A DNA stretch of 64,000 nt from a virus. Positions 1 through 64,000 of the stretch are shown here, piece after piece; positions within the stretch are counted from its first letter, which is position 1, and the number at the start of each line of letters is the position of its first letter. The translations under genes were made by a program, and so were the position numbers. The stretch is from IMG/VR virus record IMGVR_UViG_3300043436_002865, positions 3,932 through 67,931 of that record; one strand, written 5' to 3'. Under the pieces are notes generated by a model. It saw nothing but the letters and a program-made list of their open reading frames with translations. It had not been told where the DNA came from and searched no databases.

Positions 1-155
1 TCTGAACCTTCAATTAAACTGGCTTTAAAATCAAAGCAAGCTGAGCCAGTAGTTGCAAACTCTGGAAGGTATGCTGATTCGTGTGTTTTATAAAATGATA
101 AAGTAGGGGTCATTGCTGATTCGTGAGTTTTATAAAATGATAAGGTAGTGGTCAT
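1..155 (-). CDS. dut: dUTPase, 5' part only (runs off the window)
   Basis: Manual translation MTTTLSFYKTHESAMTPTLSFYKTHESAYLPEFATTGSACFDFKAS; ATxGSACFD matches trimeric dUTPase motif 1; ATGA overlap with the upstream ORF. Confidence 0.8.
   Translation of the reverse strand, partial: MTTTLSFYKTHESAMTPTLSFYKTHESAYLPEFATTGSACFDFKASLIEGS
72..155. repeat. 42-bp in-frame tandem duplication at the dUTPase N-terminus
   Basis: 72-113 vs 114-155 identical at 39/42 positions. Confidence 0.95.
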
Positions 156-343
156 TGCGTATCCATAAGGTCAATATCAGTAATCAAATCGAAAAGGTCT
201 TCTAAAGTTGTACATACAATCTTTTTGTTGACCCAATCGTCTGTGTCAGTTCTTCCACTAATATTTACAATATACCCATTTTCACAAAGAGTTATCTCAA
301 AGCTGTCATTAACAGTTTTAAATTTTTCTAGAAAAACTTTCAT
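152..343 (-). CDS. hypothetical protein
   Basis: 63 aa ORF with start/stop overlaps to both neighbours. Confidence 0.75.
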   Translation of the reverse strand: MKVFLEKFKTVNDSFEITLCENGYIVNISGRTDTDDWVNKKIVCTTLEDLFDLITDIDLMDTQ

Positions 344-585
344 TAGTTGGCCTCTTTAATGTTTGTTTCGGGTTTAAACCAGTCTTTACCGTTAACCCGA
401 ATAAACGGCTTATTAGTTTCACTCTTGTTAGGGTTTGCAATAGCAACCATAGTACGCTTTCCAGCACGGAAAGCTTTAAGCTGATTCATCAGCTTATCTG
501 CCGGGTTTTTAGTAGCAGTTTTAACCGACGAGCTACGCAAGCCCATCGACACTTTACCCTTAGACTTACCGCCTTTTTTAGCCAT
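343..585 (-). CDS. small basic hypothetical protein
   Basis: 80 aa Lys-rich ORF with AAGGAA SD and upstream promoter. Confidence 0.8.
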   Translation of the reverse strand: MAKKGGKSKGKVSMGLRSSSVKTATKNPADKLMNQLKAFRAGKRTMVAIANPNKSETNKPFIRVNGKDWFKPETNIKEAN

Positions 586-628
586 AGTATAATTCCTTTT
601 TATTTGGTGTGTTGTTTGTTTATAATTA

Positions 629-657
629 AATATACTCTATAAAACACGCGGCAGCAA
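629..657 (-). promoter_or_regulatory. sigma70-type promoter
   Basis: TTGCTG-N17-TATATT. Confidence 0.55.
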
Positions 658-874
658 CTAAAAATTTACATAAAGTAGTGCAAGCCTAGCAGTCTTTTTA
701 CAATTTCAGAAATCGGATTATCTAGATTAGGTTTGGGAGCTAATTTTGTACTAATAGGCTCTTGTACGCTTAGGTATATTCTATATCCTATAGCTCTATG
801 AATTTTCTTTAAATATTTTTTAAGCACAAAATACACTGTAACTACCATTCTTAAAATAAAATTATTTTTGCTAC

Positions 875-903
875 TTGCCATTTTTATCAACCTGCGGTAT
901 AAT
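875..903 (+). promoter_or_regulatory. strong sigma70-type promoter of the curli/cyclase operon; transcript probably leaderless
   Basis: TTGCCA-N17-TATAAT; ATG lies 8 nt after the -10 box with no SD. Confidence 0.75.
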
Positions 904-911
904 AGACTTAT

Positions 912-1412
912 ATGAAACATACTATGTTATTATTAAGTTTATTGCTGCTATTAGGTTGCAATAAGTTTGAAATCACAAAAAAAGAAGCTACGCCAGTAAC
1001 TGAAAGTCTTATATACTCTGCTTGGAGTTACATAGGTAAAAGCGAAAGATATGATAGACGCTATTTGTCGGAACTACTAACAGTAGATCCGGTAACTACT
1101 GAGTGGTGTGCTGCTTTTGTTAATTCAGTACTAAAAGAAAATAACATACCTACTAGCGACCATAATCTATTAGCTAAAAGTTTCTTAGAGTGGGGAACTA
1201 AAGTTCCTAAAGAAGAAATACAAAAAGGCGATATAGTTATATTTCCAAGAGGGAATATGAGCTGGCAGGGGCATGTAGGTTTTTACGTTGGTTCTACTAA
1301 AATAGGAGTAACAGAATTTTACTCTATACTCGGAGGAAACCAAGAGAATAAAGTTAGTATAGACTTATATAGAGCCAGTCGTGCTATAGGTATCAGACGT
1401 TATATACCTTAA
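912..1412 (+). CDS. TIGR02594-type NlpC/P60/CHAP-like peptidoglycan hydrolase, lipoprotein
   Basis: WCAAFV, GDIVIFPRG, GHVGF and LGGNQ motifs; lipobox LLGC. Confidence 0.8.
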   Translation: MKHTMLLLSLLLLLGCNKFEITKKEATPVTESLIYSAWSYIGKSERYDRRYLSELLTVDPVTTEWCAAFVNSVLKENNIPTSDHNLLAKSFLEWGTKVPKEEIQKGDIVIFPRGNMSWQGHVGFYVGSTKIGVTEFYSILGGNQENKVSIDLYRASRAIGIRRYIP

Positions 1413-1453
1413 CAAAAATATAAGCAAATGTCAAGTTTAAAAAGGATTTATAC

Positions 1454-1732
1454 ATGGATTTTCTAAATTTAGTAACAGAAGTAGGATTTCCTATAGCTTC
1501 TTCATTAGCTGGTGGGTTTTTCGTATTCTTAACACTTAGATTTATTCTTGATGGCGTGCTTGGCAGTATTAAAACTCAGCGATCATTTGTAATAGCTTTA
1601 GATAATAGAGTAAAGACTATGAATAATGAACTAGTGAGAATTGACGTACTTATATGTAACGCTTTTAATGTTAGACCAGACTTAGATAGAATTGCAAGAG
1701 CTGATGGCCAGAAAGATGCCAGAAAAGATTAA
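1454..1732 (+). CDS. small single-pass membrane protein (GFPI motif plus coiled coil)
   Basis: VGFPIA TM segment, then DNRVKTMNNELVRID; paralogous to 3886..4209. Confidence 0.75.
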   Translation: MDFLNLVTEVGFPIASSLAGGFFVFLTLRFILDGVLGSIKTQRSFVIALDNRVKTMNNELVRIDVLICNAFNVRPDLDRIARADGQKDARKD

Positions 1733-1751
1733 AACTAATAAGGAGTAGTCT

Positions 1752-2093
1752 ATGGATTTTCTTATAGGACTAGCACTAACTGCTCATTTAGGGTTTGGAA
1801 ATAATGTTAATGATTTTCATCCTACGTTGCAGTTACAAAATAATTCTTTTATAGCAGGAGCATTTTATAATAGTGAGTCTAATGCTAGTTTATATGCTGG
1901 ATTTATACGGGATATAGGTAAGATAGATATTGAATTTGGACTAGCTACAGGATACTCTACGAGTTCTGTAGTGCCTTTTGTAAGAGGCGTTTATAATGTA
2001 AATGATAATATTAATGTATTTGTGGTGCCCGCACCAAGAAAGGACGGTAATTTAGGAATAGTACTAGGTACCCAGATACACTGGAGAAATTAA
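1752..2093 (+). CDS. small outer-membrane beta-barrel-like protein
   Basis: Signal-like N-terminus, alternating beta-strand pattern, GAFYNS and GLATGY motifs; AGGAG SD. Confidence 0.55.
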   Translation: MDFLIGLALTAHLGFGNNVNDFHPTLQLQNNSFIAGAFYNSESNASLYAGFIRDIGKIDIEFGLATGYSTSSVVPFVRGVYNVNDNINVFVVPAPRKDGNLGIVLGTQIHWRN

Positions 2094-3869
2094 GTGAATA
2101 AAATAATACTAAACAGTTTAGCAGTTTTAATGATTACTACTGCGGCTCTTGCAGATAGTTCTAGTTTGCAAGGTTCTGGAATGGGTCTACTAGAAAATCA
2201 ATGGGTAAAAGCAGGAATAAATAAAGACTCGGGAACCTTTGGGTCTGGAGGAAATACTTCTCCTGGATTGTTATTTGACCCAACAGGTACTGGAACATTT
2301 AATGCTGGTTATGACTACCTAACTCCAGGTGCTCCTTTTGACGGTCAGTCACTAAAAATTGATGGTACAAACTATACCAATAATAATGGTGGAGGAAGTA
2401 CTATAGCTGCAACCGATACTTTAGTAGATGGTACAGATAGTTTAACTTGGACTGGCTCAGTAGCTGGATGGATTATTGAAAATATATTTACACTTGGCGA
2501 CGATAAACCCTACGTTGATGTAACTACTAGAATTACGGCTGGCAGTGCAGCTACAGACGTGTGGTATTCTAAATTTATAGATCCAGATTCTCAAGGTATG
2601 CCCGGAGATAGTTCTGCTACCGATAACGTATTAGGTTATGGTACTATTCCTATTGATAATGTTGCTTTTTCTGAAGCTACAGTATCAAGATATGCTCTTG
2701 GTTTATACTCTACCGATTCTTATGTTTCTGCGGGTATAAATAATTGGAGTTCTCAAGCAGACTCTTATACTAATGCAGATATATATGGCAGCGGTGCTAC
2801 ATATGGTAATGGTGACGACACTATAGGACTAAGCTGGTATTGGTCTGGAGTATCTGTTGGAGATATTCTTGAAGCTAATTATGCTTATATATTTGGCCCT
2901 AGTTCTTTTGCCGCTCTAACTAGTGCAATTTCTGGCGGAGCTGGTGGTGGTGTTGATGTTACTGGAGGAGCAGGAGTTACTGATATTGGTTCTGCTACAG
3001 ATGCAGCTGCAGGTGGCGGTAGTACTCCAGTTATTACTACTGCGACTATTGTAAACTCAGCTCTACCAGTACTAACAGCTAGTATAACAAGTCATACTTC
3101 TAGCGTAGCTGACGACGTTCAAACTATCTCTAGAGCACTTACCACAACTACAACTACTCCTATGGTAACAGTTACTTATACTGATGGAGTCGAAACTTCT
3201 AGAGTAACTACAACTAGCGTAATTAGCACTGTAGTAACTAATCCAGGTGCTTTTACTGGTAGAGTAGATCAAGTTAAAATACTATCCCTAGATAATCAAA
3301 AACTACGTTTTAAGGCAGGTATTACTGGTGTATATAATGAAGCTATGTACGTAGGCTTAGGAAAAGATTTCGATAGCGGACTGAACTTAGCTTTTGGATT
3401 TGTTAAAAAGGACGGCGACAAAAAGATTGGTCTATCTGTAAACAGCAACGGTTTTAGTTTAGGAGTTGCTAAAGTTATGGCTAATCACGAATACTCTAGA
3501 ACTATAGGTGATTTTACTAATGCAGGAAGCACCTCTGAAGATGGTTATGAGTTACTAGTAGATTATAAAAGCGATAAAAAAGGGTTTTCTCCTATTTTAG
3601 GGCTTACTATAGGATCTACAACTGTAAGCAGTTGGGCTGAAAGCGGTGCTATTCAATCTGCATTATCTTATGATGAAATTAAACAATCATATAACATATT
3701 AACTCTAGGTGCTGGATATAATACTGATAATTTTGGTATTTATACTTCTTACAACACAGCTTCAGAACTTGATGTTTCACTAACCGTAAAAGATATAGAA
3801 GTTGGCATGGTTAGAGACATGGATAATGACACTAGTGCTTTTGCGCTAGGATACTCTTTTAGCTTTTAA
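2094..3869 (+). CDS. autotransporter-like outer-membrane protein
   Basis: Signal peptide, Gly/Asp/Thr-rich passenger, Gly- and Thr-rich linker, C-terminal amphipathic strands ending YSFSF. Confidence 0.7.
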   Translation: MNKIILNSLAVLMITTAALADSSSLQGSGMGLLENQWVKAGINKDSGTFGSGGNTSPGLLFDPTGTGTFNAGYDYLTPGAPFDGQSLKIDGTNYTNNNGGGSTIAATDTLVDGTDSLTWTGSVAGWIIENIFTLGDDKPYVDVTTRITAGSAATDVWYSKFIDPDSQGMPGDSSATDNVLGYGTIPIDNVAFSEATVSRYALGLYSTDSYVSAGINNWSSQADSYTNADIYGSGATYGNGDDTIGLSWYWSGVSVGDILEANYAYIFGPSSFAALTSAISGGAGGGVDVTGGAGVTDIGSATDAAAGGGSTPVITTATIVNSALPVLTASITSHTSSVADDVQTISRALTTTTTTPMVTVTYTDGVETSRVTTTSVISTVVTNPGAFTGRVDQVKILSLDNQKLRFKAGITGVYNEAMYVGLGKDFDSGLNLAFGFVKKDGDKKIGLSVNSNGFSLGVAKVMANHEYSRTIGDFTNAGSTSEDGYELLVDYKSDKKGFSPILGLTIGSTTVSSWAESGAIQSALSYDEIKQSYNILTLGAGYNTDNFGIYTSYNTASELDVSLTVKDIEVGMVRDMDNDTSAFALGYSFSF

Positions 3870-3885
3870 TTATTAAGGAATAAAT

Positions 3886-4209
3886 ATGGATCTAACAAAC
3901 ATTGCTTCAGCAATTAATCAATACGGATTTCCGATTATAGCAGCTTTTGGGCTAGGATACTTTATATACTATATATGGACTTGGGTTACCCAAGAAGTTG
4001 ATCCGGTTGTAAATGAATCTCATATGACACTAATAGCTCTTATAGACAGAATACGAATGCTAGATAATGATATTATAAGATTAAATACAAAACTAAACAT
4101 GATTCTACAAGAACAAGAAAGAAAAAATAGAGGAGCAAACAATGAGAATACTGCTGATAGCGATACTAGCACTAGCCCCATTCAAAGCAATAGCTCAAGA
4201 AGCTTATAA
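3886..4209 (+). CDS. small single-pass membrane protein (GFPI motif plus coiled coil)
   Basis: YGFPIIAA TM segment, then IDRIRMLDNDIIRLN; paralogous to 1454..1732. Confidence 0.75.
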   Translation: MDLTNIASAINQYGFPIIAAFGLGYFIYYIWTWVTQEVDPVVNESHMTLIALIDRIRMLDNDIIRLNTKLNMILQEQERKNRGANNENTADSDTSTSPIQSNSSRSL

Positions 4210-4579
4210 CTTTAATAATCCTTCTTTTTCTGGAGTCGGATATTCTTCTCATGTGTTAACGCTAGAGCAGATGACACAGAACGCCGAACAAAAAGAAAAA
4301 GATAGAATACAGGCAGAAATAGACGAAGCTCTAAGAGACGAAGAAAACTCTAACTTAAATAGATTTATAAACAACTTTGAATCTAGAGTTTATGCTCAAT
4401 TATCTAAAAAACTAGTAGAAACACTATTTAGTGAAGATGCTACTTCTTATGGATCTTTTGAACTGGCTGGTAATACTGTAGAATATGTAAACGATGGAAT
4501 TGATGTTAGTCTAACTATAATAGGTCCAGACGGTAGTACTACAAGTATAACTATACCTATAGGGAGTTTAGGCTTATGA
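4142..4579 (+). CDS. csgF: curli assembly protein CsgF-like
   Basis: Signal peptide followed by YNFNNPSFSG (CsgF FxNPxFxG N-terminus); directly upstream of csgG. Confidence 0.8.
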   Translation: MRILLIAILALAPFKAIAQEAYNFNNPSFSGVGYSSHVLTLEQMTQNAEQKEKDRIQAEIDEALRDEENSNLNRFINNFESRVYAQLSKKLVETLFSEDATSYGSFELAGNTVEYVNDGIDVSLTIIGPDGSTTSITIPIGSLGL

Positions 4580-5307
4580 GGCTATACTTACTACCATTAC
4601 TTCTACTAGCATCTTGTTCTACTGCTACAGTACAACCGCTGTTAGAGCCAAAAATAGTTGAAGATATTCAATATAGTAGTCCAGCTCCTAAAAAAGGTCC
4701 TATAATAGTAGGAGTATACTCTTATACAGATATGACAGGGCAGAGACAAGGAACTGGGCTATCTTCTGCAGTTACTCAGGGGGCTGAAAACTATTTAATA
4801 GATGGTCTAAAAGACTATAGTAATGGAACATGGTTTAGAGTTCTAGAACGAAAAAATATAGAGAATATTATTAAAGAAAGACAGATAATAAGATCAGCTA
4901 TGGATGAAGTTAATCCTGAGTCTGAGCTTCCTTCTATGTTATACGCAGGTATGTTAGTAGAAGGTGGTATAGTTGGTTATGATGCAAATACTTTATCAGG
5001 CGGCGATGGTGTAAGAGTTTTTGGAATAGGTGTTTCTGAAAAATATACTAAGCACACGGTTACTGTAGCTATAAGAGCTATATCAGTAGCTACTTCAGAA
5101 GTACTAGCATCTATTCTGGTAGAGAAAGAAATATTAAGTACTACAGACAACTTAACAACCACTAAATTTTTTGACTTAGATAGAAAGGTAATAGAGATAG
5201 AATCAGGTACTACTACTAACGAAGCTTCTAACTACGCAGTACGCTCAGCTGTTAACAAAGCTGTTCACGAACTAGTATTAGAAGGTTTAAGCAATAAATT
5301 GTGGTAG
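4576..5307 (+). CDS. csgG: curli secretion channel CsgG/HfaB family lipoprotein
   Basis: Lipobox LASC; VYSYTDMTGQR, SSAVTQG, WFRVLER, ERQII and EGGIVGYD motifs. Confidence 0.92.
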   Translation: MRLYLLPLLLLASCSTATVQPLLEPKIVEDIQYSSPAPKKGPIIVGVYSYTDMTGQRQGTGLSSAVTQGAENYLIDGLKDYSNGTWFRVLERKNIENIIKERQIIRSAMDEVNPESELPSMLYAGMLVEGGIVGYDANTLSGGDGVRVFGIGVSEKYTKHTVTVAIRAISVATSEVLASILVEKEILSTTDNLTTTKFFDLDRKVIEIESGTTTNEASNYAVRSAVNKAVHELVLEGLSNKLW

Positions 5308-5318
5308 GGAGAAACAAA

Positions 5319-6002
5319 ATGAAAAGCTTATTATGGGCTATACCCTTAATAATAATAGCTTCAAGTGTGTACGCAGATCAAAGCGTATACATTGATCAAG
5401 TAAGTGGTGATAACCTAATATTTGATGTTATTCAAAGAAACGGAGATGGTAACAAAGTTGGAGATTCATCTGCTCCATCTCCATATTTAGTGATAGACGG
5501 TTCTAATCAGACAATAACTGTTTTACAAGATGGTTCTAGCAATAAGCTAACAGGCACTATAGAGGCTACCACTCTATCTTTTAACTTAACTAATACTGGT
5601 GACTCTAATTTAATGGATTTTATAATAGCTAACGGTGACAATAGCGATTATTTGATCTCTTATACCGGTAGTGGAAATGAGCTAAGCTGGACTTCAGGCT
5701 CTTCTGTTTCTTCATCCTACGCAGATATAGATTATGATATTATAGGAGACTACAATATATTTACTATAGGTGTAGAATCTGATGGAGCTAAACAAGACTT
5801 AACTTACTCTGGAGACGAAAACGAAGTTACTATAACTCAAATAGGATACGGCTCTGCAGTAGGTGGGCATATTATTATACATAACTTAGTTGGAGATTCT
5901 AACATAGTTGATATTACGCAAGAAACTACTCTAGCAGCCTCGGTGATTAACCTTGATACGAATGGCAGTAATCAAACTATTACTATTACTCAGTCTGACT
6001 AA
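5319..6002 (+). CDS. curlin-like (CsgA/CsgB-type) beta-solenoid repeat protein
   Basis: Signal peptide; recurring GxxN turns (GDGN, GSSN, GDSN, GSGN, GDYN, GDEN, GDSN) with Q-containing strands; follows csgG; start moved to ATG 5319 (GGAG SD). Confidence 0.7.
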   Translation: MKSLLWAIPLIIIASSVYADQSVYIDQVSGDNLIFDVIQRNGDGNKVGDSSAPSPYLVIDGSNQTITVLQDGSSNKLTGTIEATTLSFNLTNTGDSNLMDFIIANGDNSDYLISYTGSGNELSWTSGSSVSSSYADIDYDIIGDYNIFTIGVESDGAKQDLTYSGDENEVTITQIGYGSAVGGHIIIHNLVGDSNIVDITQETTLAASVINLDTNGSNQTITITQSD

Positions 6003-6993
6003 CTCTGCTTTTGCTAATATAGGATCTGTTACTGAGTATAAAGGTTCTGGCGTATTAGAGAGAGAAGCAGATATTTTAGAAACTACTTTAGATTTACCGG
6101 TAGAAACCAATGATTTTGTTGTTACAGCTAAAGGAGTTGTGGGAATAACTTTTGAAGATGACACTCAAGTAAGGGTGGGAGAACATAGTGAGCTATTAAT
6201 AGACGATTTTGTTTATGATCCTAATAGCTCTTCTGGATCTTTAGGGTTAAAAGTAGCTATGGGTACTGTTAAATATGCTTCTGGTAGTATAGCTCATAAC
6301 AACCCTGATACTGTAGATATACAAACTCCGTCAGCTACTATAGCTGTTAGAGGAACTGCATTTTCTATGACTGTAGACGAACTAGGTAGTTCTTTAGTTA
6401 TACTGCTACCTAACTTTGATGGTAGCGTAGGAGAAATTATTGTAGGCACAGATGCTGGTCAAGTAATACTTAATAAAGCATTTCAAGCTACTTCAGTATC
6501 TGGAAGAGATGCTAAACCTAAACAGCCTGTGATACTAGCTATAGATGAAAGCATGATAAATAACTTATTAATTATTGCACCGCCTAAAAGAGTAGTTAAA
6601 GAGTTAGTAGAAGAAAATAAAAATAATCCGTTAGCTATAAATTTTTTAGACTATGACGAATTAGGTGAGGATCTATTAGCTTCTACAGATTTAGCATTTG
6701 ATACTTTAACTATAAACGAATTAATAACAAATCTACTAGGTAATATGTTAGCTAATGTTTTTAATTCAGATATTGACGGAAGAATAGCAGGTTTTAATAA
6801 TGAGACAGGCGTATACACTTTTATAGACGATTCTAGGGCTAGAGTAGCAAGATATTCTGCTAATAGCTATGTTGATGTATTTTTTACTCAAGAATCGGGT
6901 ATAAATATGTCATTATTTCAAACGGATGCAGAAGTATATATAAATACACTAGATCCAGGATCAGATAACTTACTAAGGATTAATCAACAATGA
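5962..6993 (+). CDS. FecR-domain periplasmic protein
   Basis: ITFEDDTQVRVGEHSEL and IQTPSATIAVRGTAF FecR motifs; signal peptide. Confidence 0.85.
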   Translation: MAVIKLLLLLSLTNSAFANIGSVTEYKGSGVLEREADILETTLDLPVETNDFVVTAKGVVGITFEDDTQVRVGEHSELLIDDFVYDPNSSSGSLGLKVAMGTVKYASGSIAHNNPDTVDIQTPSATIAVRGTAFSMTVDELGSSLVILLPNFDGSVGEIIVGTDAGQVILNKAFQATSVSGRDAKPKQPVILAIDESMINNLLIIAPPKRVVKELVEENKNNPLAINFLDYDELGEDLLASTDLAFDTLTINELITNLLGNMLANVFNSDIDGRIAGFNNETGVYTFIDDSRARVARYSANSYVDVFFTQESGINMSLFQTDAEVYINTLDPGSDNLLRINQQ

Positions 6994-9023
6994 AATTTTT
7001 ATTATCTCCGCTACAAGCCTGCGTAACTTCGTTACTGTTAATATGGGCTATAATGTCTAACACTACACTATTGCAAAACATAGAACTAAAGTTTTATGAC
7101 CAGCTTATAGTGTCAGAAGTTATTGAGTCAAGCGATGCAGTGCTAATAGATATAGGTGAAGCATCTCTAGAACAATACGGTCAATATCCTTTTGAACGTA
7201 ATGTTTATGGAGAACTAATTAGTAAACTTAGAGATGCAAATGCTGGTGTGATAGTATTTAATATGTCATTCCCAGAAGAGGATAGAACAGGCAATGATGA
7301 GTCTTTTAAAGCTATGCTGGGAAATGGTGTTGTTATCTCACACTTCCCTTCGACACAAACTGACGGGCGAGCAGCCTATACTACTGGTATTGTGGAAGTT
7401 GGTCCACGTGCTCTTCCTTATGTTCCTAGCTATAGCGGCATTGCTGCTAATATTAGCGAGTATGAAGATAGGGCTAGCGGAATTGGTATTGCAAACACTA
7501 TACCAGAGATTGATGGAGTTGTACGTCGTCTTCCAATGATATCTGCAGTAGACGAAACACTATATCCGTCTATTGTTCTTGAGATTTTAAAAGTTTATAT
7601 GAACACTAATACTTACCAAGTAAAATCTAATGATCTTGGTGTAGAAGCTGTACGAGTAAAAGGCTTTCCCACTATAAACACCGATGGTAACGCTAGAATA
7701 TGGATAAATCCTAATTATAGTTTTAAGCGATACGAAATGACTGAAGAGTTTCCAGATTTACAAGGAGCTACAGTTTTTATAGGAGTTACAGCTGAAGGTA
7801 TATCAAATCCTGTACCAACAGCTACAGGAGCTGCCTTTGGTCATGAAGTTACTGCTAAAGCATTTACATCAGTAGTTAATTCTTATAACATATCGTCTCC
7901 AGTATTTAGCGATGCTATAAAAATTCTTACAATGATAGCACTAAGTATTGCTATAATTAGTTTTTCATATATTAAATATGGCTGGGTTGCTTCAATTATC
8001 GCAGTAGGCTATGCTATAGTATTTCCGTTTCAACAGTTCTATTTATACGCAGAGCTATATAACACAGCACTACCAGCTATAATGAGCATACTAATATTTG
8101 CACATGTGTATGGGCTAAAGTATGGTCAAGAGTATTTTGCTAAACTTCGTATTAAAAAGCAGTTTGGAGGGTATGCGTCTCCTGAAGTTGTTGAGATATT
8201 ACAACGCAATCCTGATCTTATTAAACACGGAATGAAACGAGAAGTTTCAATCTGCTTTAGCGATCTTCGCGGATTCACACCGCTTGGTGAATCGTTCGGG
8301 GATGATGTAAAAGGTCTAACAGAAGTAATGAACGGATATATGGATGCTATCACTCAGCCTGTTTTAGATGCCAAAGGTATGATAATTAAGTATATAGGCG
8401 ACGCTTCTATGCACATTCACAATGCACCTATTGAAGATCCTAACCATGCTAAATCAGCTGTTCAAACAGGTCTAAACATGTTAAAAGCGGTAGAAACTTT
8501 CAATGAAAAGCTAGTTGCAAGCGGTCGTCCTCGTGTAGGTATGGGTGCAGGTATTAATACTGGACTAGGTTATATTGGAGAAATGGGTAGTACTGCTAGA
8601 CACTCTTACGATGTTCTTGGTGATGCGGTTTCAACTACTGCACGACTAGAAGGACAATGTAAAGCTTATGGAGTACTACTGATAATTGGTCCTAGCACGT
8701 ACGAGCAAACTAAAGATGACTTCTTTTATCTCAAACTTGATGATCTTGCTGTAAAAGGTAAGAGCGTTGGACTAGAAATATATACTGTGTTACAAGATCC
8801 CAAGCCTGAGTGGGCTAAGCTAAAAGAAATTCATACTGAAATGCTAAAACTATACAGACAAAAACAATTTAAAAAAGCAATAATTTTATGTGAGTCACTA
8901 AAAGGTAATTTTAATAATCAAATGAATGGATACTATGATATGTGGATTGAGCGTTGTAATTTTATGGAAACTCAACCACTACCAGATAATTGGGATGGTA
9001 TTTTTAGAGCTACCACTAAATGA
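6990..9023 (+). CDS. CHASE2-domain class III adenylate/guanylate cyclase
   Basis: CHASE2 motifs (IDIGEASL..GQYPF.R, DGVVRRLP), TM helices, cyclase motifs FSDLRGFT, IKYIGDA, GINTG, YDVLGDAVSTTARLE. Confidence 0.93.
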   Translation: MKFLLSPLQACVTSLLLIWAIMSNTTLLQNIELKFYDQLIVSEVIESSDAVLIDIGEASLEQYGQYPFERNVYGELISKLRDANAGVIVFNMSFPEEDRTGNDESFKAMLGNGVVISHFPSTQTDGRAAYTTGIVEVGPRALPYVPSYSGIAANISEYEDRASGIGIANTIPEIDGVVRRLPMISAVDETLYPSIVLEILKVYMNTNTYQVKSNDLGVEAVRVKGFPTINTDGNARIWINPNYSFKRYEMTEEFPDLQGATVFIGVTAEGISNPVPTATGAAFGHEVTAKAFTSVVNSYNISSPVFSDAIKILTMIALSIAIISFSYIKYGWVASIIAVGYAIVFPFQQFYLYAELYNTALPAIMSILIFAHVYGLKYGQEYFAKLRIKKQFGGYASPEVVEILQRNPDLIKHGMKREVSICFSDLRGFTPLGESFGDDVKGLTEVMNGYMDAITQPVLDAKGMIIKYIGDASMHIHNAPIEDPNHAKSAVQTGLNMLKAVETFNEKLVASGRPRVGMGAGINTGLGYIGEMGSTARHSYDVLGDAVSTTARLEGQCKAYGVLLIIGPSTYEQTKDDFFYLKLDDLAVKGKSVGLEIYTVLQDPKPEWAKLKEIHTEMLKLYRQKQFKKAIILCESLKGNFNNQMNGYYDMWIERCNFMETQPLPDNWDGIFRATTK

Positions 9024-9024
9024 A

Positions 9025-9056
9025 AATAACGCCACCTTTTGGGTGGCGTTTTTTAT
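9025..9056. terminator. bidirectional rho-independent terminator
   Basis: AACGCCACC-TTTTG-GGTGGCGTT followed by a T-tract, between convergent genes. Confidence 0.85.
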
Positions 9057-9247
9057 TAACTAATTAAAAACTGTAGATCTTTTAGGTCGTCTCTCAAGAC
9101 AAAATCGTTTGGTAAACTTACAGCTTCACCATTTTTAATTTTATCACACAGCTTACTAGCTTCTGATAAACTAATTGAGGTGTGCTTTGTTATAACTTTA
9201 GGAGCAGTTTTAAAATCTGCTCCTGCTTTATATCCAATAACTAACAT
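9056..9247 (-). CDS. hypothetical protein (weak resemblance to the L7/L12 C-terminal fold)
   Basis: 63 aa, AGGAG SD; KVITKHTSISLSEASKLCD pattern. Confidence 0.6.
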   Translation of the reverse strand: MLVIGYKAGADFKTAPKVITKHTSISLSEASKLCDKIKNGEAVSLPNDFVLRDDLKDLQFLIS

Positions 9248-9271
9248 CTTATTCTCCTAACAGAGTCTAAG

Positions 9272-9691
9272 CTATATTGGACCTAATATTTCATAACCGC
9301 TTATATTTTCTTTGTATGGATGATGACCACCTAGATAATAGTATTTATAACCTAGTGCTTTATACCATGCACATTCATGAAAATTAGCTTTCCAACCTAA
9401 CTGTAAACTCGGATTTTTATAATTCCATGCAAATTGTATTCCTCGAACGCTTATCTCATCTAAATGAGAAATTATAGAAAACGCTACTAGATCTGAGTTA
9501 TCAAAATATCCAATAACGTCGCTGTTGAGAATTTCATAGTTAAAAAGAGGTTCTACAGAAGAAAATCTTTTATACCTACAATAATCTGTATATATAATGT
9601 TTAATGCTTCTATATTAGGATTAATTAATACAGAAGCATTATCATCTAGTTTGTAGTTTGTTTTTGTTAAATCTATTCTACCATACTTCAT
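9272..9691 (-). CDS. arginyl-tRNA-protein transferase C-terminal-like (GNAT fold) protein
   Basis: LVAFS, FAWNYKNPSLQLG and KALGYKYYYLG resemble the ATE_C/Bpt C-terminal pattern. Confidence 0.55.
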   Translation of the reverse strand: MKYGRIDLTKTNYKLDDNASVLINPNIEALNIIYTDYCRYKRFSSVEPLFNYEILNSDVIGYFDNSDLVAFSIISHLDEISVRGIQFAWNYKNPSLQLGWKANFHECAWYKALGYKYYYLGGHHPYKENISGYEILGPI

Positions 9692-10371
9692 TACTTTACT
9701 AGAAATCCTAATCGCCTTTCAGTAGTATAAGGATATACATCACTCATATCTTCTTCGTCTGGCAGATAGGCATATCCTAAAGCAATATAAGAATCTATAT
9801 CAATAGCATCAGATGCCCAAACAGGTATATACTCATTATAGTTTGAATCTAAACTTCCATCAGGATTGCCTGAACCTCTAAGATGTACTTCAATAGGATT
9901 CTGGCCTTTAAATTCTATATTGATAATAAACCCAGAGAGTTCATTAAACTCTCTTGGAACTTCTGGTATGTAAGAACTACTACGCTCCCATTTAGTAAAC
10001 TTAGTTAAATTGTTAGAGTTATTATATCCTATCCAACAATGTAACGGCTCCCAGTAAGGTTTACTAGTATTAATTCCACCATGTCTAAATTTATAAGTAG
10101 CAGAATAGTGAAAGCCTTTAAAATACTCACACCAAAAATAACCGGGAGGTACAGCAGATTTATCTCCTGCATCAATCCATTTAACTGAAGCTCCCAGCCC
10201 CATTCCAGCTAAATTATAAATAGGTCTAACAACATAGTAATCAGAAACAGTAGGTGCGGTACCCGAAGGCCCGCACTTATAGTTTAAAAGCTCTGATATA
10301 TATAGTTTATTAAACCATTTATGATATTTAGGATATTTATCCCATAATTCATAGTCTGCTAGATTTTCCAT
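9691..10371 (-). CDS. ATP-grasp-like protein
   Basis: YVVRPIYNLAGMGLG, WCEYFKG and INIEFKG..PIEVHLR motifs. Confidence 0.55.
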   Translation of the reverse strand: MENLADYELWDKYPKYHKWFNKLYISELLNYKCGPSGTAPTVSDYYVVRPIYNLAGMGLGASVKWIDAGDKSAVPPGYFWCEYFKGFHYSATYKFRHGGINTSKPYWEPLHCWIGYNNSNNLTKFTKWERSSSYIPEVPREFNELSGFIINIEFKGQNPIEVHLRGSGNPDGSLDSNYNEYIPVWASDAIDIDSYIALGYAYLPDEEDMSDVYPYTTERRLGFLVK

Positions 10372-10379
10372 TAAACCTC

Positions 10380-10453
10380 TGGTGCCGATAGAGAGAATCG
10401 AACTCCCGTCAGCTGATTACTAATCAGCTGCTAAACCACTCAGCTATACCGGC
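10380..10453 (-). tRNA. tRNA-Thr(AGT)
   Basis: Cloverleaf; anticodon arm GCTGA-TTAGTAA-TCAGC; encoded CCA. Confidence 0.9.
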
Positions 10454-10460
10454 ATTAACT

Positions 10461-10536
10461 TGGCTGGGAAGGGTGGATTCGAACCACCAACCAACGGATT
10501 CAAAGTCCGCTACTCTACCAATTGAGCTACTTCCCA
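10461..10536 (-). tRNA. tRNA-Gln(TTG)
   Basis: GCGGA-CTTTGAA-TCCGT; encoded CCA. Confidence 0.95.
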
Positions 10537-10557
10537 ATAAACTTTTGCGCATTAAAT

Positions 10558-10681
10558 AAGGCAGGTGCGGTATCTGCTAGTTTATGAAACTAGGTGCCCA
10601 TGCTCCTTTTACAGCGTTGCGCGGGTGCTGCTTCAAACCTATGCCTATGATCACTTGGCGTGTTTGAACTTTCCTTACCTT
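10558..10681 (-). ncRNA. candidate structured ncRNA between tRNAs
   Basis: Closing stem AAGGTAAGG/CCTGCCTT plus stems TTCAAAC/GTTTGAA, GCAGC/GCTGT and CTAGTTT/AAACTAG. Confidence 0.55.
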
Positions 10682-10686
10682 AATTA

Positions 10687-10774
10687 TGGCGGTGAGGGTG
10701 GGATTCGAACCCACGGTACGTTTCCGTACGCTGGTTTTCTAGACCAGTTCCTTAAACCACTCGGACACCTAACC
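10687..10774 (-). tRNA. tRNA-Ser(AGA)
   Basis: CTGGT-CTAGAAA-ACCAG, long variable arm, G73, encoded CCA. Confidence 0.9.
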
Positions 10775-10781
10775 TAAGTAT

Positions 10782-11066
10782 TTACTTGCTATTTAATTTA
10801 TTTGTTAAGCTACTAATAGTATTTAGTAGTCTTGTGTTATTACAAGCTAGTGCAAAGTTTTTTACTTGTAAATTGATAATACTTGATAAGTAAATAATAT
10901 CACGAGAATCAGCAGGAGTATTCATGTAATTCTTACACACAGCTCCTGCAACTACTTTATATAGATGCTCTTCGTCTATTTCTAACATTCCAAAGTCGAA
11001 GTATTCATCGCCGTCAGCAACTTTTGCCAATTCTACTAATTGGTCTAAAGTAATTTGCTTGTTCAA
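10782..11066 (-). CDS. hypothetical protein
   Basis: 94 aa, TTG start with AGGAG SD. Confidence 0.7.
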   Translation of the reverse strand: MNKQITLDQLVELAKVADGDEYFDFGMLEIDEEHLYKVVAGAVCKNYMNTPADSRDIIYLSSIINLQVKNFALACNNTRLLNTISSLTNKLNSK

Positions 11067-11082
11067 ATATTATCTCCTAATA

Positions 11083-11709
11083 CTACTGAGTAGAATATTT
11101 TAAAAAATTCTCTCTGTGTCTTCTGTAGTATAATAATGCTTGATTATGATAAGCTAGTGTAGCACCTCTTTTACGCATTTGCTGCCACAGATGCCAATCT
11201 TCATTAGGTTGATTACCGCTAAATGTTCTAGCTTCATAACCTATTTCTTGACCTAGTTTTGTTCTATACAACATAGACCCATGATGAGCTGCTGTTCTAG
11301 TCCAATATAAATCACCGTTATTACAACTCACTTCAGGAGCTTCTAAACTAGGAGGCAATTTACCTTTAAGTTCTCCAGTAACCATTATATCATAAGTAAC
11401 AATATCTGTAACAGGAGGACTTAAAACTTCTATAGCATCCGACCTAAACCAGTTATCAGCTCCTATAAACATAACATATTCAGAGCGCACTCTCATAAGC
11501 ATATCTTGAAAATTGCTTACAGTACCTAAGTTTTTATCTCTAAAAATATACTCTACTTCAGGGTATAAGCTAGGCAAATGAGTACAATCGCCAACACCAT
11601 CATCAACAAACATTATGTGAGCTGGTTGAACAGTCTGACTTAAAATAGACTCAATGCAGTGGGCTGCTAAATGTCCATACTTATAAGAAGCTACTACTAC
11701 AGTAATCAT
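11083..11709 (-). CDS. glycosyltransferase family 2
   Basis: TVVVASY, CIESILSQT, FVDDG, NEDW and YYRRH motifs. Confidence 0.85.
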   Translation of the reverse strand: MITVVVASYKYGHLAAHCIESILSQTVQPAHIMFVDDGVGDCTHLPSLYPEVEYIFRDKNLGTVSNFQDMLMRVRSEYVMFIGADNWFRSDAIEVLSPPVTDIVTYDIMVTGELKGKLPPSLEAPEVSCNNGDLYWTRTAAHHGSMLYRTKLGQEIGYEARTFSGNQPNEDWHLWQQMRKRGATLAYHNQALLYYRRHRENFLKYSTQ

Positions 11710-12428
11710 ACTAATTGACCTATATTTATTTTGGGTACTATTGATCCATTTACTAAATAATCAGGATACCCTATTACAGACTTAGCTCTGCAAAACCCAT
11801 TCATATAAGTCATTCTGTTAGAATTAGAAGTATTTTGTTCGCTTCCATGAACAATATTTACAGACCAAATTAGTACATCTCCAGCTTTAGCTTTATATTT
11901 AGTGCCAGTTAAATTGTTTCTCTCAAATACTCTTAAGTTAGGGGGAGAAGAAAAATTATCCCACTTATGAGAGCCTTCAATAAATTCTATTGCCCCGCTG
12001 TCTTCTGTTATGTCATCTATAGCAATTATAGTTTGAAAATAGTCTTCTGCTACTGTATCTTTGAAATTATTAGATTCTCTAAACATGGAATCTCTATGCC
12101 AAGCAAATTGATCTCCATCTCCCGATTCTCTAAAATAAATTTGATTATTAATTTGCTTTACATCATTACCTATAAATTGCTTAACTAATTTAATCAATCT
12201 ACTATCAATTCTAATTGAATTTATATATTCATTAGACAATGCTGGAAAGAAAACTAAAGATCTTTTATTATTTTTGTACTCTGCAGGAGCATGATTATAT
12301 CCAGAATCTGATATATCTTTGTCTACAATAGAATATGCTTCTTTTTTAATATTTAAGCATTCTTCTTTTGTAAAAACATTAGGAATTAATATAACTCCTT
12401 TATCTAAGTATTCTACTATTTTATCCAT
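11706..12428 (-). CDS. PhyH-family Fe(II)/2-oxoglutarate dioxygenase
   Basis: WHRD, IEGSHKW, GDVLIW...VHGS..N...R. Confidence 0.9.
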   Translation of the reverse strand: MDKIVEYLDKGVILIPNVFTKEECLNIKKEAYSIVDKDISDSGYNHAPAEYKNNKRSLVFFPALSNEYINSIRIDSRLIKLVKQFIGNDVKQINNQIYFRESGDGDQFAWHRDSMFRESNNFKDTVAEDYFQTIIAIDDITEDSGAIEFIEGSHKWDNFSSPPNLRVFERNNLTGTKYKAKAGDVLIWSVNIVHGSEQNTSNSNRMTYMNGFCRAKSVIGYPDYLVNGSIVPKINIGQLV

Positions 12429-12940
12429 GATATATAGCTCCTATTTATTTTATACTGCCAGTCTTTTGTAGAAGCATCCCAAGTTCCTTGATGAACGCTC
12501 CAAGCACGCTCGTATCCTGCATCTTTTACTGCTTGCACAACAGTATCATTAAATGAGCCATATGGATAAGCAAAGTATTTACAATCAAAAGGAGCTTTTA
12601 GTTCTTGCTCTAATTGTGCAATAGATATTTGGGTTAAGTCGGGATGGCTCCAAGTATGCCAACCTAATTCAAAGTTATAGAGTTCGCAAAGCTCCTGAAC
12701 TTGTTCTAGAGTGCAGTAACGTTCTAAAGCAGGTACATATTGTAAATCAAATGAGTTATCTTTACCTAGATAATTACCCATAATAAACATAATACCAGAT
12801 TTGTTGGCTAACACATCTTGATTTTCATATACATTTAAGTATATACCATCAAAACCTATTTCATCTGTGCAAGCTAGAATTTCTTCTCTAGTATGGTAAT
12901 TAGAATGTTTATGATTTCCGATATTATGAGCTAACTTCAT
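12416..12940 (-). CDS. NodB-type polysaccharide deacetylase
   Basis: FDG, ELGWHTWSHPDL and FAYPYG motifs. Confidence 0.85.
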   Translation of the reverse strand: MKLAHNIGNHKHSNYHTREEILACTDEIGFDGIYLNVYENQDVLANKSGIMFIMGNYLGKDNSFDLQYVPALERYCTLEQVQELCELYNFELGWHTWSHPDLTQISIAQLEQELKAPFDCKYFAYPYGSFNDTVVQAVKDAGYERAWSVHQGTWDASTKDWQYKINRSYISWIK

Positions 12941-13409
12941 ATACCAATACCTGTTGTCCTAAAATATCTCGATAATTAAATTCAACAGTCTTCACTAACG
13001 TACCGAAGCTAAAAGGCACGAACCATTGTTTGATTCCTGCTACTAAAACTATTTTGCTAGCTGACTCATTAATCCAATCTATTATTTGCTTACTGTTGTA
13101 TTCTTTGTACAAAGTGCCAGTAGTCATAACTAAATCGTATTTGCCTTCAGGACTTAGCACTCTTTGTACATTAGCGGGAAGTCTAGATGCAGCTAAGTCC
13201 GATATTTCAATACCATGTATAGTTTTTGCTGCTATATCTTTAGTTATAAAACCTTCGCCACAACCTATATCTAGAGCTTTATCAAAAGGGCCAAATTCTT
13301 CTATAATGCTTAATAGCACTTGTTTTCTATATTCATCATCTGGATTACCTTTGTAACCCCACGGATCGCTGTTTTTATAGAACTCTTCAAGCCATTCTTT
13401 GTGTGACAT
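12924..13409 (-). CDS. NodS-like SAM-dependent methyltransferase
   Basis: N-terminal DPWGY, ALDIGCGEG, GIEIS. Confidence 0.8.
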   Translation of the reverse strand: MSHKEWLEEFYKNSDPWGYKGNPDDEYRKQVLLSIIEEFGPFDKALDIGCGEGFITKDIAAKTIHGIEISDLAASRLPANVQRVLSPEGKYDLVMTTGTLYKEYNSKQIIDWINESASKIVLVAGIKQWFVPFSFGTLVKTVEFNYRDILGQQVLVYEVSS

Positions 13410-13425
13410 AATTCCTCAATATAGT

Positions 13426-13510
13426 TGGTGCGGGTAGAGGGACTTGAACCCCCACGCCTTGCGGCGCTAGAACCTAAATCTAGTGCGTCTGCCAATTTCG
13501 CCATACCCGC
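13426..13510 (-). tRNA. tRNA-Leu(TAG)
   Basis: CTAGA-TTTAGGT-TCTAG, long variable arm, encoded CCA. Confidence 0.95.
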
Positions 13511-13513
13511 ATA

Positions 13514-13613
13514 AGCGCTCGTCTCTCCGAGCTGTCACACCGATCCATAGAGCCGGAGCCAAGGATCACTTCACGCTAGTGTAACGTGGGTTAGACTCAT
13601 ATCACGTACTATC
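13514..13613 (-). ncRNA. candidate structured ncRNA
   Basis: Stems ACGTG/CACGT and GATCC/GGATC, terminal GCTCG-GAGAGA-CGAGC hairpin; GC-rich and non-coding. Confidence 0.45.
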
Positions 13614-13627
13614 CACAAATTAATAAC

Positions 13628-13712
13628 TGGATGGTCTGTGGACCTCGATGATACTATCATAACCGCATGAACATGTAAGTTACCTTACTTGCTTGGTTGC
13701 AGTATCCATCCA
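13628..13712 (-). ncRNA. candidate structured ncRNA
   Basis: 7-bp closing stem TGGATGG/CCATCCA and internal GTAAG-GTAA-CTTAC hairpin. Confidence 0.45.
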
Positions 13713-13723
13713 AATAGTATATA

Positions 13724-14185
13724 TCAGCTTTCAATCCAAGTCTTTACTTTTTCGCAGTGAGCCTTCCAAGGTTCTGCGTCGTACTCATAACGCTTACGCT
13801 CGTTGTTCCACTTCTTGCTCAGTTTATCAGCAGCAGGTCCATACTTGTTTATCATCTCGCAAACACGAGGAAGTATATGAGCACGAAGTACAGATGTATC
13901 ATTGCACTTATTCTCAACAGACTTATATGATTTGCCAGCGAGATAAGCACGAGCAAGGAAGGTAGCACGATTCTCGTTACGAACATCCCAACGACGATGG
14001 CGATTGAGCGAATTATAACTAATAAACGCTTTATCATGCCAGCGTGGGTATATGTCGTTGTGTCCAGCTTCTCTATATTTGCTGAGAGACCACTGATGCT
14101 GCTTGAGTAGCTTGCGCTCTTCAAAACGAATGATACGAGCTTCTTCTGAAAGGTGCTTTGATTTGATTTTTAGTTCTATAGACAT
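13724..14185 (-). CDS. basic hypothetical protein downstream of the amber leader
   Basis: 153 aa, Arg/Lys-rich; AAGGAG SD partly inside a hairpin. Confidence 0.85.
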   Translation of the reverse strand: MSIELKIKSKHLSEEARIIRFEERKLLKQHQWSLSKYREAGHNDIYPRWHDKAFISYNSLNRHRRWDVRNENRATFLARAYLAGKSYKSVENKCNDTSVLRAHILPRVCEMINKYGPAADKLSKKWNNERKRYEYDAEPWKAHCEKVKTWIES

Positions 14186-14193
14186 TATTTTCT

Positions 14194-14237
14194 CCTTGAT
14201 TAAGTTAATATAAATTATAATTAAGCTGTAATCAAGG
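14194..14237 (-). promoter_or_regulatory. SD-sequestering hairpin
   Basis: CCTTGATTA (14237-14229) is a perfect complement of TAATCAAGG (14202-14194), which includes AAGG of the SD. Confidence 0.75.
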
Positions 14238-14276
14238 TTAAGGTGGCTTTTTTATCTACGAATGAAACTCTTTCAT
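14238..14276 (-). CDS. leader mini-ORF with in-frame amber: MKEFHS*IKKPP*
   Basis: AGGGAG SD 8 nt before ATG AAA GAG TTT CAT TCG TAG ATA AAA AAG CCA CCT TAA. Confidence 0.7.
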
Positions 14277-14298
14277 TTGTAAGTCTCCCTCTTTTTGT

Positions 14299-14373
14299 TG
14301 GTGGTCCTAACAGGAATTGAACCTGCATTTCAGCGTTTTAGAGGCGCGTGCATAGCCATCATGCTCTAGGACC
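14299..14373 (-). tRNA. amber suppressor tRNA (CTA), atypical
   Basis: Acceptor GGTCCTA/TAGGACC, A73, CCA; D stem GCAT/ATGC; anticodon loop CTCTAAA; T arm GCAGG-TTCAATT-CCTGT; imperfect anticodon stem. Confidence 0.8.
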
Positions 14374-14383
14374 AGATTTATAC

Positions 14384-14434
14384 AGGATCATCTTTTTGCT
14401 ACATCCAAGCTTTTTTAGTTGCTGAACTGATCCT
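14384..14434 (-). ncRNA. candidate small stem-loop RNA
   Basis: AGGATCA/TGATCCT stem enclosing GTTCAGCAAC, A-tracts and GCT-TGGATGT-AGC. Confidence 0.4.
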
Positions 14435-14436
14435 AA

Positions 14437-14712
14437 AATACGGGATGCCCTATAGCCACCGCTACGCAGAAACTATTTTATTTCTTTTCACACCGACATC
14501 CAATGTGAAGATAGACTATTACTAATTTCGAGTTAATTCTCGATCAGATAGATTTACAACAGCCTAAGTCCTCTATCTTATCATCCTGATACAGGATGAA
14601 TAAAACTAATACGGTTTTTATCTACATCTTACCCTTGGGCTAACTTTCATACCGCAACTTAATCGAGCCAAGCAGCTTGCCAGTAGTAGACCGGACTTAA
14701 CCGAAAACCGGT
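14437..14712 (-). ncRNA. one or two candidate structured RNAs
   Basis: Non-coding; stems CGGTTTT/AAAACCG, TCTAC/GTAGA, GATAGA/TCTATC, TCGAG/CTCGA, TTCACA/TGTGAA, TCATCCTG/CAGGATGA. Confidence 0.4.
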
Positions 14713-14716
14713 AAAT

Positions 14717-14791
14717 TGGAGCGGGTGAAGGGGATCGGACCCTCGACATTCTGCTTGGAAGGCAGACGCTCTACCACTGAGCTACACCCGC
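14717..14791 (-). tRNA. tRNA-Gly(TCC)
   Basis: TCTGC-CTTCCAA-GCAGA, U73, CCA; T-loop variant TCCGATC. Confidence 0.92.
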
Positions 14792-14797
14792 GTATTA

Positions 14798-14872
14798 TGG
14801 TGCGGAATGAGAGATTCGAACTCCCGACAATCTCGGTGTAAACGAGGGGCTCTACCACTGAGCTAATTCCGC
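14798..14872 (-). tRNA. tRNA-Val(TAC)
   Basis: CCTCG-TTTACAC-CGAGA; encoded CCA. Confidence 0.95.
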
Positions 14873-14877
14873 ATTAT

Positions 14878-15048
14878 TCAATAACTTGTATTTAACCAGG
14901 AAGCTAAGTATAACATACGTTCTTCTGGCGTTTTAGTTGGTTCAATACCTAAATCTTCAGGATCTTCACCTACAATAATAGCATAATAATTCTTAAAAGC
15001 TTGTTCTAGTTGAGCCAATGCTTTTTGTTCTTTTACTAAAAGAGCCAT
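14878..15048 (-). CDS. small hypothetical protein (56 aa)
   Basis: Manual translation MALLVKEQKALAQLEQAF...WLNTSY; AGGA SD. Confidence 0.6.
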   Translation of the reverse strand: MALLVKEQKALAQLEQAFKNYYAIIVGEDPEDLGIEPTKTPEERMLYLASWLNTSY

Positions 15049-15065
15049 AAACTATATCCTAATAA

Positions 15066-15157
15066 TGGCGGTGAGACAGGGATTCGAACCCTGGGTACCA
15101 TTTTACTGGTACGACGGTTTAGCAAACCGCTCCTTTCGGCCTCTCAGGCACCTCACC
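15066..15157 (-). tRNA. tRNA-Ser(GCT)
   Basis: GCGGT-TTGCTAA-ACCGT, long variable arm, encoded CCA. Confidence 0.95.
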
Positions 15158-15167
15158 AATACTATTT

Positions 15168-15196
15168 ATAATAACAAATAACAATTAAACTAGCAA
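15168..15196 (-). promoter_or_regulatory. sigma70-type promoter
   Basis: TTGCTA-N17-TATTAT just upstream of tRNA-Ser. Confidence 0.6.
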
Positions 15197-15204
15197 GCTA
15201 ATTT

Positions 15205-15726
15205 TTAATTTGAGTATATCCAATTATTCCAACTATCATGCTTTATAGCATAGAAAGGTAACTTCTTACGTTTTTCTACTAATTCAAAATAGCTAGGTTG
15301 ATAAGGAGCATATCTTGGTTTAATTTTTGTTTTATTGCTTTTTTTATGATTACAAGGACCACATGCAGTAGCAATATTAGTCCAATTTGTTTTACCACCT
15401 AGAGATAGCGGTAACACATGATCCATTGTAGCAGTTTTATTGCTTAGTTGAGAATTACAATATAAACACTTATACTCATCTCGTAAGTACACATTACTTC
15501 TAGAAAATCTAACTGACGTTTTACGCTTTAAATAATCTTTAAGCATAATAACTGCAGGAACACGAGTTTCCCAATTGGCTGAATGCACAACCCAATCATC
15601 ATACCATTCTAATACATCACATTTGTCGTGATACATATATAGAATAGCTTCTCGCCAGCTCACTGCGCTCAAAGGCACTACACTAACTGGTAGTCCATCG
15701 GCATTTAAAACTAAAGTATCAGACAT
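15205..15726 (-). CDS. HNH endonuclease
   Basis: LVLNAD, RDEYKCLYC, DHVLPLSLGG and ACGPCNHKK motifs. Confidence 0.92.
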   Translation of the reverse strand: MSDTLVLNADGLPVSVVPLSAVSWREAILYMYHDKCDVLEWYDDWVVHSANWETRVPAVIMLKDYLKRKTSVRFSRSNVYLRDEYKCLYCNSQLSNKTATMDHVLPLSLGGKTNWTNIATACGPCNHKKSNKTKIKPRYAPYQPSYFELVEKRKKLPFYAIKHDSWNNWIYSN

Positions 15727-15899
15727 TATTTATTTCCTGTGTGTCTCTTTTTTACTCTTATAGCCGCTGCATAATGATCTGGACTCAATACTGATAGCAT
15801 ACTTAAACAAATTTGTTCTTCTTTAGAGTTGCGTGCTATTACAGCTTTAGCAAATCTTTTTAAATAACTGTCGAGTATGGGTTGTAATACTGATTTCAC
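15726..15899 (-). CDS. small hypothetical protein (57 aa)
   Basis: GTG start; stop overlaps the HNH start (TAATG). Confidence 0.5.
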   Translation of the reverse strand: MKSVLQPILDSYLKRFAKAVIARNSKEEQICLSMLSVLSPDHYAAAIRVKKRHTGNK

Positions 15900-15920
15900 T
15901 ACTAATCTCTTTAATAGGCG

Positions 15921-16346
15921 CTATATAACTTGGTAAACTACTAGACCCAAGGATCGCCACATTTCCACGGAGTACGGGTTATCTTCGTACACGGCTACTG
16001 GATTATAACCTTTTTCTTTAATTCTTTCAATCATAATTCGTTTGACTTCCGCATTTTTTACATAACCGTCTTGCGGTTGTCTCATGAATAAATCGTGTGC
16101 GGGTACATTATGTTTCTCTAACCATTGTACAGTTAGGTTTCTGTATTGCTCTGGACGACCCGTACACAAAATAATATTGTGACCATCATTGTACAGAGCT
16201 TCTAGAACTGCTACTGAGGGCGGTATAGTAGGATCATTAACCAGCTCTTTATAGTGACTATCCCAATCTTTGCGCTCTTGATTTAAGTAGTGAGAACGGT
16301 GATTATCGTTACTTATAGTGCTGTCAATATCAAAAATAAAATCCAT
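15921..16346 (-). CDS. HAD-family phosphatase (like the PseT/PNKP 3'-phosphatase domain)
   Basis: FDIDSTI, CTGRPE, LFMR, YEDN and MWRSLG motifs. Confidence 0.85.
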   Translation of the reverse strand: MDFIFDIDSTISNDNHRSHYLNQERKDWDSHYKELVNDPTIPPSVAVLEALYNDGHNIILCTGRPEQYRNLTVQWLEKHNVPAHDLFMRQPQDGYVKNAEVKRIMIERIKEKGYNPVAVYEDNPYSVEMWRSLGLVVYQVI

Positions 16347-16373
16347 TAATTACTCTTAAAAGTTTATTGTTTA

Positions 16374-16450
16374 TGGTGCCCCAACACGGATTCGAACCGC
16401 GGACCTACCGCTTACAAGGCGGTTGCTCTGGCCAGCTGAGCTATTAGGGC
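16374..16450 (-). tRNA. tRNA-Thr(TGT)
   Basis: ACCGC-CTTGTAA-GCGGT; encoded CCA. Confidence 0.95.
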
Positions 16451-16455
16451 ATTAT

Positions 16456-16546
16456 TGGTAGAAGTGGGTGGATTCGAACCACCTCAAAGGCGCTAATCTG
16501 GCGCAAAGAGCTTATAAGACTCCTCTGACTACCAAGTCTCACTTCC
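16456..16546 (-). tRNA. atypical tRNA with TAT anticodon (nominally Ile), short D arm, long variable arm
   Basis: GGAAGTG/CACTTCT acceptor, GGAGT-CTTATAA-GCTCT, T arm GGTGG-TTCGAAT-CCACC, CCA. Confidence 0.8.
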
Positions 16547-16547
16547 A

Positions 16548-16688
16548 TTATTTCTTAGTCAAATATTCTATTCTAGCTTTTAGCCATGCTAGTACTTCAT
16601 AAGGAGTAGTAGAATCCAAATTAGCACGGGATAGTGCTGTCATTAACCCATTTAATTCAGAATAATCAATACTACTTTTCTTACTCAT
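16548..16688 (-). CDS. small hypothetical protein (46 aa)
   Basis: Manual translation MSKKSIDYSELNGL...EYLTKK. Confidence 0.5.
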   Translation of the reverse strand: MSKKSSIDYSELNGLMTALSRANLDSTTPYEVLAWLKARIEYLTKK

Positions 16689-16712
16689 ACAAAATCTCTA
16701 TTCTATATTAAT

Positions 16713-16741
16713 ATAATAGTATATAACTCATCGATAGTCAA
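16713..16741 (-). promoter_or_regulatory. sigma70-type promoter
   Basis: TTGACT-N17-TATTAT. Confidence 0.7.
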
Positions 16742-16763
16742 GCTATATTTTGTTTTTAGTTAT

Positions 16764-16840
16764 TGGTCCGGGTGGCAGGATTTGAACCCACGACATCTTG
16801 CTCCCAAAGCAAGCGCTCTACCAAACTGAGCTACACCCGG
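16764..16840 (-). tRNA. tRNA-Pro(TGG)
   Basis: CTTGC-TTTGGGA-GCAAG; encoded CCA. Confidence 0.95.
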
Positions 16841-16845
16841 ATATA

Positions 16846-16998
16846 TTATTTGTTTTCAGGTTTGACTAAACTTTCTTTACTGAAAGATCTCCAGCCATAG
16901 ATACCTGCTTTTTGTGCCTTTTTAGGAGTAGCAGATTTGTAAAAAGGATTCTTGCACTCTTGTTCTGTAGCATAATAGTTAGAAGGCCATTTTTTCAT
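16846..16998 (-). CDS. small hypothetical protein (50 aa)
   Basis: MKKWPSNYYATEQECKNPF...; GGAG SD. Confidence 0.55.
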   Translation of the reverse strand: MKKWPSNYYATEQECKNPFYKSATPKKAQKAGIYGWRSFSKESLVKPENK

Positions 16999-17014
16999 AT
17001 CTTACTCCATTTAT

Positions 17015-17091
17015 TGGTGTCCCCGGTCGGACTCGAACCGACACTACGCAGATTTTAAGTCTGCTGACTCTACCTATTGGCCTACGAGGAC
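17015..17091 (-). tRNA. tRNA-Leu(TAA), short variable loop
   Basis: GCAGA-CTTAAAA-TCTGC, A73, CCA. Confidence 0.9.
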
Positions 17092-17096
17092 AATAT

Positions 17097-17173
<77 letters not shown>

Positions 17174-17181
17174 TAATTCTG

Positions 17182-17379
17182 TTATTTACTATTATACGCT
17201 TTTTTAAAGCCTGTAACAAAGTTAATTGCGAAACCTATAGCTGCAGGAACTAGAATAGGACTTAAGATTAACAACCAGTTCCAAGCTATAAAGCTAGTGA
17301 GTTTTAAAGCAATAAACAGTATAGTTAATGCGTACAAGAAGGCTACAAACAATACTCTGTCTAATTCTTTGGTAGTCAA
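17182..17379 (-). CDS. small membrane protein
   Basis: Two hydrophobic segments; LKLTSFIAWNWLLILSPI. Confidence 0.7.
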   Translation of the reverse strand: MTTKELDRVLFVAFLYALTILFIALKLTSFIAWNWLLILSPILVPAAIGFAINFVTGFKKAYNSK

Positions 17380-17380
17380 A

Positions 17381-17617
17381 TTAAATCTCCATAAGCCTCA
17401 GTGAGAAAGGCTGAACCTCAGTCCCAATAAACTCAAAACCCCAGGCCCCATGTTCAAGTTCCTTGAAAGCGTTTACAATCTTTTGATGCTTGCAAGGGTT
17501 ACGAGCAGGGCATGAGCAACGTTTTGCATTAATATAGTAAATAGCGGTAGGCTCTTTATAGTCGTCGAAAGATGCAATCTCAAATCGTTCTTTAGAAAGC
17601 TGTTTGATGGTATACAT
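17381..17617 (-). CDS. SWIM zinc-finger protein
   Basis: CSCPARNPCKH; start moved to ATG 17617 (GAGGAA SD). Confidence 0.75.
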   Translation of the reverse strand: MYTIKQLSKERFEIASFDDYKEPTAIYYINAKRCSCPARNPCKHQKIVNAFKELEHGAWGFEFIGTEVQPFSLRLMEI

Positions 17618-17642
17618 GCTATATTCCTCATTTGTTATAAAC

Positions 17643-17671
17643 AATATAGCATATAAACAGTATGTCAGCAA
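17643..17671 (-). promoter_or_regulatory. sigma70-type promoter
   Basis: TTGCTG-N17-TATATT. Confidence 0.55.
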
Positions 17672-17674
17672 GAG

Positions 17675-17713
17675 AAAAATAAAGGCGTAGTGAGAAATCG
17701 CTACGCCTTTATT
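17675..17713 (-). terminator. rho-independent terminator
   Basis: AATAAAGGCGTAGCGA-TTTC-TCACTACGCCTTTATT followed by Ts. Confidence 0.8.
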
Positions 17714-17859
17714 AGTCATGCCAACTGCACAAGTTGGACTTGGCTCAGAGAGCGACCAAATCTCCTAAACTAGTTTTGTGCTAGGTTAGTTTAGTCACCT
17801 AAAAAGGTTTTCTTGTTTACCTGATTACCTTTAACAGGCCCCTCACCGCAAAATATTAT

Positions 17860-18183
17860 TTAGCTAGAGGGATCAGTATTTTTTAAGTATACAATTAGAG
17901 TTGTAAGTGCTTCTTTGGTTGAACCGTTAAATCCAGTAGTGTCGAATCCTACAAGTTCTTGAAGAGTGTTAAGCATTTCTTTTTTGGAAGGCCCATTCTT
18001 GCGATCTGGAAGCTTTTGAGGTGGGACGTATACGCCCTCTCTAACTAGCTTAGAGCGGACAGATCTAACCGGCTTGCCAAGTTGATCTGCAATATCCTCA
18101 ATTTTGTCTGTTCCTAGTTTGTGATATAGCTCAAGTAGTTGTTCTGTTTGTTCTTCTGTGTAATTTTGTTGTGCGGCTGTCAT
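17860..18183 (-). CDS. T5 A2/D5-like HTH DNA-binding protein
   Basis: YTEEQT...IADQLGKPVRSVRSKLVREGVY; related to 42334..42654 and the D5 repeats. Confidence 0.65.
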   Translation of the reverse strand: MTAAQQNYTEEQTEQLLELYHKLGTDKIEDIADQLGKPVRSVRSKLVREGVYVPPQKLPDRKNGPSKKEMLNTLQELVGFDTTGFNGSTKEALTTLIVYLKNTDPSS

Positions 18184-18211
18184 TTATGTACCCTCGTTAA
18201 AACATATTTAT

Positions 18212-18240
18212 ATATTAACCCATGTTTGAGCAGTGTGCAA
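18212..18240 (-). promoter_or_regulatory. sigma70-type promoter
   Basis: TTGCAC-N17-TAATAT. Confidence 0.6.
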
Positions 18241-18263
18241 GTATAATTTTCAAAAATAAAAAG

Positions 18264-18509
18264 TTAGTCATCAAAGTTGTGAGATCGCCTTACGTACAGA
18301 GGAGATAGCGTACCATCTCTAAATTCTAAAAAGCCTTGTGCACCATAGTCTGAAATAGCTTGATAGCCGCTATAGCTATCAGGGCAAGTAAACCATAGAT
18401 CAGTTTCAAACCCTAAACTAGTTTTCTTTTCTAGTACAAAGCCTTGTTCTGAGTAAGCTTCTACTGTGCTAGCAACCTCTTGAGTACCACAAGTTATTTT
18501 TATTAACAT
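18264..18509 (-). CDS. hypothetical protein
   Basis: 81 aa ORF within an operon. Confidence 0.65.
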   Translation of the reverse strand: MLIKITCGTQEVASTVEAYSEQGFVLEKKTSLGFETDLWFTCPDSYSGYQAISDYGAQGFLEFRDGTLSPLYVRRSHNFDD

Positions 18510-18515
18510 ACATTT

Positions 18516-18782
18516 TCATCCTACAACGCTATGCTTTAGCTTGTCTAAAAGAATTTGGCTAGGGTGAGATTCTCCTTGAGAGCGATGAGCCATACCTCTC
18601 ATTAAAAACTGAATAGTTGCAATATCAAAAGCAATATCCTCATTATTTATGTTTACATCGTGAGCTACTAGATTATACATATAACTATCTGTAAATGCTT
18701 CTAGAATTCGTTGAGTAACATTGTCTTTTACTACTGCTGCTGTACGCTTTTCAAAATATTCTTGAAAATTTATTACTGTCAT
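18516..18782 (-). CDS. hypothetical protein
   Basis: 88 aa; MTVINF start abuts the ligase stop. Confidence 0.7.
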   Translation of the reverse strand: MTVINFQEYFEKRTAAVVKDNVTQRILEAFTDSYMYNLVAHDVNINNEDIAFDIATIQFLMRGMAHRSQGESHPSQILLDKLKHSVVG

Positions 18783-20492
18783 TTAGAACATACCCTTCAG
18801 GATCAAAGAACGATTATTCCAATAGTTAAAAATCGGAATACCGTGCTTTGTCGCTTGTTTTGTTTTTATAGATTCTTCTCCAGCTGTGATTAGGGCATAA
18901 CAATCTTTAGTTAGTGAGTCTGTCACTTCGAAACCAAATTTTTGAAGATGTTCAGCAAGCTGAGCTTTAGTCATATCTAACTTGCCGGTGATACAGATTT
19001 TTTTATAATCTGCTAAATCCTCAGACTTATAGGTGTCAGTGTCAGTCTCTAAGTCATAAGGCAGTTTCTGTACCCAATCTTCATTAACTTCAAGCCAGCT
19101 AAGAATATTTTCTACAGTAGTAGGTCCAATACCTTTGATTGGTGTTTGAGCAATCTTATGTAGTTGATCGAATTTAGGAAGATGTTTAGTGATAAGTAAA
19201 GCTGTAGACTTACCAACACCAGGAATACCTAGTGCTGCTAAAACTGTAGGATAATCTTTTGGTCTAGAGACTTCGTCTCTAACCTTTTCCCCGTTTCTAC
19301 CTAGCACATCCCAATAAACTTTATCGTAAAGTTCAGAAGGGTGAGAAATATCTAGTTTTTCAATAGAAGCCGGACCCAATCCTTTAATGCCCATAGTTTT
19401 GACAAAGTGTTCTACTAAACGCTTGCCATCTTGTTTATCCATATAAATCTTAGGGCCAATACGCTTTAGTTTAGAACCTACACTTCTTTCGGCATCTTGA
19501 ATACTAAACGGTTCGTAGTTAGAATGTTTCAACACTCTAACAAACTGAGGAGTGATTCTACGCTCAATGAGAATAGAGTCCCCAGGCCGCAAATCGTTCT
19601 CCAGAACGAAATCTAAATTGTGCAGAATAACACGAGATACTGTTGCACCGTCTAGCACAACAGGATCTACAATACCCACAGGAGTAACAACGCCACTACG
19701 ACCAGCAGTCCAAGCAATATCTTTAAGATTAGTTGCAGCGGTAAAATGCTCTTTTTGTTTTAAAGCTACGGCAAATCTAGGATGCTTAGAAGTGTGACCC
19801 ATGTTAACTTCTTTTTGATAAGAGTTAACACGATACACAATACCATCTTGAGGATATTGTGTATAATCACTATCTGTTACAGTTGCAAAGCCCATAGAAC
19901 GAGCAAGTGCAATTCTATCTAAATAGTCTTTTTCAACTCCATACACGTCGTGAACAATGAATCGTAGATTTCTATCTTGAGCATCTTTAGCACTCTTAAG
20001 CCCGAGAGCTCCCGCAACATAGTTACGGAAATTATCTACATCTTCATTATCAGTTACAACTTCGCCTACAAAAGTAACATTCTCAGTTACACTAGCCGGA
20101 ATACCTTTGATAACTTTAGATAAGTGAATGACATTCTCGCCATATTCACCATCACCTCGTGTTAGCATATTAGCTAAACTATTATTAGCATAAGTAATAG
20201 ATAGATTAACTCCGTCTAACTTAGGAGTTACAACAATAAACTCGCTATCAATATCTAGCTTATCATACACTTTCTTAAGTGAATAAAGTTTGTGAGGATG
20301 CTTAATTTTACCTGCACTAGAAGCAATACGTATAGTAGGGCTGTCAGGATCTTTCCATCCCTGCAGCTTTTCCATTTCTACTAATTGGTCATACAAACCA
20401 TCATATTCTGCATCAGATAAAACAGGCTTGCCTGCGTCATAGTAAAGTTTATCGTGATGTAGAACAATAGTTTTTAATGATTTATAATCCAC
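18783..20492 (-). CDS. ligA: NAD-dependent DNA ligase (single chain with BRCT)
   Basis: YY..GKPVLSDAEYD, KLDG, TRGDG, DGIV, PRFAVALK, GRSGVVTP, HhH, BRCT ICITG; start moved to GTG 20492. Confidence 0.93.
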   Translation of the reverse strand: MDYKSLKTIVLHHDKLYYDAGKPVLSDAEYDGLYDQLVEMEKLQGWKDPDSPTIRIASSAGKIKHPHKLYSLKKVYDKLDIDSEFIVVTPKLDGVNLSITYANNSLANMLTRGDGEYGENVIHLSKVIKGIPASVTENVTFVGEVVTDNEDVDNFRNYVAGALGLKSAKDAQDRNLRFIVHDVYGVEKDYLDRIALARSMGFATVTDSDYTQYPQDGIVYRVNSYQKEVNMGHTSKHPRFAVALKQKEHFTAATNLKDIAWTAGRSGVVTPVGIVDPVVLDGATVSRVILHNLDFVLENDLRPGDSILIERRITPQFVRVLKHSNYEPFSIQDAERSVGSKLKRIGPKIYMDKQDGKRLVEHFVKTMGIKGLGPASIEKLDISHPSELYDKVYWDVLGRNGEKVRDEVSRPKDYPTVLAALGIPGVGKSTALLITKHLPKFDQLHKIAQTPIKGIGPTTVENILSWLEVNEDWVQKLPYDLETDTDTYKSEDLADYKKICITGKLDMTKAQLAEHLQKFGFEVTDSLTKDCYALITAGEESIKTKQATKHGIPIFNYWNNRSLILKGMF

Positions 20493-20724
20493 GAGAATCC
20501 TCTTCCTCTTCTTCATATTCTTCAATGTAATCATCAGCTTCTAGATATTGCAATAGCGAAATCAAAAGTGTTTTGATGTTGTGTATATCTCTATAATACA
20601 ATCTAGTTAAGTATAAGTCAAGCAAAATAATAGATCCACCTATTACTAGCCCTGTAGTATCAGTATAACCTAGAATATGTAGTACAACTAGGCTTACACC
20701 CATAAGTCCAAAACTATTTGTCAT
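20482..20724 (-). CDS. membrane protein with acidic tail
   Basis: Two TM segments and a Glu-rich C-terminus. Confidence 0.7.
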   Translation of the reverse strand: MTNSFGLMGVSLVVLHILGYTDTTGLVIGGSIILLDLYLTRLYYRDIHNIKTLLISLLQYLEADDYIEEYEEEEEDSRGL

Positions 20725-20729
20725 ATAAA

Positions 20730-21287
20730 TTAAATTCCAAACAAGTGATTAAGTTCTTTTGTAGAAGCCATCTTATAAGGCTTGATTGTATCTTTTAATA
20801 ACTCTTCATATTGCTTTTTAGCCGTAACTTGATTGGGAAGTAGCTTATTAAAAATAGCAGCTCTAATATTAGCATACGGAGTTTTAAAGTCAGGTCCATG
20901 AGGCTTACCTCGTTGGTGGCCTAAAGCTGCTACTCTATAGAACTGCACCGCATGTGCCATTTCATGGCAAACAGTCATACCTAGTACAAGATCAGGATCT
21001 TCAGCATAAAATCCGCCAATAATAGGGGATTCATCAAAACTAGGATATTCATACATACGATAAATATTAGTTTTAGGCTTAGTAGCAATGTTCATAGCTA
21101 TATTAATACCAGGACCGCTAGAATACCAGCCACCTCTACTGCTTCGTCGTCTAGGAGACCAATCTAATACGCAGTGATGAAGAGAAAAATCTTTGCAATC
21201 AGCCCAACTAGTAATTACGTCTTCACAGGCGCTTACCCATTTATAAGCAAGAACTTCTGTTCTATTTTTTTCTTTAGAGTTCATCAC
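20730..21287 (-). CDS. SprT-like zinc metalloprotease
   Basis: HEMAH and PHGPDFK motifs. Confidence 0.75.
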   Translation of the reverse strand: MMNSKEKNRTEVLAYKWVSACEDVITSWADCKDFSLHHCVLDWSPRRRSSRGGWYSSGPGINIAMNIATKPKTNIYRMYEYPSFDESPIIGGFYAEDPDLVLGMTVCHEMAHAVQFYRVAALGHQRGKPHGPDFKTPYANIRAAIFNKLLPNQVTAKKQYEELLKDTIKPYKMASTKELNHLFGI

Positions 21288-21344
21288 ACGTCCTATAGAA
21301 TAAATATACCCAAAGACTAACTAAGTAGCTTTGGGTTATATTAA

Positions 21345-21373
21345 ATATTATCATATATAATAAGAATACGCAA
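21345..21373 (-). promoter_or_regulatory. sigma70-type promoter
   Basis: TTGCGT-N17-TAATAT. Confidence 0.55.
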
Positions 21374-21381
21374 TAGTCATA

Positions 21382-21825
21382 TTACTTTTTATTCATCCAA
21401 TCATTAAGAAATGTAGAACTACTTTGTGTCTTAGCTCCGCCAACATTGAATATAGGCATGATACCTAAAGCTATACAATGTTCTATTTCGAAATTACTAA
21501 CATTGTCAGGAGTGCGATCGCCTCCATTTGCGAATAGTAAAAGATCGTCCGAGCGCTCATATAGCTCGTGAAATTTAGTAATTGCCCCGCAAGCTGTTCC
21601 ATTTGAATCATCCCAATTAGTTAATACATCATGTACATATTTAATACTTCTAATAATGTTTACTCGCTCTTCTAAAGGCTGGAAAAAAGATCCTTTCTTT
21701 TTAGATAGCCATTCATCAGAGTTAGGAGCTACTATAAGTTTACCAAGATTACTAGCTTGCTCCATTGCATTAATATGTCCAGAGTGAATAGGGTCAAAAC
21801 CACCAGTAAACAAAACTATAGGCAT
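21382..21825 (-). CDS. cytidylyltransferase-like nucleotidyltransferase (HldE domain II/TagD family)
   Basis: GGFDPIHSGH, NSDEWL, FANGGDR and KTQSSS motifs. Confidence 0.88.
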   Translation of the reverse strand: MPIVLFTGGFDPIHSGHINAMEQASNLGKLIVAPNSDEWLSKKKGSFFQPLEERVNIIRSIKYVHDVLTNWDDSNGTACGAITKFHELYERSDDLLLFANGGDRTPDNVSNFEIEHCIALGIMPIFNVGGAKTQSSSTFLNDWMNKK

Positions 21826-22085
21826 AGATCAATAATCTCCTGAACTCGCTTAGTTTTTTCGTCTAATTCGTCTGCATTCTGCTTCTTTAAAATAGTTGCA
21901 GCTGTGCGAACATCTGACTTATTTAAGCCGTAGGTATCACTAAGATGTTTAATTTTTGTGGTAATTAACTCTCTAGAAGCATCCATACTTTCCATAAGGC
22001 TTACTATTGTGTCAATTGTTTTTGATACATCTTCAGGATCAATTGCCGTAATTTGTTTTGGCTCTTTTTCTTTTTTATTATTCAT
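21816..22085 (-). CDS. dsDNA-binding protein (T4 DsbA/GapR-like)
   Basis: Helical protein with KHLSDTYGLNKSDVRTAATILKKQN pattern. Confidence 0.5.
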   Translation of the reverse strand: MNNKKEKEPKQITAIDPEDVSKTIDTIVSLMESMDASRELITTKIKHLSDTYGLNKSDVRTAATILKKQNADELDEKTKRVQEIIDLCL

Positions 22086-22419
22086 TTTCCACTCTTAATT
22101 GCTGTAATATGTTTTGTAATAGTGTTCTAGATTTTATAGGTAAATCTGTATTATTTGAGTCTTGATCTTTAAAAGATAATACCATATAGTGCTTGTCTTT
22201 ATCACTAAAGCTACTAACAGTAATACTTTCATCACTTAAGTTATTTGTATCAACTAGCTTAGGAGTAACAATAGTATAAGCAGCCCAATATTGATCTTCG
22301 TGCGGAGTATCGTCTGATAAACTTATTTCTGGAAACCACTTGATTAAGTCTCTAAAAAATTTTCTACCTTGTAGCTCGTTTACAGGTACTTCTCTAGGCA
22401 GTTCATTAAGTAATTGCAT
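22078..22419 (-). CDS. hypothetical protein
   Basis: 113 aa; overlaps both neighbours. Confidence 0.65.
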   Translation of the reverse strand: MQLLNELPREVPVNELQGRKFFRDLIKWFPEISLSDDTPHEDQYWAAYTIVTPKLVDTNNLSDESITVSSFSDKDKHYMVLSFKDQDSNNTDLPIKSRTLLQNILQQLRVENE

Positions 22420-23200
22420 TTTCTATTATCTTTCTATTAAATATAACATACTCTTCTTCACTTGGAAACTGAGAAATCAATTCGCTAGGAGTATTTGCAT
22501 AATAAATTTTACGTATTCTTGGACTTATAGGTATATAGTCTATACTACGATCTTTAAATGGTAGCTTGTACTCAAAAGGAGCTTGCATATCATTCCTGGC
22601 GTGTTGAGAAGGATGAATACTATCCCCCCATTTAAATCTTAAATACTCTCTGTTATATAAGATTCTATTCATATCAGGGTTTTTTGCAATAGTTAAGCTT
22701 TTATTAGAATCTTTAGATGGAATCATAAGTGAACTTACTATTATGTTACTTAATATACAACGTTGTTTATAATCTGCATCTTCACTATATACATATATAA
22801 AGTTTTCATCAAATCTTCCAACAGTTTTCCATATATCTTTGTGTAGCGCAAAACAGCTAAACTCAAAATATGGTTGATATACTCCCGTTAAACAATTAGA
22901 ATTTGTTTCGGCTAGTGCATCTTCTAACTGTTCTTCCGTAAAGGTAGCATCATCTTGAGTTATTATGATTTTTTCTAGGTTAAGACTATCAAAAGCTATA
23001 TCACATATCAAATTCCAGCCACCAGCACAACCTAAATTTTTAGATGTAGTGTATATAAAACATTCAAGGTCATTAGTAGAATAGTGCTGTTGTCCATTGT
23101 CTATAAAGTAAAACTTAGTATTAGAAAACTTAGATATATCTATAGAGTCAAAAAATTCTTGAGCACCGCAATAGCTAAGAACAAACACATGATTAGTCAT
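22406..23200 (-). CDS. glycosyltransferase family 2
   Basis: IDNG, NLGCAGGWN, QDD and VGRFDENF.YSEDADY motifs. Confidence 0.85.
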   Translation of the reverse strand: MTNHVFVLSYCGAQEFFDSIDISKFSNTKFYFIDNGQQHYSTNDLECFIYTTSKNLGCAGGWNLICDIAFDSLNLEKIIITQDDATFTEEQLEDALAETNSNCLTGVYQPYFEFSCFALHKDIWKTVGRFDENFIYVYSEDADYKQRCILSNIIVSSLMIPSKDSNKSLTIAKNPDMNRILYNREYLRFKWGDSIHPSQHARNDMQAPFEYKLPFKDRSIDYIPISPRIRKIYYANTPSELISQFPSEEEYVIFNRKIIENAIT

Positions 23201-23954
23201 TTCTTATCCTATTATTATACTCTACTGCGGCTTCAATCACACTTAAATCTACATTAAATAATTCAGACGTTGATAGAATTGCGGCAGTATCTTTTGGAAA
23301 ACAATACCCACCAAAACCTCTGTCAGATGAAGACACGTAAGTATGGCTATCACCAATTCTATCGTCTAAAGCAATTCCAAGTCTTACTTTACTAAAATCA
23401 GCTCCAAGTTCATTACAAAAATCAAATACTTGATTAAAGTAAGACACCTTAGTAGCTAGAAAAGAATTTCTAAAATACTTAATTAGTATTGCCTCTTCTA
23501 CTGAAGTTTCATAAATTGAAGCTTTATGAAAAACAGCGCTATAAACTCTTTTCCAGAAGTCTACGTTACCGCCAGCTACAATTATGTTTTTAGTAGCTAA
23601 CACATCTTCATTAGCTGTGGCAGCTCTTAAGAACTCAGGACTAAATGTGATAGCATGATTTGGAAATCTAATAGATAGCTCTTCCCAACCTTCTAAACTA
23701 ATAGTACTTTTTATCATAATAGGCATATCTTCAGGTACTTGTTTTATAACTGAAAATACGTAAGACATATCACAACTTCCATCATCTGATTGAGGAGTTG
23801 GAACACACACTATAATCCCTTCATAATCTAAAAAATCCTTAACCGTGTGGGAGTCTAGTTTAGGATCTACTACACTAATATTGTGATGATTTTTAAAAGC
23901 ATTATGATAGGCTTTTCCTACAAAGCCAAATCCTGCAAGTATTATACTACTCAT
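23193..23954 (-). CDS. UDP-glucose/GDP-mannose dehydrogenase family (short form)
   Basis: GFGFVG, CVPTP, IKST, PEFL and GFGGYCFPKD motifs. Confidence 0.92.
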   Translation of the reverse strand: MSSIILAGFGFVGKAYHNAFKNHHNISVVDPKLDSHTVKDFLDYEGIIVCVPTPQSDDGSCDMSYVFSVIKQVPEDMPIMIKSTISLEGWEELSIRFPNHAITFSPEFLRAATANEDVLATKNIIVAGGNVDFWKRVYSAVFHKASIYETSVEEAILIKYFRNSFLATKVSYFNQVFDFCNELGADFSKVRLGIALDDRIGDSHTYVSSSDRGFGGYCFPKDTAAILSTSELFNVDLSVIEAAVEYNNRIRND

Positions 23955-24676
23955 TATATTACTTTCACTACGTTACTAAGAATGTTTAGAATTTTATAAG
24001 TATGTTTCCAGTCGTTAACTGCAAAAACATCACCTAATTTAGATTCTGTTATTACTTTTCCTAAAGGATAATCATTGCCTCCAGGATTCATTTTATCACC
24101 AAAAAAATACAACTTATCTTGTTTAGAAAAGTATTTTACTATCTGGCTTTTATCATTGCCTTTTTCAAAAATATCAATTCCGGTTTCGCCACCTATACAA
24201 GCGTATAAGTCAGGAAATAGATTGTTAAATCTATTAGAAATATCTTCTCGCTCTTTAGCAACTTCGTCATACTTAACATACTCTAGTCGTTGAAACTCAT
24301 TTGCATTACGTCCAACAACGCTAAAATTAAGTGATCCCGGTCTTGTTTCTAAATGATTACCTGATCTTATACTAAAGCTACTTTTAGCTAACTCTTGTTC
24401 TAACCAATTTTGCGCTTCTTGCGAGATAGTCCAAGAGTTTGTATATATGTTTTTATCTTTTTTACGGACATCATTACCAGAACAATTAAATACGTACTCT
24501 ACTTTATCAAGTATTTCTGCATCTAATTGCTCTAGGGTTTTAGAATAGTCAGAACCAGTTACTAAGCATACGTAGTTAGTATTGCAAAAATCTAAAAAGA
24601 AATCTCTAAACATAGAGTTTATTTTTCTTCTGCTTGGAGTTAGTGTTCCATCTACGTCAAATAAAAATATATTCAT
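23954..24676 (-). CDS. phosphomannomutase (eukaryote-type HAD-IIB)
   Basis: FDVDGTLT, VTGSD, NFSVVGRNA and FFGDK..PGGNDY motifs. Confidence 0.88.
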   Translation of the reverse strand: MNIFLFDVDGTLTPSRRKINSMFRDFFLDFCNTNYVCLVTGSDYSKTLEQLDAEILDKVEYVFNCSGNDVRKKDKNIYTNSWTISQEAQNWLEQELAKSSFSIRSGNHLETRPGSLNFSVVGRNANEFQRLEYVKYDEVAKEREDISNRFNNLFPDLYACIGGETGIDIFEKGNDKSQIVKYFSKQDKLYFFGDKMNPGGNDYPLGKVITESKLGDVFAVNDWKHTYKILNILSNVVKVI

Positions 24677-24687
24677 TTTAGGTTACA

Positions 24688-24972
24688 TTAAGTAGTTGGT
24701 GTAGTGGGGAACCAAGTTTCTTCAGTATCATCGTCTATATTAGGGTTAAAATTCTCATCATCATCTTCTGACGGCGTGTATTCTGACTCAGACGCTTTAA
24801 CCTGGACTTCTATAGAAGTACCATCAAATAGTGCAAAAATTTCTTCTTCTGACCAATCATCTTTATGTTTCCATAAATGTTCTGGAACTACAGCTACTGC
24901 TTCATCAAAATTTCTTTGCCACTTCCATACATTACCTGTATTTTTATCTACTCTTACTGGAGTATAATCCAT
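24688..24972 (-). CDS. acidic hypothetical protein
   Basis: Start moved to ATG 24972 (AGGAG SD). Confidence 0.7.
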   Translation of the reverse strand: MDYTPVRVDKNTGNVWKWQRNFDEAVAVVPEHLWKHKDDWSEEEIFALFDGTSIEVQVKASESEYTPSEDDDENFNPNIDDDTEETWFPTTPTT

Positions 24973-24983
24973 TAGTAATTCTC

Positions 24984-26063
24984 CTATAAAGAACTGCAAG
25001 TAATTTGTTCACCTGCATATGTTTCTTCGTCTTTAATATATTTGTAAAACGCATCAACAGATTCTTCTTTGTTTTTTGCTTCAATATCGAAGTCAGCAAA
25101 CTGAAGCATTGGTACTGTTAGTGCTAAAAGTTCTTCATCCCACAAAAACTCTGCATGAGCGTTAGGCTTCATCCAATAATCTTCATTTGATTCTTCAAAA
25201 GGATGGCTAGTATGAAATAGCGGCCTATTATTCTTCCAAGTTTTTACAGCTTCTTTAAATAAAGAATCGTTAGCTGTTATATGTTTTACGTCTCTAATCT
25301 TTTTATTAACAACTGCGCCTACAGAATTTTTTACTTTCTCAGTTTGTACCATTCGGTGGCAGGCATAGTGATGCGTGTCGAGAGTGCATCGTACAGGAAT
25401 TCTCTGCGCAAGTTCAACTGTGTGTTCAATGTCGTATCCGTTGGGCTTATCTTCGTTTTCGACTGCAAGACACTTTTGCGCGTAATCGGATAAGTAGTGA
25501 AAGTTCGATGCGAAACGTTTAATACCATCTTCGTGTTTACCACCGTACAAACCTTGTAAATGAATATTCATAACAAATTCTTCGGCAGGAATATTCATTA
25601 GAATACCATATAACGCATGATACTCTAGATCTTTAATAGAACTCTTGACAACTTCTTCATTGTTAGAGCCTAATACCGTATATTGGCCGGGATGAACGCT
25701 AAGTCTGACATTATGCTTTTTAGCAGCTTCTCCAGCTTTAGCTAAGACTCTAGAAATATCGCCCCAGATTTCTGAATACCAATCATGAGTAAAATCTAGT
25801 GTATAGCACGGAAACATTTCAGAAGAGATCCTGAAACTACGAAGATTAATGGGTCTAGTAGGGAACCAGGTTTCTAGAATATCTACTAGTTTATTGCAAT
25901 TCTCTAACGCTTTAGATTGCACTTTTTGCTTACCCCCATCTTTCAATGCGTAAGTTTTAGTGGTAGTTCCAAAGTTATAGCGTTTGGCTTTTTGTTTATC
26001 AATAAACTGACAGCATTGAGAAATTCTCCAGTCAGTAGAGCCAACATTAAAGTATTCGTTCAT
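24984..26063 (-). CDS. uvsE: UV-damage endonuclease UvsE/UvdE
   Basis: FRISSEMFP, RLSVHPGQYTVL, LAVENED, LDTHH and DIEAKNKE motifs. Confidence 0.92.
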   Translation of the reverse strand: MNEYFNVGSTDWRISQCCQFIDKQKAKRYNFGTTTKTYALKDGGKQKVQSKALENCNKLVDILETWFPTRPINLRSFRISSEMFPCYTLDFTHDWYSEIWGDISRVLAKAGEAAKKHNVRLSVHPGQYTVLGSNNEEVVKSSIKDLEYHALYGILMNIPAEEFVMNIHLQGLYGGKHEDGIKRFASNFHYLSDYAQKCLAVENEDKPNGYDIEHTVELAQRIPVRCTLDTHHYACHRMVQTEKVKNSVGAVVNKKIRDVKHITANDSLFKEAVKTWKNNRPLFHTSHPFEESNEDYWMKPNAHAEFLWDEELLALTVPMLQFADFDIEAKNKEESVDAFYKYIKDEETYAGEQITCSSL

Positions 26064-26131
26064 AATTATTCCTGTTGTTAGGTGTGATAACTAATTTATA
26101 TCAGCTTATGAACGTTATTGCAATAATAAAA

Positions 26132-26785
26132 TTAATTTACTTCGTGTTTTATTGTTACGAATAGTGAGTTTTGGGCCATTTCCATATAGTCTTCAGACAT
26201 TTCATCTTCTAACTCTTCATTTTCTTCGGAATTAGAAACTCCAGCTAGTTCTTTAAATTTAGCTAAATGTACGTCTTCTATATAAGAATGCTCTTCTAAA
26301 AGATTCATCTGCTCTGCGTTATTCATAATAAGTTCTGCAAATTCTTCAGCTTTTTCTAAGTCGTCTTCATCAATGGAACCTTGAGCTATAGCTTGTTTTT
26401 CAAGTCTAAACAATAAGTCTTGTAGCATCATTGTTTCTACAATTAAATGAATCATAACTGTTTTATCTTTAATAGTGGAATAAAGTTTTTGAGCAGAAGG
26501 GCAAATATCAAAATGCTTAGTTTTGTAGTCTCCTACAGTAATTTGACCATCAGAATCTGCATAAGTCTGATTTTCATATTCTTTAATTGACTCAACAGGT
26601 TCATCCATATCTTCACCGAACTTATAATAACCATACACAGCTTCTATATAATGATCCATATCATTAATTTTTGCTTGTATCCAAGGCTCTAATTCATCTG
26701 TAGCACTTATCATAGATAGCAGTTCAGTAGAATAAGCTATTGCTTTTCTAAGACTATTTCTTGCCATTTTTCCTTCATAACTCAT
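26132..26785 (-). CDS. acidic hypothetical protein
   Basis: 217 aa; LEPWIQAKI and YKTKHFDICPSAQKLY segments. Confidence 0.8.
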   Translation of the reverse strand: MSYEGKMARNSLRKAIAYSTELLSMISATDELEPWIQAKINDMDHYIEAVYGYYKFGEDMDEPVESIKEYENQTYADSDGQITVGDYKTKHFDICPSAQKLYSTIKDKTVMIHLIVETMMLQDLLFRLEKQAIAQGSIDEDDLEKAEEFAELIMNNAEQMNLLEEHSYIEDVHLAKFKELAGVSNSEENEELEDEMSEDYMEMAQNSLFVTIKHEVN

Positions 26786-26795
26786 TTCTTACTCC

Positions 26796-27158
26796 TTATT
26801 TCTTTCTAGGACCACCGGGTTTAGGTCTAGCTACAGACCCGCCAGCTCCTGCCCATAATTTTTTTCTAGCCCAGTAATTAGCACTAAACTTATCATCTTT
26901 AGTAAGATTGCCACTAGCGTCCCTAATACCTGCACTTCTATCCAAGTAATTGCTTCTAGCTTCTGTACTATAATTATGCCCGTAATCTTTGTGACCAAAT
27001 CTAACTAATTTAGCTTCATCACCTTTTTTTGCTAAAACTACTTGTTTGTGTTTGGAACCAGAAGTATTACGTTTAGGCTTATTAAAGCCCTCAAACTGTT
27101 CACCTCTATATTCTATTTTACCACTAGGTAGCCTTTTAACGTCTTTTGCTTTTACCAT
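26796..27158 (-). CDS. basic hypothetical protein
   Basis: KLVRFG...SANYWARKKLW; start moved to ATG 27158 (GAGGA SD). Confidence 0.75.
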   Translation of the reverse strand: MVKAKDVKRLPSGKIEYRGEQFEGFNKPKRNTSGSKHKQVVLAKKGDEAKLVRFGHKDYGHNYSTEARSNYLDRSAGIRDASGNLTKDDKFSANYWARKKLWAGAGGSVARPKPGGPRKK

Positions 27159-27366
27159 TATTAATTTCCTCAGCTTCTCTGGCTTTCCAAGCAGCTTCAA
27201 ACCCTATATTATGCACAGAGGTAGCTTCATGGTTATGCCAAATTCTTTGTATGTAAGAATTATATATTTCTATTACATCTTTTTCAGACCAAGAAGTAGG
27301 TATTAACATACCCTTTACTATCCAATAGTATCTGTTAGCTTCTTTAATCTGATACTGGGTAGCCAT
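27136..27366 (-). CDS. hypothetical protein
   Basis: 76 aa, coupled to neighbours. Confidence 0.7.
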   Translation of the reverse strand: MATQYQIKEANRYYWIVKGMLIPTSWSEKDVIEIYNSYIQRIWHNHEATSVHNIGFEAAWKAREAEEINNGKSKRR

Positions 27367-27617
27367 TACTTACGAAACTTTCTTACTTTTTTTGCTATTT
27401 TTTCAGGCTGAGCCACAAACTGTTCTCCTGATTTAGAACCTTGTCTTTTGGCTCTATTGGTTGCAGCTTTTTCACCGCTGCTCAGAGACTTCCAAGCTTT
27501 TTCTGGTAAATATCTACCTCTATCAGATTTAGGTTTATCACTTTCTTTTTCAGAAGAATATCCCCATTTTTGCTTAGTCCACTTTTTAAGTGACTCTTGT
27601 GGCTCTTTTAGTGCCAT
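27366..27617 (-). CDS. basic protein (resembles the DUF5872 C-terminal half)
   Basis: SLKKWTKQKW, GRYLPEKAW and AATNRAKR motifs. Confidence 0.7.
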   Translation of the reverse strand: MALKEPQESLKKWTKQKWGYSSEKESDKPKSDRGRYLPEKAWKSLSSGEKAATNRAKRQGSKSGEQFVAQPEKIAKKVRKFRK

Positions 27618-27766
27618 TACTTTTTCTTCTTCTTAAGAATAGCTGCTTGTAGCGCAGGAGGTAATTTTTTCTGACCAGCAGAAAGCCCATTACCGTTGCT
27701 AGGCATCTTTTCTTCTTTACCTTTCATCTTTTCTTCTTTATCTTTCATCATAGGTTTTTTAGCCAT
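27617..27766 (-). CDS. small Lys-rich protein (49 aa)
   Basis: MAKKPMMKDK...QKKLPPALQAAILKKKKK; AGGAG SD; TAATG coupling. Confidence 0.7.
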   Translation of the reverse strand: MAKKPMMKDKEEKMKGKEEKMPSNGNGLSAGQKKLPPALQAAILKKKKK

Positions 27767-27777
27767 TAATACTCTCC

Positions 27778-27963
27778 TTAGTTTTTATAGCCTCCTCCGG
27801 CTTTTTTATATTCTACAGCTAACAACTGTGCTTTTCTTGCGCTCCACTCACCCGGAGAACCGCCTTTTGAGCCAGCTTTAATGCTTTCAAATAATCTCTT
27901 TCGTAGCGTAGGTTTAGTATAATTACCTGCTTCGTTTACTCGGCTTTTTGGTTTTTCCACCAT
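27778..27963 (-). CDS. basic protein (resembles the DUF5872 N-terminal half)
   Basis: YTKPTLR...GEWSARKAQLLA.EYKKAGGGY. Confidence 0.75.
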   Translation of the reverse strand: MVEKPKSRVNEAGNYTKPTLRKRLFESIKAGSKGGSPGEWSARKAQLLAVEYKKAGGGYKN

Positions 27964-28042
27964 TAGATTCCACCTTTTTTGGTTTTATTATTTTTGGTTT
28001 TTTAGTTAAAATTGTAGATTGAAACGCAGGTGCTATAGTCAT
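27923..28042 (-). CDS. possible small basic peptide (39 aa)
   Basis: MTIAPAFQSTILTKKPKIIKPKK...KRSR directly after the oxygenase stop. Confidence 0.35.
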   Translation of the reverse strand: MTIAPAFQSTILTKKPKIIKPKKVESNGGKTKKPSKRSR

Positions 28043-28044
28043 TA

Positions 28045-28617
28045 TTATTCTACCTTAGATTGTTTTCTAGCAGATTCTTTCTCTGCTTCATCAGAGTATG
28101 GCCCATTTACATCTACATAATGTAAAAATACTTGTGTTTGCCATTGTCCTGCAAAAGCATTTCTCCAATGAATTACTTCACAGCCTTTATATACTACTAA
28201 GTCTCCAACATCAAGAAGCACTTCATTAATTTTTCCACCATTTTCCCAAACATAAATAGGCCAACAATTTTTAGAGTCCATACCTAATGTAAGTGTTGCA
28301 CTGTATTCGCAAGCGTGTCTGTCTATATGAGGTTTTAAAACCTCTCCAGGTCTATATATTCTAGCATATGCATAGGTAGGAGCTAATGATTTATCGGTTG
28401 CTTTTTCAAGTATAGGTTTTAAAGATTCTAATAAAGACTCTAATACTGGATCCCCGTAAATTGCATCTGACTTATTGCATTGGTCATCTATAGTTGTTTT
28501 ATTTTCGTTTTTTAATTGAAATAATCTATCAGAAAACTTTTTACAGTGTTCTTTAGATAATACACCTTCTAAAGTAACATATTTATTAATGCTAAAGTAT
28601 TTATTAATATCATCCAT
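28045..28617 (-). CDS. 2OG-Fe(II) oxygenase
   Basis: LKPHIDR, GDLVVY, HWR and QVFLHYV motifs. Confidence 0.85.
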   Translation of the reverse strand: MDDINKYFSINKYVTLEGVLSKEHCKKFSDRLFQLKNENKTTIDDQCNKSDAIYGDPVLESLLESLKPILEKATDKSLAPTYAYARIYRPGEVLKPHIDRHACEYSATLTLGMDSKNCWPIYVWENGGKINEVLLDVGDLVVYKGCEVIHWRNAFAGQWQTQVFLHYVDVNGPYSDEAEKESARKQSKVE

Positions 28618-28644
28618 TTTATGCCTAACTTAATTTGTTAATAA

Positions 28645-29064
28645 TTATTCACACCAAGATTCTTTTTTATCGCCGAAATACGGCTTTGCTAATCCAGAAG
28701 CTATTAGTTTTTCAGAGTATAACTGTCCGTCTAAGTATACATTAGTTAATATACGACCGCCATACTTATCCCAATCTATATCTTTAAATTCAATTACTGT
28801 AGCTGATTTAAAAAGAGAGTTAGCTAATTCTCTAGCTTTTTTAGCTAGTTCTTTTTCAGTTTCGCACTCACCTCTAATTTCTGGAGTGTCAATACCTAAA
28901 ATTCTAATACTCATACTTTGTAGTTCTTCGGGTAATGAGGGCACTGTTACATAGCAAGTATCTCCATCATAACATAAATTTCCTCTAAATTCCCTCATCT
29001 GCACCCAGTCAGCAAAAGCTGCTGTAGGTATAATAAGTAGTAGTGCTAAAATAAACTTATACAT
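28645..29064 (-). CDS. thermonuclease (SNase-like) with signal peptide
   Basis: YDGDT, IRILGIDTPE and DKYGGRIL motifs. Confidence 0.9.
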   Translation of the reverse strand: MYKFILALLLIIPTAAFADWVQMREFRGNLCYDGDTCYVTVPSLPEELQSMSIRILGIDTPEIRGECETEKELAKKARELANSLFKSATVIEFKDIDWDKYGGRILTNVYLDGQLYSEKLIASGLAKPYFGDKKESWCE

Positions 29065-29069
29065 TATAA

Positions 29070-29333
29070 TTAATTACCTTTGCCTTTTCCATTTATTTCA
29101 TTTCCGCTTGAACCATAAAAATACCCTATTACAGTCGATACACAAGTACCTAATAGAAATCCTAAAATGATATTAGCAAAGCCTTCCGCAGCAGCGTGTA
29201 TTGGTAAGAATGTTACTGCAAAGAAATAAATAGAGCTTACTATAGACCAAAACCATGCAAAAATATATACAAATTTAGATGCCATTTCATCGCCTTTCTT
29301 TATTAGTTGTTCGTGCGCATTATCTTCTGTCAT
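29070..29333 (-). CDS. 2-TM holin-like membrane protein
   Basis: Two TM segments ending VIGYFYGSS. Confidence 0.6.
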   Translation of the reverse strand: MTEDNAHEQLIKKGDEMASKFVYIFAWFWSIVSSIYFFAVTFLPIHAAAEGFANIILGFLLGTCVSTVIGYFYGSSGNEINGKGKGN

Positions 29334-29344
29334 AAAATAACTCC

Positions 29345-29662
29345 TTATTTGCTCATATAAGCACTAGCCCCAAAAAAGGTTGCAACAGTTCCTGCTTGGG
29401 CTATGTAAAACATTGATAGTATATTGTCTAATGCTGCTAATCTATCAATAGTTATAAAAGGTAAAAACAACATTATAGTAAAACCAACCATAGATAACAT
29501 TGCAACCCATGCCATTTGTCTTAGTTGATCTTCTTTTCTATCCCTATTCTCAGTTTCTATCATAGATTGTGCTTTTATCATTTCTTCGTCGGTAACTACT
29601 CCATCACCGTCAACATCGAATTTTGCATAAGCAGAGCCTGTTTCTAGCGTCTTAGCGTTCAT
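29345..29662 (-). CDS. EF-hand plus 2-TM membrane protein
   Basis: DVDGDGVVTDEE EF-loop; TM segments ending FFGASA. Confidence 0.65.
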   Translation of the reverse strand: MNAKTLETGSAYAKFDVDGDGVVTDEEMIKAQSMIETENRDRKEDQLRQMAWVAMLSMVGFTIMLFLPFITIDRLAALDNILSMFYIAQAGTVATFFGASAYMSK

Positions 29663-29673
29663 ACGCTATCTCC

Positions 29674-29865
29674 TTATTTTTTAGTTTTTCCAGCTTTTGA
29701 TAAAGCAATAGCAACAGCTTGTTTGCGTTGAGCTTCATCTAAACTTAATCCAGAACTCTTTGCTAGTGCTTTTACGCCTTTAGAACGAGTTTTACCTGGT
29801 TTTTTCATTAATTCTTTAATATTAGCAGATATTGTTTTCTGCGAAGAGCCTGACTTAAGAGGCAT
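29674..29865 (-). CDS. small basic protein
   Basis: MPLKSGSSQKTISANI...KQAVAIALSKAG. Confidence 0.75.
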   Translation of the reverse strand: MPLKSGSSQKTISANIKELMKKPGKTRSKGVKALAKSSGLSLDEAQRKQAVAIALSKAGKTKK

Positions 29866-29880
29866 ATAGTTTCTCCTAAC

Positions 29881-30063
29881 TCACTTCTGCGTTATATACT
29901 TATTGTGTATAGACCAAAACAATAAATATTTTCCATATGTAAGAAGTGGGTATTCTTTTTGAGCCTTATATAAACTCATTACTACTGCCTTATCCTTCTC
30001 CGACAACGGCTGGTCTAGTAAATTCTGAAATGTTTCTTTTGGCAATCTTCTTACTTTTATCAT
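29881..30063 (-). CDS. hypothetical protein
   Basis: 60 aa; overlaps the phoH 3' end. Confidence 0.5.
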   Translation of the reverse strand: MIKVRRLPKETFQNLLDQPLSEKDKAVVMSLYKAQKEYPLLTYGKYLLFWSIHNKYITQK

Positions 30064-30706
30064 CGTGAAGCTCTATAAATTTCAATAGGGTTTTAACTAA
30101 TCCGCTCCTAACAACATGATCGTTAGAGTACTTAATCTTAGCAATTTCATCACAGTTTTCTAATACTTTAAGTGCCCAAGATAAACCGTTTTCTCCTGGA
30201 ATATCACTTTGACTTAAGTCTCCAGTTATAACAACCTTAACATTTTCACCAAACCTAGTTAGAAACATTCTCATTTGATCGATAGTAGTATTCTGTGCTT
30301 CGTCTAAGATTATAAAAGCATCTGAAAAAGTTCTACCACGCATAAAGGCTAAAGGAGCTATTTCTATCTCACCAGTTTGAGTTAAATCTTGTATTCTTTT
30401 TGGATTTGATAAAGAAATAAAAGCATCCATTAGTGGTAATAAATATGGGTCAAGCTTTTCTTTCATATCACCTGGTAAGAAGCCTATCTGTTCTGTAGCT
30501 ACTACCGGCCTAACAATAATTATTCTATCTACAAATGCAAAATCTAAGTATTCTAAAGCTTTTGCTGCTGCTAAAAATGTTTTTCCTGATCCTGCTGATC
30601 CTGTTGCAAAAACTACGTTTTTATTTGTTACAGCATTAATAAAGTCTTTTTGTAAGTGATTCTTAGGCTCTACTCTGCTAACGTTACTGCTCTTTTTTCT
30701 GGTCAT
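29990..30706 (-). CDS. phoH: PhoH family ATPase
   Basis: GSAGSGKT, GFLPGD, FMRGRTF, DEAQN and GDLSQSD motifs. Confidence 0.95.
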   Translation of the reverse strand: MTRKKSSNVSRVEPKNHLQKDFINAVTNKNVVFATGSAGSGKTFLAAAKALEYLDFAFVDRIIIVRPVVATEQIGFLPGDMKEKLDPYLLPLMDAFISLSNPKRIQDLTQTGEIEIAPLAFMRGRTFSDAFIILDEAQNTTIDQMRMFLTRFGENVKVVITGDLSQSDIPGENGLSWALKVLENCDEIAKIKYSNDHVVRSGLVKTLLKFIELHDDKSKKIAKRNISEFTRPAVVGEG

Positions 30707-30709
30707 TAA

Positions 30710-31423
30710 TTACCTATCTATTGGAAAACATAAAAAGTTTTCGGTTAATATTTCTTTAATTTCATAACCTAGTTCTTCTATTTGTTTTTTAAGTTTCTTA
30801 GAGTCTGATTTTAAAAACTCAATGAATATTACTGGTTTACATCTTTTTATAGTTTCAGTAGCTCCAAGCAATACTTTTTCTTCCATTCCTTCAACATCAA
30901 TTTTCAACAAGTCTAGTTTAGAAAAAGTAAAGTAATCTAAAGTACGTAAATTTACTGATTCAAACTTAATAGCACGTTGTCCGATATATTCTTTATTAGA
31001 TCCTCTATGCTCAAGCTCAACCCCGCCGAAATTTGAAGTTAACGAATAATTAAATATCGGTACTTTTATACTCGAATTAATATCCCCTATAGCTGTATGA
31101 GATACATATACATTATTAAAAGAATTTAAAACAATAGAATCACATATCATATTATATAACGTTTTTTGCGGTTCAAAGGCAAAAACAGTTGCAGATGGAT
31201 TAGCATTTCTTAATTCAAAAGAAAACCAACCTAAATTAGCACCTACATCTACTATAACTGGATTATCTATATTTTTTACTATAGATACTAATCTATCTAT
31301 ATGTTTTTGATCTATATGTTTTTTATGTTTTTTATAATACAAACCTTGATTAACATCTGCAGTAAGAATCAAAATCTTACCAAAATGTGTTTCTAGTACT
31401 TCAGAGTAGGGTTTTTTCGTCAT
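30710..31423 (-). CDS. FkbM family methyltransferase
   Basis: DVGANLG, AFEP and LLKIDVEGME motifs. Confidence 0.9.
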   Translation of the reverse strand: MTKKPYSEVLETHFGKILILTADVNQGLYYKKHKKHIDQKHIDRLVSIVKNIDNPVIVDVGANLGWFSFELRNANPSATVFAFEPQKTLYNMICDSIVLNSFNNVYVSHTAIGDINSSIKVPIFNYSLTSNFGGVELEHRGSNKEYIGQRAIKFESVNLRTLDYFTFSKLDLLKIDVEGMEEKVLLGATETIKRCKPVIFIEFLKSDSKKLKKQIEELGYEIKEILTENFLCFPIDR

Positions 31424-32099
31424 AAAATTTCTTTACTCTGAATTTAAGTTCAGGTGCATATACTGAAGGACTACCTGTAAATACTTGGGAGCTTCCATCT
31501 TCTACTGCCATTAGTATTATAAAACGATTTACAGAAGAATTAAATTGTTTATTGTGCGCGTTACAATAAAATGTAGCTTGCAAATAATAGTCTTTAATTT
31601 GAGAAACTGATTTCTTTTTTCTAGACGTTTTATAATCGATAACCACTAGGCTATCATTCCAGTATCCTACACCATCACATCTTCCAGCAACTTTAAGTTC
31701 ATCATCCCAAACTACAAATTCTTGAGAAACTGAACGAAAATTATTAACTAGTAAATGCTTCATTAGCTCTACTGTCATAGTCTTAATAAATGGTTTTTCT
31801 TCTGTTAGACCAGAAGATTGGATAAAACTACGTGCTTGCTCTTTTGTGGGGCTATCATACTCTTCGTAAAAACGTTCTAAATAGTTGTGAAGTATTGTCC
31901 CACGCTCAGCAGCTGCATTTTTAATTCTATCGGCTTCTTCTTGTCCTACAGATTCAATCCATTTTTGTAACCATGCTTTATTAGCAGTAGCACCTAAAAC
32001 TGTTGTAATACTAGGATAAGTTCCAGTAGGCGTATTGTATACTCTACCAGATTCGCTATCTATATTTTTTATTTCTTTACACTGATTATATGTTAACAT
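31401..32099 (-). CDS. PD-(D/E)XK exonuclease
   Basis: YPSITTVL, RGTILH, AGRCD, IDYKTS and YYLQATFY motifs. Confidence 0.88.
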   Translation of the reverse strand: MLTYNQCKEIKNIDSESGRVYNTPTGTYPSITTVLGATANKAWLQKWIESVGQEEADRIKNAAAERGTILHNYLERFYEEYDSPTKEQARSFIQSSGLTEEKPFIKTMTVELMKHLLVNNFRSVSQEFVVWDDELKVAGRCDGVGYWNDSLVVIDYKTSRKKKSVSQIKDYYLQATFYCNAHNKQFNSSVNRFIILMAVEDGSSQVFTGSPSVYAPELKFRVKKFYDEKTLL

Positions 32100-32131
32100 A
32101 TTGTCCTAGATTTGGCAATTAAAAAATTTAA

Positions 32132-32164
32132 AAACCAAGGAGGTTATTATACGCTCCTTGGTTT
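32132..32164. terminator. hairpin, probable terminator
   Basis: AAACCAAGGAG-N11-CTCCTTGGTTT. Confidence 0.6.
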
Positions 32165-32192
32165 ACTATAATTTATATATACAAGCTCATAA

Positions 32193-32414
32193 TTAATCTT
32201 TTGTAGACACAAAAGAATACATTTCTTTTGCTTTACTCATAAGATCTTCAGTAGAGTACATCTTTACAGCTTCTTGATACTCTTCAAAAGTTTTTCTACC
32301 TTCATCCATAGCTTTTTGCATGAAAGTCATATTCATATGATAGCTCTGATCCATATAGTCTTTTGCAAGCTGAAGGATCTCTGCACGAATTTCAAAGGGA
32401 TTCTTATTTGCCAT
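32193..32414 (-). CDS. hypothetical protein
   Basis: 73 aa NPFEIRAEILQLAKDY; last gene of the hsp20 operon. Confidence 0.75.
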   Translation of the reverse strand: MANKNPFEIRAEILQLAKDYMDQSYHMNMTFMQKAMDEGRKTFEEYQEAVKMYSTEDLMSKAKEMYSFVSTKD

Positions 32415-32682
32415 TGGTATTGCCTTTCATAAGTTTAGCTGACTTTTCTACTGCTTCGTCCATAGTAGCTATTTGATCTTTAAAAAAGTTCATAGTATAA
32501 GCATTGAAAGCTTTGCTGTAAGAGTTCCAACCTACAGTTTTTAGATCTATAAAAGAATCCCAAAACTTCTTATTGTGCTCTAGCATTTGTTTGTAATTAG
32601 TAATCATATCCTTACTCCTTTTGATGTTACCGCAGGGAGTAGGTACAAATTCCGGTTGTCCATAATATGGAATGTGTGACAT
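32404..32682 (-). CDS. hypothetical protein, possibly phasin-like
   Basis: Amphipathic helical pattern; AGGAG SD. Confidence 0.5.
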   Translation of the reverse strand: MSHIPYYGQPEFVPTPCGNIKRSKDMITNYKQMLEHNKKFWDSFIDLKTVGWNSYSKAFNAYTMNFFKDQIATMDEAVEKSAKLMKGNTNGK

Positions 32683-32711
32683 TTTCTATCTCCTGTGTTG
32701 TGTGTGATTGG

Positions 32712-32759
32712 TTGAGGGCTAACCGTAGGCCCTCACGAGTTTATTACGTAACTACCCGT
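32712..32759 (-). ncRNA. two-hairpin element downstream of DUF1127
   Basis: ACGGGT..ACTCGT and GAGGGC-CTACGGTTA-GCCCTC stems. Confidence 0.45.
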
Positions 32760-33014
32760 TTACCATCGACGATCAACTCTACCATGAGCTATATCTTCGA
32801 TATCGCCTCTACAAATACCTACATCTCTTAGTTCTTCATCGCTTAAAGCTTCTAATTGTTTAATAGTAACTTTAATGTCTCTGCGTTTAATATATTCTTC
32901 GCTACTTTCATCTAAAACATTTACAGTTTTAGAAAATAGCGCGCGAATCATTTTAATCAATTCTGCGATTGGACTGTGTAGATAGTTGCTTAGTGTTAGT
33001 GCTATGTGTGTCAT
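32760..33014 (-). CDS. DUF1127 (YjiS-like) small protein
   Basis: QLEALSDEELRDVGICRGDI motif. Confidence 0.9.
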   Translation of the reverse strand: MTHIALTLSNYLHSPIAELIKMIRALFSKTVNVLDESSEEYIKRRDIKVTIKQLEALSDEELRDVGICRGDIEDIAHGRVDRRW

Positions 33015-33438
33015 TTAAGATCTCCTCGTTTTTTCCAATTGGGATAAGACGAGAACGCATTTCTTCTGGGACTACATATTTCAGTTCAACTGACAATACT
33101 CCATCTTTAAGATCTGCTCCGTGTACTTTTACATGTTCAGACAGCCTAAAAGTACGTTTAAATTTCTTCGTAGATATACCACGATGAATATATTCACGCT
33201 TATTAGTATCAAAATCGCCAGTAATTGTTAATGTGCGATCTTTAACTTCTATTGTTAGCGCATCAGCTGGGAATCCGGCTACTGCAAGCTCGATTAAATA
33301 ATCGCTTTCGCCTGTTCTTATAATATTGTGTGGGGGATAGTGGTCGTTCGCATGTCGAACTGCGCTATCCAATTCATTTAGTAGATGATCGAATCCCACA
33401 AACGATGCTCTGGGGAATAGTTGTTGTACGCCTGTCAT
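32953..33438 (-). CDS. ibpA: small heat-shock protein Hsp20
   Basis: FVGFDHL, YPPHNI, IELAVAGF, YIHRGIS and DGVLSVEL motifs; start moved to ATG 33438. Confidence 0.93.
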   Translation of the reverse strand: MTGVQQLFPRASFVGFDHLLNELDSAVRHANDHYPPHNIIRTGESDYLIELAVAGFPADALTIEVKDRTLTITGDFDTNKREYIHRGISTKKFKRTFRLSEHVKVHGADLKDGVLSVELKYVVPEEMRSRLIPIGKNEEILNDTHSTNTKQLSTQSNRRID

Positions 33439-33490
33439 ATTTTTTCTCCTTTTCACAAGCAAGAATTTTTGAGCCCCTAAAAGGCAGCTC
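33439..33490 (-). promoter_or_regulatory. ROSE-like RNA thermometer
   Basis: 5' hairpin GAGCTGCC/GGGGCTC, then TTCTTGCTT-GTGAA-AAGGAGAA pairing U(U/C)GCU with the SD. Confidence 0.7.
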
Positions 33491-33887
33491 ACTCGTTATT
33501 AACTATTAGCTTAATTTTACTTTGAGCTACTAGTTTTATTTCTCGCATAAATCTTTCGTCTATTAGACTTTGCAAGAAATTCTCCCATTCGTTATCGAAT
33601 GAAATTTTTTCTTCATCAGTTAAGTCTGATGTATAATATTTATCAGTTGATTCTTTACATACTAAAGTAGCAGCTACAAATAAATTAGCACTGCCTATTG
33701 TTTTTGTTAAATCATTGCCTTCTTCATCAAAGTAGTCATCTTCATCTTTAATATAACTAACATCTTTTCTTGAAGTTAATAATTCATATGCAGAATGGCT
33801 TACAGTTTCTTCTTCTTCTGAGTATATGTCTAAAGGCCTAGAAGATAGCACCTCTTTAATATACTCTCTTAATTTATTAGAAATCAT
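33489..33887 (-). CDS. acidic hypothetical protein
   Basis: 132 aa ORF. Confidence 0.7.
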   Translation of the reverse strand: MISNKLREYIKEVLSSRPLDIYSEEEETVSHSAYELLTSRKDVSYIKDEDDYFDEEGNDLTKTIGSANLFVAATLVCKESTDKYYTSDLTDEEKISFDNEWENFLQSLIDERFMREIKLVAQSKIKLIVNNE

Positions 33888-33888
33888 A

Positions 33889-34206
33889 CTATCCCTTAAA
33901 CCATGCTGCTAATAAAGCTAATGCTCCTGCTACCATCCCACCTAAAACCCATAGAGTTTTTAAACTTGTTTTTCCTTGAGAAGCCAAATCTTGTAACTCA
34001 GTGATTCTAGATAGTAGTAATTCCATATCTTTTGCTATTTTAGATTCTAACGTAGATATTCTTTGCTCTAATCTTTCAAATCTATCTATCATGTACTGAT
34101 GTCTTTCTGCTCTTAAAGCATCAGCAACTAATATGGCTGATTCAGCAGACTGAAGTCTCTTAGATATATCGTCTATTTCTCTTTTTATATACTGAATCTC
34201 TTCCAA
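33889..34206 (-). CDS. coiled-coil protein with C-terminal TM
   Basis: Heptad pattern then hydrophobic tail; TTG start with AGGAG SD. Confidence 0.7.
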   Translation of the reverse strand: MEEIQYIKREIDDISKRLQSAESAILVADALRAERHQYMIDRFERLEQRISTLESKIAKDMELLLSRITELQDLASQGKTSLKTLWVLGGMVAGALALLAAWFKG

Positions 34207-34245
34207 TTAATATCTCCTGATATAATAGTAATGCTTAATAATACT

Positions 34246-34273
34246 ATTATAGCAGATAAGACCTAATAGTCAA
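34246..34273 (-). promoter_or_regulatory. sigma70-type promoter
   Basis: TTGACT-N16-TATAAT. Confidence 0.7.
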
Positions 34274-34308
34274 AAGGAATTTTTTATAAATTTAAATATA
34301 AGTGTATA

Positions 34309-34632
34309 TTATACTAAGCTAGAAAAATAAGGATAATTATTAAAGGCCCAAGAATAAGAAACTTGAAGCTTAGTTTTTTTATGCTCTAAAGAAGAATCTT
34401 CTTTAATAATATTAAGCATTTCGTTAATAGAAATAAGAATTGGATTAATAGTTTTATTATTGTAATATCCATGCTTATTTGCAGGATGTTTACAAGTATG
34501 TTTAGAGTAATAAGTTGGATTATTTAATTTTAGTAGAGTTTTCTTAATAGAGTCGATAATGGGTTGAGACATTTGATTTTTTAACTGTAAAGCAATTTCA
34601 AAAAATTCAATATCAAAAGCTGTTAGTTTCAT
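34309..34632 (-). CDS. hypothetical protein
   Basis: 107 aa, AAGG SD. Confidence 0.55.
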   Translation of the reverse strand: MKLTAFDIEFFEIALQLKNQMSQPIIDSIKKTLLKLNNPTYYSKHTCKHPANKHGYYNNKTINPILISINEMLNIIKEDSSLEHKKTKLQVSYSWAFNNYPYFSSLV

Positions 34633-34815
34633 TTGTTACCTTATTCTGCTAAATCTGTAATTAATAACAACAATATTTATTGGTTGTTAAGTTAAATATA
34701 GACTTTAAAATAGCAATAATCAATAATAATTTTATAGTTAATGCTGCTTAGCTACCAATATTCTAAATTTATTCGTTTTAGGATATGTATATTATTATTC
34801 TATTTAATTTTTGTT

Positions 34816-34843
34816 TTGACTTTGCTAGGCTTTAGTGTATAAT
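34816..34843 (+). promoter_or_regulatory. sigma70-type promoter
   Basis: TTGACT-N16-TATAAT at the strand switch. Confidence 0.7.
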
Positions 34844-34861
34844 TTATTTTAGAGGTGGAAT

Positions 34862-35110
34862 ATGAAAATAATAGGCGTATACAATAGTGTTACGGAAAAA
34901 TACGTAAACAAACAGGTAACCGAGTTAAAACAACTTGGTTATGAAGCAGACGCTATTACAGTAGAAGAAGCTAAAAACTATTTAGATAGCATTAGTACTC
35001 CTAGTTTCTTTTTAATAAAAAATGACAAGTTTGGTTATGCGCTAAACGGAAAACACGATTTCACAAAAATTTTACAATGGGTAAAGAATTCAGGTATAGT
35101 ATGCAAGTAA
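34862..35110 (+). CDS. thioredoxin-fold-like protein without CXXC
   Basis: ISTPSFFLIKND..G pattern; GAGG SD. Confidence 0.55.
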   Translation: MKIIGVYNSVTEKYVNKQVTELKQLGYEADAITVEEAKNYLDSISTPSFFLIKNDKFGYALNGKHDFTKILQWVKNSGIVCK

Positions 35111-35358
35111 ACACAAAAAAATATGGTGGAGATGCTCTTAGAAGTTATAAAGCTTTAATGAGAAAATTGAGCAGAGAAGGTCTCTATCAGGAACTTAAAG
35201 AACGAGAGTTCTTTAAAAGTAAAGGCCAAAGAAAAAGAGAAGAAAAAGTTCAAGGAACTTTAAGAGTAGCAAAAAAACAGCGCCTTAGAATGGAACACTT
35301 AGCTAAAGAATTGCCTATAGTAAAACCTAAACCAAAACCCTTTAAGCAAAAAAAGTAA
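35101..35358 (+). CDS. rpsU: ribosomal protein bS21
   Basis: ALRSYKALMRKLSREGLYQELKEREFFKSKGQRKR matches the bS21 pattern. Confidence 0.75.
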   Translation: MQVNTKKYGGDALRSYKALMRKLSREGLYQELKEREFFKSKGQRKREEKVQGTLRVAKKQRLRMEHLAKELPIVKPKPKPFKQKK

Positions 35359-35452
35359 AATTAAGCTTGCATTATAGGAGTAAGTTATATATTCTTATAT
35401 TAAGAAAGTGCTTTATTTAACTTTTAGCACTAGTTTTTATATCGGATATTAT

Positions 35453-36154
35453 ATGCTAATTTACTTTAGAGCTTGCGAAAAACAAAATACTATTTCCTAC
35501 GTAACTCGTTTTAATAATATTAATAAAACAATTATACTGAAAAAATGCTGGTTGTCAATTCAAAATAGTATTTCATCTGAAGATAAAGTAATCTTAATTG
35601 AAGATTCTTTATCTTCAGATACTTTAAATTGGTTATATGCCAATAGTAAAACAGAAATTGTAAAAGTTTCAGTTCCTAATCATTCTTGGGAATTTCACCA
35701 GCACACAGTAACTCTAGTAGAAGCACTAGCACAATTCTCAGAACAATTTCCAGAAGAGTTACACTATATTGTAGAGGATGATTATCTACATACTCCCGAC
35801 GCACTAAATGTGCTTCGGGATACTTTATTTTCATGGAACTATTTTGCAGTTCCCTATGATTATCCAGATAGATATAATCCTCCAAAACCTTGTAACGTAT
35901 TAGTAGGGAAAGATAGGCATTGGAGAACTATAGACAGTGGCACAATGACTGCAATAGCAAAAGGTAAAACATGGTTAACTTATATGAGTGCGCTAAAAGA
36001 AGCAGCTCCAACTAGTAACGATAAAGTATTTGAAGAAATATACTCAAAAGTTCCATGTATTAACCCATTACCGGGAGTAGCAAGTCATATGACAGACAAG
36101 CACCATACTCCGCTAGTAAACTGGAATCAAATATGGGAGAATATAAATGTATAA
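35453..36154 (+). CDS. glycosyltransferase (GT-A)
   Basis: YIVEDDYLH and YDYPDRY motifs; start moved to ATG 35453. Confidence 0.75.
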   Translation: MLIYFRACEKQNTISYVTRFNNINKTIILKKCWLSIQNSISSEDKVILIEDSLSSDTLNWLYANSKTEIVKVSVPNHSWEFHQHTVTLVEALAQFSEQFPEELHYIVEDDYLHTPDALNVLRDTLFSWNYFAVPYDYPDRYNPPKPCNVLVGKDRHWRTIDSGTMTAIAKGKTWLTYMSALKEAAPTSNDKVFEEIYSKVPCINPLPGVASHMTDKHHTPLVNWNQIWENINV

Positions 36155-36707
36155 ACTACAATACGATCACTTAAGACACTTTACTAGTTCAGAAGGATAT
36201 TGGTCTACTATAGACTGCATAACAGTAGCTAATAGTATTATATCAATAACAAAAGCTAGCTCTATGTTAGAAATAGGTTTTAATATTGGATATAGCGCAG
36301 CCACCTGGCTACAGTCTGGTATAAAAACTTTGTATATAATTGATATAAACTATCATGCAGATACAGAAAAAGCCTTGCACGCAACGAAAGAAACTTTCTC
36401 AGATGCTACAGTAGAATGGTTACTAGCTAATTCAACTCATCAAGTAGCAAGAGATTGGAATATTCCAGCAGTAGATATAGCTTTTATTGATGGAGAGCAT
36501 ACATATGAAGCTACTATGTCTGACAGTATGCTATCAATAGAAAAAGGCGCTAAATGGTTAGCTTACGATGATGTAATAGAAAATCACTCTAATGGAATTC
36601 ATAAAGCTATAAGCAAACTAGAAGAACAAGGACTTATTGAATTAGTGCAGTCTTGGCCTATGACATGGACTGAACAAGGGTACGTAGTATTAGCAAAGGT
36701 ATTATAA
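36147..36707 (+). CDS. class I SAM methyltransferase
   Basis: LEIGFNIGYS, FIDGEHTYE and YDD motifs. Confidence 0.85.
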   Translation: MYKLQYDHLRHFTSSEGYWSTIDCITVANSIISITKASSMLEIGFNIGYSAATWLQSGIKTLYIIDINYHADTEKALHATKETFSDATVEWLLANSTHQVARDWNIPAVDIAFIDGEHTYEATMSDSMLSIEKGAKWLAYDDVIENHSNGIHKAISKLEEQGLIELVQSWPMTWTEQGYVVLAKVL

Positions 36708-37216
36708 TGAAACTAAATAATTTTCAAAGCAAAAACTATCCTGATTATATAAGTCAGGGAAACCATGCTCAGTTTATATTGCCAGTAGCTAAGCATGTGC
36801 TAAAAGACAAAAGTCTAGGAGTAGATGTAGGTTGTAAAAAACCAGAATGGGCGTATCCAGGAGCGTTACTAGTAGATTTAGATTTACCAGATGAATGGCA
36901 CGCTAATAACCTACCAGAATCAGGTAATCTAGAATATATATTTTCTTCTCACTGTTTAGAACATATTGAAAATTGGGAAGAAACACTAGCATATTGGAAG
37001 AACTCTCTCGTATCAGGCGGTGTATTATTTTTATATTTACCTCATACAGATTGTGAATATTGGGATACTAGATTCATGCCTACTAAAAGACATGTGAATA
37101 ACTTTACTCCTCAGCAAATAGAATATTATTTACGTTTTGTACTAGGTTTTAAAAATGTGTTTGCGTCTCAAAGAGATTCCGCATTTAGCTTTTGTGTGTA
37201 TGGTGAAAAGCCATGA
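36707..37216 (+). CDS. class I SAM methyltransferase
   Basis: DVGC, IFSSHCLEH and GGVLFLYLP motifs. Confidence 0.85.
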   Translation: MKLNNFQSKNYPDYISQGNHAQFILPVAKHVLKDKSLGVDVGCKKPEWAYPGALLVDLDLPDEWHANNLPESGNLEYIFSSHCLEHIENWEETLAYWKNSLVSGGVLFLYLPHTDCEYWDTRFMPTKRHVNNFTPQQIEYYLRFVLGFKNVFASQRDSAFSFCVYGEKP

Positions 37217-38250
37217 AAAGCATAGTAATTACTGGAAGTGCTGGTCTTATTGGAAGTCATCTTTGCTACAAGTTTATTGAACTTGGATACACAGTAATTG
37301 GAGTTGACAATCTAATTGGTGGTTATGCTTCTAACATGCCTGAACAGGGCAGAACTTTTTACTACTATAATATAGATATTCTAAATACAGCTAAGTTATC
37401 AGAAGTTTTTAAGTTTCATAAACCAGAAGCCGTTATTCATTGTGCAGCGCTAGCGCATGAAGGATTAAGCGTATTTGCACCTAAAACAATAGTTGAAAAT
37501 ATATATGCGGGGACTGCTTCTGTAGCCAGCGCCGCTTGTGCAAACAAAGTTGCAACCTTTATTAATACTAGTTCTATGGCTAGATACGGAGCACAACAAC
37601 CTCCATTTATTGAAGATGAAACTATTCCAACTCCTATTGATCCGTATGGTCTTGCTAAGCTACACGCAGAACAGCACTTAAAACTAATGAGTGACATATA
37701 TGGCATTAAGATTATTACAATGGTTCCGCACAACGTATGCGGCCCGCATCAGTGCTATAGCGATCCATTTAGAAATGTTATGAGCATTTTTGCTAATCAG
37801 TTAAAACGTAGTAAACCAATATACATATACGGTGACGGATCACAAAAACGTTCGTTCTCACACGTTACTGATTGTGTAGCGGCTTATGTAACAGCTTATA
37901 ACACTAGAGATGCTATTAAGTCTGGAGAAGTGTTTAATATAGGTCCAGATGATGGAACTGAGATAACGGTAAAAGAACTAGCAGTTAAAGTTAGTAGATA
38001 CTTTAATGTTGATCCTAATATAACTCATTTGCCTGAGAGACCTAGAGAAGTAAAAGATGCTTGGGTTTCTACTGCAAAAGCTAAAAGCGTGCTAAACTAT
38101 GCTACTAATAATTCCACAGACGATACTATTAGAGACACAGTGCATTGGATGAAAGATCAGCCTAATAGAGATTTTAAGTATCACTTAGAGCTAGAAATTA
38201 TTACAGATCAAACTCCTAAGACTTGGACTGACAAGCTGTTTAACGCATAA
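37213..38250 (+). CDS. NAD-dependent epimerase/dehydratase
   Basis: TGSAGLIG, YGLAK and IYGDGSQKRSF motifs. Confidence 0.93.
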   Translation: MKSIVITGSAGLIGSHLCYKFIELGYTVIGVDNLIGGYASNMPEQGRTFYYYNIDILNTAKLSEVFKFHKPEAVIHCAALAHEGLSVFAPKTIVENIYAGTASVASAACANKVATFINTSSMARYGAQQPPFIEDETIPTPIDPYGLAKLHAEQHLKLMSDIYGIKIITMVPHNVCGPHQCYSDPFRNVMSIFANQLKRSKPIYIYGDGSQKRSFSHVTDCVAAYVTAYNTRDAIKSGEVFNIGPDDGTEITVKELAVKVSRYFNVDPNITHLPERPREVKDAWVSTAKAKSVLNYATNNSTDDTIRDTVHWMKDQPNRDFKYHLELEIITDQTPKTWTDKLFNA

Positions 38251-38259
38251 GGAAAATAT

Positions 38260-39240
38260 ATGAAAAATGTACTAATATACAACTCTCAAGCAGTTGGAGA
38301 CTGCATACTAGGAACTCATACGGCTAGGTTGTATAAACAAAAGTTTCCTGATACTAATATTTACTTTTGTACTAGAGAAAACCTAGTACCAACAACTTCT
38401 GAAGGTGAACAAGAAAATATTGATATTTTACAGGTTCTATCGCTACAGCAAGGAATAGCTGGTGTAGGGCAAATAGTACGTACTGTAAATGGCCCAAGCG
38501 TAAAGCTATTCGGATCTGATAAACCTATAGAATTTAACGAGATAATTGAGCAACATGCTTGGTTTGGTGATATTGGAATAGTTCGTAGTCAATCAGCTTC
38601 TCTATTTACAAAACATGGAGAAACAGATTTTTGGGATACTGAAACTAGTTTTAATGTTGGCAGCCAAAAAAACTTACCTAGCGATCATATAGTAATCTCA
38701 ACTGTTGGGCCGCTAGATTGGAATAGAAAAACTAAAAATGAAGCTATGCGCTTAACGTTTTTATCAAAGTTAAAATACTTTTTAGAGCAAAATAAAGTTA
38801 GTGCTAAAATATCGCTACTAGGTAGAGACGTAGAATACGGGTCGTTATTAGATTCTTTGAGAAAGCTAAACAATAGCCATATATTTATTGGGCCTATGGG
38901 TATACACTCTCATGTAGCGGCAGGTCTTGGAGTAGATACTATTACAATTCCATCAGTATTCCCTGCACATTATGATAGTCCTGAGTATTATCACAGTGGC
39001 TGGCATAAAACTATAAAGCCAGCTATTCATTGTGGAAACTATCAATGCGTAAAGCCTAAAAATTATAGTGCAGAAAATAAGTTTCCTGAAGGTCCAGGAA
39101 CTACTATGGGATTTTGGCCAAAAATGTGTGATGAAACTGAGAATGGATTTTCTTGTGTTCATAATGTAAGTCCAGAGGCTATTATGGAACTGTTCGCAGA
39201 CTGGTATATTCAAAAAGGTAAAGATCTATGGAACCGTTAA
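38260..39240 (+). CDS. GT9-like (heptosyltransferase-like) glycosyltransferase
   Basis: AVGDCIL, FIGPMGIHSHVAAGLG and a C-terminal four-Cys cluster. Confidence 0.65.
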   Translation: MKNVLIYNSQAVGDCILGTHTARLYKQKFPDTNIYFCTRENLVPTTSEGEQENIDILQVLSLQQGIAGVGQIVRTVNGPSVKLFGSDKPIEFNEIIEQHAWFGDIGIVRSQSASLFTKHGETDFWDTETSFNVGSQKNLPSDHIVISTVGPLDWNRKTKNEAMRLTFLSKLKYFLEQNKVSAKISLLGRDVEYGSLLDSLRKLNNSHIFIGPMGIHSHVAAGLGVDTITIPSVFPAHYDSPEYYHSGWHKTIKPAIHCGNYQCVKPKNYSAENKFPEGPGTTMGFWPKMCDETENGFSCVHNVSPEAIMELFADWYIQKGKDLWNR

Positions 39241-40049
39241 TTGTAGTACCCTATGTAAATCCTAATGAAATACAGGCTTTAAAATCAGCTATAAAATGGG
39301 ATGCTCCTATAGTATTTTGGGAAGATAAAGGTAGAATAGGTAGTGATCTAGCTTATCAAACCCTGTGGAATACCTACAGTGATAGAGATATAATACTTCT
39401 ACACGCAGATATGATTCCAATGCCTGACGATACAAATAATAATTGGTATAAGCAATTATGTGATTATGCTAATAAATTCCCAGAAGCAGGAATATTAGGA
39501 ACAACTTTATTATACCCAGCTAAAGATGAAGAAGGAAACTTCTATATACAACACGCTGGAGGAAGGTTTGAAAATGGCGAGGCAATACATTACGGAGGAG
39601 GGCTTGATCTCTCTAGCGGAAGCGCATCTAGAAAAGTGGAGTCAGATAAAGGACAGTACGACAAAAAAGTCAGAAACGTATCCTGGGTTACCTTTGGCGG
39701 TGTATATTTGCGTAGGTCCGCTCTTGTTGCTGTTGGCAATTTTGACCCCCTTTATCATTGGACTTACTATCGCGATGTGGATTATTGTCTTTCTGCCCGC
39801 AGTCTTGGCTGGAAGATATATCAAACGCCAGTTAAACTACTTCACTTTGAAGGTAAAGACAACAAAAGAATCCAATCAGAAAATCCAGCAAAAAAAGATA
39901 AGTGGCGAATAAATCATAATATATTCACCGAAAAATGGAAAGACAGTGATTTAATTAAGTCTATTGATGAGATTGTATATGAAGAAAATAAAGAATCAAA
40001 CAGATATCAGAGCACAAAAAAGAGCACTAAAAGCGTCAAAAAGACGTAA
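39228..40049 (+). CDS. glycosyltransferase family 2
   Basis: LLHAD, IQHAG, GNFDP and DVDYCL motifs. Confidence 0.85.
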   Translation: MEPLIVVPYVNPNEIQALKSAIKWDAPIVFWEDKGRIGSDLAYQTLWNTYSDRDIILLHADMIPMPDDTNNNWYKQLCDYANKFPEAGILGTTLLYPAKDEEGNFYIQHAGGRFENGEAIHYGGGLDLSSGSASRKVESDKGQYDKKVRNVSWVTFGGVYLRRSALVAVGNFDPLYHWTYYRDVDYCLSARSLGWKIYQTPVKLLHFEGKDNKRIQSENPAKKDKWRINHNIFTEKWKDSDLIKSIDEIVYEENKESNRYQSTKKSTKSVKKT

Positions 40050-40096
40050 GGCTTATGCTCAGCAAAAACATTTATGGGATAGAGGAATAGGATTAT

Positions 40097-40930
40097 ATGA
40101 AGTCTACACAAAAGAAGAGCGTGATAAGTCTGATAAGCTATGATGCGCATTATTTACCAGAAAGTATCAAAAGTTATTATAACTATGTTGATGAAATAGT
40201 TTTGGGATTAGACAAAGATAGAATTAGTTGGAGTAATAACCGATTCAGCTTTAATGAGTCTGAGCTGTGGGAAGCATTATCTAAACTAGATGTTGATAAC
40301 AAAATTACAGTTGTAGAAGAAAACTTTCATCGCAGTACTATACCAATAGAAAATGATACTCATGAACGTAACTTTTTAAAAGAACAATGCAGTAATGACT
40401 GGATTTTTTCTTTTGACGCTGACGAAATACTAATAAACGCAAAAGAGTTCTTTGTTGATTTTTGCCCGTTAGTAGAGTCTTATAAAGACGTAGAGTTAAT
40501 GTTTACTTGGTTTTTACTATATAAAGAACTAGATGAAGGATATCTAATAATAGCTGATGAAAACAGAGAACACGTATTTAATAAAGACATACAAGGATTT
40601 ACTGCGCGTAAAGACTTACACACCTATACTTATTGTAGATGGACTAATGCTCCTAAGAAACTAAGATCACCACTAGGAATACTGCACTACAGCTTTTGCA
40701 GACCTGATAAAGATCTAAGCGTTAAAGTAAATAACTTTGGCCACTCTATTGAAAGTAAGCGAGATCCGTTTTATGACATACAAAAAACAGTAAACGCTTC
40801 TAATTATTTAAATATGAGAAACTTTAAAACAAGTAATATGGGCCCACAATGGCCTACGCTAAAACTAATACCAAAAAATGAATTAGAAAGCTATTGTAAA
40901 GAAGAGGCGAGGTTATTATATGGCAATTAA
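40097..40930 (+). CDS. glycosyltransferase family 2-like
   Basis: YVDEIV, ERN and DWIFSFDADE motifs. Confidence 0.75.
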   Translation: MKSTQKKSVISLISYDAHYLPESIKSYYNYVDEIVLGLDKDRISWSNNRFSFNESELWEALSKLDVDNKITVVEENFHRSTIPIENDTHERNFLKEQCSNDWIFSFDADEILINAKEFFVDFCPLVESYKDVELMFTWFLLYKELDEGYLIIADENREHVFNKDIQGFTARKDLHTYTYCRWTNAPKKLRSPLGILHYSFCRPDKDLSVKVNNFGHSIESKRDPFYDIQKTVNASNYLNMRNFKTSNMGPQWPTLKLIPKNELESYCKEEARLLYGN

Positions 40931-42029
40931 TGTAGAGCTAATAGGAAAAGTATTTGATAATCATTCGTTAGCAATAGTTAATAGAAATATTGCATTACAG
41001 TTAAAAGATAAAGTTAATCTAAGCATTTCTGCATTGGACACGTATTCGCAAGAGCACAAACTAACTAAAGAAGATGCTGAGACAGTAAGTAGTATAGTTA
41101 ACAAGCCTTTAGACCGTGTAGACGTGCAGATTAGACATTCTTATCCTCCAATGTGGCGATGGCCGGTTGATAATAAAACTAAAGTTATATTTATTCAACC
41201 GTGGGAGTATATGGCTGTGCCATTTGAATGGCAGTATAAGTTTGAAACTTTTGCGGATTTACTTATAACTCCTAGTGATTGGACTAGAGAGGTATACTTA
41301 AATAGTGGAATGAATCCAGATCGTGTACTTACAATACCTAACGGTTATAATCCAGGTATATTCTATCCAGCAGATAAAGCTGATAACAAGATAACTGTAT
41401 TATATGTAGGCTGTCATCAATTTAGAAAAGGATTAGACGTACTATTAAGTGTGTGGAGTCAAATAACCAAGCAAGGCACTCCTATAGAGCTAATAATTAA
41501 AGATACTCCTCAAGTTTATGGAGCTTCTAATACTCAAGAAGATATAGTTAAGCTGCAATATAAAACAAAATGTGCTTCTATTGTATATGACGATAGTGTT
41601 AGAAGCGAAAAAGAAATGGCAGATTTATATAGACAAGCCCATATCATAGTCCACCCTTATAGAGGAGAAGGTTTTGGTATGCACATACAAGAAGCTATGG
41701 CTTGTGGTTGTATTCCTATTGTTACTAAAGGCGGACCCACTGATGAGTTTGTTGATAACTTTAAAGTAGAAAGCTCAAAAAGAATTGTTAATATGTATGA
41801 AATTTTTGGCCTAAAAGCAGAAGATGCTATGACTCAAATGGGAGGTCATAAGTGGGTTCTGGAGCCTAATCAAAACGATTTAGCAAAACAACTACATCAC
41901 GTAATAAACAATATAAAATCTATTAAAGTAGATAAATCAAGGTTAAATACTTGGGAATCTGTAGGTAATGCATACTATAATGCTATAGAAAGAACAGTTA
42001 CGCAAAGAGAAGTAACTGTTAGAGGTTAA
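40920..42029 (+). CDS. glycosyltransferase family 4
   Basis: IPNG, RKGLD and PYRGEGFGMHIQEAMACG motifs. Confidence 0.92.
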   Translation: MAINVELIGKVFDNHSLAIVNRNIALQLKDKVNLSISALDTYSQEHKLTKEDAETVSSIVNKPLDRVDVQIRHSYPPMWRWPVDNKTKVIFIQPWEYMAVPFEWQYKFETFADLLITPSDWTREVYLNSGMNPDRVLTIPNGYNPGIFYPADKADNKITVLYVGCHQFRKGLDVLLSVWSQITKQGTPIELIIKDTPQVYGASNTQEDIVKLQYKTKCASIVYDDSVRSEKEMADLYRQAHIIVHPYRGEGFGMHIQEAMACGCIPIVTKGGPTDEFVDNFKVESSKRIVNMYEIFGLKAEDAMTQMGGHKWVLEPNQNDLAKQLHHVINNIKSIKVDKSRLNTWESVGNAYYNAIERTVTQREVTVRG

Positions 42030-42031
42030 AA

Positions 42032-42337
42032 ATGAAAAGTGAAGGATTTTCTTATGATTTAGGCTTTATTGCTCCACCAATAGGAACTAGAGGTTTTAAA
42101 GTAACTGTTAGTGAATTTGGTACTAGTATAAAGGTGCACACTAGGGAATATTATCAAGATGGGGATACAGGAGAATGGTTCCCAACTAAAAATGGAATAT
42201 CTATAGGCGAAGAACATGTAGACACTTGGAAAAACTTATTAGATGAAGCGTCTGATCTAGTTGCCCATATTTGGAAACAGCGTGTTACTACCTTAATAGA
42301 TGAAGGAAAAACACAAAATGAGGACACCACAGAATGA
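42032..42337 (+). CDS. PC4/p15-like ssDNA-binding protein
   Basis: VTVSEF, VHTREYY..D.GEWFPTKNGI; T5-like position. Confidence 0.8.
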   Translation: MKSEGFSYDLGFIAPPIGTRGFKVTVSEFGTSIKVHTREYYQDGDTGEWFPTKNGISIGEEHVDTWKNLLDEASDLVAHIWKQRVTTLIDEGKTQNEDTTE

Positions 42338-42654
42338 ACGGAAAAGCTTGGAGCGATGAAGAAGAAGTTGAACTAATTAAACTATACACAGAAGATGAAC
42401 TAGATATTCAAGATATTGCTGATCATTTTGGTAAAAAAACCAGAAGTATTATTAGTAAGTTAGTACAGCTTAAGATATATAGAAAACCGGAAGACGAAAA
42501 GACTAGTAAGAGAAGTGTTAAGAGCATGGTCATTGAACTAGAGAATATACTAGGTATAGATATAGAAGGTTTGAACCTTACTAAAAAGTCTAACCTAGAA
42601 AAGGTAGTAGACGGCATAAAACTTAAAATACAGGAAAGCGGTAATTTAAAGTAA
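42334..42654 (+). CDS. HTH DNA-binding protein (T5 A2/D5-related)
   Basis: WSDEEEVEL...IADHFGKKTRSIISKLV. Confidence 0.7.
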   Translation: MNGKAWSDEEEVELIKLYTEDELDIQDIADHFGKKTRSIISKLVQLKIYRKPEDEKTSKRSVKSMVIELENILGIDIEGLNLTKKSNLEKVVDGIKLKIQESGNLK

Positions 42655-42662
42655 AATTACAT

Positions 42663-42791
42663 TTGCATACCGTGTTGAAAAGAGTTATAGTTATTTTATC
42701 GAAACAATAAAAGTAATTAACGACTACATAAGACAAGAGTAACTAAAAAAGTAATATTTCTCTTGCTTGTCATAAAAAAGTTTGTTAAGAT
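42663..42791 (+). promoter_or_regulatory. tandem sigma70-type promoters
   Basis: TTGCAT-N17-TATAGT (42663) and TTGCTT-N17-TAAGAT (42763). Confidence 0.6.
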
Positions 42792-42866
42792 ACTTTAGTT
42801 GTTGAGAAAAACAACATAATGACAACCAAACCAAAATACATATTATTATAAAGAGGAAACAAAAAT

Positions 42867-43553
42867 ATGGCTAAATTTGAATACACAGAAGAAATGGTAG
42901 CTCGCATGGAAGAGCTTTGCGGAAGCGGGGTGACTGAAGATATTATCTCTCAGCTCTGCGATGAGTTTGAATTCCCTCGTCGTAGCGTAACTGCTAAACT
43001 ACGCAAGCAGGGTTTTGACGTCCCACACAAGCCAAAGGCAGCTCCAACCTTCTCTGACGAAGAAACTAATGAACTTCGTGACTTCTTGGAAGCAAATGAC
43101 GGTGCTTTCACTGCAGAAGAAATTGCTGAGCGTATTGCTGACGGCAAATTCAACGCCCGTCAAATTAATGGTAAGGCTCTTAGCCTTGAAATGACTGGCG
43201 CTATTAAGCCAGCCGACAAGAAAGTGGCTCCACGTTCTTACACTGAAGCCGAAGAAGCTCAAATTGCTAAAATGGCTGAAAGCGGTTCGTTCATCGAAGA
43301 TATCGCTGATGCTCTTGGCAAAAGCGTTCAAAGCATTCGTGGTAAGCTTCTTTCTATGCAACTTAAAGCACCTCAGCGTGATAAGAAAGTTGCCCGTAGC
43401 GATTCTTATGAGGGGATCGAAGAACTTGCTACTCGTATGACTGTTGCTGAACTTGCTGAGCACTACGGTAAAACTGATCGCGGTGTCAAGACTGTTCTTA
43501 GCCGTCGTGGTCTTTCTGCTACCGACTACACTCCTAAAGCAGCTAAAGAGTAA
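42867..43553 (+). CDS. T5 D5-like DNA-binding protein
   Basis: Repeated HTH units (RSVTAKLRKQG, RQINGK, SIRGKLL); upstream of the helicase as in T5. Confidence 0.85.
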   Translation: MAKFEYTEEMVARMEELCGSGVTEDIISQLCDEFEFPRRSVTAKLRKQGFDVPHKPKAAPTFSDEETNELRDFLEANDGAFTAEEIAERIADGKFNARQINGKALSLEMTGAIKPADKKVAPRSYTEAEEAQIAKMAESGSFIEDIADALGKSVQSIRGKLLSMQLKAPQRDKKVARSDSYEGIEELATRMTVAELAEHYGKTDRGVKTVLSRRGLSATDYTPKAAKE

Positions 43554-43566
43554 TTTTTTTATTATA

Positions 43567-43590
43567 AAGGGCGGCAGTTATGCCGCCCTT
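43567..43590 (+). terminator. hairpin, probable terminator
   Basis: AGGGCGGCA-GTTA-TGCCGCCCT. Confidence 0.6.
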
Positions 43591-43605
43591 ACCTTGAGAG
43601 AAGTA

Positions 43606-43926
43606 TTGAATCCAGATTCCCATCTATATTTATACGACCTAGACGATAGTACCTTAGATTTTATATTAGAATTACCTTATGACGAGCTAGACAAGTATGT
43701 CTCAGCTCTAATTAGTCGTTTCTACGGTGATCTTTCTGATAAAGAACCAAAAGATATAATAGAGCTTCGTCATAGTTATAAAGCTAGTTTTGCAACAGAA
43801 AAGCTATATAGAGTTAATCCGCTTATAAATAAAAATTATACGGCTATATATACAAAAACAGGATTACTACGAGAGCTAGTTCTAGACATATATGGAATAG
43901 GTCCGGAAAAGGTAGTAATTAATTAA
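43606..43926 (+). CDS. hypothetical protein
   Basis: Likely TTG start after the hairpin; the longer ORF-track call overlaps D5. Confidence 0.6.
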   Translation: MNPDSHLYLYDLDDSTLDFILELPYDELDKYVSALISRFYGDLSDKEPKDIIELRHSYKASFATEKLYRVNPLINKNYTAIYTKTGLLRELVLDIYGIGPEKVVIN

Positions 43927-43935
43927 AAATTTGTC

Positions 43936-43964
43936 TTGACTATTACTATATTTTTTGGTAATAT
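43936..43964 (+). promoter_or_regulatory. sigma70-type promoter
   Basis: TTGACT-N17-TAATAT. Confidence 0.65.
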
Positions 43965-43995
43965 GATCCTATCAACTAATTGATAGGATTTTTTT

Positions 43996-44766
43996 ATGGC
44001 AAAAAAACAAGAACAACCTTCAACTGAGATTTCAGAAGCTAAGATCAGAAATGCTATATGGTATATCAAGACAGGTAAGACTAAAAAGTTTATCTGTGAA
44101 TTTTTAGGTATTGCATATAACACCAAGCGACTTGATAAGATTATTGAAGATTTTAAAGCTAAAGAACTGCGTGAAAAACAGTTAAAAGAAAAAGCTAAAA
44201 ATACTGAGTTAACCGACGCCGTTAAGAAAGAGATTATCAAATCATATTTAAATGGTGAGGCTCAAACAGCTATCGCCAAGTTGTACTATATTTCTGCGCC
44301 TAGAGTTAAAAAGGTGCTTATGGAAGCTAATATTCCTCTAAGAGCTAGAGGTAAAAATGCCGAAGCCAAAACAGAACATATTGTTCAAGATTTAGATATT
44401 AAGTTTAAGGTAGGAGACAGAGCGTTTTCTGGTCCTGAAAATTCTTTTGTAACTATACAAAAAGTATTTGATGAAGAATATGCAGAATCTTTACGTCAAG
44501 GCAGACAAAGATGGATTGAGCTTTATCCGTGGAAAGAAACAAGTAGATACTCAGAACCTAGAATAGGTATTCATTATGAAATCTATTGGGAGCTAGAAGA
44601 TGGTAGCTCTTGGAAACTTAACTCCTTAAAAAATCATGTAAGAAGAGTGGAAACATTAATTGAAGAAACGGGCAGAGAAACTTATGAAGTGTGGATTGAA
44701 AATGAATCTGCGTTCAGAAAGATGTTTGTTCCTAGAGCAGAATTATTCCCAGTGGTAAATAAATAA
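43996..44766 (+). CDS. hypothetical protein with HTH-like segments
   Basis: TKKFICEFLGIAYNTKRL; coupled to the helicase. Confidence 0.75.
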   Translation: MAKKQEQPSTEISEAKIRNAIWYIKTGKTKKFICEFLGIAYNTKRLDKIIEDFKAKELREKQLKEKAKNTELTDAVKKEIIKSYLNGEAQTAIAKLYYISAPRVKKVLMEANIPLRARGKNAEAKTEHIVQDLDIKFKVGDRAFSGPENSFVTIQKVFDEEYAESLRQGRQRWIELYPWKETSRYSEPRIGIHYEIYWELEDGSSWKLNSLKNHVRRVETLIEETGRETYEVWIENESAFRKMFVPRAELFPVVNK

Positions 44767-46142
44767 TGACTGTAGATATACAAAAAATTGCTCTGCGTAG
44801 GCTGCTGTCTACGCAGAGTACAGACTTTTATAATAAGCTGGTTAGTAAGTTTTTTAACGATACTAATCTGATTATATTTCGTAAAATTGTAAAGTTTTAC
44901 GAGAAGAACATGCGCATACCTACTATGCAAGAGTTTTATGAGTCTCAAAAAATTGAAAACATAAAAGACTATTTAAGCTCTCAGATATACGCAGAAATTC
45001 CTGAAGAGCAATACCTATCTAGCCAGTTTATTGCAGATCAACTACAAGACTATTTCATCCGTGAAGAAACTATCAACTGGTTAGATAAGTTCATGGATCA
45101 GCTAGAACACTTAGAACGTCTTGAAATAATTGATAGTATTCAGAATCATATTTTAGAGCTACATAAGTTTCTGCCAGAAGGCGAGGAACTATTTGACGTT
45201 GCAACAATTGATTCTTTCTTAGGTGAAGAACAATTTGTTATGTATTCTAGTGGGTTATCTACTGAATACGATGTTGTTAACGGCGGGTTCGGTTTAGAAG
45301 AACTAATCATGCTTGGTGGTCGTCGCGGTAGCGGTAAGTCTATTATCACACTAAATACAGCTAAACATCAGTTTGAAAAAAATAACAACTCAGTACTATT
45401 TATGAGTATTGAAATGCGTTATGTAGAAGTGTATTACCGATTGATGAGTATGCTTTCTGGCGTTTCTTTTATGCGGTTTATTAAGAATGATCTTAACACT
45501 GCCGATAAACTATTATTAGCCAAAACTAAACTAGAAACTTTCTATGAAGCTACTGAAGAAGCCTCCCAGCTATACTCAGACTTAGTAAAAACTGGAAATC
45601 TAAAAGAATTTGATTATGGTTTAAAGACTGGTAAAGCTAAATTTAAAGAAAAGCGTTTTCATATTGTAGATGATGTGAACTTATCTTTAGCTAAAATTGA
45701 TCACTATCTTAACTTAATGACTAAAAAGTATGATGTGAAAATGTGCGTCATCGACTATCTTAATATTGTTAAGGTAGAAGATCGCATGGATTGGAAGTCT
45801 CAGATTGCTATTGCCGATCAGCTAAAAACTCTTAGCCGTAAATACAAAGTTATGATGGTTTCTCCTTATCAGATTGATGCTACAGGTGAAGCTCGTTTTG
45901 CTAAGGGTGTGTTAGACTCCGCCGATAGAAGCTTTAGATTTACGCCCGCAGACTTAAATGAAGATCCTAGTGTTTTACCTTTTGAAATTACTAAGATTCG
46001 TAATGGTAAGTCTATGAAGTTTAATGTGCATATGGACTGGGAATGTTTAAAGATTGTTCCTGAAAGCAGTAAGGTTATTGAAGGCAAGATTTTAAATAAG
46101 TATGGTAACGATCAGAAAGAGTTTGCAGGTGATTTAGGATGA
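44766..46142 (+). CDS. replicative DnaB-like helicase (T5 D6-like)
   Basis: GGRRGSGKS, SIEM, IDYL, SPYQ and KIRNG motifs. Confidence 0.9.
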   Translation: MTVDIQKIALRRLLSTQSTDFYNKLVSKFFNDTNLIIFRKIVKFYEKNMRIPTMQEFYESQKIENIKDYLSSQIYAEIPEEQYLSSQFIADQLQDYFIREETINWLDKFMDQLEHLERLEIIDSIQNHILELHKFLPEGEELFDVATIDSFLGEEQFVMYSSGLSTEYDVVNGGFGLEELIMLGGRRGSGKSIITLNTAKHQFEKNNNSVLFMSIEMRYVEVYYRLMSMLSGVSFMRFIKNDLNTADKLLLAKTKLETFYEATEEASQLYSDLVKTGNLKEFDYGLKTGKAKFKEKRFHIVDDVNLSLAKIDHYLNLMTKKYDVKMCVIDYLNIVKVEDRMDWKSQIAIADQLKTLSRKYKVMMVSPYQIDATGEARFAKGVLDSADRSFRFTPADLNEDPSVLPFEITKIRNGKSMKFNVHMDWECLKIVPESSKVIEGKILNKYGNDQKEFAGDLG

Positions 46143-47032
46143 TAGCAGTTATTGGTGATATCATGTTAGATAAGTATATTTATGGAAGTAGTACTCGGAT
46201 GTCTCCTGAGTGTCTAAGCGCTCCAGTAGTAAAAGAGTATACTACTGAAGTATATGTAGGCGGAGCAGGGAACACAGCTCTTAATATTAAAAACTTACAA
46301 TCCACTGTTACTTTATTTTGCGCTATTAATAAAAACTCGGAATTAAAAAACTTAATAAGGAATGAGGATCTTAGCTGCCATTACGTATCTAACTATAACA
46401 ATGATGTTATTAAAACTAGGCTATACAGCAATGGGCAATACTTAGCTAGATTAGATTACGATTACGAAATAGATTGTTCTGAGGATGAATTATGTGATAC
46501 GCTATTTACTTACAACCCTGATTTAATTGTATTTAGCGATTATGATAAAGGAACAATATTAAATCCCTCAAAGTTTATAGAAAAAGCTAATAACAAAAAT
46601 ATACCGGTATTAGTAGATCCTAAAAAGAATCTGCACAACTATACTGGAGCTTTCGTATTGAAACCTAACTTTAAAGAGTTTTGTGAATGGCTTGAGTGGG
46701 ATGAAATAGATTATTCAGATGAAGGCATAAATTGTTTAACTCCATCAATACTTAGCGATGCTGTGCAAACGCTAAAGGTAGACAACTTAATAGTTACTCT
46801 AGGATCTGAAGGATGTATATTAGCTACAAAATCAGGATTGATAAAAAGATTTGAAGCTTTTCAAGTAAAAGCAATTGATGTTACAGGGGCTGGAGATAGC
46901 TTTATGGCCGGATTAACTGTAGCATTACACGAAGGAAAAAGTATAACCAAGGCAATAGAGTTTGCAATTAAGATTGCAGGTATTGCCGTAACAAAGAAAG
47001 GTACAGCATATGTCAAACGTAACGAGATTTAG
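46139..47032 (+). CDS. HldE/RfaE kinase domain (PfkB family, heptose-7-P kinase-like)
   Basis: VIGDIMLDKY, SPE, GGAGN, SDYDKG, VDPK and DVTGAGD motifs. Confidence 0.88.
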   Translation: MIAVIGDIMLDKYIYGSSTRMSPECLSAPVVKEYTTEVYVGGAGNTALNIKNLQSTVTLFCAINKNSELKNLIRNEDLSCHYVSNYNNDVIKTRLYSNGQYLARLDYDYEIDCSEDELCDTLFTYNPDLIVFSDYDKGTILNPSKFIEKANNKNIPVLVDPKKNLHNYTGAFVLKPNFKEFCEWLEWDEIDYSDEGINCLTPSILSDAVQTLKVDNLIVTLGSEGCILATKSGLIKRFEAFQVKAIDVTGAGDSFMAGLTVALHEGKSITKAIEFAIKIAGIAVTKKGTAYVKRNEI

Positions 47033-47393
47033 TGGATACGTAAAAAAGGGTTGGGGATATGAATACATATTTGCAACAAATGAATTATACTGCGGTAAGT
47101 TATTGCACTTTGCTAAAGTAGGAAATAAGTTCTCTATGCACTTTCATAGAGAAAAAGACGAAACTTGGTATGTTCAGCACGGTAGTTTTACTCTAAGATT
47201 GATTAACACTGAAAATGGATCTATTACCGAACAGCCACTGAATAAGGGTGACGCTATTAGAATTTTACCTCTAGTAGTACATCAGCTAATTGCTTTAGAA
47301 GATGATAGTGAAATTATTGAAGTTAGCACTGCTGATTCTGCAGAAGATAACTTTAGAGTAATGCCAGGAGATAATCAGAATGCAGAGCGTTGA
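47010..47393 (+). CDS. cupin (sugar isomerase-like)
   Basis: KGWGYE, SMHFHREKDETWYV and EVST motifs. Confidence 0.85.
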   Translation: MSNVTRFSGYVKKGWGYEYIFATNELYCGKLLHFAKVGNKFSMHFHREKDETWYVQHGSFTLRLINTENGSITEQPLNKGDAIRILPLVVHQLIALEDDSEIIEVSTADSAEDNFRVMPGDNQNAER

Positions 47394-48267
47394 AGATGTG
47401 CTTAAGGATAGTGGCATTAATTATGTTATTAATCCTAATAAGCCGTCTGAACTTACTGTAAGATGCTTTAGTGGCTTACATGTTGATACGAATCCTAGCC
47501 TTTCTCTAAATCTAGAGAAAGGCGCTTTCCATTGTTTTGCATGCGGTCATAGAGGTAATACTCAACAATTTCTGGACTCTTTAGGCATTAAGTCTACAGT
47601 ACAAATTGCTTCTAAAATGTCTTTTAAAATTAAAAAGCTTAAAAGCAAACTAGATAATATTAAGTATCAGGGAGAAGTTAGACTGCCTGAGCCAACAATT
47701 GCTATTAATCATGATTTTAAAGGAATATCAGCAAAAACTTTAAAGAATTTTGGTGCATTTTTTACCGACGCTAGCGGATTAAGCGACTATGCCTGTATAC
47801 CAGTATATCAACATAAGAAATTAAAGTTTATAGAAGGTCGTTATAAGGTTCTCAGTAACTCAGGAAGTTTTCCTAAGTATTTAAGAAAGCCTGCTGGTGC
47901 GTCAGTTAGCGATATTTTGTTTCCGCTAGATAAGATTACAGACTTTTCACATGTAATATTAGTAGAAGGAATGTTTGATATGCTAAAACTACACGATCTA
48001 GGTTATACCAATAGTCTGTGTATTTTTGGAACTCAAAATTTTACAGCTCAAAAAGCTAAGCTACTAGATGAATACGGATGTAGAAAGGTTACTATACTTA
48101 TGGATGGTGATTCCGCGGGAAAACAAGCAGCCGCTAAAATAGAAAAACTGTTAGAACAGCGTAATATAGAAACTAATAACATAGTATTGTCTGAAGGTCT
48201 TGATCCAGGTAGTTTTAATAAAGAAACAGCAGAATACTTTTTAGGCAATATTGAAGACAATTTATAA
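47380..48267 (+). CDS. DNA primase
   Basis: Zn finger C..H.D..PS...HCFACG; TOPRIM VEGMFD and MDGDSAG. Confidence 0.92.
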   Translation: MQSVEDVLKDSGINYVINPNKPSELTVRCFSGLHVDTNPSLSLNLEKGAFHCFACGHRGNTQQFLDSLGIKSTVQIASKMSFKIKKLKSKLDNIKYQGEVRLPEPTIAINHDFKGISAKTLKNFGAFFTDASGLSDYACIPVYQHKKLKFIEGRYKVLSNSGSFPKYLRKPAGASVSDILFPLDKITDFSHVILVEGMFDMLKLHDLGYTNSLCIFGTQNFTAQKAKLLDEYGCRKVTILMDGDSAGKQAAAKIEKLLEQRNIETNNIVLSEGLDPGSFNKETAEYFLGNIEDNL

Positions 48268-48296
48268 TTGACGAATGCTTAAAATTAAAATATTAT
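48268..48296 (+). promoter_or_regulatory. sigma70-type promoter
   Basis: TTGACG-N17-TATTAT. Confidence 0.65.
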
Positions 48297-48331
48297 AACT
48301 AATATCCCATCTATAACTGTAAAGAGAATCC

Positions 48332-50578
48332 ATGACACAAAAATTTCTATTAGTCTTACCTTCCCCACTGAAAAATGCCGTACCAACTCTGCTAAAAGAA
48401 TATAACGCTAAAATTAAATTTGAAACTGCATATCTAAGCTCAGAGCCTAAAGATAAGATTCTCAAGAAAGATGTGGATCTTGATATGTCTATTTTCGATG
48501 AGTATGATATTGTTTGTCCTGTAGGAGCTGAGTCTCTTAAATATACTTGTGGTGTCACAGGTATTACTAAATATAATGGTCATGTGTTAAATGACAAGTT
48601 TATTCCCATATTAGACCCTAATATGGTGTTCATCAAGCCTCAATATGCTGATGATATTAAAAAAGCTTTTGCTAAAATATCAAGCATCGTTTCTGGCGAA
48701 CAACCTTTAGTACATAATAAAAGCTATACACACTATACCGACGAACTAGACTTTCTTAAGTATTTAGACAAACTGCGACAAGCAGACGTTATCTCTGTCG
48801 ACACTGAGACCACTAGCTTATCCCCTAGAAAAGGTAATATTTTGGGTTTCGTATTTAGTACGGAACCACATGAGGGCGTATATGTAGATGCAGATATTAT
48901 TGAACACTACTATGATGAAATAGAAGAAATCTTTAGAACAACTAAGTGCGTATTTCATAACGCTAAGTTCGATATTCAGTTTATTAGCTATGAGTATGGA
49001 TTTGAGTTTCCAGACTTTGAAGATACACTGCTAATGCATTATTGCTTAGATGAAAGTGTTGGTAGTCATGGTCTAAAGCAACTTGCTATGAAATTTACTG
49101 ATCTTGGCGACTATGAAAAAGAGCTTGACGACTATAAAAAGACATGGTGCAGACAGCACAAAATAAAGCTAGAAGAATTTAATTATGGAATGCTTCCTCC
49201 TGAAATTCTAGCTCCATACGGCTGTAAAGATGGTGATGCTACTATGCAGCTTTATAAAAAGTTTAAGCCTCTTATTGATAAAAATACTCATTTTAGTAGT
49301 CTTTATAATGATTTACTAAAACCAGCGATCATGTCTATTATTCACTTAGAGTCCAATGGCGGACCTATTAATATCGATATTCTAGATGATCTTATTCAAG
49401 ACTATAGAATTGATATTGAAGAAACTATGAATGAGTTAGCTTTTGATCCCGCTATTCAAGAATTTGAAGAGGTTACTGGTAAAACCTTTAATCCTAATAG
49501 CGTATACCATCTAAGACAAGTGCTGTTCGATATTCTAAAGCTAAAGCCAATTAAGAAAACTGATACTGGAGCCTTCAGTACCGATGCCGAAGTGTTGGAA
49601 CAACTAAAGCATCCTATTACCGAAGCAATCTTAGACTTACGTAAAAAGGTAAAACTAAGTCAAACCTATCTAAAAAATATCAAAGATGGAGTAGATTCAG
49701 ACTCTCGTCTGCGTTCTAGTTTTAACTTAACTGGTACTACTTCCGGTAGATTAAGTTCTAGTGGTGTACTTAACTATCAAAACTTACCTAGAGACAAAGA
49801 TGCAGGTATTAAAAAGATCTTTAAAGCTAGAGAAGGTTATAGTATTGTGCAGGCCGACTTAGGTACTGCAGAAGTTTATGTTGCGGCAGCTTTGTCTAAT
49901 GATAAGTTTTTACAGCAAGCTTTTATTGAAAAGCTAGACTTCCACTCTTATGTAGCTAAAAACATGTTTAAGCTAGATTGTGCAGTTAACGATGTAAAAA
50001 ATACTTATCCAGATGAGCGTCAATATGCCAAAGCTATTACTTTCGGTATTCTGTATGGAGCTGGACCTTCTAAAATTAGTGAAACAGCTAATGTTACTAT
50101 GGAAGAAGCTAAAGACTTTATTAAAAAGTACTTTAGAGAAGCTAGCAGCCTACGTAAGTGGATTGATGCATGCTTGTCTACAATCGAAACTAACTACTTC
50201 ATCTATAGTGCCTTCGGTAGAAAGCGTCGACTTCCAGAAGTAGGTTCTGATAATAAAGGAGTAGCGGCACACGCTGCTCGTAGCGGACTAAACTTTCTAA
50301 TTCAAAGTGTTGCTAGTGATATCAACATTTATGGATTGATTGACACTGTAAAATGGGTAAAAGATAATAATCTGCAAGAAGATATTAGATTATTTGCTAC
50401 TGTTCACGACTCAGTTGTTGCAGAAGTTAAAAATGAACTATTACCTTTATACGCTAAAACTCTAGTTACAAATCTACAAAAAGATAGAGGAGTATTTATT
50501 CCTGGATGTCCTATTGTAGTTGACGTAGAAGTAGGCCCTTCCTGGGGTGAATTAAGTAAATATGAGCTTCCGAAGTAA
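48332..50578 (+). CDS. polA: DNA polymerase, family A
   Basis: Exo DTETT and HNAKFD; TSGRLSS; motif A QADLGTAE, motif B RQYAKAITFGILYG, motif C TVHDS. Confidence 0.97.
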   Translation: MTQKFLLVLPSPLKNAVPTLLKEYNAKIKFETAYLSSEPKDKILKKDVDLDMSIFDEYDIVCPVGAESLKYTCGVTGITKYNGHVLNDKFIPILDPNMVFIKPQYADDIKKAFAKISSIVSGEQPLVHNKSYTHYTDELDFLKYLDKLRQADVISVDTETTSLSPRKGNILGFVFSTEPHEGVYVDADIIEHYYDEIEEIFRTTKCVFHNAKFDIQFISYEYGFEFPDFEDTLLMHYCLDESVGSHGLKQLAMKFTDLGDYEKELDDYKKTWCRQHKIKLEEFNYGMLPPEILAPYGCKDGDATMQLYKKFKPLIDKNTHFSSLYNDLLKPAIMSIIHLESNGGPINIDILDDLIQDYRIDIEETMNELAFDPAIQEFEEVTGKTFNPNSVYHLRQVLFDILKLKPIKKTDTGAFSTDAEVLEQLKHPITEAILDLRKKVKLSQTYLKNIKDGVDSDSRLRSSFNLTGTTSGRLSSSGVLNYQNLPRDKDAGIKKIFKAREGYSIVQADLGTAEVYVAAALSNDKFLQQAFIEKLDFHSYVAKNMFKLDCAVNDVKNTYPDERQYAKAITFGILYGAGPSKISETANVTMEEAKDFIKKYFREASSLRKWIDACLSTIETNYFIYSAFGRKRRLPEVGSDNKGVAAHAARSGLNFLIQSVASDINIYGLIDTVKWVKDNNLQEDIRLFATVHDSVVAEVKNELLPLYAKTLVTNLQKDRGVFIPGCPIVVDVEVGPSWGELSKYELPK

Positions 50579-51068
50579 ATTTTATGGAATACAGTTTCCC
50601 GCTTTTGTTCTATATGCCGTACCTTTCGATTATAGTATAGGTATCGAAACTATAGAAATACAAAAGCGGGAATTCCATGATTGGCATATGATAGACAGAT
50701 TTGATAGAAATAAAACAGTTTTAGAACGATATTTGTCTGTAAAGTCTAGTGATATTAATTTTGATGCTACATGCCTAAATTTAACACAGTTAATTAGAAG
50801 TAAAGCTAAATGGCTTATAGACTCAAAAGCTAGAATATATGACATTAGTAAAAAACAAAAGTTTGAAGCTAAAAGCTTACCAATAATAAAAACAAGTAAA
50901 AATGCAATCTGGGTACCTTCCGTTAGTTACCCTTTTAAGCTGCCTAAAAATATGATTGATAGTAAAGAACTAAAAAATCAATATTTAACAATAGTAAAAA
51001 TAGATCATTTATGGGTGATATATCAAGTAACTCCTTTTAAGGTGAACATTGAATCAATAAATTTGTAA
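50562..51068 (+). CDS. hypothetical protein (T5-like position between pol and D10)
   Basis: 168 aa, coupled to neighbours. Confidence 0.75.
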   Translation: MSFRSKFYGIQFPAFVLYAVPFDYSIGIETIEIQKREFHDWHMIDRFDRNKTVLERYLSVKSSDINFDATCLNLTQLIRSKAKWLIDSKARIYDISKKQKFEAKSLPIIKTSKNAIWVPSVSYPFKLPKNMIDSKELKNQYLTIVKIDHLWVIYQVTPFKVNIESINL

Positions 51069-52378
51069 TGAATAGCAAAATAAAATATAAAATACGTAAA
51101 GCAACTATTTCAGATAAGATATACTTTAATAAGCAAGACATATTAGACATACCTTTTCATGACTTTAGATACGTATTATTTAACTATAACTTAGGGGATA
51201 CCTTTTTTTCTACTCTAGAGTATGATGAAGAAACTGGAATGTGCAGCGTTCCCAGTGGATCTTGGCATAAGCTAGACATACTAGAACTTGAAGACCTAAG
51301 AGCTAATACAGATGTTCAAGAATGGGCTTTTAAAGGTAAACTAAAAACAGAACAGCAATCGGTTGCTGATAAGCTACTACAGAATAACAAGCTTTACAGT
51401 GGATTAGTTAAAGCCGATTGCGGCTGGGGAAAAACATATTTAGGTACTTACTTAATTGGTACATATAAAAAACCAACTATTATTATATGTCATACTAAAC
51501 TGTTAGCTTATCAGTGGTTAGACTCTATAAAAGAACTAATAGACGTAGAAGAAGTAGGATTTATTGGTGATGGAAAAGAAAGTATAAAGCCAATAACTAT
51601 AGCCATATACAAATCACTACTAACTAGATTAGATAAGGTTATGGATCAGTTTGAAGTTTTATTTGTTGACGAAGCACACTTATGCCCAGCTGAGACGTTT
51701 AGTAGAGCTGTTAATGGCGTAAATGCTAGAGTTAAAATAGCGCTTAGTGCCACTCCTATTAGAAAAGATGGCTTACACATAATTTTACCAGACTTCTTTG
51801 GTCCTAATAGAATAATTGCTGAAAATGTAGATAAGTTATCCGCTACCGTACAAGTAATACAGACCGATATACCTTTTAGAGTTATTAATCCTAACAGAGA
51901 TTGGACTAGGCAACTAACAAAATTAGCTAAAAACAGCTCGTACTTAGATTTAATAGCTAAAACTGCAAGAGATAAAATAAGTCATGGAAGATGCCCTCTC
52001 ATTGTTAGTGAGAGAATAGAAATGCTAGAAGAGCTTCAAAGCAGAATACCAGGAAGTGTATTGTTGGTTGGTAGTACTAAAAATGCTCAGAGAGAAGATA
52101 TATTAAAAAATGCAGGTACTAAATATTCGGCTATATTATCTACCAAGATTTTTGATGAAGGTATTAGTTGTCATAGATTAGATACGCTTATGTTTACGTG
52201 TCCCGGCAATAACTATGCAAAACTAGAACAAAGAATAGGTCGAATACTAAGAAAACACCCTGATAAAAAAGATCCTCTTATAATAGATTTTTGGTTAACA
52301 GGTCCTATAGTATACAACCAGCAAAAAGGTAGATTAGAATGGTACAGAAAACAAAACTACGAGACAATAGAGAATTAA
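51068..52378 (+). CDS. SF2 helicase (T5 D10-like)
   Basis: CGWGKT, DEAH, SAT and QRIGRILR motifs. Confidence 0.93.
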   Translation: MNSKIKYKIRKATISDKIYFNKQDILDIPFHDFRYVLFNYNLGDTFFSTLEYDEETGMCSVPSGSWHKLDILELEDLRANTDVQEWAFKGKLKTEQQSVADKLLQNNKLYSGLVKADCGWGKTYLGTYLIGTYKKPTIIICHTKLLAYQWLDSIKELIDVEEVGFIGDGKESIKPITIAIYKSLLTRLDKVMDQFEVLFVDEAHLCPAETFSRAVNGVNARVKIALSATPIRKDGLHIILPDFFGPNRIIAENVDKLSATVQVIQTDIPFRVINPNRDWTRQLTKLAKNSSYLDLIAKTARDKISHGRCPLIVSERIEMLEELQSRIPGSVLLVGSTKNAQREDILKNAGTKYSAILSTKIFDEGISCHRLDTLMFTCPGNNYAKLEQRIGRILRKHPDKKDPLIIDFWLTGPIVYNQQKGRLEWYRKQNYETIEN

Positions 52379-54015
52379 TCGTTATTAATAATGCCATTGA
52401 TTTAGCTAATGCAGGTTGCTTTGATAAGGCTATTAATTTAGTAAAGCGAAAACTTAACAGTGTTCATTATTTTTCTTTTTTTATTAGAGGTTGGAAGGAA
52501 CAGGCTATTAATAATCATGCAAAAGCAATTAGCTATTTTGAACAATCTTTAATTAAGAATCCTCTTAACGAAGATGCTATAACTGGTTTAGCTTCTAGCT
52601 ATTTAGAGCTAGGAGAATTTTCTAAAGCAGAAGAATGTGCAGAACAGTTGTTACTGCTTAATAATAAAAGACCTCAAAATTATTTAACATACGCACTAGT
52701 ATTAAGTAAGAAATACAAAGGAAATTTAGAAAAGCAATTAAAGGCTACAGACAATTTCTCTAAAGCGTTCCACATGCTTAGGGCTGAGTTTGATAATTCT
52801 AGTGAGCATATACGAATGCTTACAGACATACTAACAGGTTGGGGAGCTAGTCTACTTTCTACGCACAACTACTCAGAAGCTGTAGCTCTACTAAATTCAG
52901 CAGAAGATTTTAGTCCTGGTGATCCTCTTATAAATAAGAATTTAGCTTCTGCACATTCTAGCTTAATGAATATTGACGAAGCTATACAATCTTGTCAAAA
53001 AGCTCAAAAATCTGAAGAATATGAAATTGTAATGGATTCTCTTTATCAAGAAGGCATGTTACAGTTACTAAAAGGTGATTTTCAAAAAGGTTGGAGACTG
53101 TGTGAGTTTAGATTAAATACGCAACAGTTTCAAGGTTTGAAAAACTACAATATACCTAATTGGAATGGTGAACCTATACCTGAAGATAAAAAATTACTTA
53201 TCTATCAAGAACAAGGATTAGGCGATTTATTACAATTTTCTAGATACATACCTTTAGTGCATACACGAGCTGCTAATATTGATATAGAGATAATAGCTAA
53301 CCAATATGCTAAATGGGATGATGCTACCGCTGAACCTAAGTCTTTTAGAAGTTTTCTACATAATAACTATAGTGAATTTGTAACAGACTCATTCGTAAGA
53401 GGTTGGCATAAAAACGACTATTCTAAGTATGCTTATAAAGTGTCGTTTATGAGTTTACCTAGAATATTTAGAACAGGTATTGATACTATACCTGCTATAC
53501 CTAATTTTAAAGCTTTTGAAGTTAGTAGCGATGTGCAAGAGTTACCAATGTACGATATCGGAATATTATGGCAAGGTTCTAAATCTCACAACAATGATAT
53601 AAACAGATCCGTTCCGATAAAACATATAAAACAATTTGTGCAAAACAATAGTAATTTAAGCTTTATTAATTTACAACTAAACAACGATGAAGACTTATCT
53701 GATATTAGTAATATAAGCTGCCATAGTGACAAGATAAAAACTCTAGATGATACACTAGTAATATTACAAAAATGTAAAATAGTAATAACTGTAGACTCTA
53801 TGATAGCTCATTTAGCTGGAAGCGCTAATATACCCACATATATATTACATGCCTATTCACCTGATTGGAGATGGCTAATAGACAGAAGAGATAGTCCTTG
53901 GTATCCTTCAATTACTAATATACGACAAAAGCAACTAAGAGATTGGCATTCAGTGTTTGATCAATTGGATCAAGAAATTAAATCAGTATTTGATAGTAAA
54001 ATTAATATTGACTAA
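52339..54015 (+). CDS. TPR-repeat glycosyltransferase (GT9-like C-terminus)
   Basis: TPR helices; EQGLGDLLQFSRY, ITVDSMIAHLAG and DWRW...DSPWYPS motifs. Confidence 0.88.
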   Translation: MVQKTKLRDNRELIVINNAIDLANAGCFDKAINLVKRKLNSVHYFSFFIRGWKEQAINNHAKAISYFEQSLIKNPLNEDAITGLASSYLELGEFSKAEECAEQLLLLNNKRPQNYLTYALVLSKKYKGNLEKQLKATDNFSKAFHMLRAEFDNSSEHIRMLTDILTGWGASLLSTHNYSEAVALLNSAEDFSPGDPLINKNLASAHSSLMNIDEAIQSCQKAQKSEEYEIVMDSLYQEGMLQLLKGDFQKGWRLCEFRLNTQQFQGLKNYNIPNWNGEPIPEDKKLLIYQEQGLGDLLQFSRYIPLVHTRAANIDIEIIANQYAKWDDATAEPKSFRSFLHNNYSEFVTDSFVRGWHKNDYSKYAYKVSFMSLPRIFRTGIDTIPAIPNFKAFEVSSDVQELPMYDIGILWQGSKSHNNDINRSVPIKHIKQFVQNNSNLSFINLQLNNDEDLSDISNISCHSDKIKTLDDTLVILQKCKIVITVDSMIAHLAGSANIPTYILHAYSPDWRWLIDRRDSPWYPSITNIRQKQLRDWHSVFDQLDQEIKSVFDSKINID

Positions 54016-54034
54016 TGCTATTTAAAATTATATT

Positions 54035-54466
54035 ATGGTAATACGATACAACTGGTGTGAAATAACATCAATAACAAAAGTACCTGAATCACAGCTTATC
54101 CTCATATTTGCTCTATGTGTAGGATTAAATAAGCCGTTATCAGGCAGCTTAGACTTATTAAAGAAAAAACTATTTCTAGATACCATTCCTAGCACTCTTA
54201 TGAATTATGGGTATATAGGAATTCATAGAACCGGTATATTTTCTCACTACAAAACTATCGAACCACAAAGCTATATACGTGATTGTTCTTTTTTACACAT
54301 GAGATTTTCTGCAAAGCACAAAAGTGACTATCTTTACATATTAAGTCAGAGATCTATTATTAACGAAAACAACTGGATACCTGAACACTACGTAGAACCG
54401 CAATACCACACAAACCCTTTGATACGTAAGATCAAAGATAAAATTATATTTCCACTGGAGAATTAA
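54035..54466 (+). CDS. hypothetical protein
   Basis: 143 aa ending NPLI...IIFPLE; T5-like position. Confidence 0.7.
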   Translation: MVIRYNWCEITSITKVPESQLILIFALCVGLNKPLSGSLDLLKKKLFLDTIPSTLMNYGYIGIHRTGIFSHYKTIEPQSYIRDCSFLHMRFSAKHKSDYLYILSQRSIINENNWIPEHYVEPQYHTNPLIRKIKDKIIFPLEN

Positions 54467-54468
54467 AA

Positions 54469-55122
54469 ATGGGAAGAGACTGGACACAACTTAAAAAACC
54501 ACAAGCACAATCTAACAACTCACGCGATATCGAAAGAATCCGCATTGACGGAGCTGAAACCAGAGTGCGATTCGTAGGACCTGTTATGCCTCGTTATGTT
54601 TACTGGGTAGTAACTAATGAAGGTAAAAAGTACCCTCTAGAGTGCTTAAGCTTCGATAGAGAAACTGAGCAATTCAACTCTAGCAGAGATCCTATCAAAG
54701 AACTGCCTGATTACATCTATTCTGAAAAACCTCAATTTGCATATATTTGTAATGTAATTGACAGAAAAGATGGAAAAGCAAAACTTCTAGATCTAAAAAC
54801 TACTATTTATAAGCAATTGGTAGATTATGCAATGAATCCTGACTATGGTAGCCCAGCAGACTCTGATAATGGTTATGATATCACTATTAAAAGAGAAAAG
54901 ACAGGCCCACAACCACAAAACGTAAAGTATACAGTTATGCCTAGTCGTAATACTATTCCATTGACTGCTGCTGAAAAAGAAATGGAACTGTTTAGCCTTG
55001 ACACAATCTTCAAGCGCCAAACATATGAAGAACAAAAAGAATGGTTGCTAAAAAATACTAGTTACTTTACCGAAGAAGTTGCTGGAGATCTTAATAGCAC
55101 TGAGGGAATGGAAGATCTATGA
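54469..55122 (+). CDS. ssDNA-binding protein (T5 D11-like)
   Basis: PRYVYWV, GYDITIKREKTGP..NVKY and acidic tail. Confidence 0.8.
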   Translation: MGRDWTQLKKPQAQSNNSRDIERIRIDGAETRVRFVGPVMPRYVYWVVTNEGKKYPLECLSFDRETEQFNSSRDPIKELPDYIYSEKPQFAYICNVIDRKDGKAKLLDLKTTIYKQLVDYAMNPDYGSPADSDNGYDITIKREKTGPQPQNVKYTVMPSRNTIPLTAAEKEMELFSLDTIFKRQTYEEQKEWLLKNTSYFTEEVAGDLNSTEGMEDL

Positions 55123-56015
55123 AAAAAAAATCATTAAAAGATTTAGCAGCGAATTCTGGGCTTGAAAGAGCCCCGTCTTCTACTGTGTCTAATACTAATA
55201 ATCTGCCAGCAGGGTTTAGTTCTATTGATGGTGATAAAGTAACTATTGATATGAATTTTCTAAGGAAGATGAATATCTTTTTTGCCACTCCATGCTACGG
55301 CGGTGCTGTAACCGACCAATACTTTTTAAGTATGTTTAGAATGTCTCAAGTGCTTATGCAGCATGGAATCCGTTTTAGGATTACTACATTAAGAAATGAA
55401 AGTCTGGTTACTCGTGCTAGAAATATTCTAACAGCTATGTTTTTAGAAGATAAAAGCTGCACTCATCTTATGTTTATTGATGCGGATATTGAATTTGATC
55501 CCGATGCAGTTATTAGAATGCTTGCTATGGATAAAGATATTATTGCAGGTGCATACCCTAAAAAAACAATTAATTGGGGACAGGTACAAAATGCTGTTCA
55601 ATCAGGTAAAACTGAGCAGATAGCTACTTATGGTGCTGACTATGCTATTAATCTAAAAGCAGATCCAGAAACTAGAAGAGTAAGAACTCATATGGGAGCA
55701 GTAGAAGTGTTAGACGCATCTACCGGATTCTTTATTGTAAAGCGTGAAGTTATCGAACGTATGGTACAAGAGTTCCCAGAACTACACTATAAAAACGATT
55801 CTTCTATTGATCCAAAATTTAATCCACACTGCTACGCTTTCTGGGATACTGAAATTGATCCAGTAGATAGACGCTATCTATCTGAAGATTATGCTTTCTG
55901 TCGTAGATGGCAACGCATGGGCGGTGAGATTTGGGTTGATCCTAATACTAAACTAAATCACGTTGGAAGTTACACTTTTGAAGGTAATCTAGCAAACATA
56001 CTACAAAGGGCATAA
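55119..56015 (+). CDS. GT-A fold glycosyltransferase-like protein
   Basis: ATPCYGG, ESLVTRARN, FIDADI and LSEDYAFC motifs. Confidence 0.75.
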   Translation: MKKKSLKDLAANSGLERAPSSTVSNTNNLPAGFSSIDGDKVTIDMNFLRKMNIFFATPCYGGAVTDQYFLSMFRMSQVLMQHGIRFRITTLRNESLVTRARNILTAMFLEDKSCTHLMFIDADIEFDPDAVIRMLAMDKDIIAGAYPKKTINWGQVQNAVQSGKTEQIATYGADYAINLKADPETRRVRTHMGAVEVLDASTGFFIVKREVIERMVQEFPELHYKNDSSIDPKFNPHCYAFWDTEIDPVDRRYLSEDYAFCRRWQRMGGEIWVDPNTKLNHVGSYTFEGNLANILQRA

Positions 56016-56974
56016 TGAAAATTTTACATGTAGCAGATATTCATATAAATCTTCACAAAAAGAAGATTCCATATGAGTGGCAATTAAATAGATTTAACGC
56101 TTTATTTCAAAAATTATTACAGTTAGAACAAGACTGTGATATTGTTGTATTAGCTGGAGATATATTTGATAAAAAGCCAGAGCCGGATGAGATTTGTGTA
56201 TTTCTGAGCTATGCTAATTCTGTTACAAAGCCCACACTTGCTATACCTGGAAACCATGAAGCTTCTACAAAAGGTAATACATTTTTAGAGCATTTTCAAA
56301 CAGAGAATGCTATAAATAATCCTAATTTCATTCTTCATACTAAAAATGCTAGAAAAGTTATTAATGGTCAAGGATTTCAGTTATTTCCTTATGGGGAAAT
56401 GCAAATAGGTAATACTCCTTCATACGTAGAAGGTGATATACTTGTTACGCATATCAGAGGAGAAGTTCCTCCGCATATTACAGCTGAATATGATTTCGAT
56501 AAGCTAAAACCTTGGCCATTAGTACTATTAGGAGACTTACATTTTAATCATAAATATAAAGAGTATAATGTATATTATTCTGGTAGCCCTATCAATACAA
56601 CTTTTGATAGGGATGCTAGTAGAGAGTACGGTGTTAACGTAATAAACTATACTGGGCCTAACAATTATACAGTAGAATTTGTTGACTTAGAACTTCCTAA
56701 GCTTATAAGAAAAACAGTAGATGTTTCAAAAGAGCTAGTAGCAGACAAGTTTCATCACGTTGTTTATGAAGTTACTGGAACTATTGATAATCTCAGCAAA
56801 ATTAAGAATCACGAGCTTTTAGATAAGAAGATAGCTGATAAGCCTACAGAAAACTCGGTGCTAGACTTAACAGATAAAACCTTAGAAGAAGAGCTTAGCT
56901 TGTATCTAGATTTTATTAAAGTAGAAAATAAAAATAGCGTACTACAGCTATTTTCTAAATTAGGTATAAAATAA
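56015..56974 (+). CDS. SbcD/Mre11-like nuclease (T5 D12)
   Basis: ADIH, GDIFD, GNHE and GDLH motifs. Confidence 0.92.
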   Translation: MKILHVADIHINLHKKKIPYEWQLNRFNALFQKLLQLEQDCDIVVLAGDIFDKKPEPDEICVFLSYANSVTKPTLAIPGNHEASTKGNTFLEHFQTENAINNPNFILHTKNARKVINGQGFQLFPYGEMQIGNTPSYVEGDILVTHIRGEVPPHITAEYDFDKLKPWPLVLLGDLHFNHKYKEYNVYYSGSPINTTFDRDASREYGVNVINYTGPNNYTVEFVDLELPKLIRKTVDVSKELVADKFHHVVYEVTGTIDNLSKIKNHELLDKKIADKPTENSVLDLTDKTLEEELSLYLDFIKVENKNSVLQLFSKLGIK

Positions 56975-58803
56975 TGGGAGTAGTATTAAAAACATTAGAA
57001 TTTAGTAATATGTTTAGCTATGGACCGAATAATAAACTAATACTAAATCAAAATAAAATAACACAACTAGCAGCTCCTAATGGTAGCGGTAAAAGTTCTT
57101 TAGCTCTAATAATACAAGAACTGTTATATAATAAAAATGTTAAAGGCTTAAAGAAGTCTGATATATTAAATAAGTATAATAATGCAAAGACCTGGGAAGC
57201 TAAGCTAGTATTCAGTATTGATGACGATGAGTACGAATTAACGTCTAAAAGACAAGGCGCATCTACTAAAGTTTCTATTGTCAAAAACGGTGAAGATATT
57301 AGTGAGCATAAAGTACTAGATACTTATAAAGAACTATCTAATTCTATAGGAAGAGATTTTGAAACATTTAGTCAACTCACTTACCAAAGCAGTACGGATC
57401 TACTAGAGTTCTTAAAAGCTACTGACACTAACAGAAAGAAGTTTTTAGTAAATCTATTTAACTTTTCTAAATATCTAGAAATAGGCGATGAATTAAAAAC
57501 TTTGAATAGCGCTAAAGAAAAAGAGCTAGCAGGTAAAAATGGAGAACTTAAAACTGTACAGCAATTTCTGTCTCAGAATCAGTTACCAGAAAAGGCAGAG
57601 CCTATAGAAGTTCCAGCAGTTGACGAGTTACTAGTTCCTGAAATAGATAGATTACAAGCAGAAATAAATGAGCAAAAATCTATATGTTCTAATATAGATA
57701 AAAATAATCTACACATTCAAGAGCAGCAAGGCATAAAGTTTGACGTTGCAATGTCTTACGCAGATCTAGATCCTAAGATACTAGAACAATTAGAGATTGA
57801 AAAGAGTGTGTCGTATAAAGAAGAATCTAGTAAATCCAAAGCGTTAAAAGATTTACAAGCACTAGATACTTCAGATCACTGTTATGCTTGTAAACAATCA
57901 ATAGATAACTCTAGGTCTAAAGAGCTAAGTGCTGAATTAAGCAGGGAAGTAGAAGCTCTAACTGCTTCTATAGAGTCTAGAAAAGCTAATATAAAAGAAC
58001 TATCTAATATTATAGCTAAAAACGCTAGTGATAAAAAAGCTTATGATAATAATACTAAAGCGATAGATAGATTTACTCAATTATCTCAACTTATAGATAA
58101 TAGCATACCTAAAGAGTATCCGGACTTTAATGATATATCTAATAAGTTAAAAGCATTAAAAACTACTTATGAGTCACAAAAGAAAAGTAGAGACGAAGCT
58201 CTTAACTTTAATGAAAGTGTTAAAATTAGAAACGCTAAAATAGATGCCCTAAAAGAGCAAATTAGAGATTTTAAAGCTAGACAAGAGCTGATAAAAGATG
58301 ATATAGTTATTATTCAAGAAGAGATAAGTAGCTTAACTGTTTTAAGAAAAGCCTTTTCTACTTCTGGAATTGTAGCTTATAAACTAGAGAATATAGCAAA
58401 GCAACTAGAAGATAGTATAAACTATTATCTAGCGTTACTTAGCGATGGACAATTCCAAGTATTATTTAGACTAACTGGTGATAAACTAAATATCGTTGTA
58501 GTTAATAACGGTGAAGAAGTAAGTATAGATTCTCTATCTGGCGGAGAATTTTCTAGAGTACAAACTTCTGTTTTATTAGCGGTTAGAGGAACTTTATCTA
58601 AAATAGGCGGTAAAAGTATAAACCTGCTATTTTTAGATGAAATAACTGGAGTATTAGATGAAACAGGTAAAGAACGCTTGTTTGAAGTACTTCAAGAAGA
58701 AAAAGACTTAAATGTCTTTTTAATATCACATGACTACTCTCACCCCCTAATTCCACGAATAGAGATTGAGAAAAAGAATAATATAAGCACTATCCGCTCT
58801 TGA
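56974..58803 (+). CDS. SbcC/Rad50-like ATPase (T5 D13)
   Basis: NGSGKSS, CYAC hook, LSGGE, LFLDE and ISH motifs. Confidence 0.93.
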   Translation: MGVVLKTLEFSNMFSYGPNNKLILNQNKITQLAAPNGSGKSSLALIIQELLYNKNVKGLKKSDILNKYNNAKTWEAKLVFSIDDDEYELTSKRQGASTKVSIVKNGEDISEHKVLDTYKELSNSIGRDFETFSQLTYQSSTDLLEFLKATDTNRKKFLVNLFNFSKYLEIGDELKTLNSAKEKELAGKNGELKTVQQFLSQNQLPEKAEPIEVPAVDELLVPEIDRLQAEINEQKSICSNIDKNNLHIQEQQGIKFDVAMSYADLDPKILEQLEIEKSVSYKEESSKSKALKDLQALDTSDHCYACKQSIDNSRSKELSAELSREVEALTASIESRKANIKELSNIIAKNASDKKAYDNNTKAIDRFTQLSQLIDNSIPKEYPDFNDISNKLKALKTTYESQKKSRDEALNFNESVKIRNAKIDALKEQIRDFKARQELIKDDIVIIQEEISSLTVLRKAFSTSGIVAYKLENIAKQLEDSINYYLALLSDGQFQVLFRLTGDKLNIVVVNNGEEVSIDSLSGGEFSRVQTSVLLAVRGTLSKIGGKSINLLFLDEITGVLDETGKERLFEVLQEEKDLNVFLISHDYSHPLIPRIEIEKKNNISTIRS

Positions 58804-58842
58804 GAGAGCGGATAGATTCTTTTATGCGTAAGGAGAACGTAA

Positions 58843-60966
58843 ATGATTACAATTGGAAAAAATCCAATTAACTTTAAACTAAAGCAAACTTTTAAAGACG
58901 AATTAAATGCTACACCTGTAATTTGGGGATATGGTGGTTTATCTGCTTTCACTTATTACAGAACATATGCCAGAAAAAAAGATAATGGAAAACTGGAAAC
59001 ATGGGCTGAATGTGTTGTCAGAGTTATTGAGGGAATGTTTTCTATCCTAAAAACTCATTCTATTACTTCTGGACATACTTGGGACGAAAAGCGTGCTCAC
59101 AAGCTAGCAGAAGAAGCAGCTGGCAGACTATACAGCTTTAAATGGACTCCTCCAGGTCGCGGACTTTGGATGATGGGTACAGACTTTGTATGGGAAAAAG
59201 GTGGAGCCTGTTTAAATAACTGTGCTTTTGTTAGCACCGAAAATATTGACGCAGAACTATCAAAGCCGTTCGCATTCTTAATGGATATGAGTATGGTAGG
59301 AGTTGGTGTAGGTTTTGATACTAAAGGAGCTGGCAAGATAGCTTCATCAGTACCCACTGGTGATCTTGAAGTTATTACTGTTGAAGATAGCCGTGAAGGT
59401 TGGGTAGAACTTATCTCTTGCTTGATCGACTCTTATTTAGAAGAAGGTTCTAATCCTGTTCAACCTGATGTTAGCTTGGTACGTGCTTACGGAGAACCAA
59501 TTAAAGGATTTGGCGGTGTAGCTTCTGGACCAGAGCCTCTAGTTCAAGGATTTTATGGCATTAGAGATATTCTAGACAATCGCGCTCGTAGTGAAAATAC
59601 GCTACTAACTTCTGTAGATATTACCGACATAATGAATATTATTGGTAAGATTGTTGTAGCTGGAAACGTTCGTCGTACTGCTGAAATTGCTTTTGGTGAA
59701 CCAGAAGATGAAGAATTTACGACAATGAAAGATTGGCAACAATTTGGAGTAGAAACTGGATCAGTTGCTCCTATTGAGCTAAAAGATCTAAGCGAAGAAG
59801 ACTATAACACTTATAATAGCGATTGGAACTCTAGAGCGTTAATTGCTAAAAAGTATTCAGATGCTGAGTGGGCCTACAAGTTTGGAGGATGGCGCTGGGC
59901 ATCTAACAACTCATTATTCGCTAGAATTGGTATGGATTATACCAAAGCTGCTGAAAGTATTGCTATAAACGGTGAGCCAGGTTTTGCTTGGTTAGAGAAT
60001 ATGCAAGCTTATGGCCGTATGAAAGATCCAGCAGATTGGAAAGATAGCAGAGTTCGTGGTGGCAACCCTTGCTTAGAACAATCGCTTGAGCCTTATGAAC
60101 TATGCTGCTTGGTAGAAACATATCCAGCTAAGCATAATGATTATTGGGATTTCCAGCGCACACTGAAATTTGCTTATCTATACGCTAAAACAGTTACCTT
60201 AGTTCCTACACATTGGAGAGAAACTAATGATGTTATCAAGCGTAATCGCAGAATCGGTACTTCTCAGAGCGGCATTCAAGAAGCAATTCTAAAAGTCGGA
60301 AGACGTAAGTATCTAGACGAATTCTGTGACAGAGCTTATAGCTATATTAACTATTTAGATCATAAGTATTCTGAGTGGTTAGGTATTCCTTTATCAGTTA
60401 AAAAGACTAGCGTAAAGCCTAGTGGAACAGTTTCTCTAGTTGCAGGCGCTCTTCCAGGTATTCACCATGCAGAAGCTGAAAGCTACTACAGAACTGTTAG
60501 AGTATCTAATACCAGTGAGCTAATTCCTGTTCTGAGAGCAGCTAACTACAGAATAGAACCTGCGGTAAGCGACCCGATTAGAACATCTGTAGTTTACTTC
60601 CCTGTTTTACATGAAAAAGGGACTATTAGTAATAAAGATGTAAGTATTTGGGAACAGTTTGCTAATGCTGTTGATTTGCAACGTGAGTGGAGCGATAACC
60701 AAGTTAGTATCACAATAACTTTTAGAGACCATGAAAAGTCTCAAATTGCTAGAGCGCTAAGCTGCTTCGATAAACAATTAAAAGGTGTTAGCTTGTTACC
60801 GCTAGACGATCATGGATATGCACAAGCTCCATATATTTCTACTCCTAGAGAAGAGATTGAAGCTTATGCAGCTACACTCTTACCGCTAGATTTTAGCGCT
60901 TTGACCACTGAAGGTGAAGATGCTAACGCTAACAAGTTCTGTGATAGCACAGGTTGTGCTATCTAA
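58843..60966 (+). CDS. nrdJ: class II (B12-dependent) ribonucleotide reductase
   Basis: PPGRGLW, LNNC, GNVRR, NPCLEQ, VKPSGT and C-terminal CxxxxC. Confidence 0.93.
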   Translation: MITIGKNPINFKLKQTFKDELNATPVIWGYGGLSAFTYYRTYARKKDNGKLETWAECVVRVIEGMFSILKTHSITSGHTWDEKRAHKLAEEAAGRLYSFKWTPPGRGLWMMGTDFVWEKGGACLNNCAFVSTENIDAELSKPFAFLMDMSMVGVGVGFDTKGAGKIASSVPTGDLEVITVEDSREGWVELISCLIDSYLEEGSNPVQPDVSLVRAYGEPIKGFGGVASGPEPLVQGFYGIRDILDNRARSENTLLTSVDITDIMNIIGKIVVAGNVRRTAEIAFGEPEDEEFTTMKDWQQFGVETGSVAPIELKDLSEEDYNTYNSDWNSRALIAKKYSDAEWAYKFGGWRWASNNSLFARIGMDYTKAAESIAINGEPGFAWLENMQAYGRMKDPADWKDSRVRGGNPCLEQSLEPYELCCLVETYPAKHNDYWDFQRTLKFAYLYAKTVTLVPTHWRETNDVIKRNRRIGTSQSGIQEAILKVGRRKYLDEFCDRAYSYINYLDHKYSEWLGIPLSVKKTSVKPSGTVSLVAGALPGIHHAEAESYYRTVRVSNTSELIPVLRAANYRIEPAVSDPIRTSVVYFPVLHEKGTISNKDVSIWEQFANAVDLQREWSDNQVSITITFRDHEKSQIARALSCFDKQLKGVSLLPLDDHGYAQAPYISTPREEIEAYAATLLPLDFSALTTEGEDANANKFCDSTGCAI

Positions 60967-61000
60967 TAGATAAACGGTCTTTACTGTTTTAGGAGAAATT

Positions 61001-61228
61001 ATGTATACAATCTACACAAAGACTAATTGTTCATATTGCGTAAAAGCAAAACAGCTTCTAAGCAGTAAAGGCCTACAATATCTAGAAAAGAATATAGAAG
61101 ATCCAGATTTAAAAGCAGAACTATTTGCTAGATATCCAGAAGCTAAAACCGTACCACAAATATATTTATACTCTGCACATCTTGGCGGGTATGACGATTT
61201 GGTAAGGTATTTTGAGCAAACTCTTTAA
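61001..61228 (+). CDS. glutaredoxin
   Basis: CSYC, TVPQI and GGYDDL motifs. Confidence 0.93.
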   Translation: MYTIYTKTNCSYCVKAKQLLSSKGLQYLEKNIEDPDLKAELFARYPEAKTVPQIYLYSAHLGGYDDLVRYFEQTL

Positions 61229-61237
61229 AAAACTTTT

Positions 61238-61266
61238 TTGACTGTTAGGTTATAAATTGCTATGTT
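61238..61266 (+). promoter_or_regulatory. sigma70-type promoter
   Basis: TTGACT-N17-TATGTT. Confidence 0.6.
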
Positions 61267-61284
61267 TTATGCAAGGAGTAATTT

Positions 61285-61737
61285 ATGACAAATTTAAGTA
61301 AGACAAAAGGTAGAAGTTATGAATATGTTGTGAGAGACATATTTACTGATACTTTTAAAACACAATTTGAAAGAGTGCCTTTATCGGGCGCTCTTTCTTA
61401 TTTAAAGGGAGATGTTTATGCTCCTTGGAAACCTGATTTTCCTTGGTGCATTGAAGCAAAACACCACAAAGAAGTTCCTTGGAATAATGTGCTAACAGCT
61501 AAAAGTGCGCTACTGCTAGACTTTTGGAGACAAACTACTAGAGAAGCTGCAGTAATGAAGAAGCTACCACTACTAATTTATAGGTGGGATAGAAGCAAAA
61601 ATTATGTATGTTGGCTAGATGAAGATATAAATATACAAAATTACGTAGTTATTAAGAGTGCAGACTGCGAGTTTAAAATGGGTTTACTTGAACACTGGTT
61701 ACCAAAAGCTCAATTAAAGGTTAAAGTTGATTCATAA
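61285..61737 (+). CDS. Holliday junction resolvase (T5 D14-like)
   Basis: SKTKGRSYE, RVPLSGA, KGD and IEAK motifs. Confidence 0.85.
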   Translation: MTNLSKTKGRSYEYVVRDIFTDTFKTQFERVPLSGALSYLKGDVYAPWKPDFPWCIEAKHHKEVPWNNVLTAKSALLLDFWRQTTREAAVMKKLPLLIYRWDRSKNYVCWLDEDINIQNYVVIKSADCEFKMGLLEHWLPKAQLKVKVDS

Positions 61738-61743
61738 TTGTTC

Positions 61744-61772
61744 TTGCTACTCACTAGTTTATATGGTAATAT
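61744..61772 (+). promoter_or_regulatory. sigma70-type promoter
   Basis: TTGCTA-N17-TAATAT. Confidence 0.55.
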
Positions 61773-61803
61773 TACATATGATAATTAATATAAGAGGAAT
61801 ATC

Positions 61804-62661
61804 GTGGTAACAAATTGGGATGATCTTGCAGAATTAACGCAAGCTAAAAAAGCAGTAGAAAATGCAAACAATCTATTGCTTATTGACGGAGTAAATCTAG
61901 CTTTTAGATATTTACAACGTAAAAATTATAATAACTTTACTGAAGATTATATTAGAACAGTTACTAGTCTGGGAAAGAGCTATGAAGCAAAACGCATTAT
62001 TTGTTGTTTTGACTCTGGCGCTTCTGCATATAGAAAGAGTATGTTCCCAGAATACAAAGCTAATAGAAAAGTTGAACGTACTGAAGAAGAGCAAGAACGC
62101 TTTACTGAGTTCTTTAACTGTTTGTCAGATACTATTGACGCATTACCTTTTGAACATTTTAAGTTCAAAGGCATTGAAGCTGACGACATAATTGCATACT
62201 TTTCTAAACATCTTAGTAGCAAATATAACCATACTTGGATTGTATCAAGCGATAGAGACTTGTATCAGCTGCTAAAAGAAGATGTAAGTATTTTTAATAT
62301 GTATTCTAGAAAAGAAGTTGATTTAAACTATCTAACAGAGAACTTCGATCTAACTCCTAAAGAGTATGCCTTCGCCAGAATGATTGAAGGAGACTCGGGT
62401 GATAATATTAGCGGAGTTGAAGGCATTGGTCCTAAGCGTAGTATTGCATTGGTAAAAGAATATAAAACACTTGATAACTTAATTAATAGTTTACCGATTA
62501 CTGGTAAAGCTAAATATATTCAAAATCTAAATAAAAGTATTGATGTACTAACTAGAAACGAAAAACTTATTAATCTGTTAGATTATATAGATGATGTTTT
62601 AACTTCAGTAGAAAAACAAGATTTAGTAATTGATATGTTAAGTAAGTCTCTAAAGGTATAA
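61804..62661 (+). CDS. 5'-3' exonuclease/flap endonuclease (T5 D15-like)
   Basis: LIDGVNLAFR, YKANR, EADD, SDRD and GDSGDNISGVEGIG motifs. Confidence 0.95.
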   Translation: MVTNWDDLAELTQAKKAVENANNLLLIDGVNLAFRYLQRKNYNNFTEDYIRTVTSLGKSYEAKRIICCFDSGASAYRKSMFPEYKANRKVERTEEEQERFTEFFNCLSDTIDALPFEHFKFKGIEADDIIAYFSKHLSSKYNHTWIVSSDRDLYQLLKEDVSIFNMYSRKEVDLNYLTENFDLTPKEYAFARMIEGDSGDNISGVEGIGPKRSIALVKEYKTLDNLINSLPITGKAKYIQNLNKSIDVLTRNEKLINLLDYIDDVLTSVEKQDLVIDMLSKSLKV

Positions 62662-62662
62662 A

Positions 62663-63364
62663 ATGAAAGTTAAACTGTTTGCGTATAGCCAACCTGTTGA
62701 AGATCTAGGCATTGAAGGGTTAGAAGATGTTCAAGATCTAATTGCGTATTGTGCAAAAGTATCTAACCCACAATTCCAAGCTAATTTTGAAACCACAGAA
62801 CGACTGCTTAACTATTTGAGTAATCATCAACACTGGTCGCCTTTTGAAATGGCGTCAGCAACTATGGAAATTGAAACTACTCGTGATATTGCACGTCAAA
62901 TGCTTCGACATCGCTCATTTTCTTTTCAAGAGTTTTCTCAGCGATACAAAGAAATTGATGCGTTAGGAGAATCTTTTGTTATTCGAGAAGCCCGTCTTCA
63001 ACACCCAACTAATCGTCAAGACTCAGTTGAGCTAGACCTAACTCGAGAGTATCATAGAAATATAGATCGTGAGTGGCGACTAAAACAAGAAACAGTAATT
63101 AAAGCCGCTAAAGAAGCTTATGAATGGGCTATAAGTAAAGAAATTGGTATTGCTAAGGAACAAGCTAGAAGCGTTCTCCCAGAAGGAAATACTGTATCAC
63201 GCTTATACATGCAAGGTACTATTCGCTCTTGGATTCACTACGTTGAACTTCGTTCAGCAAACGGCACTCAGAAAGAACATATGTTAGTAGCTAAAGAAAT
63301 TGGAAAAGCTATTTCAAAAATATTTCCACTACTAGATAAATATACTAAAAAGGAAAATAAATAA
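62663..63364 (+). CDS. thyX: flavin-dependent thymidylate synthase
   Basis: HWSPFE, RHRSFSFQEFSQRY and EQARSVLP motifs. Confidence 0.96.
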   Translation: MKVKLFAYSQPVEDLGIEGLEDVQDLIAYCAKVSNPQFQANFETTERLLNYLSNHQHWSPFEMASATMEIETTRDIARQMLRHRSFSFQEFSQRYKEIDALGESFVIREARLQHPTNRQDSVELDLTREYHRNIDREWRLKQETVIKAAKEAYEWAISKEIGIAKEQARSVLPEGNTVSRLYMQGTIRSWIHYVELRSANGTQKEHMLVAKEIGKAISKIFPLLDKYTKKENK

Positions 63365-63714
63365 TGACAACTAATGCAAATACAAAAGCTGCTACAACTA
63401 CTGTAGCAGCTAAACCTGTAGTAAAACAAGAAATAAAAGAAGAAAGATTGCGTAACGTAGATGATGATGCGTTATGGACAATTATCGGTATTGAAGGTTG
63501 TCCTTGGACAGAAAAAGCTGTAAGCCTATTTAAAGAGCATAAAGAAAACTTTAAGCATGTTCTAATGAATCCAGAGTGGCAGCGTAGACTTATTGTTCAA
63601 TACAATACTAAAAAATCCCCCGCTATTTTTAGAGGAGCAGCTTATTTTGGTAGTTACGGCGAGCTAGAAAATTACTATAAGTGTTGGTTCTTTTCAGAAA
63701 GAGAACAGTTTTAA
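63364..63714 (+). CDS. glutaredoxin-like protein (single Cys)
   Basis: GCPWT, SPAIF and GSYGEL motifs. Confidence 0.65.
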   Translation: MTTNANTKAATTTVAAKPVVKQEIKEERLRNVDDDALWTIIGIEGCPWTEKAVSLFKEHKENFKHVLMNPEWQRRLIVQYNTKKSPAIFRGAAYFGSYGELENYYKCWFFSEREQF

Positions 63715-63716
63715 TA

Positions 63717-63742
63717 AAAAACCCCGGAATTTCCGGGGTTTT
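63717..63742. terminator. bidirectional terminator
   Basis: AAAACCCCGGAA-T-TTCCGGGGTTTT between convergent genes. Confidence 0.85.
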
Positions 63743-63745
63743 CTC

Positions 63746-64000
63746 TTATCTTTTACCTTTGCGTTGCACAGGTTTTGCAGGGTTTGTACCGTTTACAGGG
63801 TTTCTCATTGGAGCGCCGGCAGTTACTTTTTTACCTTTTACTCCTCCTGAAACTGTTGCTCCATCATTGATAGAGTTGCGAATTCCTGCTTCGTTAGAAT
63901 TAGGGTAATTTACCTTAACTCCGCGCATAGCAGTTGTTCCGCCAGCTGTGGGCATTGGTGCGATAATAGGATTAACTAATCCCTCGCCGGAAGCTTGAGT
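63746..64000 (-). CDS. basic hypothetical protein, 3' part (frame open to the window edge)
   Basis: No in-frame stop upstream of 63955; Gly/Lys/Pro-rich. Confidence 0.6.
   Translation of the reverse strand, partial: TQASGEGLVNPIIAPMPTAGGTTAMRGVKVNYPNSNEAGIRNSINDGATVSGGVKGKKVTAGAPMRNPVNGTNPAKPVQRKGKR

Follow-up and report, generated by a model that had tools for sequence, protein, structure and literature searches.

The window analysed here, 64,000 nucleotides of the IMG/VR virus record IMGVR_UViG_3300043436_002865, holds a block of ten co-oriented, mostly abutting plus-strand open reading frames (ORFs) at 912-9023, flanked on both sides by genes on the minus strand (Table 1). Intergenic gaps range from −68 to +41 nt and four gene pairs overlap; the FecR stop overlaps the cyclase start (ATGA), these two genes sharing 4 nt. 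The best promoter match and a strong terminator bracket the block. The candidate promoter is the top-scoring match within 500-9400, an interval in which promoter-like sites as a whole are not above chance (28 found vs. 34.8 expected). Only 8 nt separate it from the first ATG, which would make for a very short leader. The whole operon is probably one transcription unit for host RNA polymerase. Inspection of the translations shows three membrane proteins and six products with a Sec or lipoprotein signal. The initial annotation had described this gene layout, the promoter and the terminator, and had assigned the operon to a phage; our analysis bears out these points, the backbone being T5-like, and Pfam confirms the CsgF, CsgG, FecR, CHASE2 and class III cyclase domains it had named.

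Table 1. Features of the operon, in coordinates of the window
Feature	Position	Strand	Basis
Candidate sigma-70-like promoter	875..903	+	TTGCCA-17-TATAAT, 11/12 match
NlpC/P60-CHAP type peptidoglycan hydrolase, lipoprotein signal (LLLLGC, by inspection)	912..1412	+	Pfam NlpC/P60 2e-5, CHAP 1.7e-5; NCBIfam TIGR02594 1e-20, above cut-off; PHROG phrog_1259, tail-lysozyme region, 1.4e-23
Small single-pass membrane protein a	1454..1732	+	phrog_18771 5.4e-28; GFPI motif, then predicted coiled coil
113-aa orphan, possibly small outer-membrane beta protein	1752..2093	+	phrog_3600 (PagP-like) 4.6e-8
591-aa exported protein, autotransporter-like architecture	2094..3869	+	AF2 model, pLDDT 83.9
Small single-pass membrane protein b, paralogue of a	3886..4209	+	phrog_18771 2.1e-31
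CsgF homologue with signal peptide	4142..4579	+	PF10614 1.1e-15; phrog_35372 1.7e-34
CsgG lipoprotein (outer-membrane channel)	4576..5307	+	PF03783 1.5e-42
Curlin-like secreted repeat protein, likely start ATG 5319	5301..6002	+	Repeat pattern; profile scores below cut-offs
Exported FecR-domain protein, likely start ATG 5962	5953..6993	+	PF04773 3.5e-9
CHASE2 class III nucleotide cyclase	6990..9023	+	Pfam CHASE2 1.3e-36, Guanylate_cyc 6.5e-16
Intrinsic-terminator-like hairpin	9028..9050	.	10-bp stem, 6 G-C pairs, T run; readable on both strands

Curli-type and other envelope genes

The likeness to bacterial curli (E. coli CsgA/B/E/F/G) lies in CsgG, whose full length can be aligned to the E. 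coli protein (8.6e-36), and in CsgF, which is above the Pfam cut-off; a search of the PDB with the CsgF sequence gave no match. The phage system differs from bacterial curli in the CsgG constriction loop, which falls short of the E. coli loop by three residues and of that in the five alphaproteobacterial homologues aligned, and in most of the viral ones, by four; in the curlin-like protein, whose five N/S-x-h-x-h-x-Q strands (best self-offset 24) match Pfam Curlin_rpt below the cut-off (0.0052) and NCBIfam CsgA far below it (9e-5); and in CsgE, which is missing from all five phage records searched, as the initial annotation had noted for the window. Alphaproteobacterial CsgG proteins are 40-43% identical to the phage protein and share the csgF-csgG-curlin order, whereas a/b are absent from the five such loci examined and none of the five has FecR or a cyclase within 10 kb.

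The two small membrane proteins appear to be core parts of the module. Protein a is kept beside it in Melnitz, HTVC008M and viral loci, and in eight loci (L022, L024, L050, L078, L080, L084, L085, L004) the a/b pair is inverted downstream of the cyclase and still linked. The label “HK”, given to these proteins in the accessible part of PMC9599517, is not borne out here: neither has a Pfam match, a contains no histidine, and the top 150 relatives are all 67-209 aa long.

The hydrolase, the 113-aa orphan and the autotransporter-like protein appear to be accessory envelope parts of this copy. A hydrolase homologue adjoins csgF in only two of 80 viral loci (L080, L084), and homologues of the orphan form only three clusters (73-100% identity, all 113 aa). 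The orphan had been annotated as a small outer-membrane protein, which is a weaker label: its one PHROG match, PagP-like, covers the C-terminal part of the profile only, Pfam and NCBIfam searches gave no match, and no clear signal peptide was seen by inspection. Similarly, the name “autotransporter” fits the predicted structure of the 591-aa protein (β-sandwich head, long hairpins, a helix and a 12-strand C-terminal barrel in the AF2 model), but a Pfam search gave no match. In Foldseek, the head resembles β-sandwich domains of glycoside phosphorylases and rhamnogalacturonan lyase (TMq 0.22-0.29), and the barrel has weak matches. The protein has 1452 homologues at E<=0.001; in L044, L085 and L086, homologues occupy three different positions within the module.

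Relation to known viral and bacterial loci

The operon is almost certainly an intact copy of the published phage module of viral curli (T8SS), FecR and adenylate cyclase. The initial annotation had offered this combination as new; its core was described by Wittmers et al. 2022 (accessible part of PMC9599517), and partial earlier reports are found in PMC7029224 and PMC9004378, as far as their accessible parts go. Pelagibacter phage HTVC008M (NC_020484) and Methylophilales phage Melnitz (MZ577097) carry the same families in the same order—small membrane protein(s), CsgF, CsgG, curlin-like, FecR, cyclase—and their cyclases are 34% and 46% identical, respectively, to that of the present phage. New in this copy are the T5-like backbone, the lake-water habitat, and three extra envelope genes. 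The pelagiphage viral T8SS system, in contrast, comes from a different habitat and resides on a T4-like myovirus or HTVC023P-type podovirus backbone; compared with it, the present copy has the NlpC/P60 lipoprotein placed in front, the orphan and the autotransporter-like protein inserted between a and b, no second curlin gene, and Asp541/Ser548 in the cyclase, where most others have Ser or Thr and Asn. The word “autotransporter” does not occur in the main text of PMC9599517.

Our survey of 80 viral loci, those ranking highest by similarity of FecR, revealed very strong linkage. Where 3 kb or more lie upstream of FecR (65 loci), CsgG is always present, and CsgF and the curlin-like gene are present in 64 loci each; where 7 kb or more lie downstream (32 loci), a cyclase is always present, with other genes intervening between FecR and cyclase in 23; and each of the 16 loci with long flanking sequence on either side of the module contains all six gene kinds. 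The genes are thus co-conserved among these best 80 loci, and the lack of co-conservation that the initial annotation had named as an argument against itself was not seen. According to the accessible part of PMC9599517, CsgF, CsgG and the curlin-like protein are the parts common to every viral curli region, and FecR and cyclase are absent from some.

Identity between the phage cyclase and its closest bacterial relatives is only 27-33%. A FecR-like ORF lies in 27 of the 80 loci that contain these relatives; of the 48 that have 8 kb or more of sequence on each side, 24 contain one, 17 of them within 3 kb. CsgG, CsgF, curlin or a/b occur in none of the 80, and the bacterial loci examined (80 cyclase, 5 curli) offer no precedent for linking Csg to CHASE2.

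The FecR-like protein and the CHASE2 cyclase

The AF2 model of the FecR-like protein (pLDDT 72) comprises an N-terminal β domain, a low-confidence linker and a small C-terminal β domain; the linker holds invariant leucines and may therefore be folded rather than a thread. As in FecA/FecR/FecI signalling, the protein has a periplasmic FecR-type β domain, and its model matches the periplasmic C-terminal signalling domain of PupR (6ovk_R, TMt 0.51). It differs from that system in that FecR is its sole Pfam domain, with no anti-sigma domain or TM helix, and in that its signal appears cleavable by inspection; moreover, the record holds no ECF sigma factor, and no TonB-dependent transducer is found among the ten genes.

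A new lead is that the N-terminal domain, as modelled, resembles the periplasmic RIN plug of RTX adhesins. Over its first 60-70 residues, the model matches the RIN plug of one such adhesin, MpIBP (5ix9; TMt 0.74, rmsd 1.1, 62 columns), and the same structure is the top PDB match of the viral FecR profile (E 0.05) and of two bacterial cyclase-neighbour proteins (1.6e-4 and 1.2e-3); the match is short and, for the phage protein itself, weak by sequence. In published work, RIN figures as the periplasmic plug by which the adhesin is retained in its outer-membrane pore (accessible parts of PMC5550230 and bioRxiv 10.1101/198937). Bacterial relatives of the cyclase often adjoin FecR/RIN-headed proteins with cadherin-like or RTX repeats, and nine of the eleven large bacterial FecR ORFs scanned contain cadherin-like, Big_9 or RTX repeats. 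Compared with LapA/MpIBP-type RTX adhesins and their TolC-like pore, the phage protein lacks RTX repeats and carries a Sec signal, CsgG would replace the T1SS pore, and LapG/LapD-type partners are not seen. The motif N-x-h-x-h-x-Q stands at the C-terminal end of 57 of 74 distinct viral FecR ORFs, vs. 63 among the total of 1563 ORFs of 100 aa or more.

The cyclase keeps both metal aspartates (Asp 425 and 471), Lys467, Asp541 and Arg552, while Ser548 occupies the position of the usual transition-state Asn. Both metal Asp, the Lys and the Arg are invariant in 55 viral sequences; the transition-state Asn is replaced by Ser in nine of these, but is kept in 83 of 84 bacterial relatives. This replacement lowers catalysis in a mammalian cyclase. 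None of the five phage records searched (four complete or near complete) encodes a cNMP-binding domain, consistent with the earlier remark that no CRP gene is visible in the window, so that a receptor in the host has to be assumed. The CyaD1, CyaD2 and CyaK proteins of Sinorhizobium meliloti likewise have a class III cyclase C-terminal to a CHASE2 domain; the accessible parts of two papers report a FecR-domain gene, smc02177, with cyaD1 (PMC5498481) and signal input to a CHASE2 cyclase that requires an outer-membrane-associated protein (PMC7529298). In contrast to S. meliloti with NsrA and Clr, the phage lacks a Clr/CRP-like receptor, and its outer-membrane partner would be CsgG/F or the fibre.

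Possible sensing across the envelope

As the most likely mechanism, if at somewhat below an even chance, we tentatively propose that the phage equips the infected cell with a sensory device that spans the envelope. CsgG and CsgF would form an outer-membrane channel through which the curlin-like protein leaves; the folded, plug-like N-terminal domain of the FecR-like protein would stay in the periplasm, while its linker and small C-terminal domain, ending in a curlin-like strand, could make contact with the pore or the fibre. The cyclase, in the inner membrane, would then sense that state through its periplasmic CHASE2 domain and set the level of a cytoplasmic cyclic nucleotide, most likely cAMP, to be read by a host receptor. 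The FecR-domain genes near homologous bacterial CHASE2 cyclases and the plug-like periplasmic domain lend the signalling idea, put forward in the initial annotation, indirect support and make sensing across the envelope plausible. Counted against it are the short RIN match, the possibly folded linker, the lack of a bacterial Csg-CHASE2 precedent in the loci examined, the Ser at the transition-state position, the presence of a FecR neighbour in only about half of the bacterial cyclase loci, the lack of a cNMP-binding domain in the phage records searched, and the viral curli regions that do not include FecR and cyclase.

It is rather unlikely that the fibre is the main product, i.e. a curli-like coat for aggregation (“sibling capture”) or a superinfection barrier, with FecR and cyclase merely tuning expression or host physiology. 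Such a function is proposed in the accessible parts of PMC7029224 and PMC9599517, and it agrees with the constancy of CsgF, CsgG and the curlin-like gene in viral curli regions and with the plain csgF-csgG-curlin operons of the nearest bacterial CsgG loci. However, Melnitz cultures showed no clumping in the work of Buchholz et al. (accessible part of PMC9004378), the curlin match is below both cut-offs, the phage encodes no transcription factor able to couple cAMP to the module genes, and the tight FecR-cyclase linkage in the loci examined would be left unexplained. A role in lysis timing, as proposed for Melnitz in the same part of PMC9004378, seems quite improbable: CsgG, with or without CsgF, would be a gated outer-membrane pore or pinholin-like device, and a/b and the hydrolase would be lysis parts. 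The shortened constriction loop, the exported hydrolase at the head of this copy and the two small single-pass membrane proteins fit this role, but the hydrolase is rare near the module, the promoter is of sigma-70 type rather than markedly late, and curlin, FecR and cyclase would have no part in it.

Hardly credible in our view is the idea, raised in the accessible parts of PMC7029224 and PMC9599517, of a CsgG channel ungated for want of CsgE that admits nutrients or cofactors to the periplasm of a starved host; the absence of CsgE favours it, whereas the conserved CsgF, curlin, FecR, cyclase and a/b pair are left unexplained. Finally, the two halves might be loose neighbours in a shared variable region with no common mechanism, the curli genes acting independently of a cyclase that simply raises host cAMP to take over metabolism. 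Their bacterial homologues never occur together in the loci examined, and genes often intervene between FecR and cyclase in viruses. We nevertheless consider this improbable: order and linkage are kept across such distant phage lineages as myoviruses, podoviruses (accessible part of PMC9599517) and the present T5-like phage, they survive rearrangements of the a/b pair, and the present phage has its FecR gene overlapping the cyclase gene.

The module and its phage genome

The gene arrangement described in the initial annotation is confirmed: ten ORFs lie on the + strand, with spacings of −68 to +41 nt and overlap in four pairs, and a promoter-like site and a terminator-like hairpin stand where they had been placed. 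Genes on the − strand flank the module: dUTPase-like, 2OG-oxygenase-like and others on the upstream side, and downstream first small ORFs and then a tRNA array. Promoter-like sites in the region are not above chance (28 observed vs. 34.8 expected). The gap between the divergent gene and the first module gene matched no Rfam family; the 84-aa ORF there is unusual in composition and unlikely to be a gene. The T4 late-promoter motif TATAAATA is unenriched in the window (16 found vs. 15.5 expected), and none precedes the first gene; two + strand copies lie 50-90 nt before the cyclase start, within the end of the FecR gene, and are not relied on.

Coordinates of features in the window
Feature	Position	Strand	Remarks
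Divergent gene	343-585	−	
Gap before the module	586-911		326 nt
84-aa ORF	666-920	−	
Sigma-70-like site, TTGCCA-17-TATAAT	875-903	+	region's best; 8 nt between its end and first ATG
Ten module ORFs	912-9023	+	
Leucine stretch of FecR-like protein	~6631-6750		residues 227-266
TATAAATA copies	6900-6907, 6939-6946	+	
Hairpin, 10-bp, G+C-rich, with T run	9028-9050		after last stop
tRNA array	10380-17173		ARAGORN
tRNA, anticodon CTA (reads TAG)	14299-14373	−	ARAGORN; Rfam tRNA 47 bits
tRNA-Ile, anticodon tat, 91 nt	16456-16546	−	ARAGORN; not in Rfam tRNA list (12 vs. 13 genes)
558-aa ORF	52339-54015		
T5-like replication set (five genes)	18783-20534, 44766-46142, 48332-50578, 56974-58803, 58843-60966		

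Searches of Pfam, PHROGs and NCBIfam identify the first product as an NlpC/P60-CHAP hydrolase (TIGR02594, 1e-20). Two phrog_18771 paralogues, the small membrane proteins a and b, precede csgF and in this copy have two inserted genes between them, encoding a 113-aa and a 591-aa protein. csgF and csgG are adjacent with a 4-nt overlap (CsgF, 1.1e-15; CsgG, 1.5e-42); csgG is followed by a curlin-like gene and then a FecR-domain gene (FecR, 3.5e-9), whose stop overlaps the start of the cyclase gene that ends the region (CHASE2, 1.3e-36; class III cyclase domain, 6.5e-16; all from Pfam). Reading of the translations places Sec or lipoprotein signals in six products and makes three products membrane proteins; the 113-aa product falls clearly into neither group.

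The IMG/VR record containing the window has 67,931 bases and is estimated to be 62% complete. The replication-type set in the window comprises an NAD-dependent ligase, a DnaB-like helicase, a family A DNA polymerase, an SbcC-like nuclease and a ribonucleotide reductase, and the polymerase is nearest to those of T5-like phages (40-42% identity), e.g. Salmonella phage rutana (Demerecviridae); the 558-aa ORF had no PHROG match. Near-identical DNA occurs in 20 sequencing runs, 17 of them not marked as a possible source and labelled lake water metagenome (14), freshwater metagenome (1) or metagenome (2); no RNA run is listed among them. The lake-labelled runs and the T5-like polymerase therefore point to a T5-like phage of lake water and not to a T4-like marine phage. 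No isolated phage matched the region in a megablast search.

Among the 13 tRNA genes called by ARAGORN is one that reads TAG, a codon that stops 11 of the 87 long ORFs. We considered and rejected TAG recoding: readthrough joins no two ORFs of at least 100 codons, and thus the replication-gene part gives no sign of recoding, the late genes lying outside the window. The 91-nt tRNA-Ile may carry an insert or be a false call.

Relation to the published viral curli module

The region is securely identified as the published viral T8SS-FecR-adenylate cyclase module. Its cyclase is 46% identical to that of the Methylophilales phage Melnitz (MZ577097) and 34% to that of the Pelagibacter phage HTVC008M (NC_020484), both of which have the gene order a, b, csgF, csgG, curlin-like, FecR, second curlin-like, cyclase. 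Passages of Zaragoza-Solas et al. 2020 (PMC7029224) and Buchholz et al. 2022 (PMC9004378) describe csgF and csgG; “cyclase” and “FecR” have no occurrence in the main texts of these papers. The full region appears in passages of Wittmers et al. 2022 (PMC9599517) as one or two “histidine kinases”, CsgF, CsgG, CsgA/B, FecR, often a second CsgA/B, and an adenylate cyclase; the same passages report it from podoviruses and myoviruses, report its transcripts in metatranscriptomes, and describe the core module as abundant in ocean phages. Our copy shares csgF-csgG, the curlin-like gene, FecR, the small “histidine kinase” genes before csgF and the terminal cyclase, whereas it lacks the second curlin-like gene that often, though not always, stands between FecR and the cyclase in the module. 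What is new in this copy is its lineage, habitat, accessory genes and active site, although the supplementary gene tables of these papers may list the accessory genes. As this copy shows, the module has entered a T5-like freshwater lineage as well and takes extra outer-membrane cargo; hosts without curli would obtain from it a channel through the outer membrane, a fibre and an enzyme for a second messenger.

The label “histidine kinase” for a and b is rejected: protein a contains no histidine, and the published label is thus unsupported; Pfam lends it no support, and there are no fusions among the top relatives. The family comprises 973 representative clusters, of which the top 150 are all 67-209 aa long and unfused. 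The Atlas gives protein a the label “MotA/TolQ/ExbB” and a YvrJ neighbour at 0.88, both of which serve as leads only.

CsgG is homologous to E. coli CsgG along its full length and on reading carries the lipobox LLASC. The constriction loop of E. coli CsgG has the residues Tyr/Asn/Phe; that of the phage protein is three residues shorter and has no aromatic residue. Compared with the five alphaproteobacterial homologues and most of the viral ones in the alignment, it is shorter by four residues. The curlin-like protein has five motif copies, with matches to Curlin_rpt (0.0052) and CsgA (9e-5) that are both below cut-off; the genes called “curlin” in Melnitz and HTVC008M are homologues of the one encoding it. 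The absence of csgE and of a CRP-type receptor gene, stated earlier for the window, holds more widely: neither the CsgE cap (PF10627, for which the control was detected in E. coli) nor a cNMP-binding domain was matched in any of five phage records (this record, Melnitz, HTVC008M and two complete IMG/VR relatives).

The AF2 model of the 591-aa protein (pLDDT 83.9) comprises a signal, a beta-sandwich head, long hairpins, a helix at 393-402 and 12 strands at 411-587, and the C-terminal residue is Phe; the predicted architecture is that of a type Va autotransporter. The protein has no Pfam match at E ≤ 0.1, and so none to Autotransporter (PF03797), and Foldseek comparison of the barrel with solved structures gave weak, generic matches. 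A neighbouring Atlas cluster, in which 55% of members carry PF03797 (score 0.87), is a lead only. The family is large (1452 homologues), and relatives of the 113-aa protein form three close clusters only.

Cyclase active site and gene linkage

Pfam places CHASE2 at the N-terminus and the cyclase domain at the C-terminus, and membrane helices flank CHASE2 on reading. We aligned the cyclase with solved cyclases (including CyaB, 3r5g) and with 54 viral and 84 bacterial relatives: both metal-binding Asp residues, the Lys and the Arg are kept across the viral and bacterial relatives aligned; this cyclase retains five of the six catalytic residues, with Ser548 at the position of the transition-state Asn; and the combination of a base-specifying Asp with Ser at the transition-state position occurs in this cyclase, with 9-10 of 55 viral sequences having it, including that of Melnitz, whereas the other viral sequences and 83 of the 84 bacterial ones have Ser or Thr together with Asn. 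With the rest conserved, this paired change is more suggestive of a modified active site than of decay, and the Lys467/Asp541 pair suggests ATP as the substrate. A Pycsar identity offered by PADLOC (1.7e-13) was rejected as a generic match through the common cyclase fold.

Viral contigs were scanned with a FecR alignment, which gave at least 524 relatives among at least 592 pattern matches; the best 80 were kept, a set that leans to close relatives. A scan of viral contigs with a single CsgG protein found nothing, and alignment queries were therefore used instead. The proposed association of csgF, csgG, the curlin-like gene, FecR and the cyclase was borne out on the phage side, where these genes are co-conserved (best 80 of at least 524 viral loci). 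Among these 80, 65 loci extend 3 kb or more upstream, and of these 64 have CsgF, all 65 CsgG and 64 a curlin-like gene; the 32 with at least 7 kb downstream all have the cyclase, with FecR directly adjacent in nine, as in this copy; and in the 16 with long flanks on both sides none of the six kinds of gene is missing. In eight viral loci (L022, L024, L050, L078, L080, L084, L085 and L004) a and b lie in inverted orientation on the downstream side of the cyclase and are still linked, and homologues of the 591-aa protein occur within the module at three different places (L044, L085 and L086). Two larger IMG/VR contigs with the module, L080 (338,435 bases) and L084 (90,241 bases), have an NlpC/P60 homologue directly before csgF, and several kb of other genes between the second curlin-like gene and the cyclase.

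The bacterial set consisted of the 80 loci whose cyclases are closest to the phage enzyme (27-33% identity, mostly Alphaproteobacteria), and in none of these did CsgG, CsgF, curlin, a/b, the hydrolase or the 591-aa protein occur within 10 kb of the cyclase. A FecR-like ORF is present in 27 of the 80, and in 24 of the 48 with at least 8 kb on both flanks, lying within 3 kb in 17 of those 24. Conversely, CsgG was matched in seven of 301 sampled alphaproteobacterial genomes, five of them strongly (40-43% identity); all five strong loci have csgF-csgG-curlin, but within 10 kb of it FecR, a cyclase and a/b are all absent. In the phage module, then, two bacterial units come together that did not co-occur in the loci examined, in agreement with PMC9599517. 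Two short loci in the csg-locus ORF set (L171 and L172) matched no viral profile. In an Elusimicrobia MAG (G006, the genome of locus L141), a CHASE2 cyclase has a FecR neighbour and six CsgG-family matches lie on other contigs, with none within 10 kb of the cyclase.

The FecR-like protein and possible mechanisms

The AF2 model of the FecR-like protein (pLDDT 72) places beta domains at 24-182 (pLDDT near 87) and, smaller, at 280-345, with low-confidence residues at ~200-275 between them. By Foldseek, the first beta domain matches the periplasmic C-terminal signalling domain of PupR (6ovk_R, TMt 0.51), and the first part of it matches 5ix9 (E 4.6e-3, TMt 0.74, rmsd 1.1, 62 columns, 29% identity), which is also the top PDB match of the viral FecR profile (E 0.05, query 18-87). 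The structure 5ix9 shows RIN, the N-terminal domain of the RTX adhesin MpIBP that acts as a plug in the periplasm; according to passages of PMC5550230 and bioRxiv 10.1101/198937, RIN is too large for a TolC-like pore and was the template for the LapA retention module. The phage protein differs from both known systems: RTX-adhesin retention modules belong to T1SS substrates with C-terminal RTX repeats, whereas it has no RTX match and a Sec signal on reading; and FecA/FecR/FecI combines an anti-sigma domain, a membrane helix and an ECF sigma factor, whereas FecR is the sole domain found in it, behind an N-terminal signal on reading. Sigma70_r2, marking a sigma-70-type factor, is absent from this 62% complete record.

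Between the two beta domains, where pLDDT falls below 50, leucine recurs every five residues; across 60 sequences four of these leucines never vary (L232, L237, L252 and L257) and three hardly do (L227, L262 and L266). Instead of forming a disordered linker, the stretch may fold as a repeat or serve as a binding region. The motif N-x-h-x-h-x-Q, which resembles the repeated strand of the curlin-like protein, is the terminus of 57 of 74 distinct viral FecR ORFs; among all 1563 ORFs of at least 100 aa, it ends 63.

To our knowledge, CHASE2 is a sensor domain without an agreed ligand. The reading that we favour, at what we judge to be somewhat below even chances, is that the module is an envelope-spanning sensor in which the CHASE2 cyclase would read the periplasmic domain of a FecR-like protein tied to the CsgG/F pore or fibre, a mechanism that as a whole we infer. 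Several observations count against this sensor: Ser548 at the Asn position; a nucleotide receptor not found in the phage; no precedent for a Csg-CHASE2 pairing in the bacterial loci examined; and, from passages of PMC9599517, FecR and cyclase genes that are not universal in viral curli regions. Complex prediction for CHASE2 (25-320) with the FecR-like protein (23-346), both given as alignments, scored 0.07 against a mark of 0.32 and is uninformative either way. The rival explanations are that the fibres serve aggregation or exclusion, that the genes act in lysis timing, that CsgG provides an uptake pore, or that the genes are unlinked neighbours, the last to be set beside their linkage across the viral loci.

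A more specific form of the sensor, which we consider unlikely, would make the phage “FecR” a pore-held tether and would have CHASE2 receptors generally read the plugs of surface-anchored adhesins. The RIN-like plug would stay periplasmic, the linker would thread CsgG/CsgF, and the C-terminal curlin-like strand would join the outside fibre; CHASE2 would read the periplasmic plug, of RTX adhesins in bacteria and of curli-type fibres in phages; and a fibre pulled, loaded or lost would yield a cyclic-nucleotide signal. If so, the resident phage could learn from the infected cell of contact, aggregation or a second phage. A literature search returned no paper linking CHASE2 with RTX adhesins or FecR with retention modules. 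The RIN-like plug offers a concrete, testable route from an outer-membrane structure to a CHASE2 receptor, which, if true, would bear on bacterial adhesin signalling as well as phage biology.

In bacteria, the N-termini of two cyclase neighbours have 5ix9 as their best PDB match (1.6e-4 and 1.2e-3), stronger than that of the phage protein. The FecR-like cyclase neighbours reach at least 900 codons in 16 of 28 ORFs, and, among 11 large ones scanned, nine have cadherin-like, Big_9 or RTX repeats, one has NIDO and one FecR only. At locus L125, no T1SS genes lie within 10 kb; its neighbours, considered as a T1SS, were rejected as unrelated ABC importers. L125 (5685-9833), L143 (3458-9775) and similar Bradyrhizobium loci contain ORFs of 1383-2106 codons in which an N-terminal FecR/RIN-like domain is followed by cadherin-like, Big_9 or RTX repeats, and these ORFs end 121-315 nt before a same-strand CHASE2 cyclase.

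Follow-up and report, generated by a model that had tools for sequence, protein, structure and literature searches.

The locus lies on the minus strand of a 64,000-nt stretch of lake phage DNA (the window; positions 3,932 to 67,931 of the virus record IMGVR_UViG_3300043436_002865). Read 5′ to 3′ on that strand, it begins with a tRNA gene called by ARAGORN (14299..14373), which harbors a CUA anticodon in a 7-nt loop (CTCTAAA), A73, and an encoded CCA end. A 22-nt spacer separates this tRNA from a short leader whose Shine–Dalgarno (SD) sequence, AGGGAG (14285..14290), is found 8 nt 5′ of the leader ATG (14274-14276). The first part of the leader, ATG AAA GAG TTT CAT TCG (14259..14276), encodes MKEFHS and is followed by an in-frame TAG (14256..14258), denoted here the test codon; the second part (14238..14255) opens with ATA, so that the +4 base is A, and reads ATA AAA AAG CCA CCT or IKKPP (14241-14255), followed by TAA (14238-14240). 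Directly after this TAA comes the first base of the 5′ arm of a hairpin, the anti-SD sequence CCTTGATTA (14229..14237), assigned from sequence and fold. The hairpin loop (14203..14228) contains inner A–U pairs and two promoter-like hexamer pairs, and the 3′ arm TAATCAAGG (14194..14202) lies over four bases of the SD of the downstream gene, AAGGAG (14192..14197). The ATG of this gene (13724..14185, with the ATG at 14185), an ORF encoding a 153-residue protein with the N terminus MSIELKIK, is found 52 nt 3′ of the leader end. An earlier note made from the letters of the window had described this arrangement of tRNA, leader, arms, and gene, and we reproduce it base for base.

Homologues of the 153-residue protein were collected blind to their upstream DNA, and the 96 distinct upstream regions so obtained were scored for a leader pattern, SD-start-(0-9 codons)-stop-(2-6 codons)-CCN-CCN, 35 to 80 nt upstream of the gene. 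This pattern is found in 87 of the 96 regions, compared with 9 of 346 other ORF starts in the same loci and 39 of 1920 shuffles; leaders with both an SD and an ATG occur in 81 of the 96 distinct relatives and at none of the 346 control ORF starts. A second sample, drawn via other N-terminal peptides, harbors the leader in 29 of 30 cases. At 70% identity, the relatives' proteins form 52 clusters, of which 43 have a curated short leader, and from these comparisons the leader-switch design appears to be kept in more than 100 distant phages, some of them with four-letter codons. We regard the anatomy of the locus and its conservation as established. The gene is also present without a leader at five loci (L054, L138, L173, L190, and L327), and gating is thus not obligatory. 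Curation yielded 85 leaders, leaving out three spurious parse hits that are long-leader variants (L024, L183, and L347) and adopting a +1-frame parse of L180 for the leader counts.

The first part of the leader spans 1 to 10 codons in the relatives and is variable in sequence, with curated leader chains that are 6 to 20 residues long. The test codon is TAG in all 72 triplet-type leaders, and never TAA or TGA. The earlier note had linked the ATA that follows TAG in the window to a nearby tRNA-Ile(TAT), a connection that finds no support in the relatives: ATA occupies this position in 3 of the 72 leaders, and what is kept instead is a purine at +4 (A in 48, G in 21, C in 3, and T in none). Behind the stop, conservation at the amino acid level is established. 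Pro-Pro is found in all 85 curated leaders by construction because it is a criterion of the parse, and all four wobble bases occur in its codons. Arg, Lys, or His is present at −1 or −2 of Pro-Pro in 80 of the 85 leaders, the basic residue being absent in the other 5; Arg derives from both codon families (AGA in 24, CGT in 13, CGA in 10, and CGC in 5), a mixture suggesting that selection acts on the amino acid in this part of the leader. The motifs represented include IRPP (13), RSPP (8), RDPP (7), RAPP (6), and RGPP (5), and the window harbors K-K-P-P, rather than RAPP or RGPP, in a chain of 12 residues. A stop codon directly follows Pro-Pro in 58 of the 85 curated leaders and is absent there in 27.

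The fold of positions 14180-14262, with the inner A–U pairs included, has a predicted stability of −11.4 kcal/mol; with a z-score of −1.82 and 10 of 200 dinucleotide shuffles folding as stably or better, the window hairpin by itself is only modestly unusual. That the hairpin and leader of the window are more than chance follows from the comparison of the family with control ORF starts and shuffles given above. For the helix itself, we used a contiguous-helix measure in place of an MFE-based "SD paired" statistic, which in a loose setting gave no separation (61 of 87 family members versus 187 of 346 controls). By this measure, the median helix is 7 bp in the family versus 4 bp in controls, and a contiguous helix of at least 7 bp is found in 52 of 87 relatives compared with 17 of 346 controls. 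The 87 relatives have 67 distinct 3′-arm sequences, in which the arms covary and the sequence is free. Counted from the first base of the second Pro codon, the 5′ arm begins within the next 13 nt in 69 of 71 relatives; counted from the test stop, it begins 14 nt or more downstream in 68 of 71. These distances would place the arms within reach of a ribosome at Pro-Pro and beyond the reach of one at the test codon. The window has what is expected of an attenuator in these respects: a short ORF that has an SD of its own and directly precedes the gene, a downstream SD that is paired in the fold, and a 5′ arm within the predicted footprint of a held ribosome. In four metatranscriptome runs, the RNA contigs recovered belong to relatives that match the gene and the tRNA at 85 to 97%, and none spans the window leader; two of these extend into a relative's own hairpin. 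These contigs are no proof of transcription because DNA is possible in such libraries.

The tRNA(CTA) gene of the window scores 47 bits against the Rfam tRNA model (gathering score, 29) and appears, from an alignment of 59 sequences, to be a member of a conserved phage suppressor-tRNA family. Of the cloverleaf cells in this alignment, 96.3% are paired, compared with 32 to 45% in slid controls, and compensatory changes are found in 18 of the 20 cloverleaf pairs. The covarying cloverleaf, stop-complementary anticodon, and 7-nt loop are the structural features expected of a nonsense suppressor. The loop-closing pair is open in 24 of the 59 tRNAs, that of the window among them. A strict rule of three closing pairs for loop classification failed because many members have this open pair, and loops were therefore classified with ARAGORN calls together with a covariance model. 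Comparison with the nearest ordinary tRNAs gave no consistent isotype for the amino acid identity of tRNA(CUA). Separately, in the long-leader relatives, in which leader proteins of the L024 type are 80 residues long, TAG occupies a position that is Gln in homologues, a single hint on isotype.

The test codon and the reading frame that follows it co-vary with the anticodon loop of the tRNA, an established pattern that comprises four apparent decoder types. TAG in frame 0 pairs with a 7-nt CUA loop, with a CUA tRNA called by ARAGORN in 64 of the 72 TAG-leader loci; this tRNA ends 90 to 130 nt upstream of the gene ATG in 47 of the 64, and in the other 8 of the 72, ARAGORN called none of the plain CUA type in the available DNA. 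A single locus, L307, pairs TGA in frame 0 with a neighboring UCA tRNA that has a 7-nt loop and the same body type. The remaining two types are predicted to read four bases, with TGAA and TAGA accompanied by 8-nt loops carrying UUCA and UCUA, respectively. Where TGA is followed by Pro-Pro in the +1 frame, the test word is TGAA in all 10 leaders; the tRNA loop is N-UUUCAA-N in 8 of these 10 loci, and the second frame-0 codon is another stop in 6. The TAGA leaders with Pro-Pro in the +1 frame are accompanied by a UUCUAA loop in three of three cases. In phage NCTB, the sole tRNA-like gene harbors the loop ATTTCAAC and the leader reads MLNN-TGAA-CNRGPP. The L156 tRNA has a perfect 5-bp stem and the loop ATTTCAAA, and an 8-nt loop is the best fit for the tRNAs of L144, L067, and L175. 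These relatives, by sequence, have the 8-nt loop, matching word, and +1 continuation that a quadruplet-decoding tRNA would have. The exceptions are L051, in which the 8-nt loop CCTCTAAC is found with Pro-Pro in frame 0, and L041, L060, L185, and L017, with CCCCTAAN 8-nt loops and Pro-Pro likewise in frame 0; L051 departs from the four-base rule, and an 8-nt loop alone does not predict the frame. The window's own tRNA, with its normal 7-nt loop, falls outside the four-base class.

We consider it likely from this comparative evidence that the locus is a translational attenuator of the arrest-peptide type gated by a recoding tRNA that the phage itself encodes. A single transcript probably carries both the tRNA(CUA) gene and the leader. 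Ribosomes would begin at the leader SD and ATG and meet TAG after six codons. If RF1 wins, the ribosome would leave with the first base of the 5′ arm 22 nt past the T of TAG and out of reach; the hairpin would stay closed, the gene SD would remain paired, and the 153-residue protein would not be made. If the phage tRNA is charged and wins, I-K-K-P-P would be added and the ribosome held there, either because the Pro-Pro bond forms slowly, as in RxPP-type arrest, or because termination at Pro-Pro-TAA is slow, or for both reasons. The mRNA channel of this ribosome would then cover the 5′ arm right after TAA, freeing the SD and allowing translation of the gene, with read-through as the presumed ON state. 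Given these two outcomes, the output would report the ratio of working (processed, charged, and delivered) suppressor tRNA to release factor. An amber read-through gate on an SD hairpin is what the earlier note had proposed, with the suggestion to look in homologues for a leader of the form SD-ATG-(NNN)n-TAG-(NNN)m-CCN-CCN-stop together with an SD-hiding hairpin and a tRNA(CTA). Homologues keep the hairpin, the tRNA, and the leader up to CCN-CCN, and the comparative tests the note suggested uniformly fit such a gate. The note had further attributed the hold to slow termination at Pro-Pro-stop. This may well contribute in the window (KKPP-TAA); with a stop in this position in only 58 of 85 leaders and a basic residue in 80 of 85, elongation arrest of the RxPP type is a more likely hold than slow termination alone.

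Arrest peptides of this kind are known from ApdA, ApdP, and ApcA (RAPP/RGPP) and from SecM-secA, in which a held ribosome melts an SD-hiding hairpin (PMC10951233, PMC12992588, and PMC7897499). The present leaders resemble these systems in having a short upstream ORF that ends in (basic)-x-Pro-Pro, with the hold expected when Pro codons occupy the P and A sites. They differ in what controls the arrest: in those systems, secretion or insertion machinery that pulls on a long chain frees the ribosome, whereas here a stop or four-base word passable only by a phage tRNA would gate access to the arrest motif itself. The peptides here also span only 6 to 20 residues, the product of the regulated gene is no localization factor, and the window has KKPP rather than RAPP. 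In published work, Arg is critical in the contexts tested and AAPP is arrest-defective (PMC12992588), a point against the proposed reading for the window, where a putative hold would act at K-K-P-P on a chain of 12 residues.

Other known systems share parts of the proposed design. In the ErmCL/ermC, cat, and cmlA leaders, a drug-stalled ribosome opens an SD-sequestering hairpin. A stall in a short leader would likewise open the SD hairpin here, with stop codon suppression as the input in place of an antibiotic in the exit tunnel as in ErmCL. The RF2 gene prfB harbors an in-frame UGA that is bypassed by a +1 frameshift, in which an SD inside the gene promotes slippage in the P site, and its product is the sensed factor. 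As in prfB, a placed stop would weigh termination against alternative decoding, and the TGAA and TAGA relatives would also shift to +1; the prfB stop, however, is inside the regulated gene, whereas in the window it is in a separate leader, would be decoded by a dedicated tRNA, and would control an uncharacterized protein unlike release factors, so that the locus is not of the prfB type. Synthetic switches built for genetic code expansion also tie downstream expression to a suppressor tRNA via a leader UAG, where a rut site is unmasked, control is transcriptional, and an unnatural amino acid is used (PMC6412442); the module described here differs from these in being natural, apparently translational, and widespread. 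The +1 frameshift-suppressor or quadruplet tRNAs SufB2, sufJ, and the evolved UAGN decoders are described as mutants or engineered. The relatives' 8-nt loops (UUCA and UCUA) similarly complement TGAA and TAGA, and the motif lies in the +1 frame; these tRNAs, by comparison, appear to be encoded naturally by phages and to have a natural target that matches them. In the open-access literature searched, we found no description of a natural suppressor tRNA-gated leader.

The same gate might operate without a special arrest, with read-through ribosomes opening the hairpin in passing by translational coupling and Pro-Pro tuning their dwell or persisting as a relic. The 58 leaders that stop at the hairpin base lend themselves to this reading, as do L066, where the frame entered by read-through closes at an ATGA shared with the start of the gene, the KKPP of the window in place of RAPP or RGPP, and nascent chains of only 6 to 20 residues. 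Plain coupling does not, however, account for the enrichment of a pattern that requires Pro-Pro, for the basic residue ahead of it, for the exact RAPP or RGPP motif in 11 of the 85 leaders, or for the 27 leaders that have no stop after Pro-Pro and yet have an arm that begins within a few bases, and we therefore consider it unlikely. We view as highly improbable that the leader mainly senses the host's capacity for termination or proline elongation (RF1/RF2, EF-P, and Pro-tRNA), with the tRNA as one contributor. Read-through does inherently depend on the ratio of tRNA to release factor, some loci lack a detected suppressor tRNA, and Pro-Pro stalls are generally EF-P-sensitive; a pure RF or EF-P sensor, on the other hand, would not need a test word and frame that follow the tRNA loop over four decoder types, and the tRNA ends 90 to 130 nt before the gene in 47 of 64 loci.

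It is scarcely credible that there is no regulatory link at all, with the inverted repeat serving as a promoter, operator, or processing site and the mini-ORF being there by chance or as a relic. This would fit the modest z-score of the window fold and the two hexamer pairs within the hairpin, TTAACC-16-TATAAT and TTGATT-17-TATATT, and is contradicted by the leader enrichment, by arms that covary with free sequence, and by the number of promoter-like sites, which are not enriched (4 in the region versus 5.1 ± 2.6 in shuffles). Against the proposed gate, the hexamers could yield a transcript that lacks the 5′ arm. As judged by eye and uncounted, they recur only in L011 and L017, which have near-identical hairpins.

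We give next to no credence to a reassigned code in which TAG is an ordinary sense codon and the leader a small gene with one TAG. TAG-reassigned phages with their own suppressor tRNAs do exist, and many of their late genes are reported to need that tRNA (10.1101/2021.08.26.457843). Here, the position of the single TAG in the leader is fixed and the residues that precede it are variable, TAG ends 8 of the 70 long ORFs of the window (from a record that is 62% complete) and no long ORF there needs TAG as sense, and in Synechococcus phage BUCT-ZZ01, whose genome is complete, 0 of the 10 long ORFs that end in TAG have an open extension of at least 40 codons. The phage shares with stop-recoded phages a tRNA predicted to read a stop; its code, in contrast, is the standard one, and no designed target of the suppressor tRNA is evident other than the leader. 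A search for other read-through targets gave one candidate in the window, a PNK-like ORF, and none in BUCT-ZZ01; hits in NCTB and DSS3_MAL1 were rejected, being accounted for by neighboring genes or high G+C.

The gated protein is basic (pI 9.75), and its AlphaFold2 model (pLDDT of 92.1) reveals a long helical hairpin and a small C-terminal part. We found 987 relatives, and the family extends to 3093 cluster representatives at E ≤ 0.001 (clusters at 50% identity), a very large and uncharacterized phage family; its genes sit within phage tRNA arrays. Pfam, PHROG, and NCBIfam contain no family for the protein, a PDB sequence profile search gave a best E of 0.31, Foldseek against PDB returned 0 matches at E ≤ 0.001, and the ESM Atlas yielded nothing usable. 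A wide VIA-align search reached a best Z of 7.9, effectively over residues 1-86 only and to generic helical hairpins, a result common for helical models. BFVD gave two matches, each an uncharacterized phage protein. The only longer form, a 333-residue protein on a 1320-nt contig, is probably a miscall. Family, profile, and structure searches found no similarity to release factors, and the gene is kept alike with decoders of UAG, UGA, UGAA, and UAGA, which makes action on one release factor only unlikely. Our guess is that the protein is a basic helical hairpin that acts on tRNA or the ribosome, either as feedback on recoding or as an effector licensed by it.

Tentatively, the module may be a self-test of the phage's recoding tRNA, in which only the reading of UAG, UGA, UGAA, or UAGA licenses an effector on the translation apparatus; such an effector would act on the tRNA pool, termination, or ribosome rescue and so lock in or limit recoding. 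If this is true, it would represent a natural checkpoint for a change of decoding rule during infection, and quadruplet decoding would gain a dedicated physiological target. Suppressor tRNAs of standard-code phages, which are not known to have a target, would gain a concrete and conserved one, and arrest-peptide attenuators a new input, namely whether or not a stop codon is read through. The TGAA and TAGA relatives further point to four-base (+1) decoding, known mainly from laboratory or engineered tRNAs, as a possible genetic switch run by natural tRNAs, and matched tRNA–leader pairs could provide natural orthogonal parts for synthetic biology. The module is found in two cultured phages, Synechococcus phage BUCT-ZZ01 (laboratory host S. 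elongatus PCC 7942) and Bacteriophage DSS3_MAL1, and the idea is thus directly testable.

As for neighbors of the gated gene, PTH2 is absent from the window's record, BUCT-ZZ01, and NCTB; in DSS3_MAL1 it is encoded 4.5 kb away, and its TAG resembles an ordinary stop before the next gene. We found no conserved downstream partner: some ORF is present within 400 nt in 57 of the 96 loci, the largest cluster of which has 6 members. In four loci, a weak VWA-like ORF, scoring below the Pfam cut-off, overlaps the end of the gene.

On the minus strand of the window, the module opens with a suppressor tRNA(CTA) at 14299-14373, called by ARAGORN and matched by the Rfam tRNA model at 47 bits (gathering score 29), and continues after a gap of 22 nt with a short leader. 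The leader has the SD AGGGAG (14285-14290), an ATG (14274-14276) that opens MKEFHS, an in-frame TAG (14256-14258), the segment IKKPP (14241-14255) and a terminal TAA (14238-14240). The 5′ arm of a hairpin, CCTTGATTA (14229-14237), begins at the base after this TAA and is complementary to the 3′ arm TAATCAAGG (14194-14202), which overlaps the SD AAGGAG (14192-14197) of the gated ORF (13724-14185; 153 aa, pI 9.75). This order of elements, each now located, agrees with that read from the sequence alone in an earlier note. The fold of 14180-14262 has additional inner A-U pairs and a free energy of −11.4 kcal/mol, with a z-score of −1.82 and 10 of 200 shuffles at least as stable; taken alone, the window hairpin would not be convincing.

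The source viral record spans 67,931 bases and is an estimated 62% complete; the window has a G+C content of about 35% and 13 tRNA genes, and near-identical DNA is found in lake and freshwater metagenome runs, with 18 of the 24 runs listed holding at least half of the sampled words. The earlier view of a standard-code phage stands: among 70 ORFs of 100 aa or more that do not overlap one another, the stop is TAA in 49, TGA in 13 and TAG in 8, and TAG is required as a sense codon in none of them. Two non-coding stretches lie inside the tRNA array on the minus strand, at 14374-14716 (~340 nt) and 13511-13723 (~210 nt); they hold no notable ORF and no Rfam match at E ≤ 1, and may be stable RNAs or processing spacers.

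To place the module among its relatives, loci carrying homologues of the gated protein (L-numbers) were picked by protein homology alone, 69 from viral contigs and 80 (the best 80 of 115 relatives) from metagenome contigs. The start of the gated gene was placed in 149 of 150 sources, the window counted and L010 being the exception, and the 142 loci with 150 nt or more of upstream DNA represented 96 distinct upstream regions. Our leader parse comprised a start codon, a first in-frame stop after 1 to 12 codons, and CCN-CCN at most 12 codons past that stop without a further stop, either in the frame of the leader start (frame 0) or after a four-base skip, with the whole pattern ending 35 to 80 nt before the gated gene. 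The SD-ATG-TAG-CCN-CCN leader that the earlier note proposed to seek in homologues is widespread: the pattern occurs in 87 of 96 family regions (81 with SD and ATG) versus 9 of 346 other ORF starts in the same loci (none with SD and ATG) and 39 of 1920 shuffled family regions (five with both). Curation, in which spurious parses at L024 and L183 were dropped and the +1-frame parse was taken for L180, gave 85 short leaders, 72 of triplet type and 13 of four-base type. At 90, 70, and 50% identity the gated proteins form 82, 52, and 7 clusters, of which 72, 43, and 5, respectively, include a curated short leader. An out-of-sample test, in which 26 representatives with a different N-terminus were aligned and viral contigs rescanned, returned the pattern in 29 of 30 new distinct upstream regions, with TAG in frame 0 in 27, TGA in frame 0 in one, and the last, L347, probably a spurious reading of a long leader. 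The gated gene is present and the leader absent in L054, L138, L173, L190, and L327.

Ahead of the test codon, as we term the in-leader stop that faces the phage tRNA, the leader comprises 1 to 10 codons (start counted) of variable length and sequence. Codon and residue patterns show selection at the protein level on the segment behind the stop. In the 85 leaders the wobble base of the first Pro codon is A in 47, T in 21, G in 12, and C in 5, and that of the second is T in 34, A in 20, C in 19, and G in 12; Arg, Lys, or His stands at −1 or −2 of Pro-Pro in 80, the Arg codons being AGA (24), CGT (13), CGA (10), and CGC (5). The most frequent endings are IRPP (13), RSPP (8), RDPP (7), RAPP (6), RGPP (5), and KKPP (4), and a stop follows Pro-Pro immediately in 58. 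RAPP and RGPP are described in PMC12992588 as giving robust, EF-P-resistant arrest in several contexts and AAPP as giving none, and the review PMC6412442 names poly-Pro C-termini as reducing termination efficiency most. A putative hold at the KKPP-TAA of the window would fit slow termination at least as well as arrest of the RAPP/RGPP type.

The anti-SD hairpin, likewise anticipated for homologues, is seen in the longest uninterrupted Watson–Crick helix that joins the Pro-Pro region, extended by 22 nt, to the 24 nt immediately ahead of the ATG: this helix has a median length of 7 bp in the family versus 4 bp in controls, and reaches at least 7 bp in 52 of 87 family regions versus 17 of 346 controls, with 67 distinct 3′ arms in the family. 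A previous measure built on MFE failed to distinguish the family from controls. Among the 71 curated loci whose helix reaches 6 bp or more, 68 place the start of the 5′ arm 14 nt or more beyond the first base of the test stop (median 24), and 69 place it no further than 13 nt beyond the first base of the second Pro codon (median 6). The ribosome footprint reaches about 13 nt past the first base of the A-site codon; termination at the test codon is thus expected to keep the hairpin closed, and a ribosome held at Pro-Pro is expected to melt it.

All 72 triplet-type leaders carry TAG, and the next base is A (48), G (21), or C (3), never T; the base after UAG influences RF1 recognition, according to PMC6412442. 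The CTA tRNA expected at homologous loci is called by ARAGORN, as a CUA tRNA, at 64 of these 72; 47 of the tRNAs end 90 to 130 nt before the gated ATG, 14 end at 131 to 450 nt, one lies further upstream and two downstream. The other eight loci have a CCCUAA-type loop (three), a CUCUAA loop (one), or no such loop (four); among these last four, a covariance model gave family-like tRNA matches for L060 and L207, and a search of L200 and L213 found no tRNA with a plain CUA, CCCUAA-type, or CUCUAA loop. The 59 distinct CUA tRNAs belong to a single family whose cloverleaf is well supported (96.3% of cells paired versus 32-45% with slid partners; compensatory changes in 18 of 20 pairs). The loop-closing pair 31-39 (alignment A3, columns 34 and 42) is nonstandard in 24 of the 59, with C opposite A in the members read by eye, the window included, and this open pair may tune suppression strength. 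All 61 distinct suppressors encode CCA, with A (47), G (12), T (1), or C (1) as discriminator; an attempted assignment yielded no isotype. The earlier pairing of the ATA codon after TAG with a nearby TAT tRNA was not upheld, since ATA follows TAG in only three of 72 triplet leaders. That 91-nt tRNA, called Ile(TAT) (16456-16546, minus strand), is of an odd type with a long variable arm, and its sole Rfam match is a weak one to the tRNA-Sec model (31.2 bits versus a gathering score of 47).

Where the test word changes, the tRNA loop changes with it. An opal version (L307:1318-1500) combines a tRNA body like that of the amber family and a 7-nt loop, CTTCAAA (anticodon UCA), with the leader ML-TGA-VYAPP-TAA in frame 0, followed by the SD hairpin. 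Ten leaders have TGA then A with Pro-Pro in the +1 frame (e.g., MN-TGAA-CRAPP, MT-TGAA-LIRAPP, and MKH-TGAA-FHNRGPP), six of which meet a second stop at the second frame-0 codon. A tRNA with an N-UUUCAA-N loop is found at eight of these ten loci, six by ARAGORN and L069 and L143 by covariance model; the two loci without a matched tRNA have just 205 and 249 nt of upstream DNA on their contigs. Three TAGA leaders (L210, L180, and L066) also have Pro-Pro in the +1 frame, and all three loci carry a UUCUAA-loop tRNA. The loop at L156 has 8 nt because a perfect 5-bp stem flanks ATTTCAAA, and by eye the best pairing at L144, L067, and L175 also leaves 8-nt loops. These patterns fit a rule in which a loop-word match over four bases accompanies the +1 frame. 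tRNAs with the 8-nt loop CCCCTAAN (L041, L060, L185, and L017; CCCCTAAN / GCCCTAAC) cannot pair with the A after TAG, and their leaders are in frame 0; the exception to the rule is L051, with the 8-nt loop CCTCTAAC and frame 0 after TAG-A. The 8-nt-loop tRNAs may either decode four bases together or decode three and then shift.

We consider it probable that a module with this anatomy, conservation, coding constraint behind the stop, and co-variation of tRNA and leader, all of them observed, functions as a translational attenuator for which the phage's own recoding tRNA serves as the gate. The tRNA gene and leader would lie on one transcript, the suppressor tRNA would be charged, a read-through ribosome would be held at Pro-Pro, and read-through would switch the gated gene on. 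The searched literature, mostly outside subscription journals, contained no natural example of a suppressor-tRNA-gated leader. The closest known systems are arrest-peptide attenuators, prfB, and engineered UAG-in-leader switches, and the closest eukaryotic one is the read-through-coupled stalling of AMD1 reported in PMC13025110.

The module is also present in cultured and complete phages. Synechococcus phage BUCT-ZZ01 (host S. elongatus PCC 7942) has the tRNA loop CTCTAAA and the leader MGGDAS-TAG-INLKPP-TAA with a hairpin. In none of its 10 long ORFs ending in TAG does frame 0 stay open for 40 or more further codons, and the leader stands as the one evident designed target of its suppressor tRNA. 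Bacteriophage DSS3_MAL1, the record of which names no host, has an annotated tRNA-Pyl, the leader MKS-TAG-IRPPP-TGA and the hairpin TCTCCTTGAT / ATCAAGGAGA. Phage NCTB (complete genome, 257,877 bases) has the leader MLNN-TGAA-CNRGPP... and a tRNA-like gene with the loop ATTTCAAC (L222:1501-1571, i.e., LT598654.1 18499-18569), found by covariance model with no ARAGORN call; it is the sole covariance-model match at E ≤ 0.01 in that genome and lies 2.6 kb upstream of the TGAA leader that it matches. In the window, a PNK/phosphatase-like ORF of 141 aa (15921-16346, minus strand) ends in TAG followed by 64 open in-frame codons to 15726, and may offer the suppressor tRNA a second site of read-through; none of the relatives in the collected loci carries it.

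Several leaders depart from the short form. Four long leaders (L024:2704-2946, L205:892-1134, L214:165-407, and L183:903-1148) begin M-S-TAG-I-E... and encode a conserved protein of about 80 aa that ends in KVPP or DAPP and a stop before the hairpin. This protein has no match in Pfam or PHROG; its family has at least 539 members, and a PP end is seen in eight of 120 of the matches listed. Because many members begin MSQIE, MAQIE, or MTQIE, the TAG occupies the Gln site of the homologues, a hint and nothing more that the residue inserted at TAG might be Gln. At L039 and L148 a 62-aa upstream gene ends at the TAG, with xxFKPP and a stop next in frame, and the L028 leader has TAG and ends in GPS-TAA.

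The gated protein has no family match in Pfam, PHROG, or NCBIfam. A word-indexed search gave relatives at E ≤ 0.001 for 987 of 997 candidates, unnamed or "hypothetical protein" throughout, and a profile search against 1.84 billion cluster representatives returned 3093 at E ≤ 0.001, of which 1977 have E ≤ 1e-10 and 81 have E ≤ 1e-30. The family conserves a near-invariant N-terminus, MSIELKIK..., and a second helix, HRR..VRNENRAT.LAR. An AlphaFold2 model (pLDDT 92.1, pTM 0.80; 67-row alignment) predicts a long hairpin of helices 3-39 and 52-82, together with a third helix and a small C-terminal region. Foldseek found no match to this model in the PDB at E ≤ 0.001, VIA-align returned generic helical hairpins alone (Z ≤ 7.9, inside the tool's stated noise for helical models), and two BFVD matches are both uncharacterized phage proteins. 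The gated protein is retained alongside decoders of stops read by RF1 and of stops read by RF2, which makes an RF1-specific role unlikely; it is a guess that the protein acts on tRNA, the ribosome, or rescue. A Pth2 gene was looked for in the record of the window and not found. In DSS3_MAL1, a gene like that of peptidyl-tRNA hydrolase 2 (PTH2; L349:1501-1773, phage coordinates 18157-18429) is found 4.5 kb downstream of the module, within the same tRNA array, and its TAG looks like an ordinary stop ahead of the next gene. Finally, an ORF of 190 to 229 aa lies 3′ of the gated gene in four loci, overlapping its end by 11 nt in L067 (3353-4039), L156 (1553-2170), and L168 and starting 81 nt after it in L060 (3433-4002); this ORF has a weak VWA-like Pfam match below the cut-off, and three of its four loci belong to the TGAA class.
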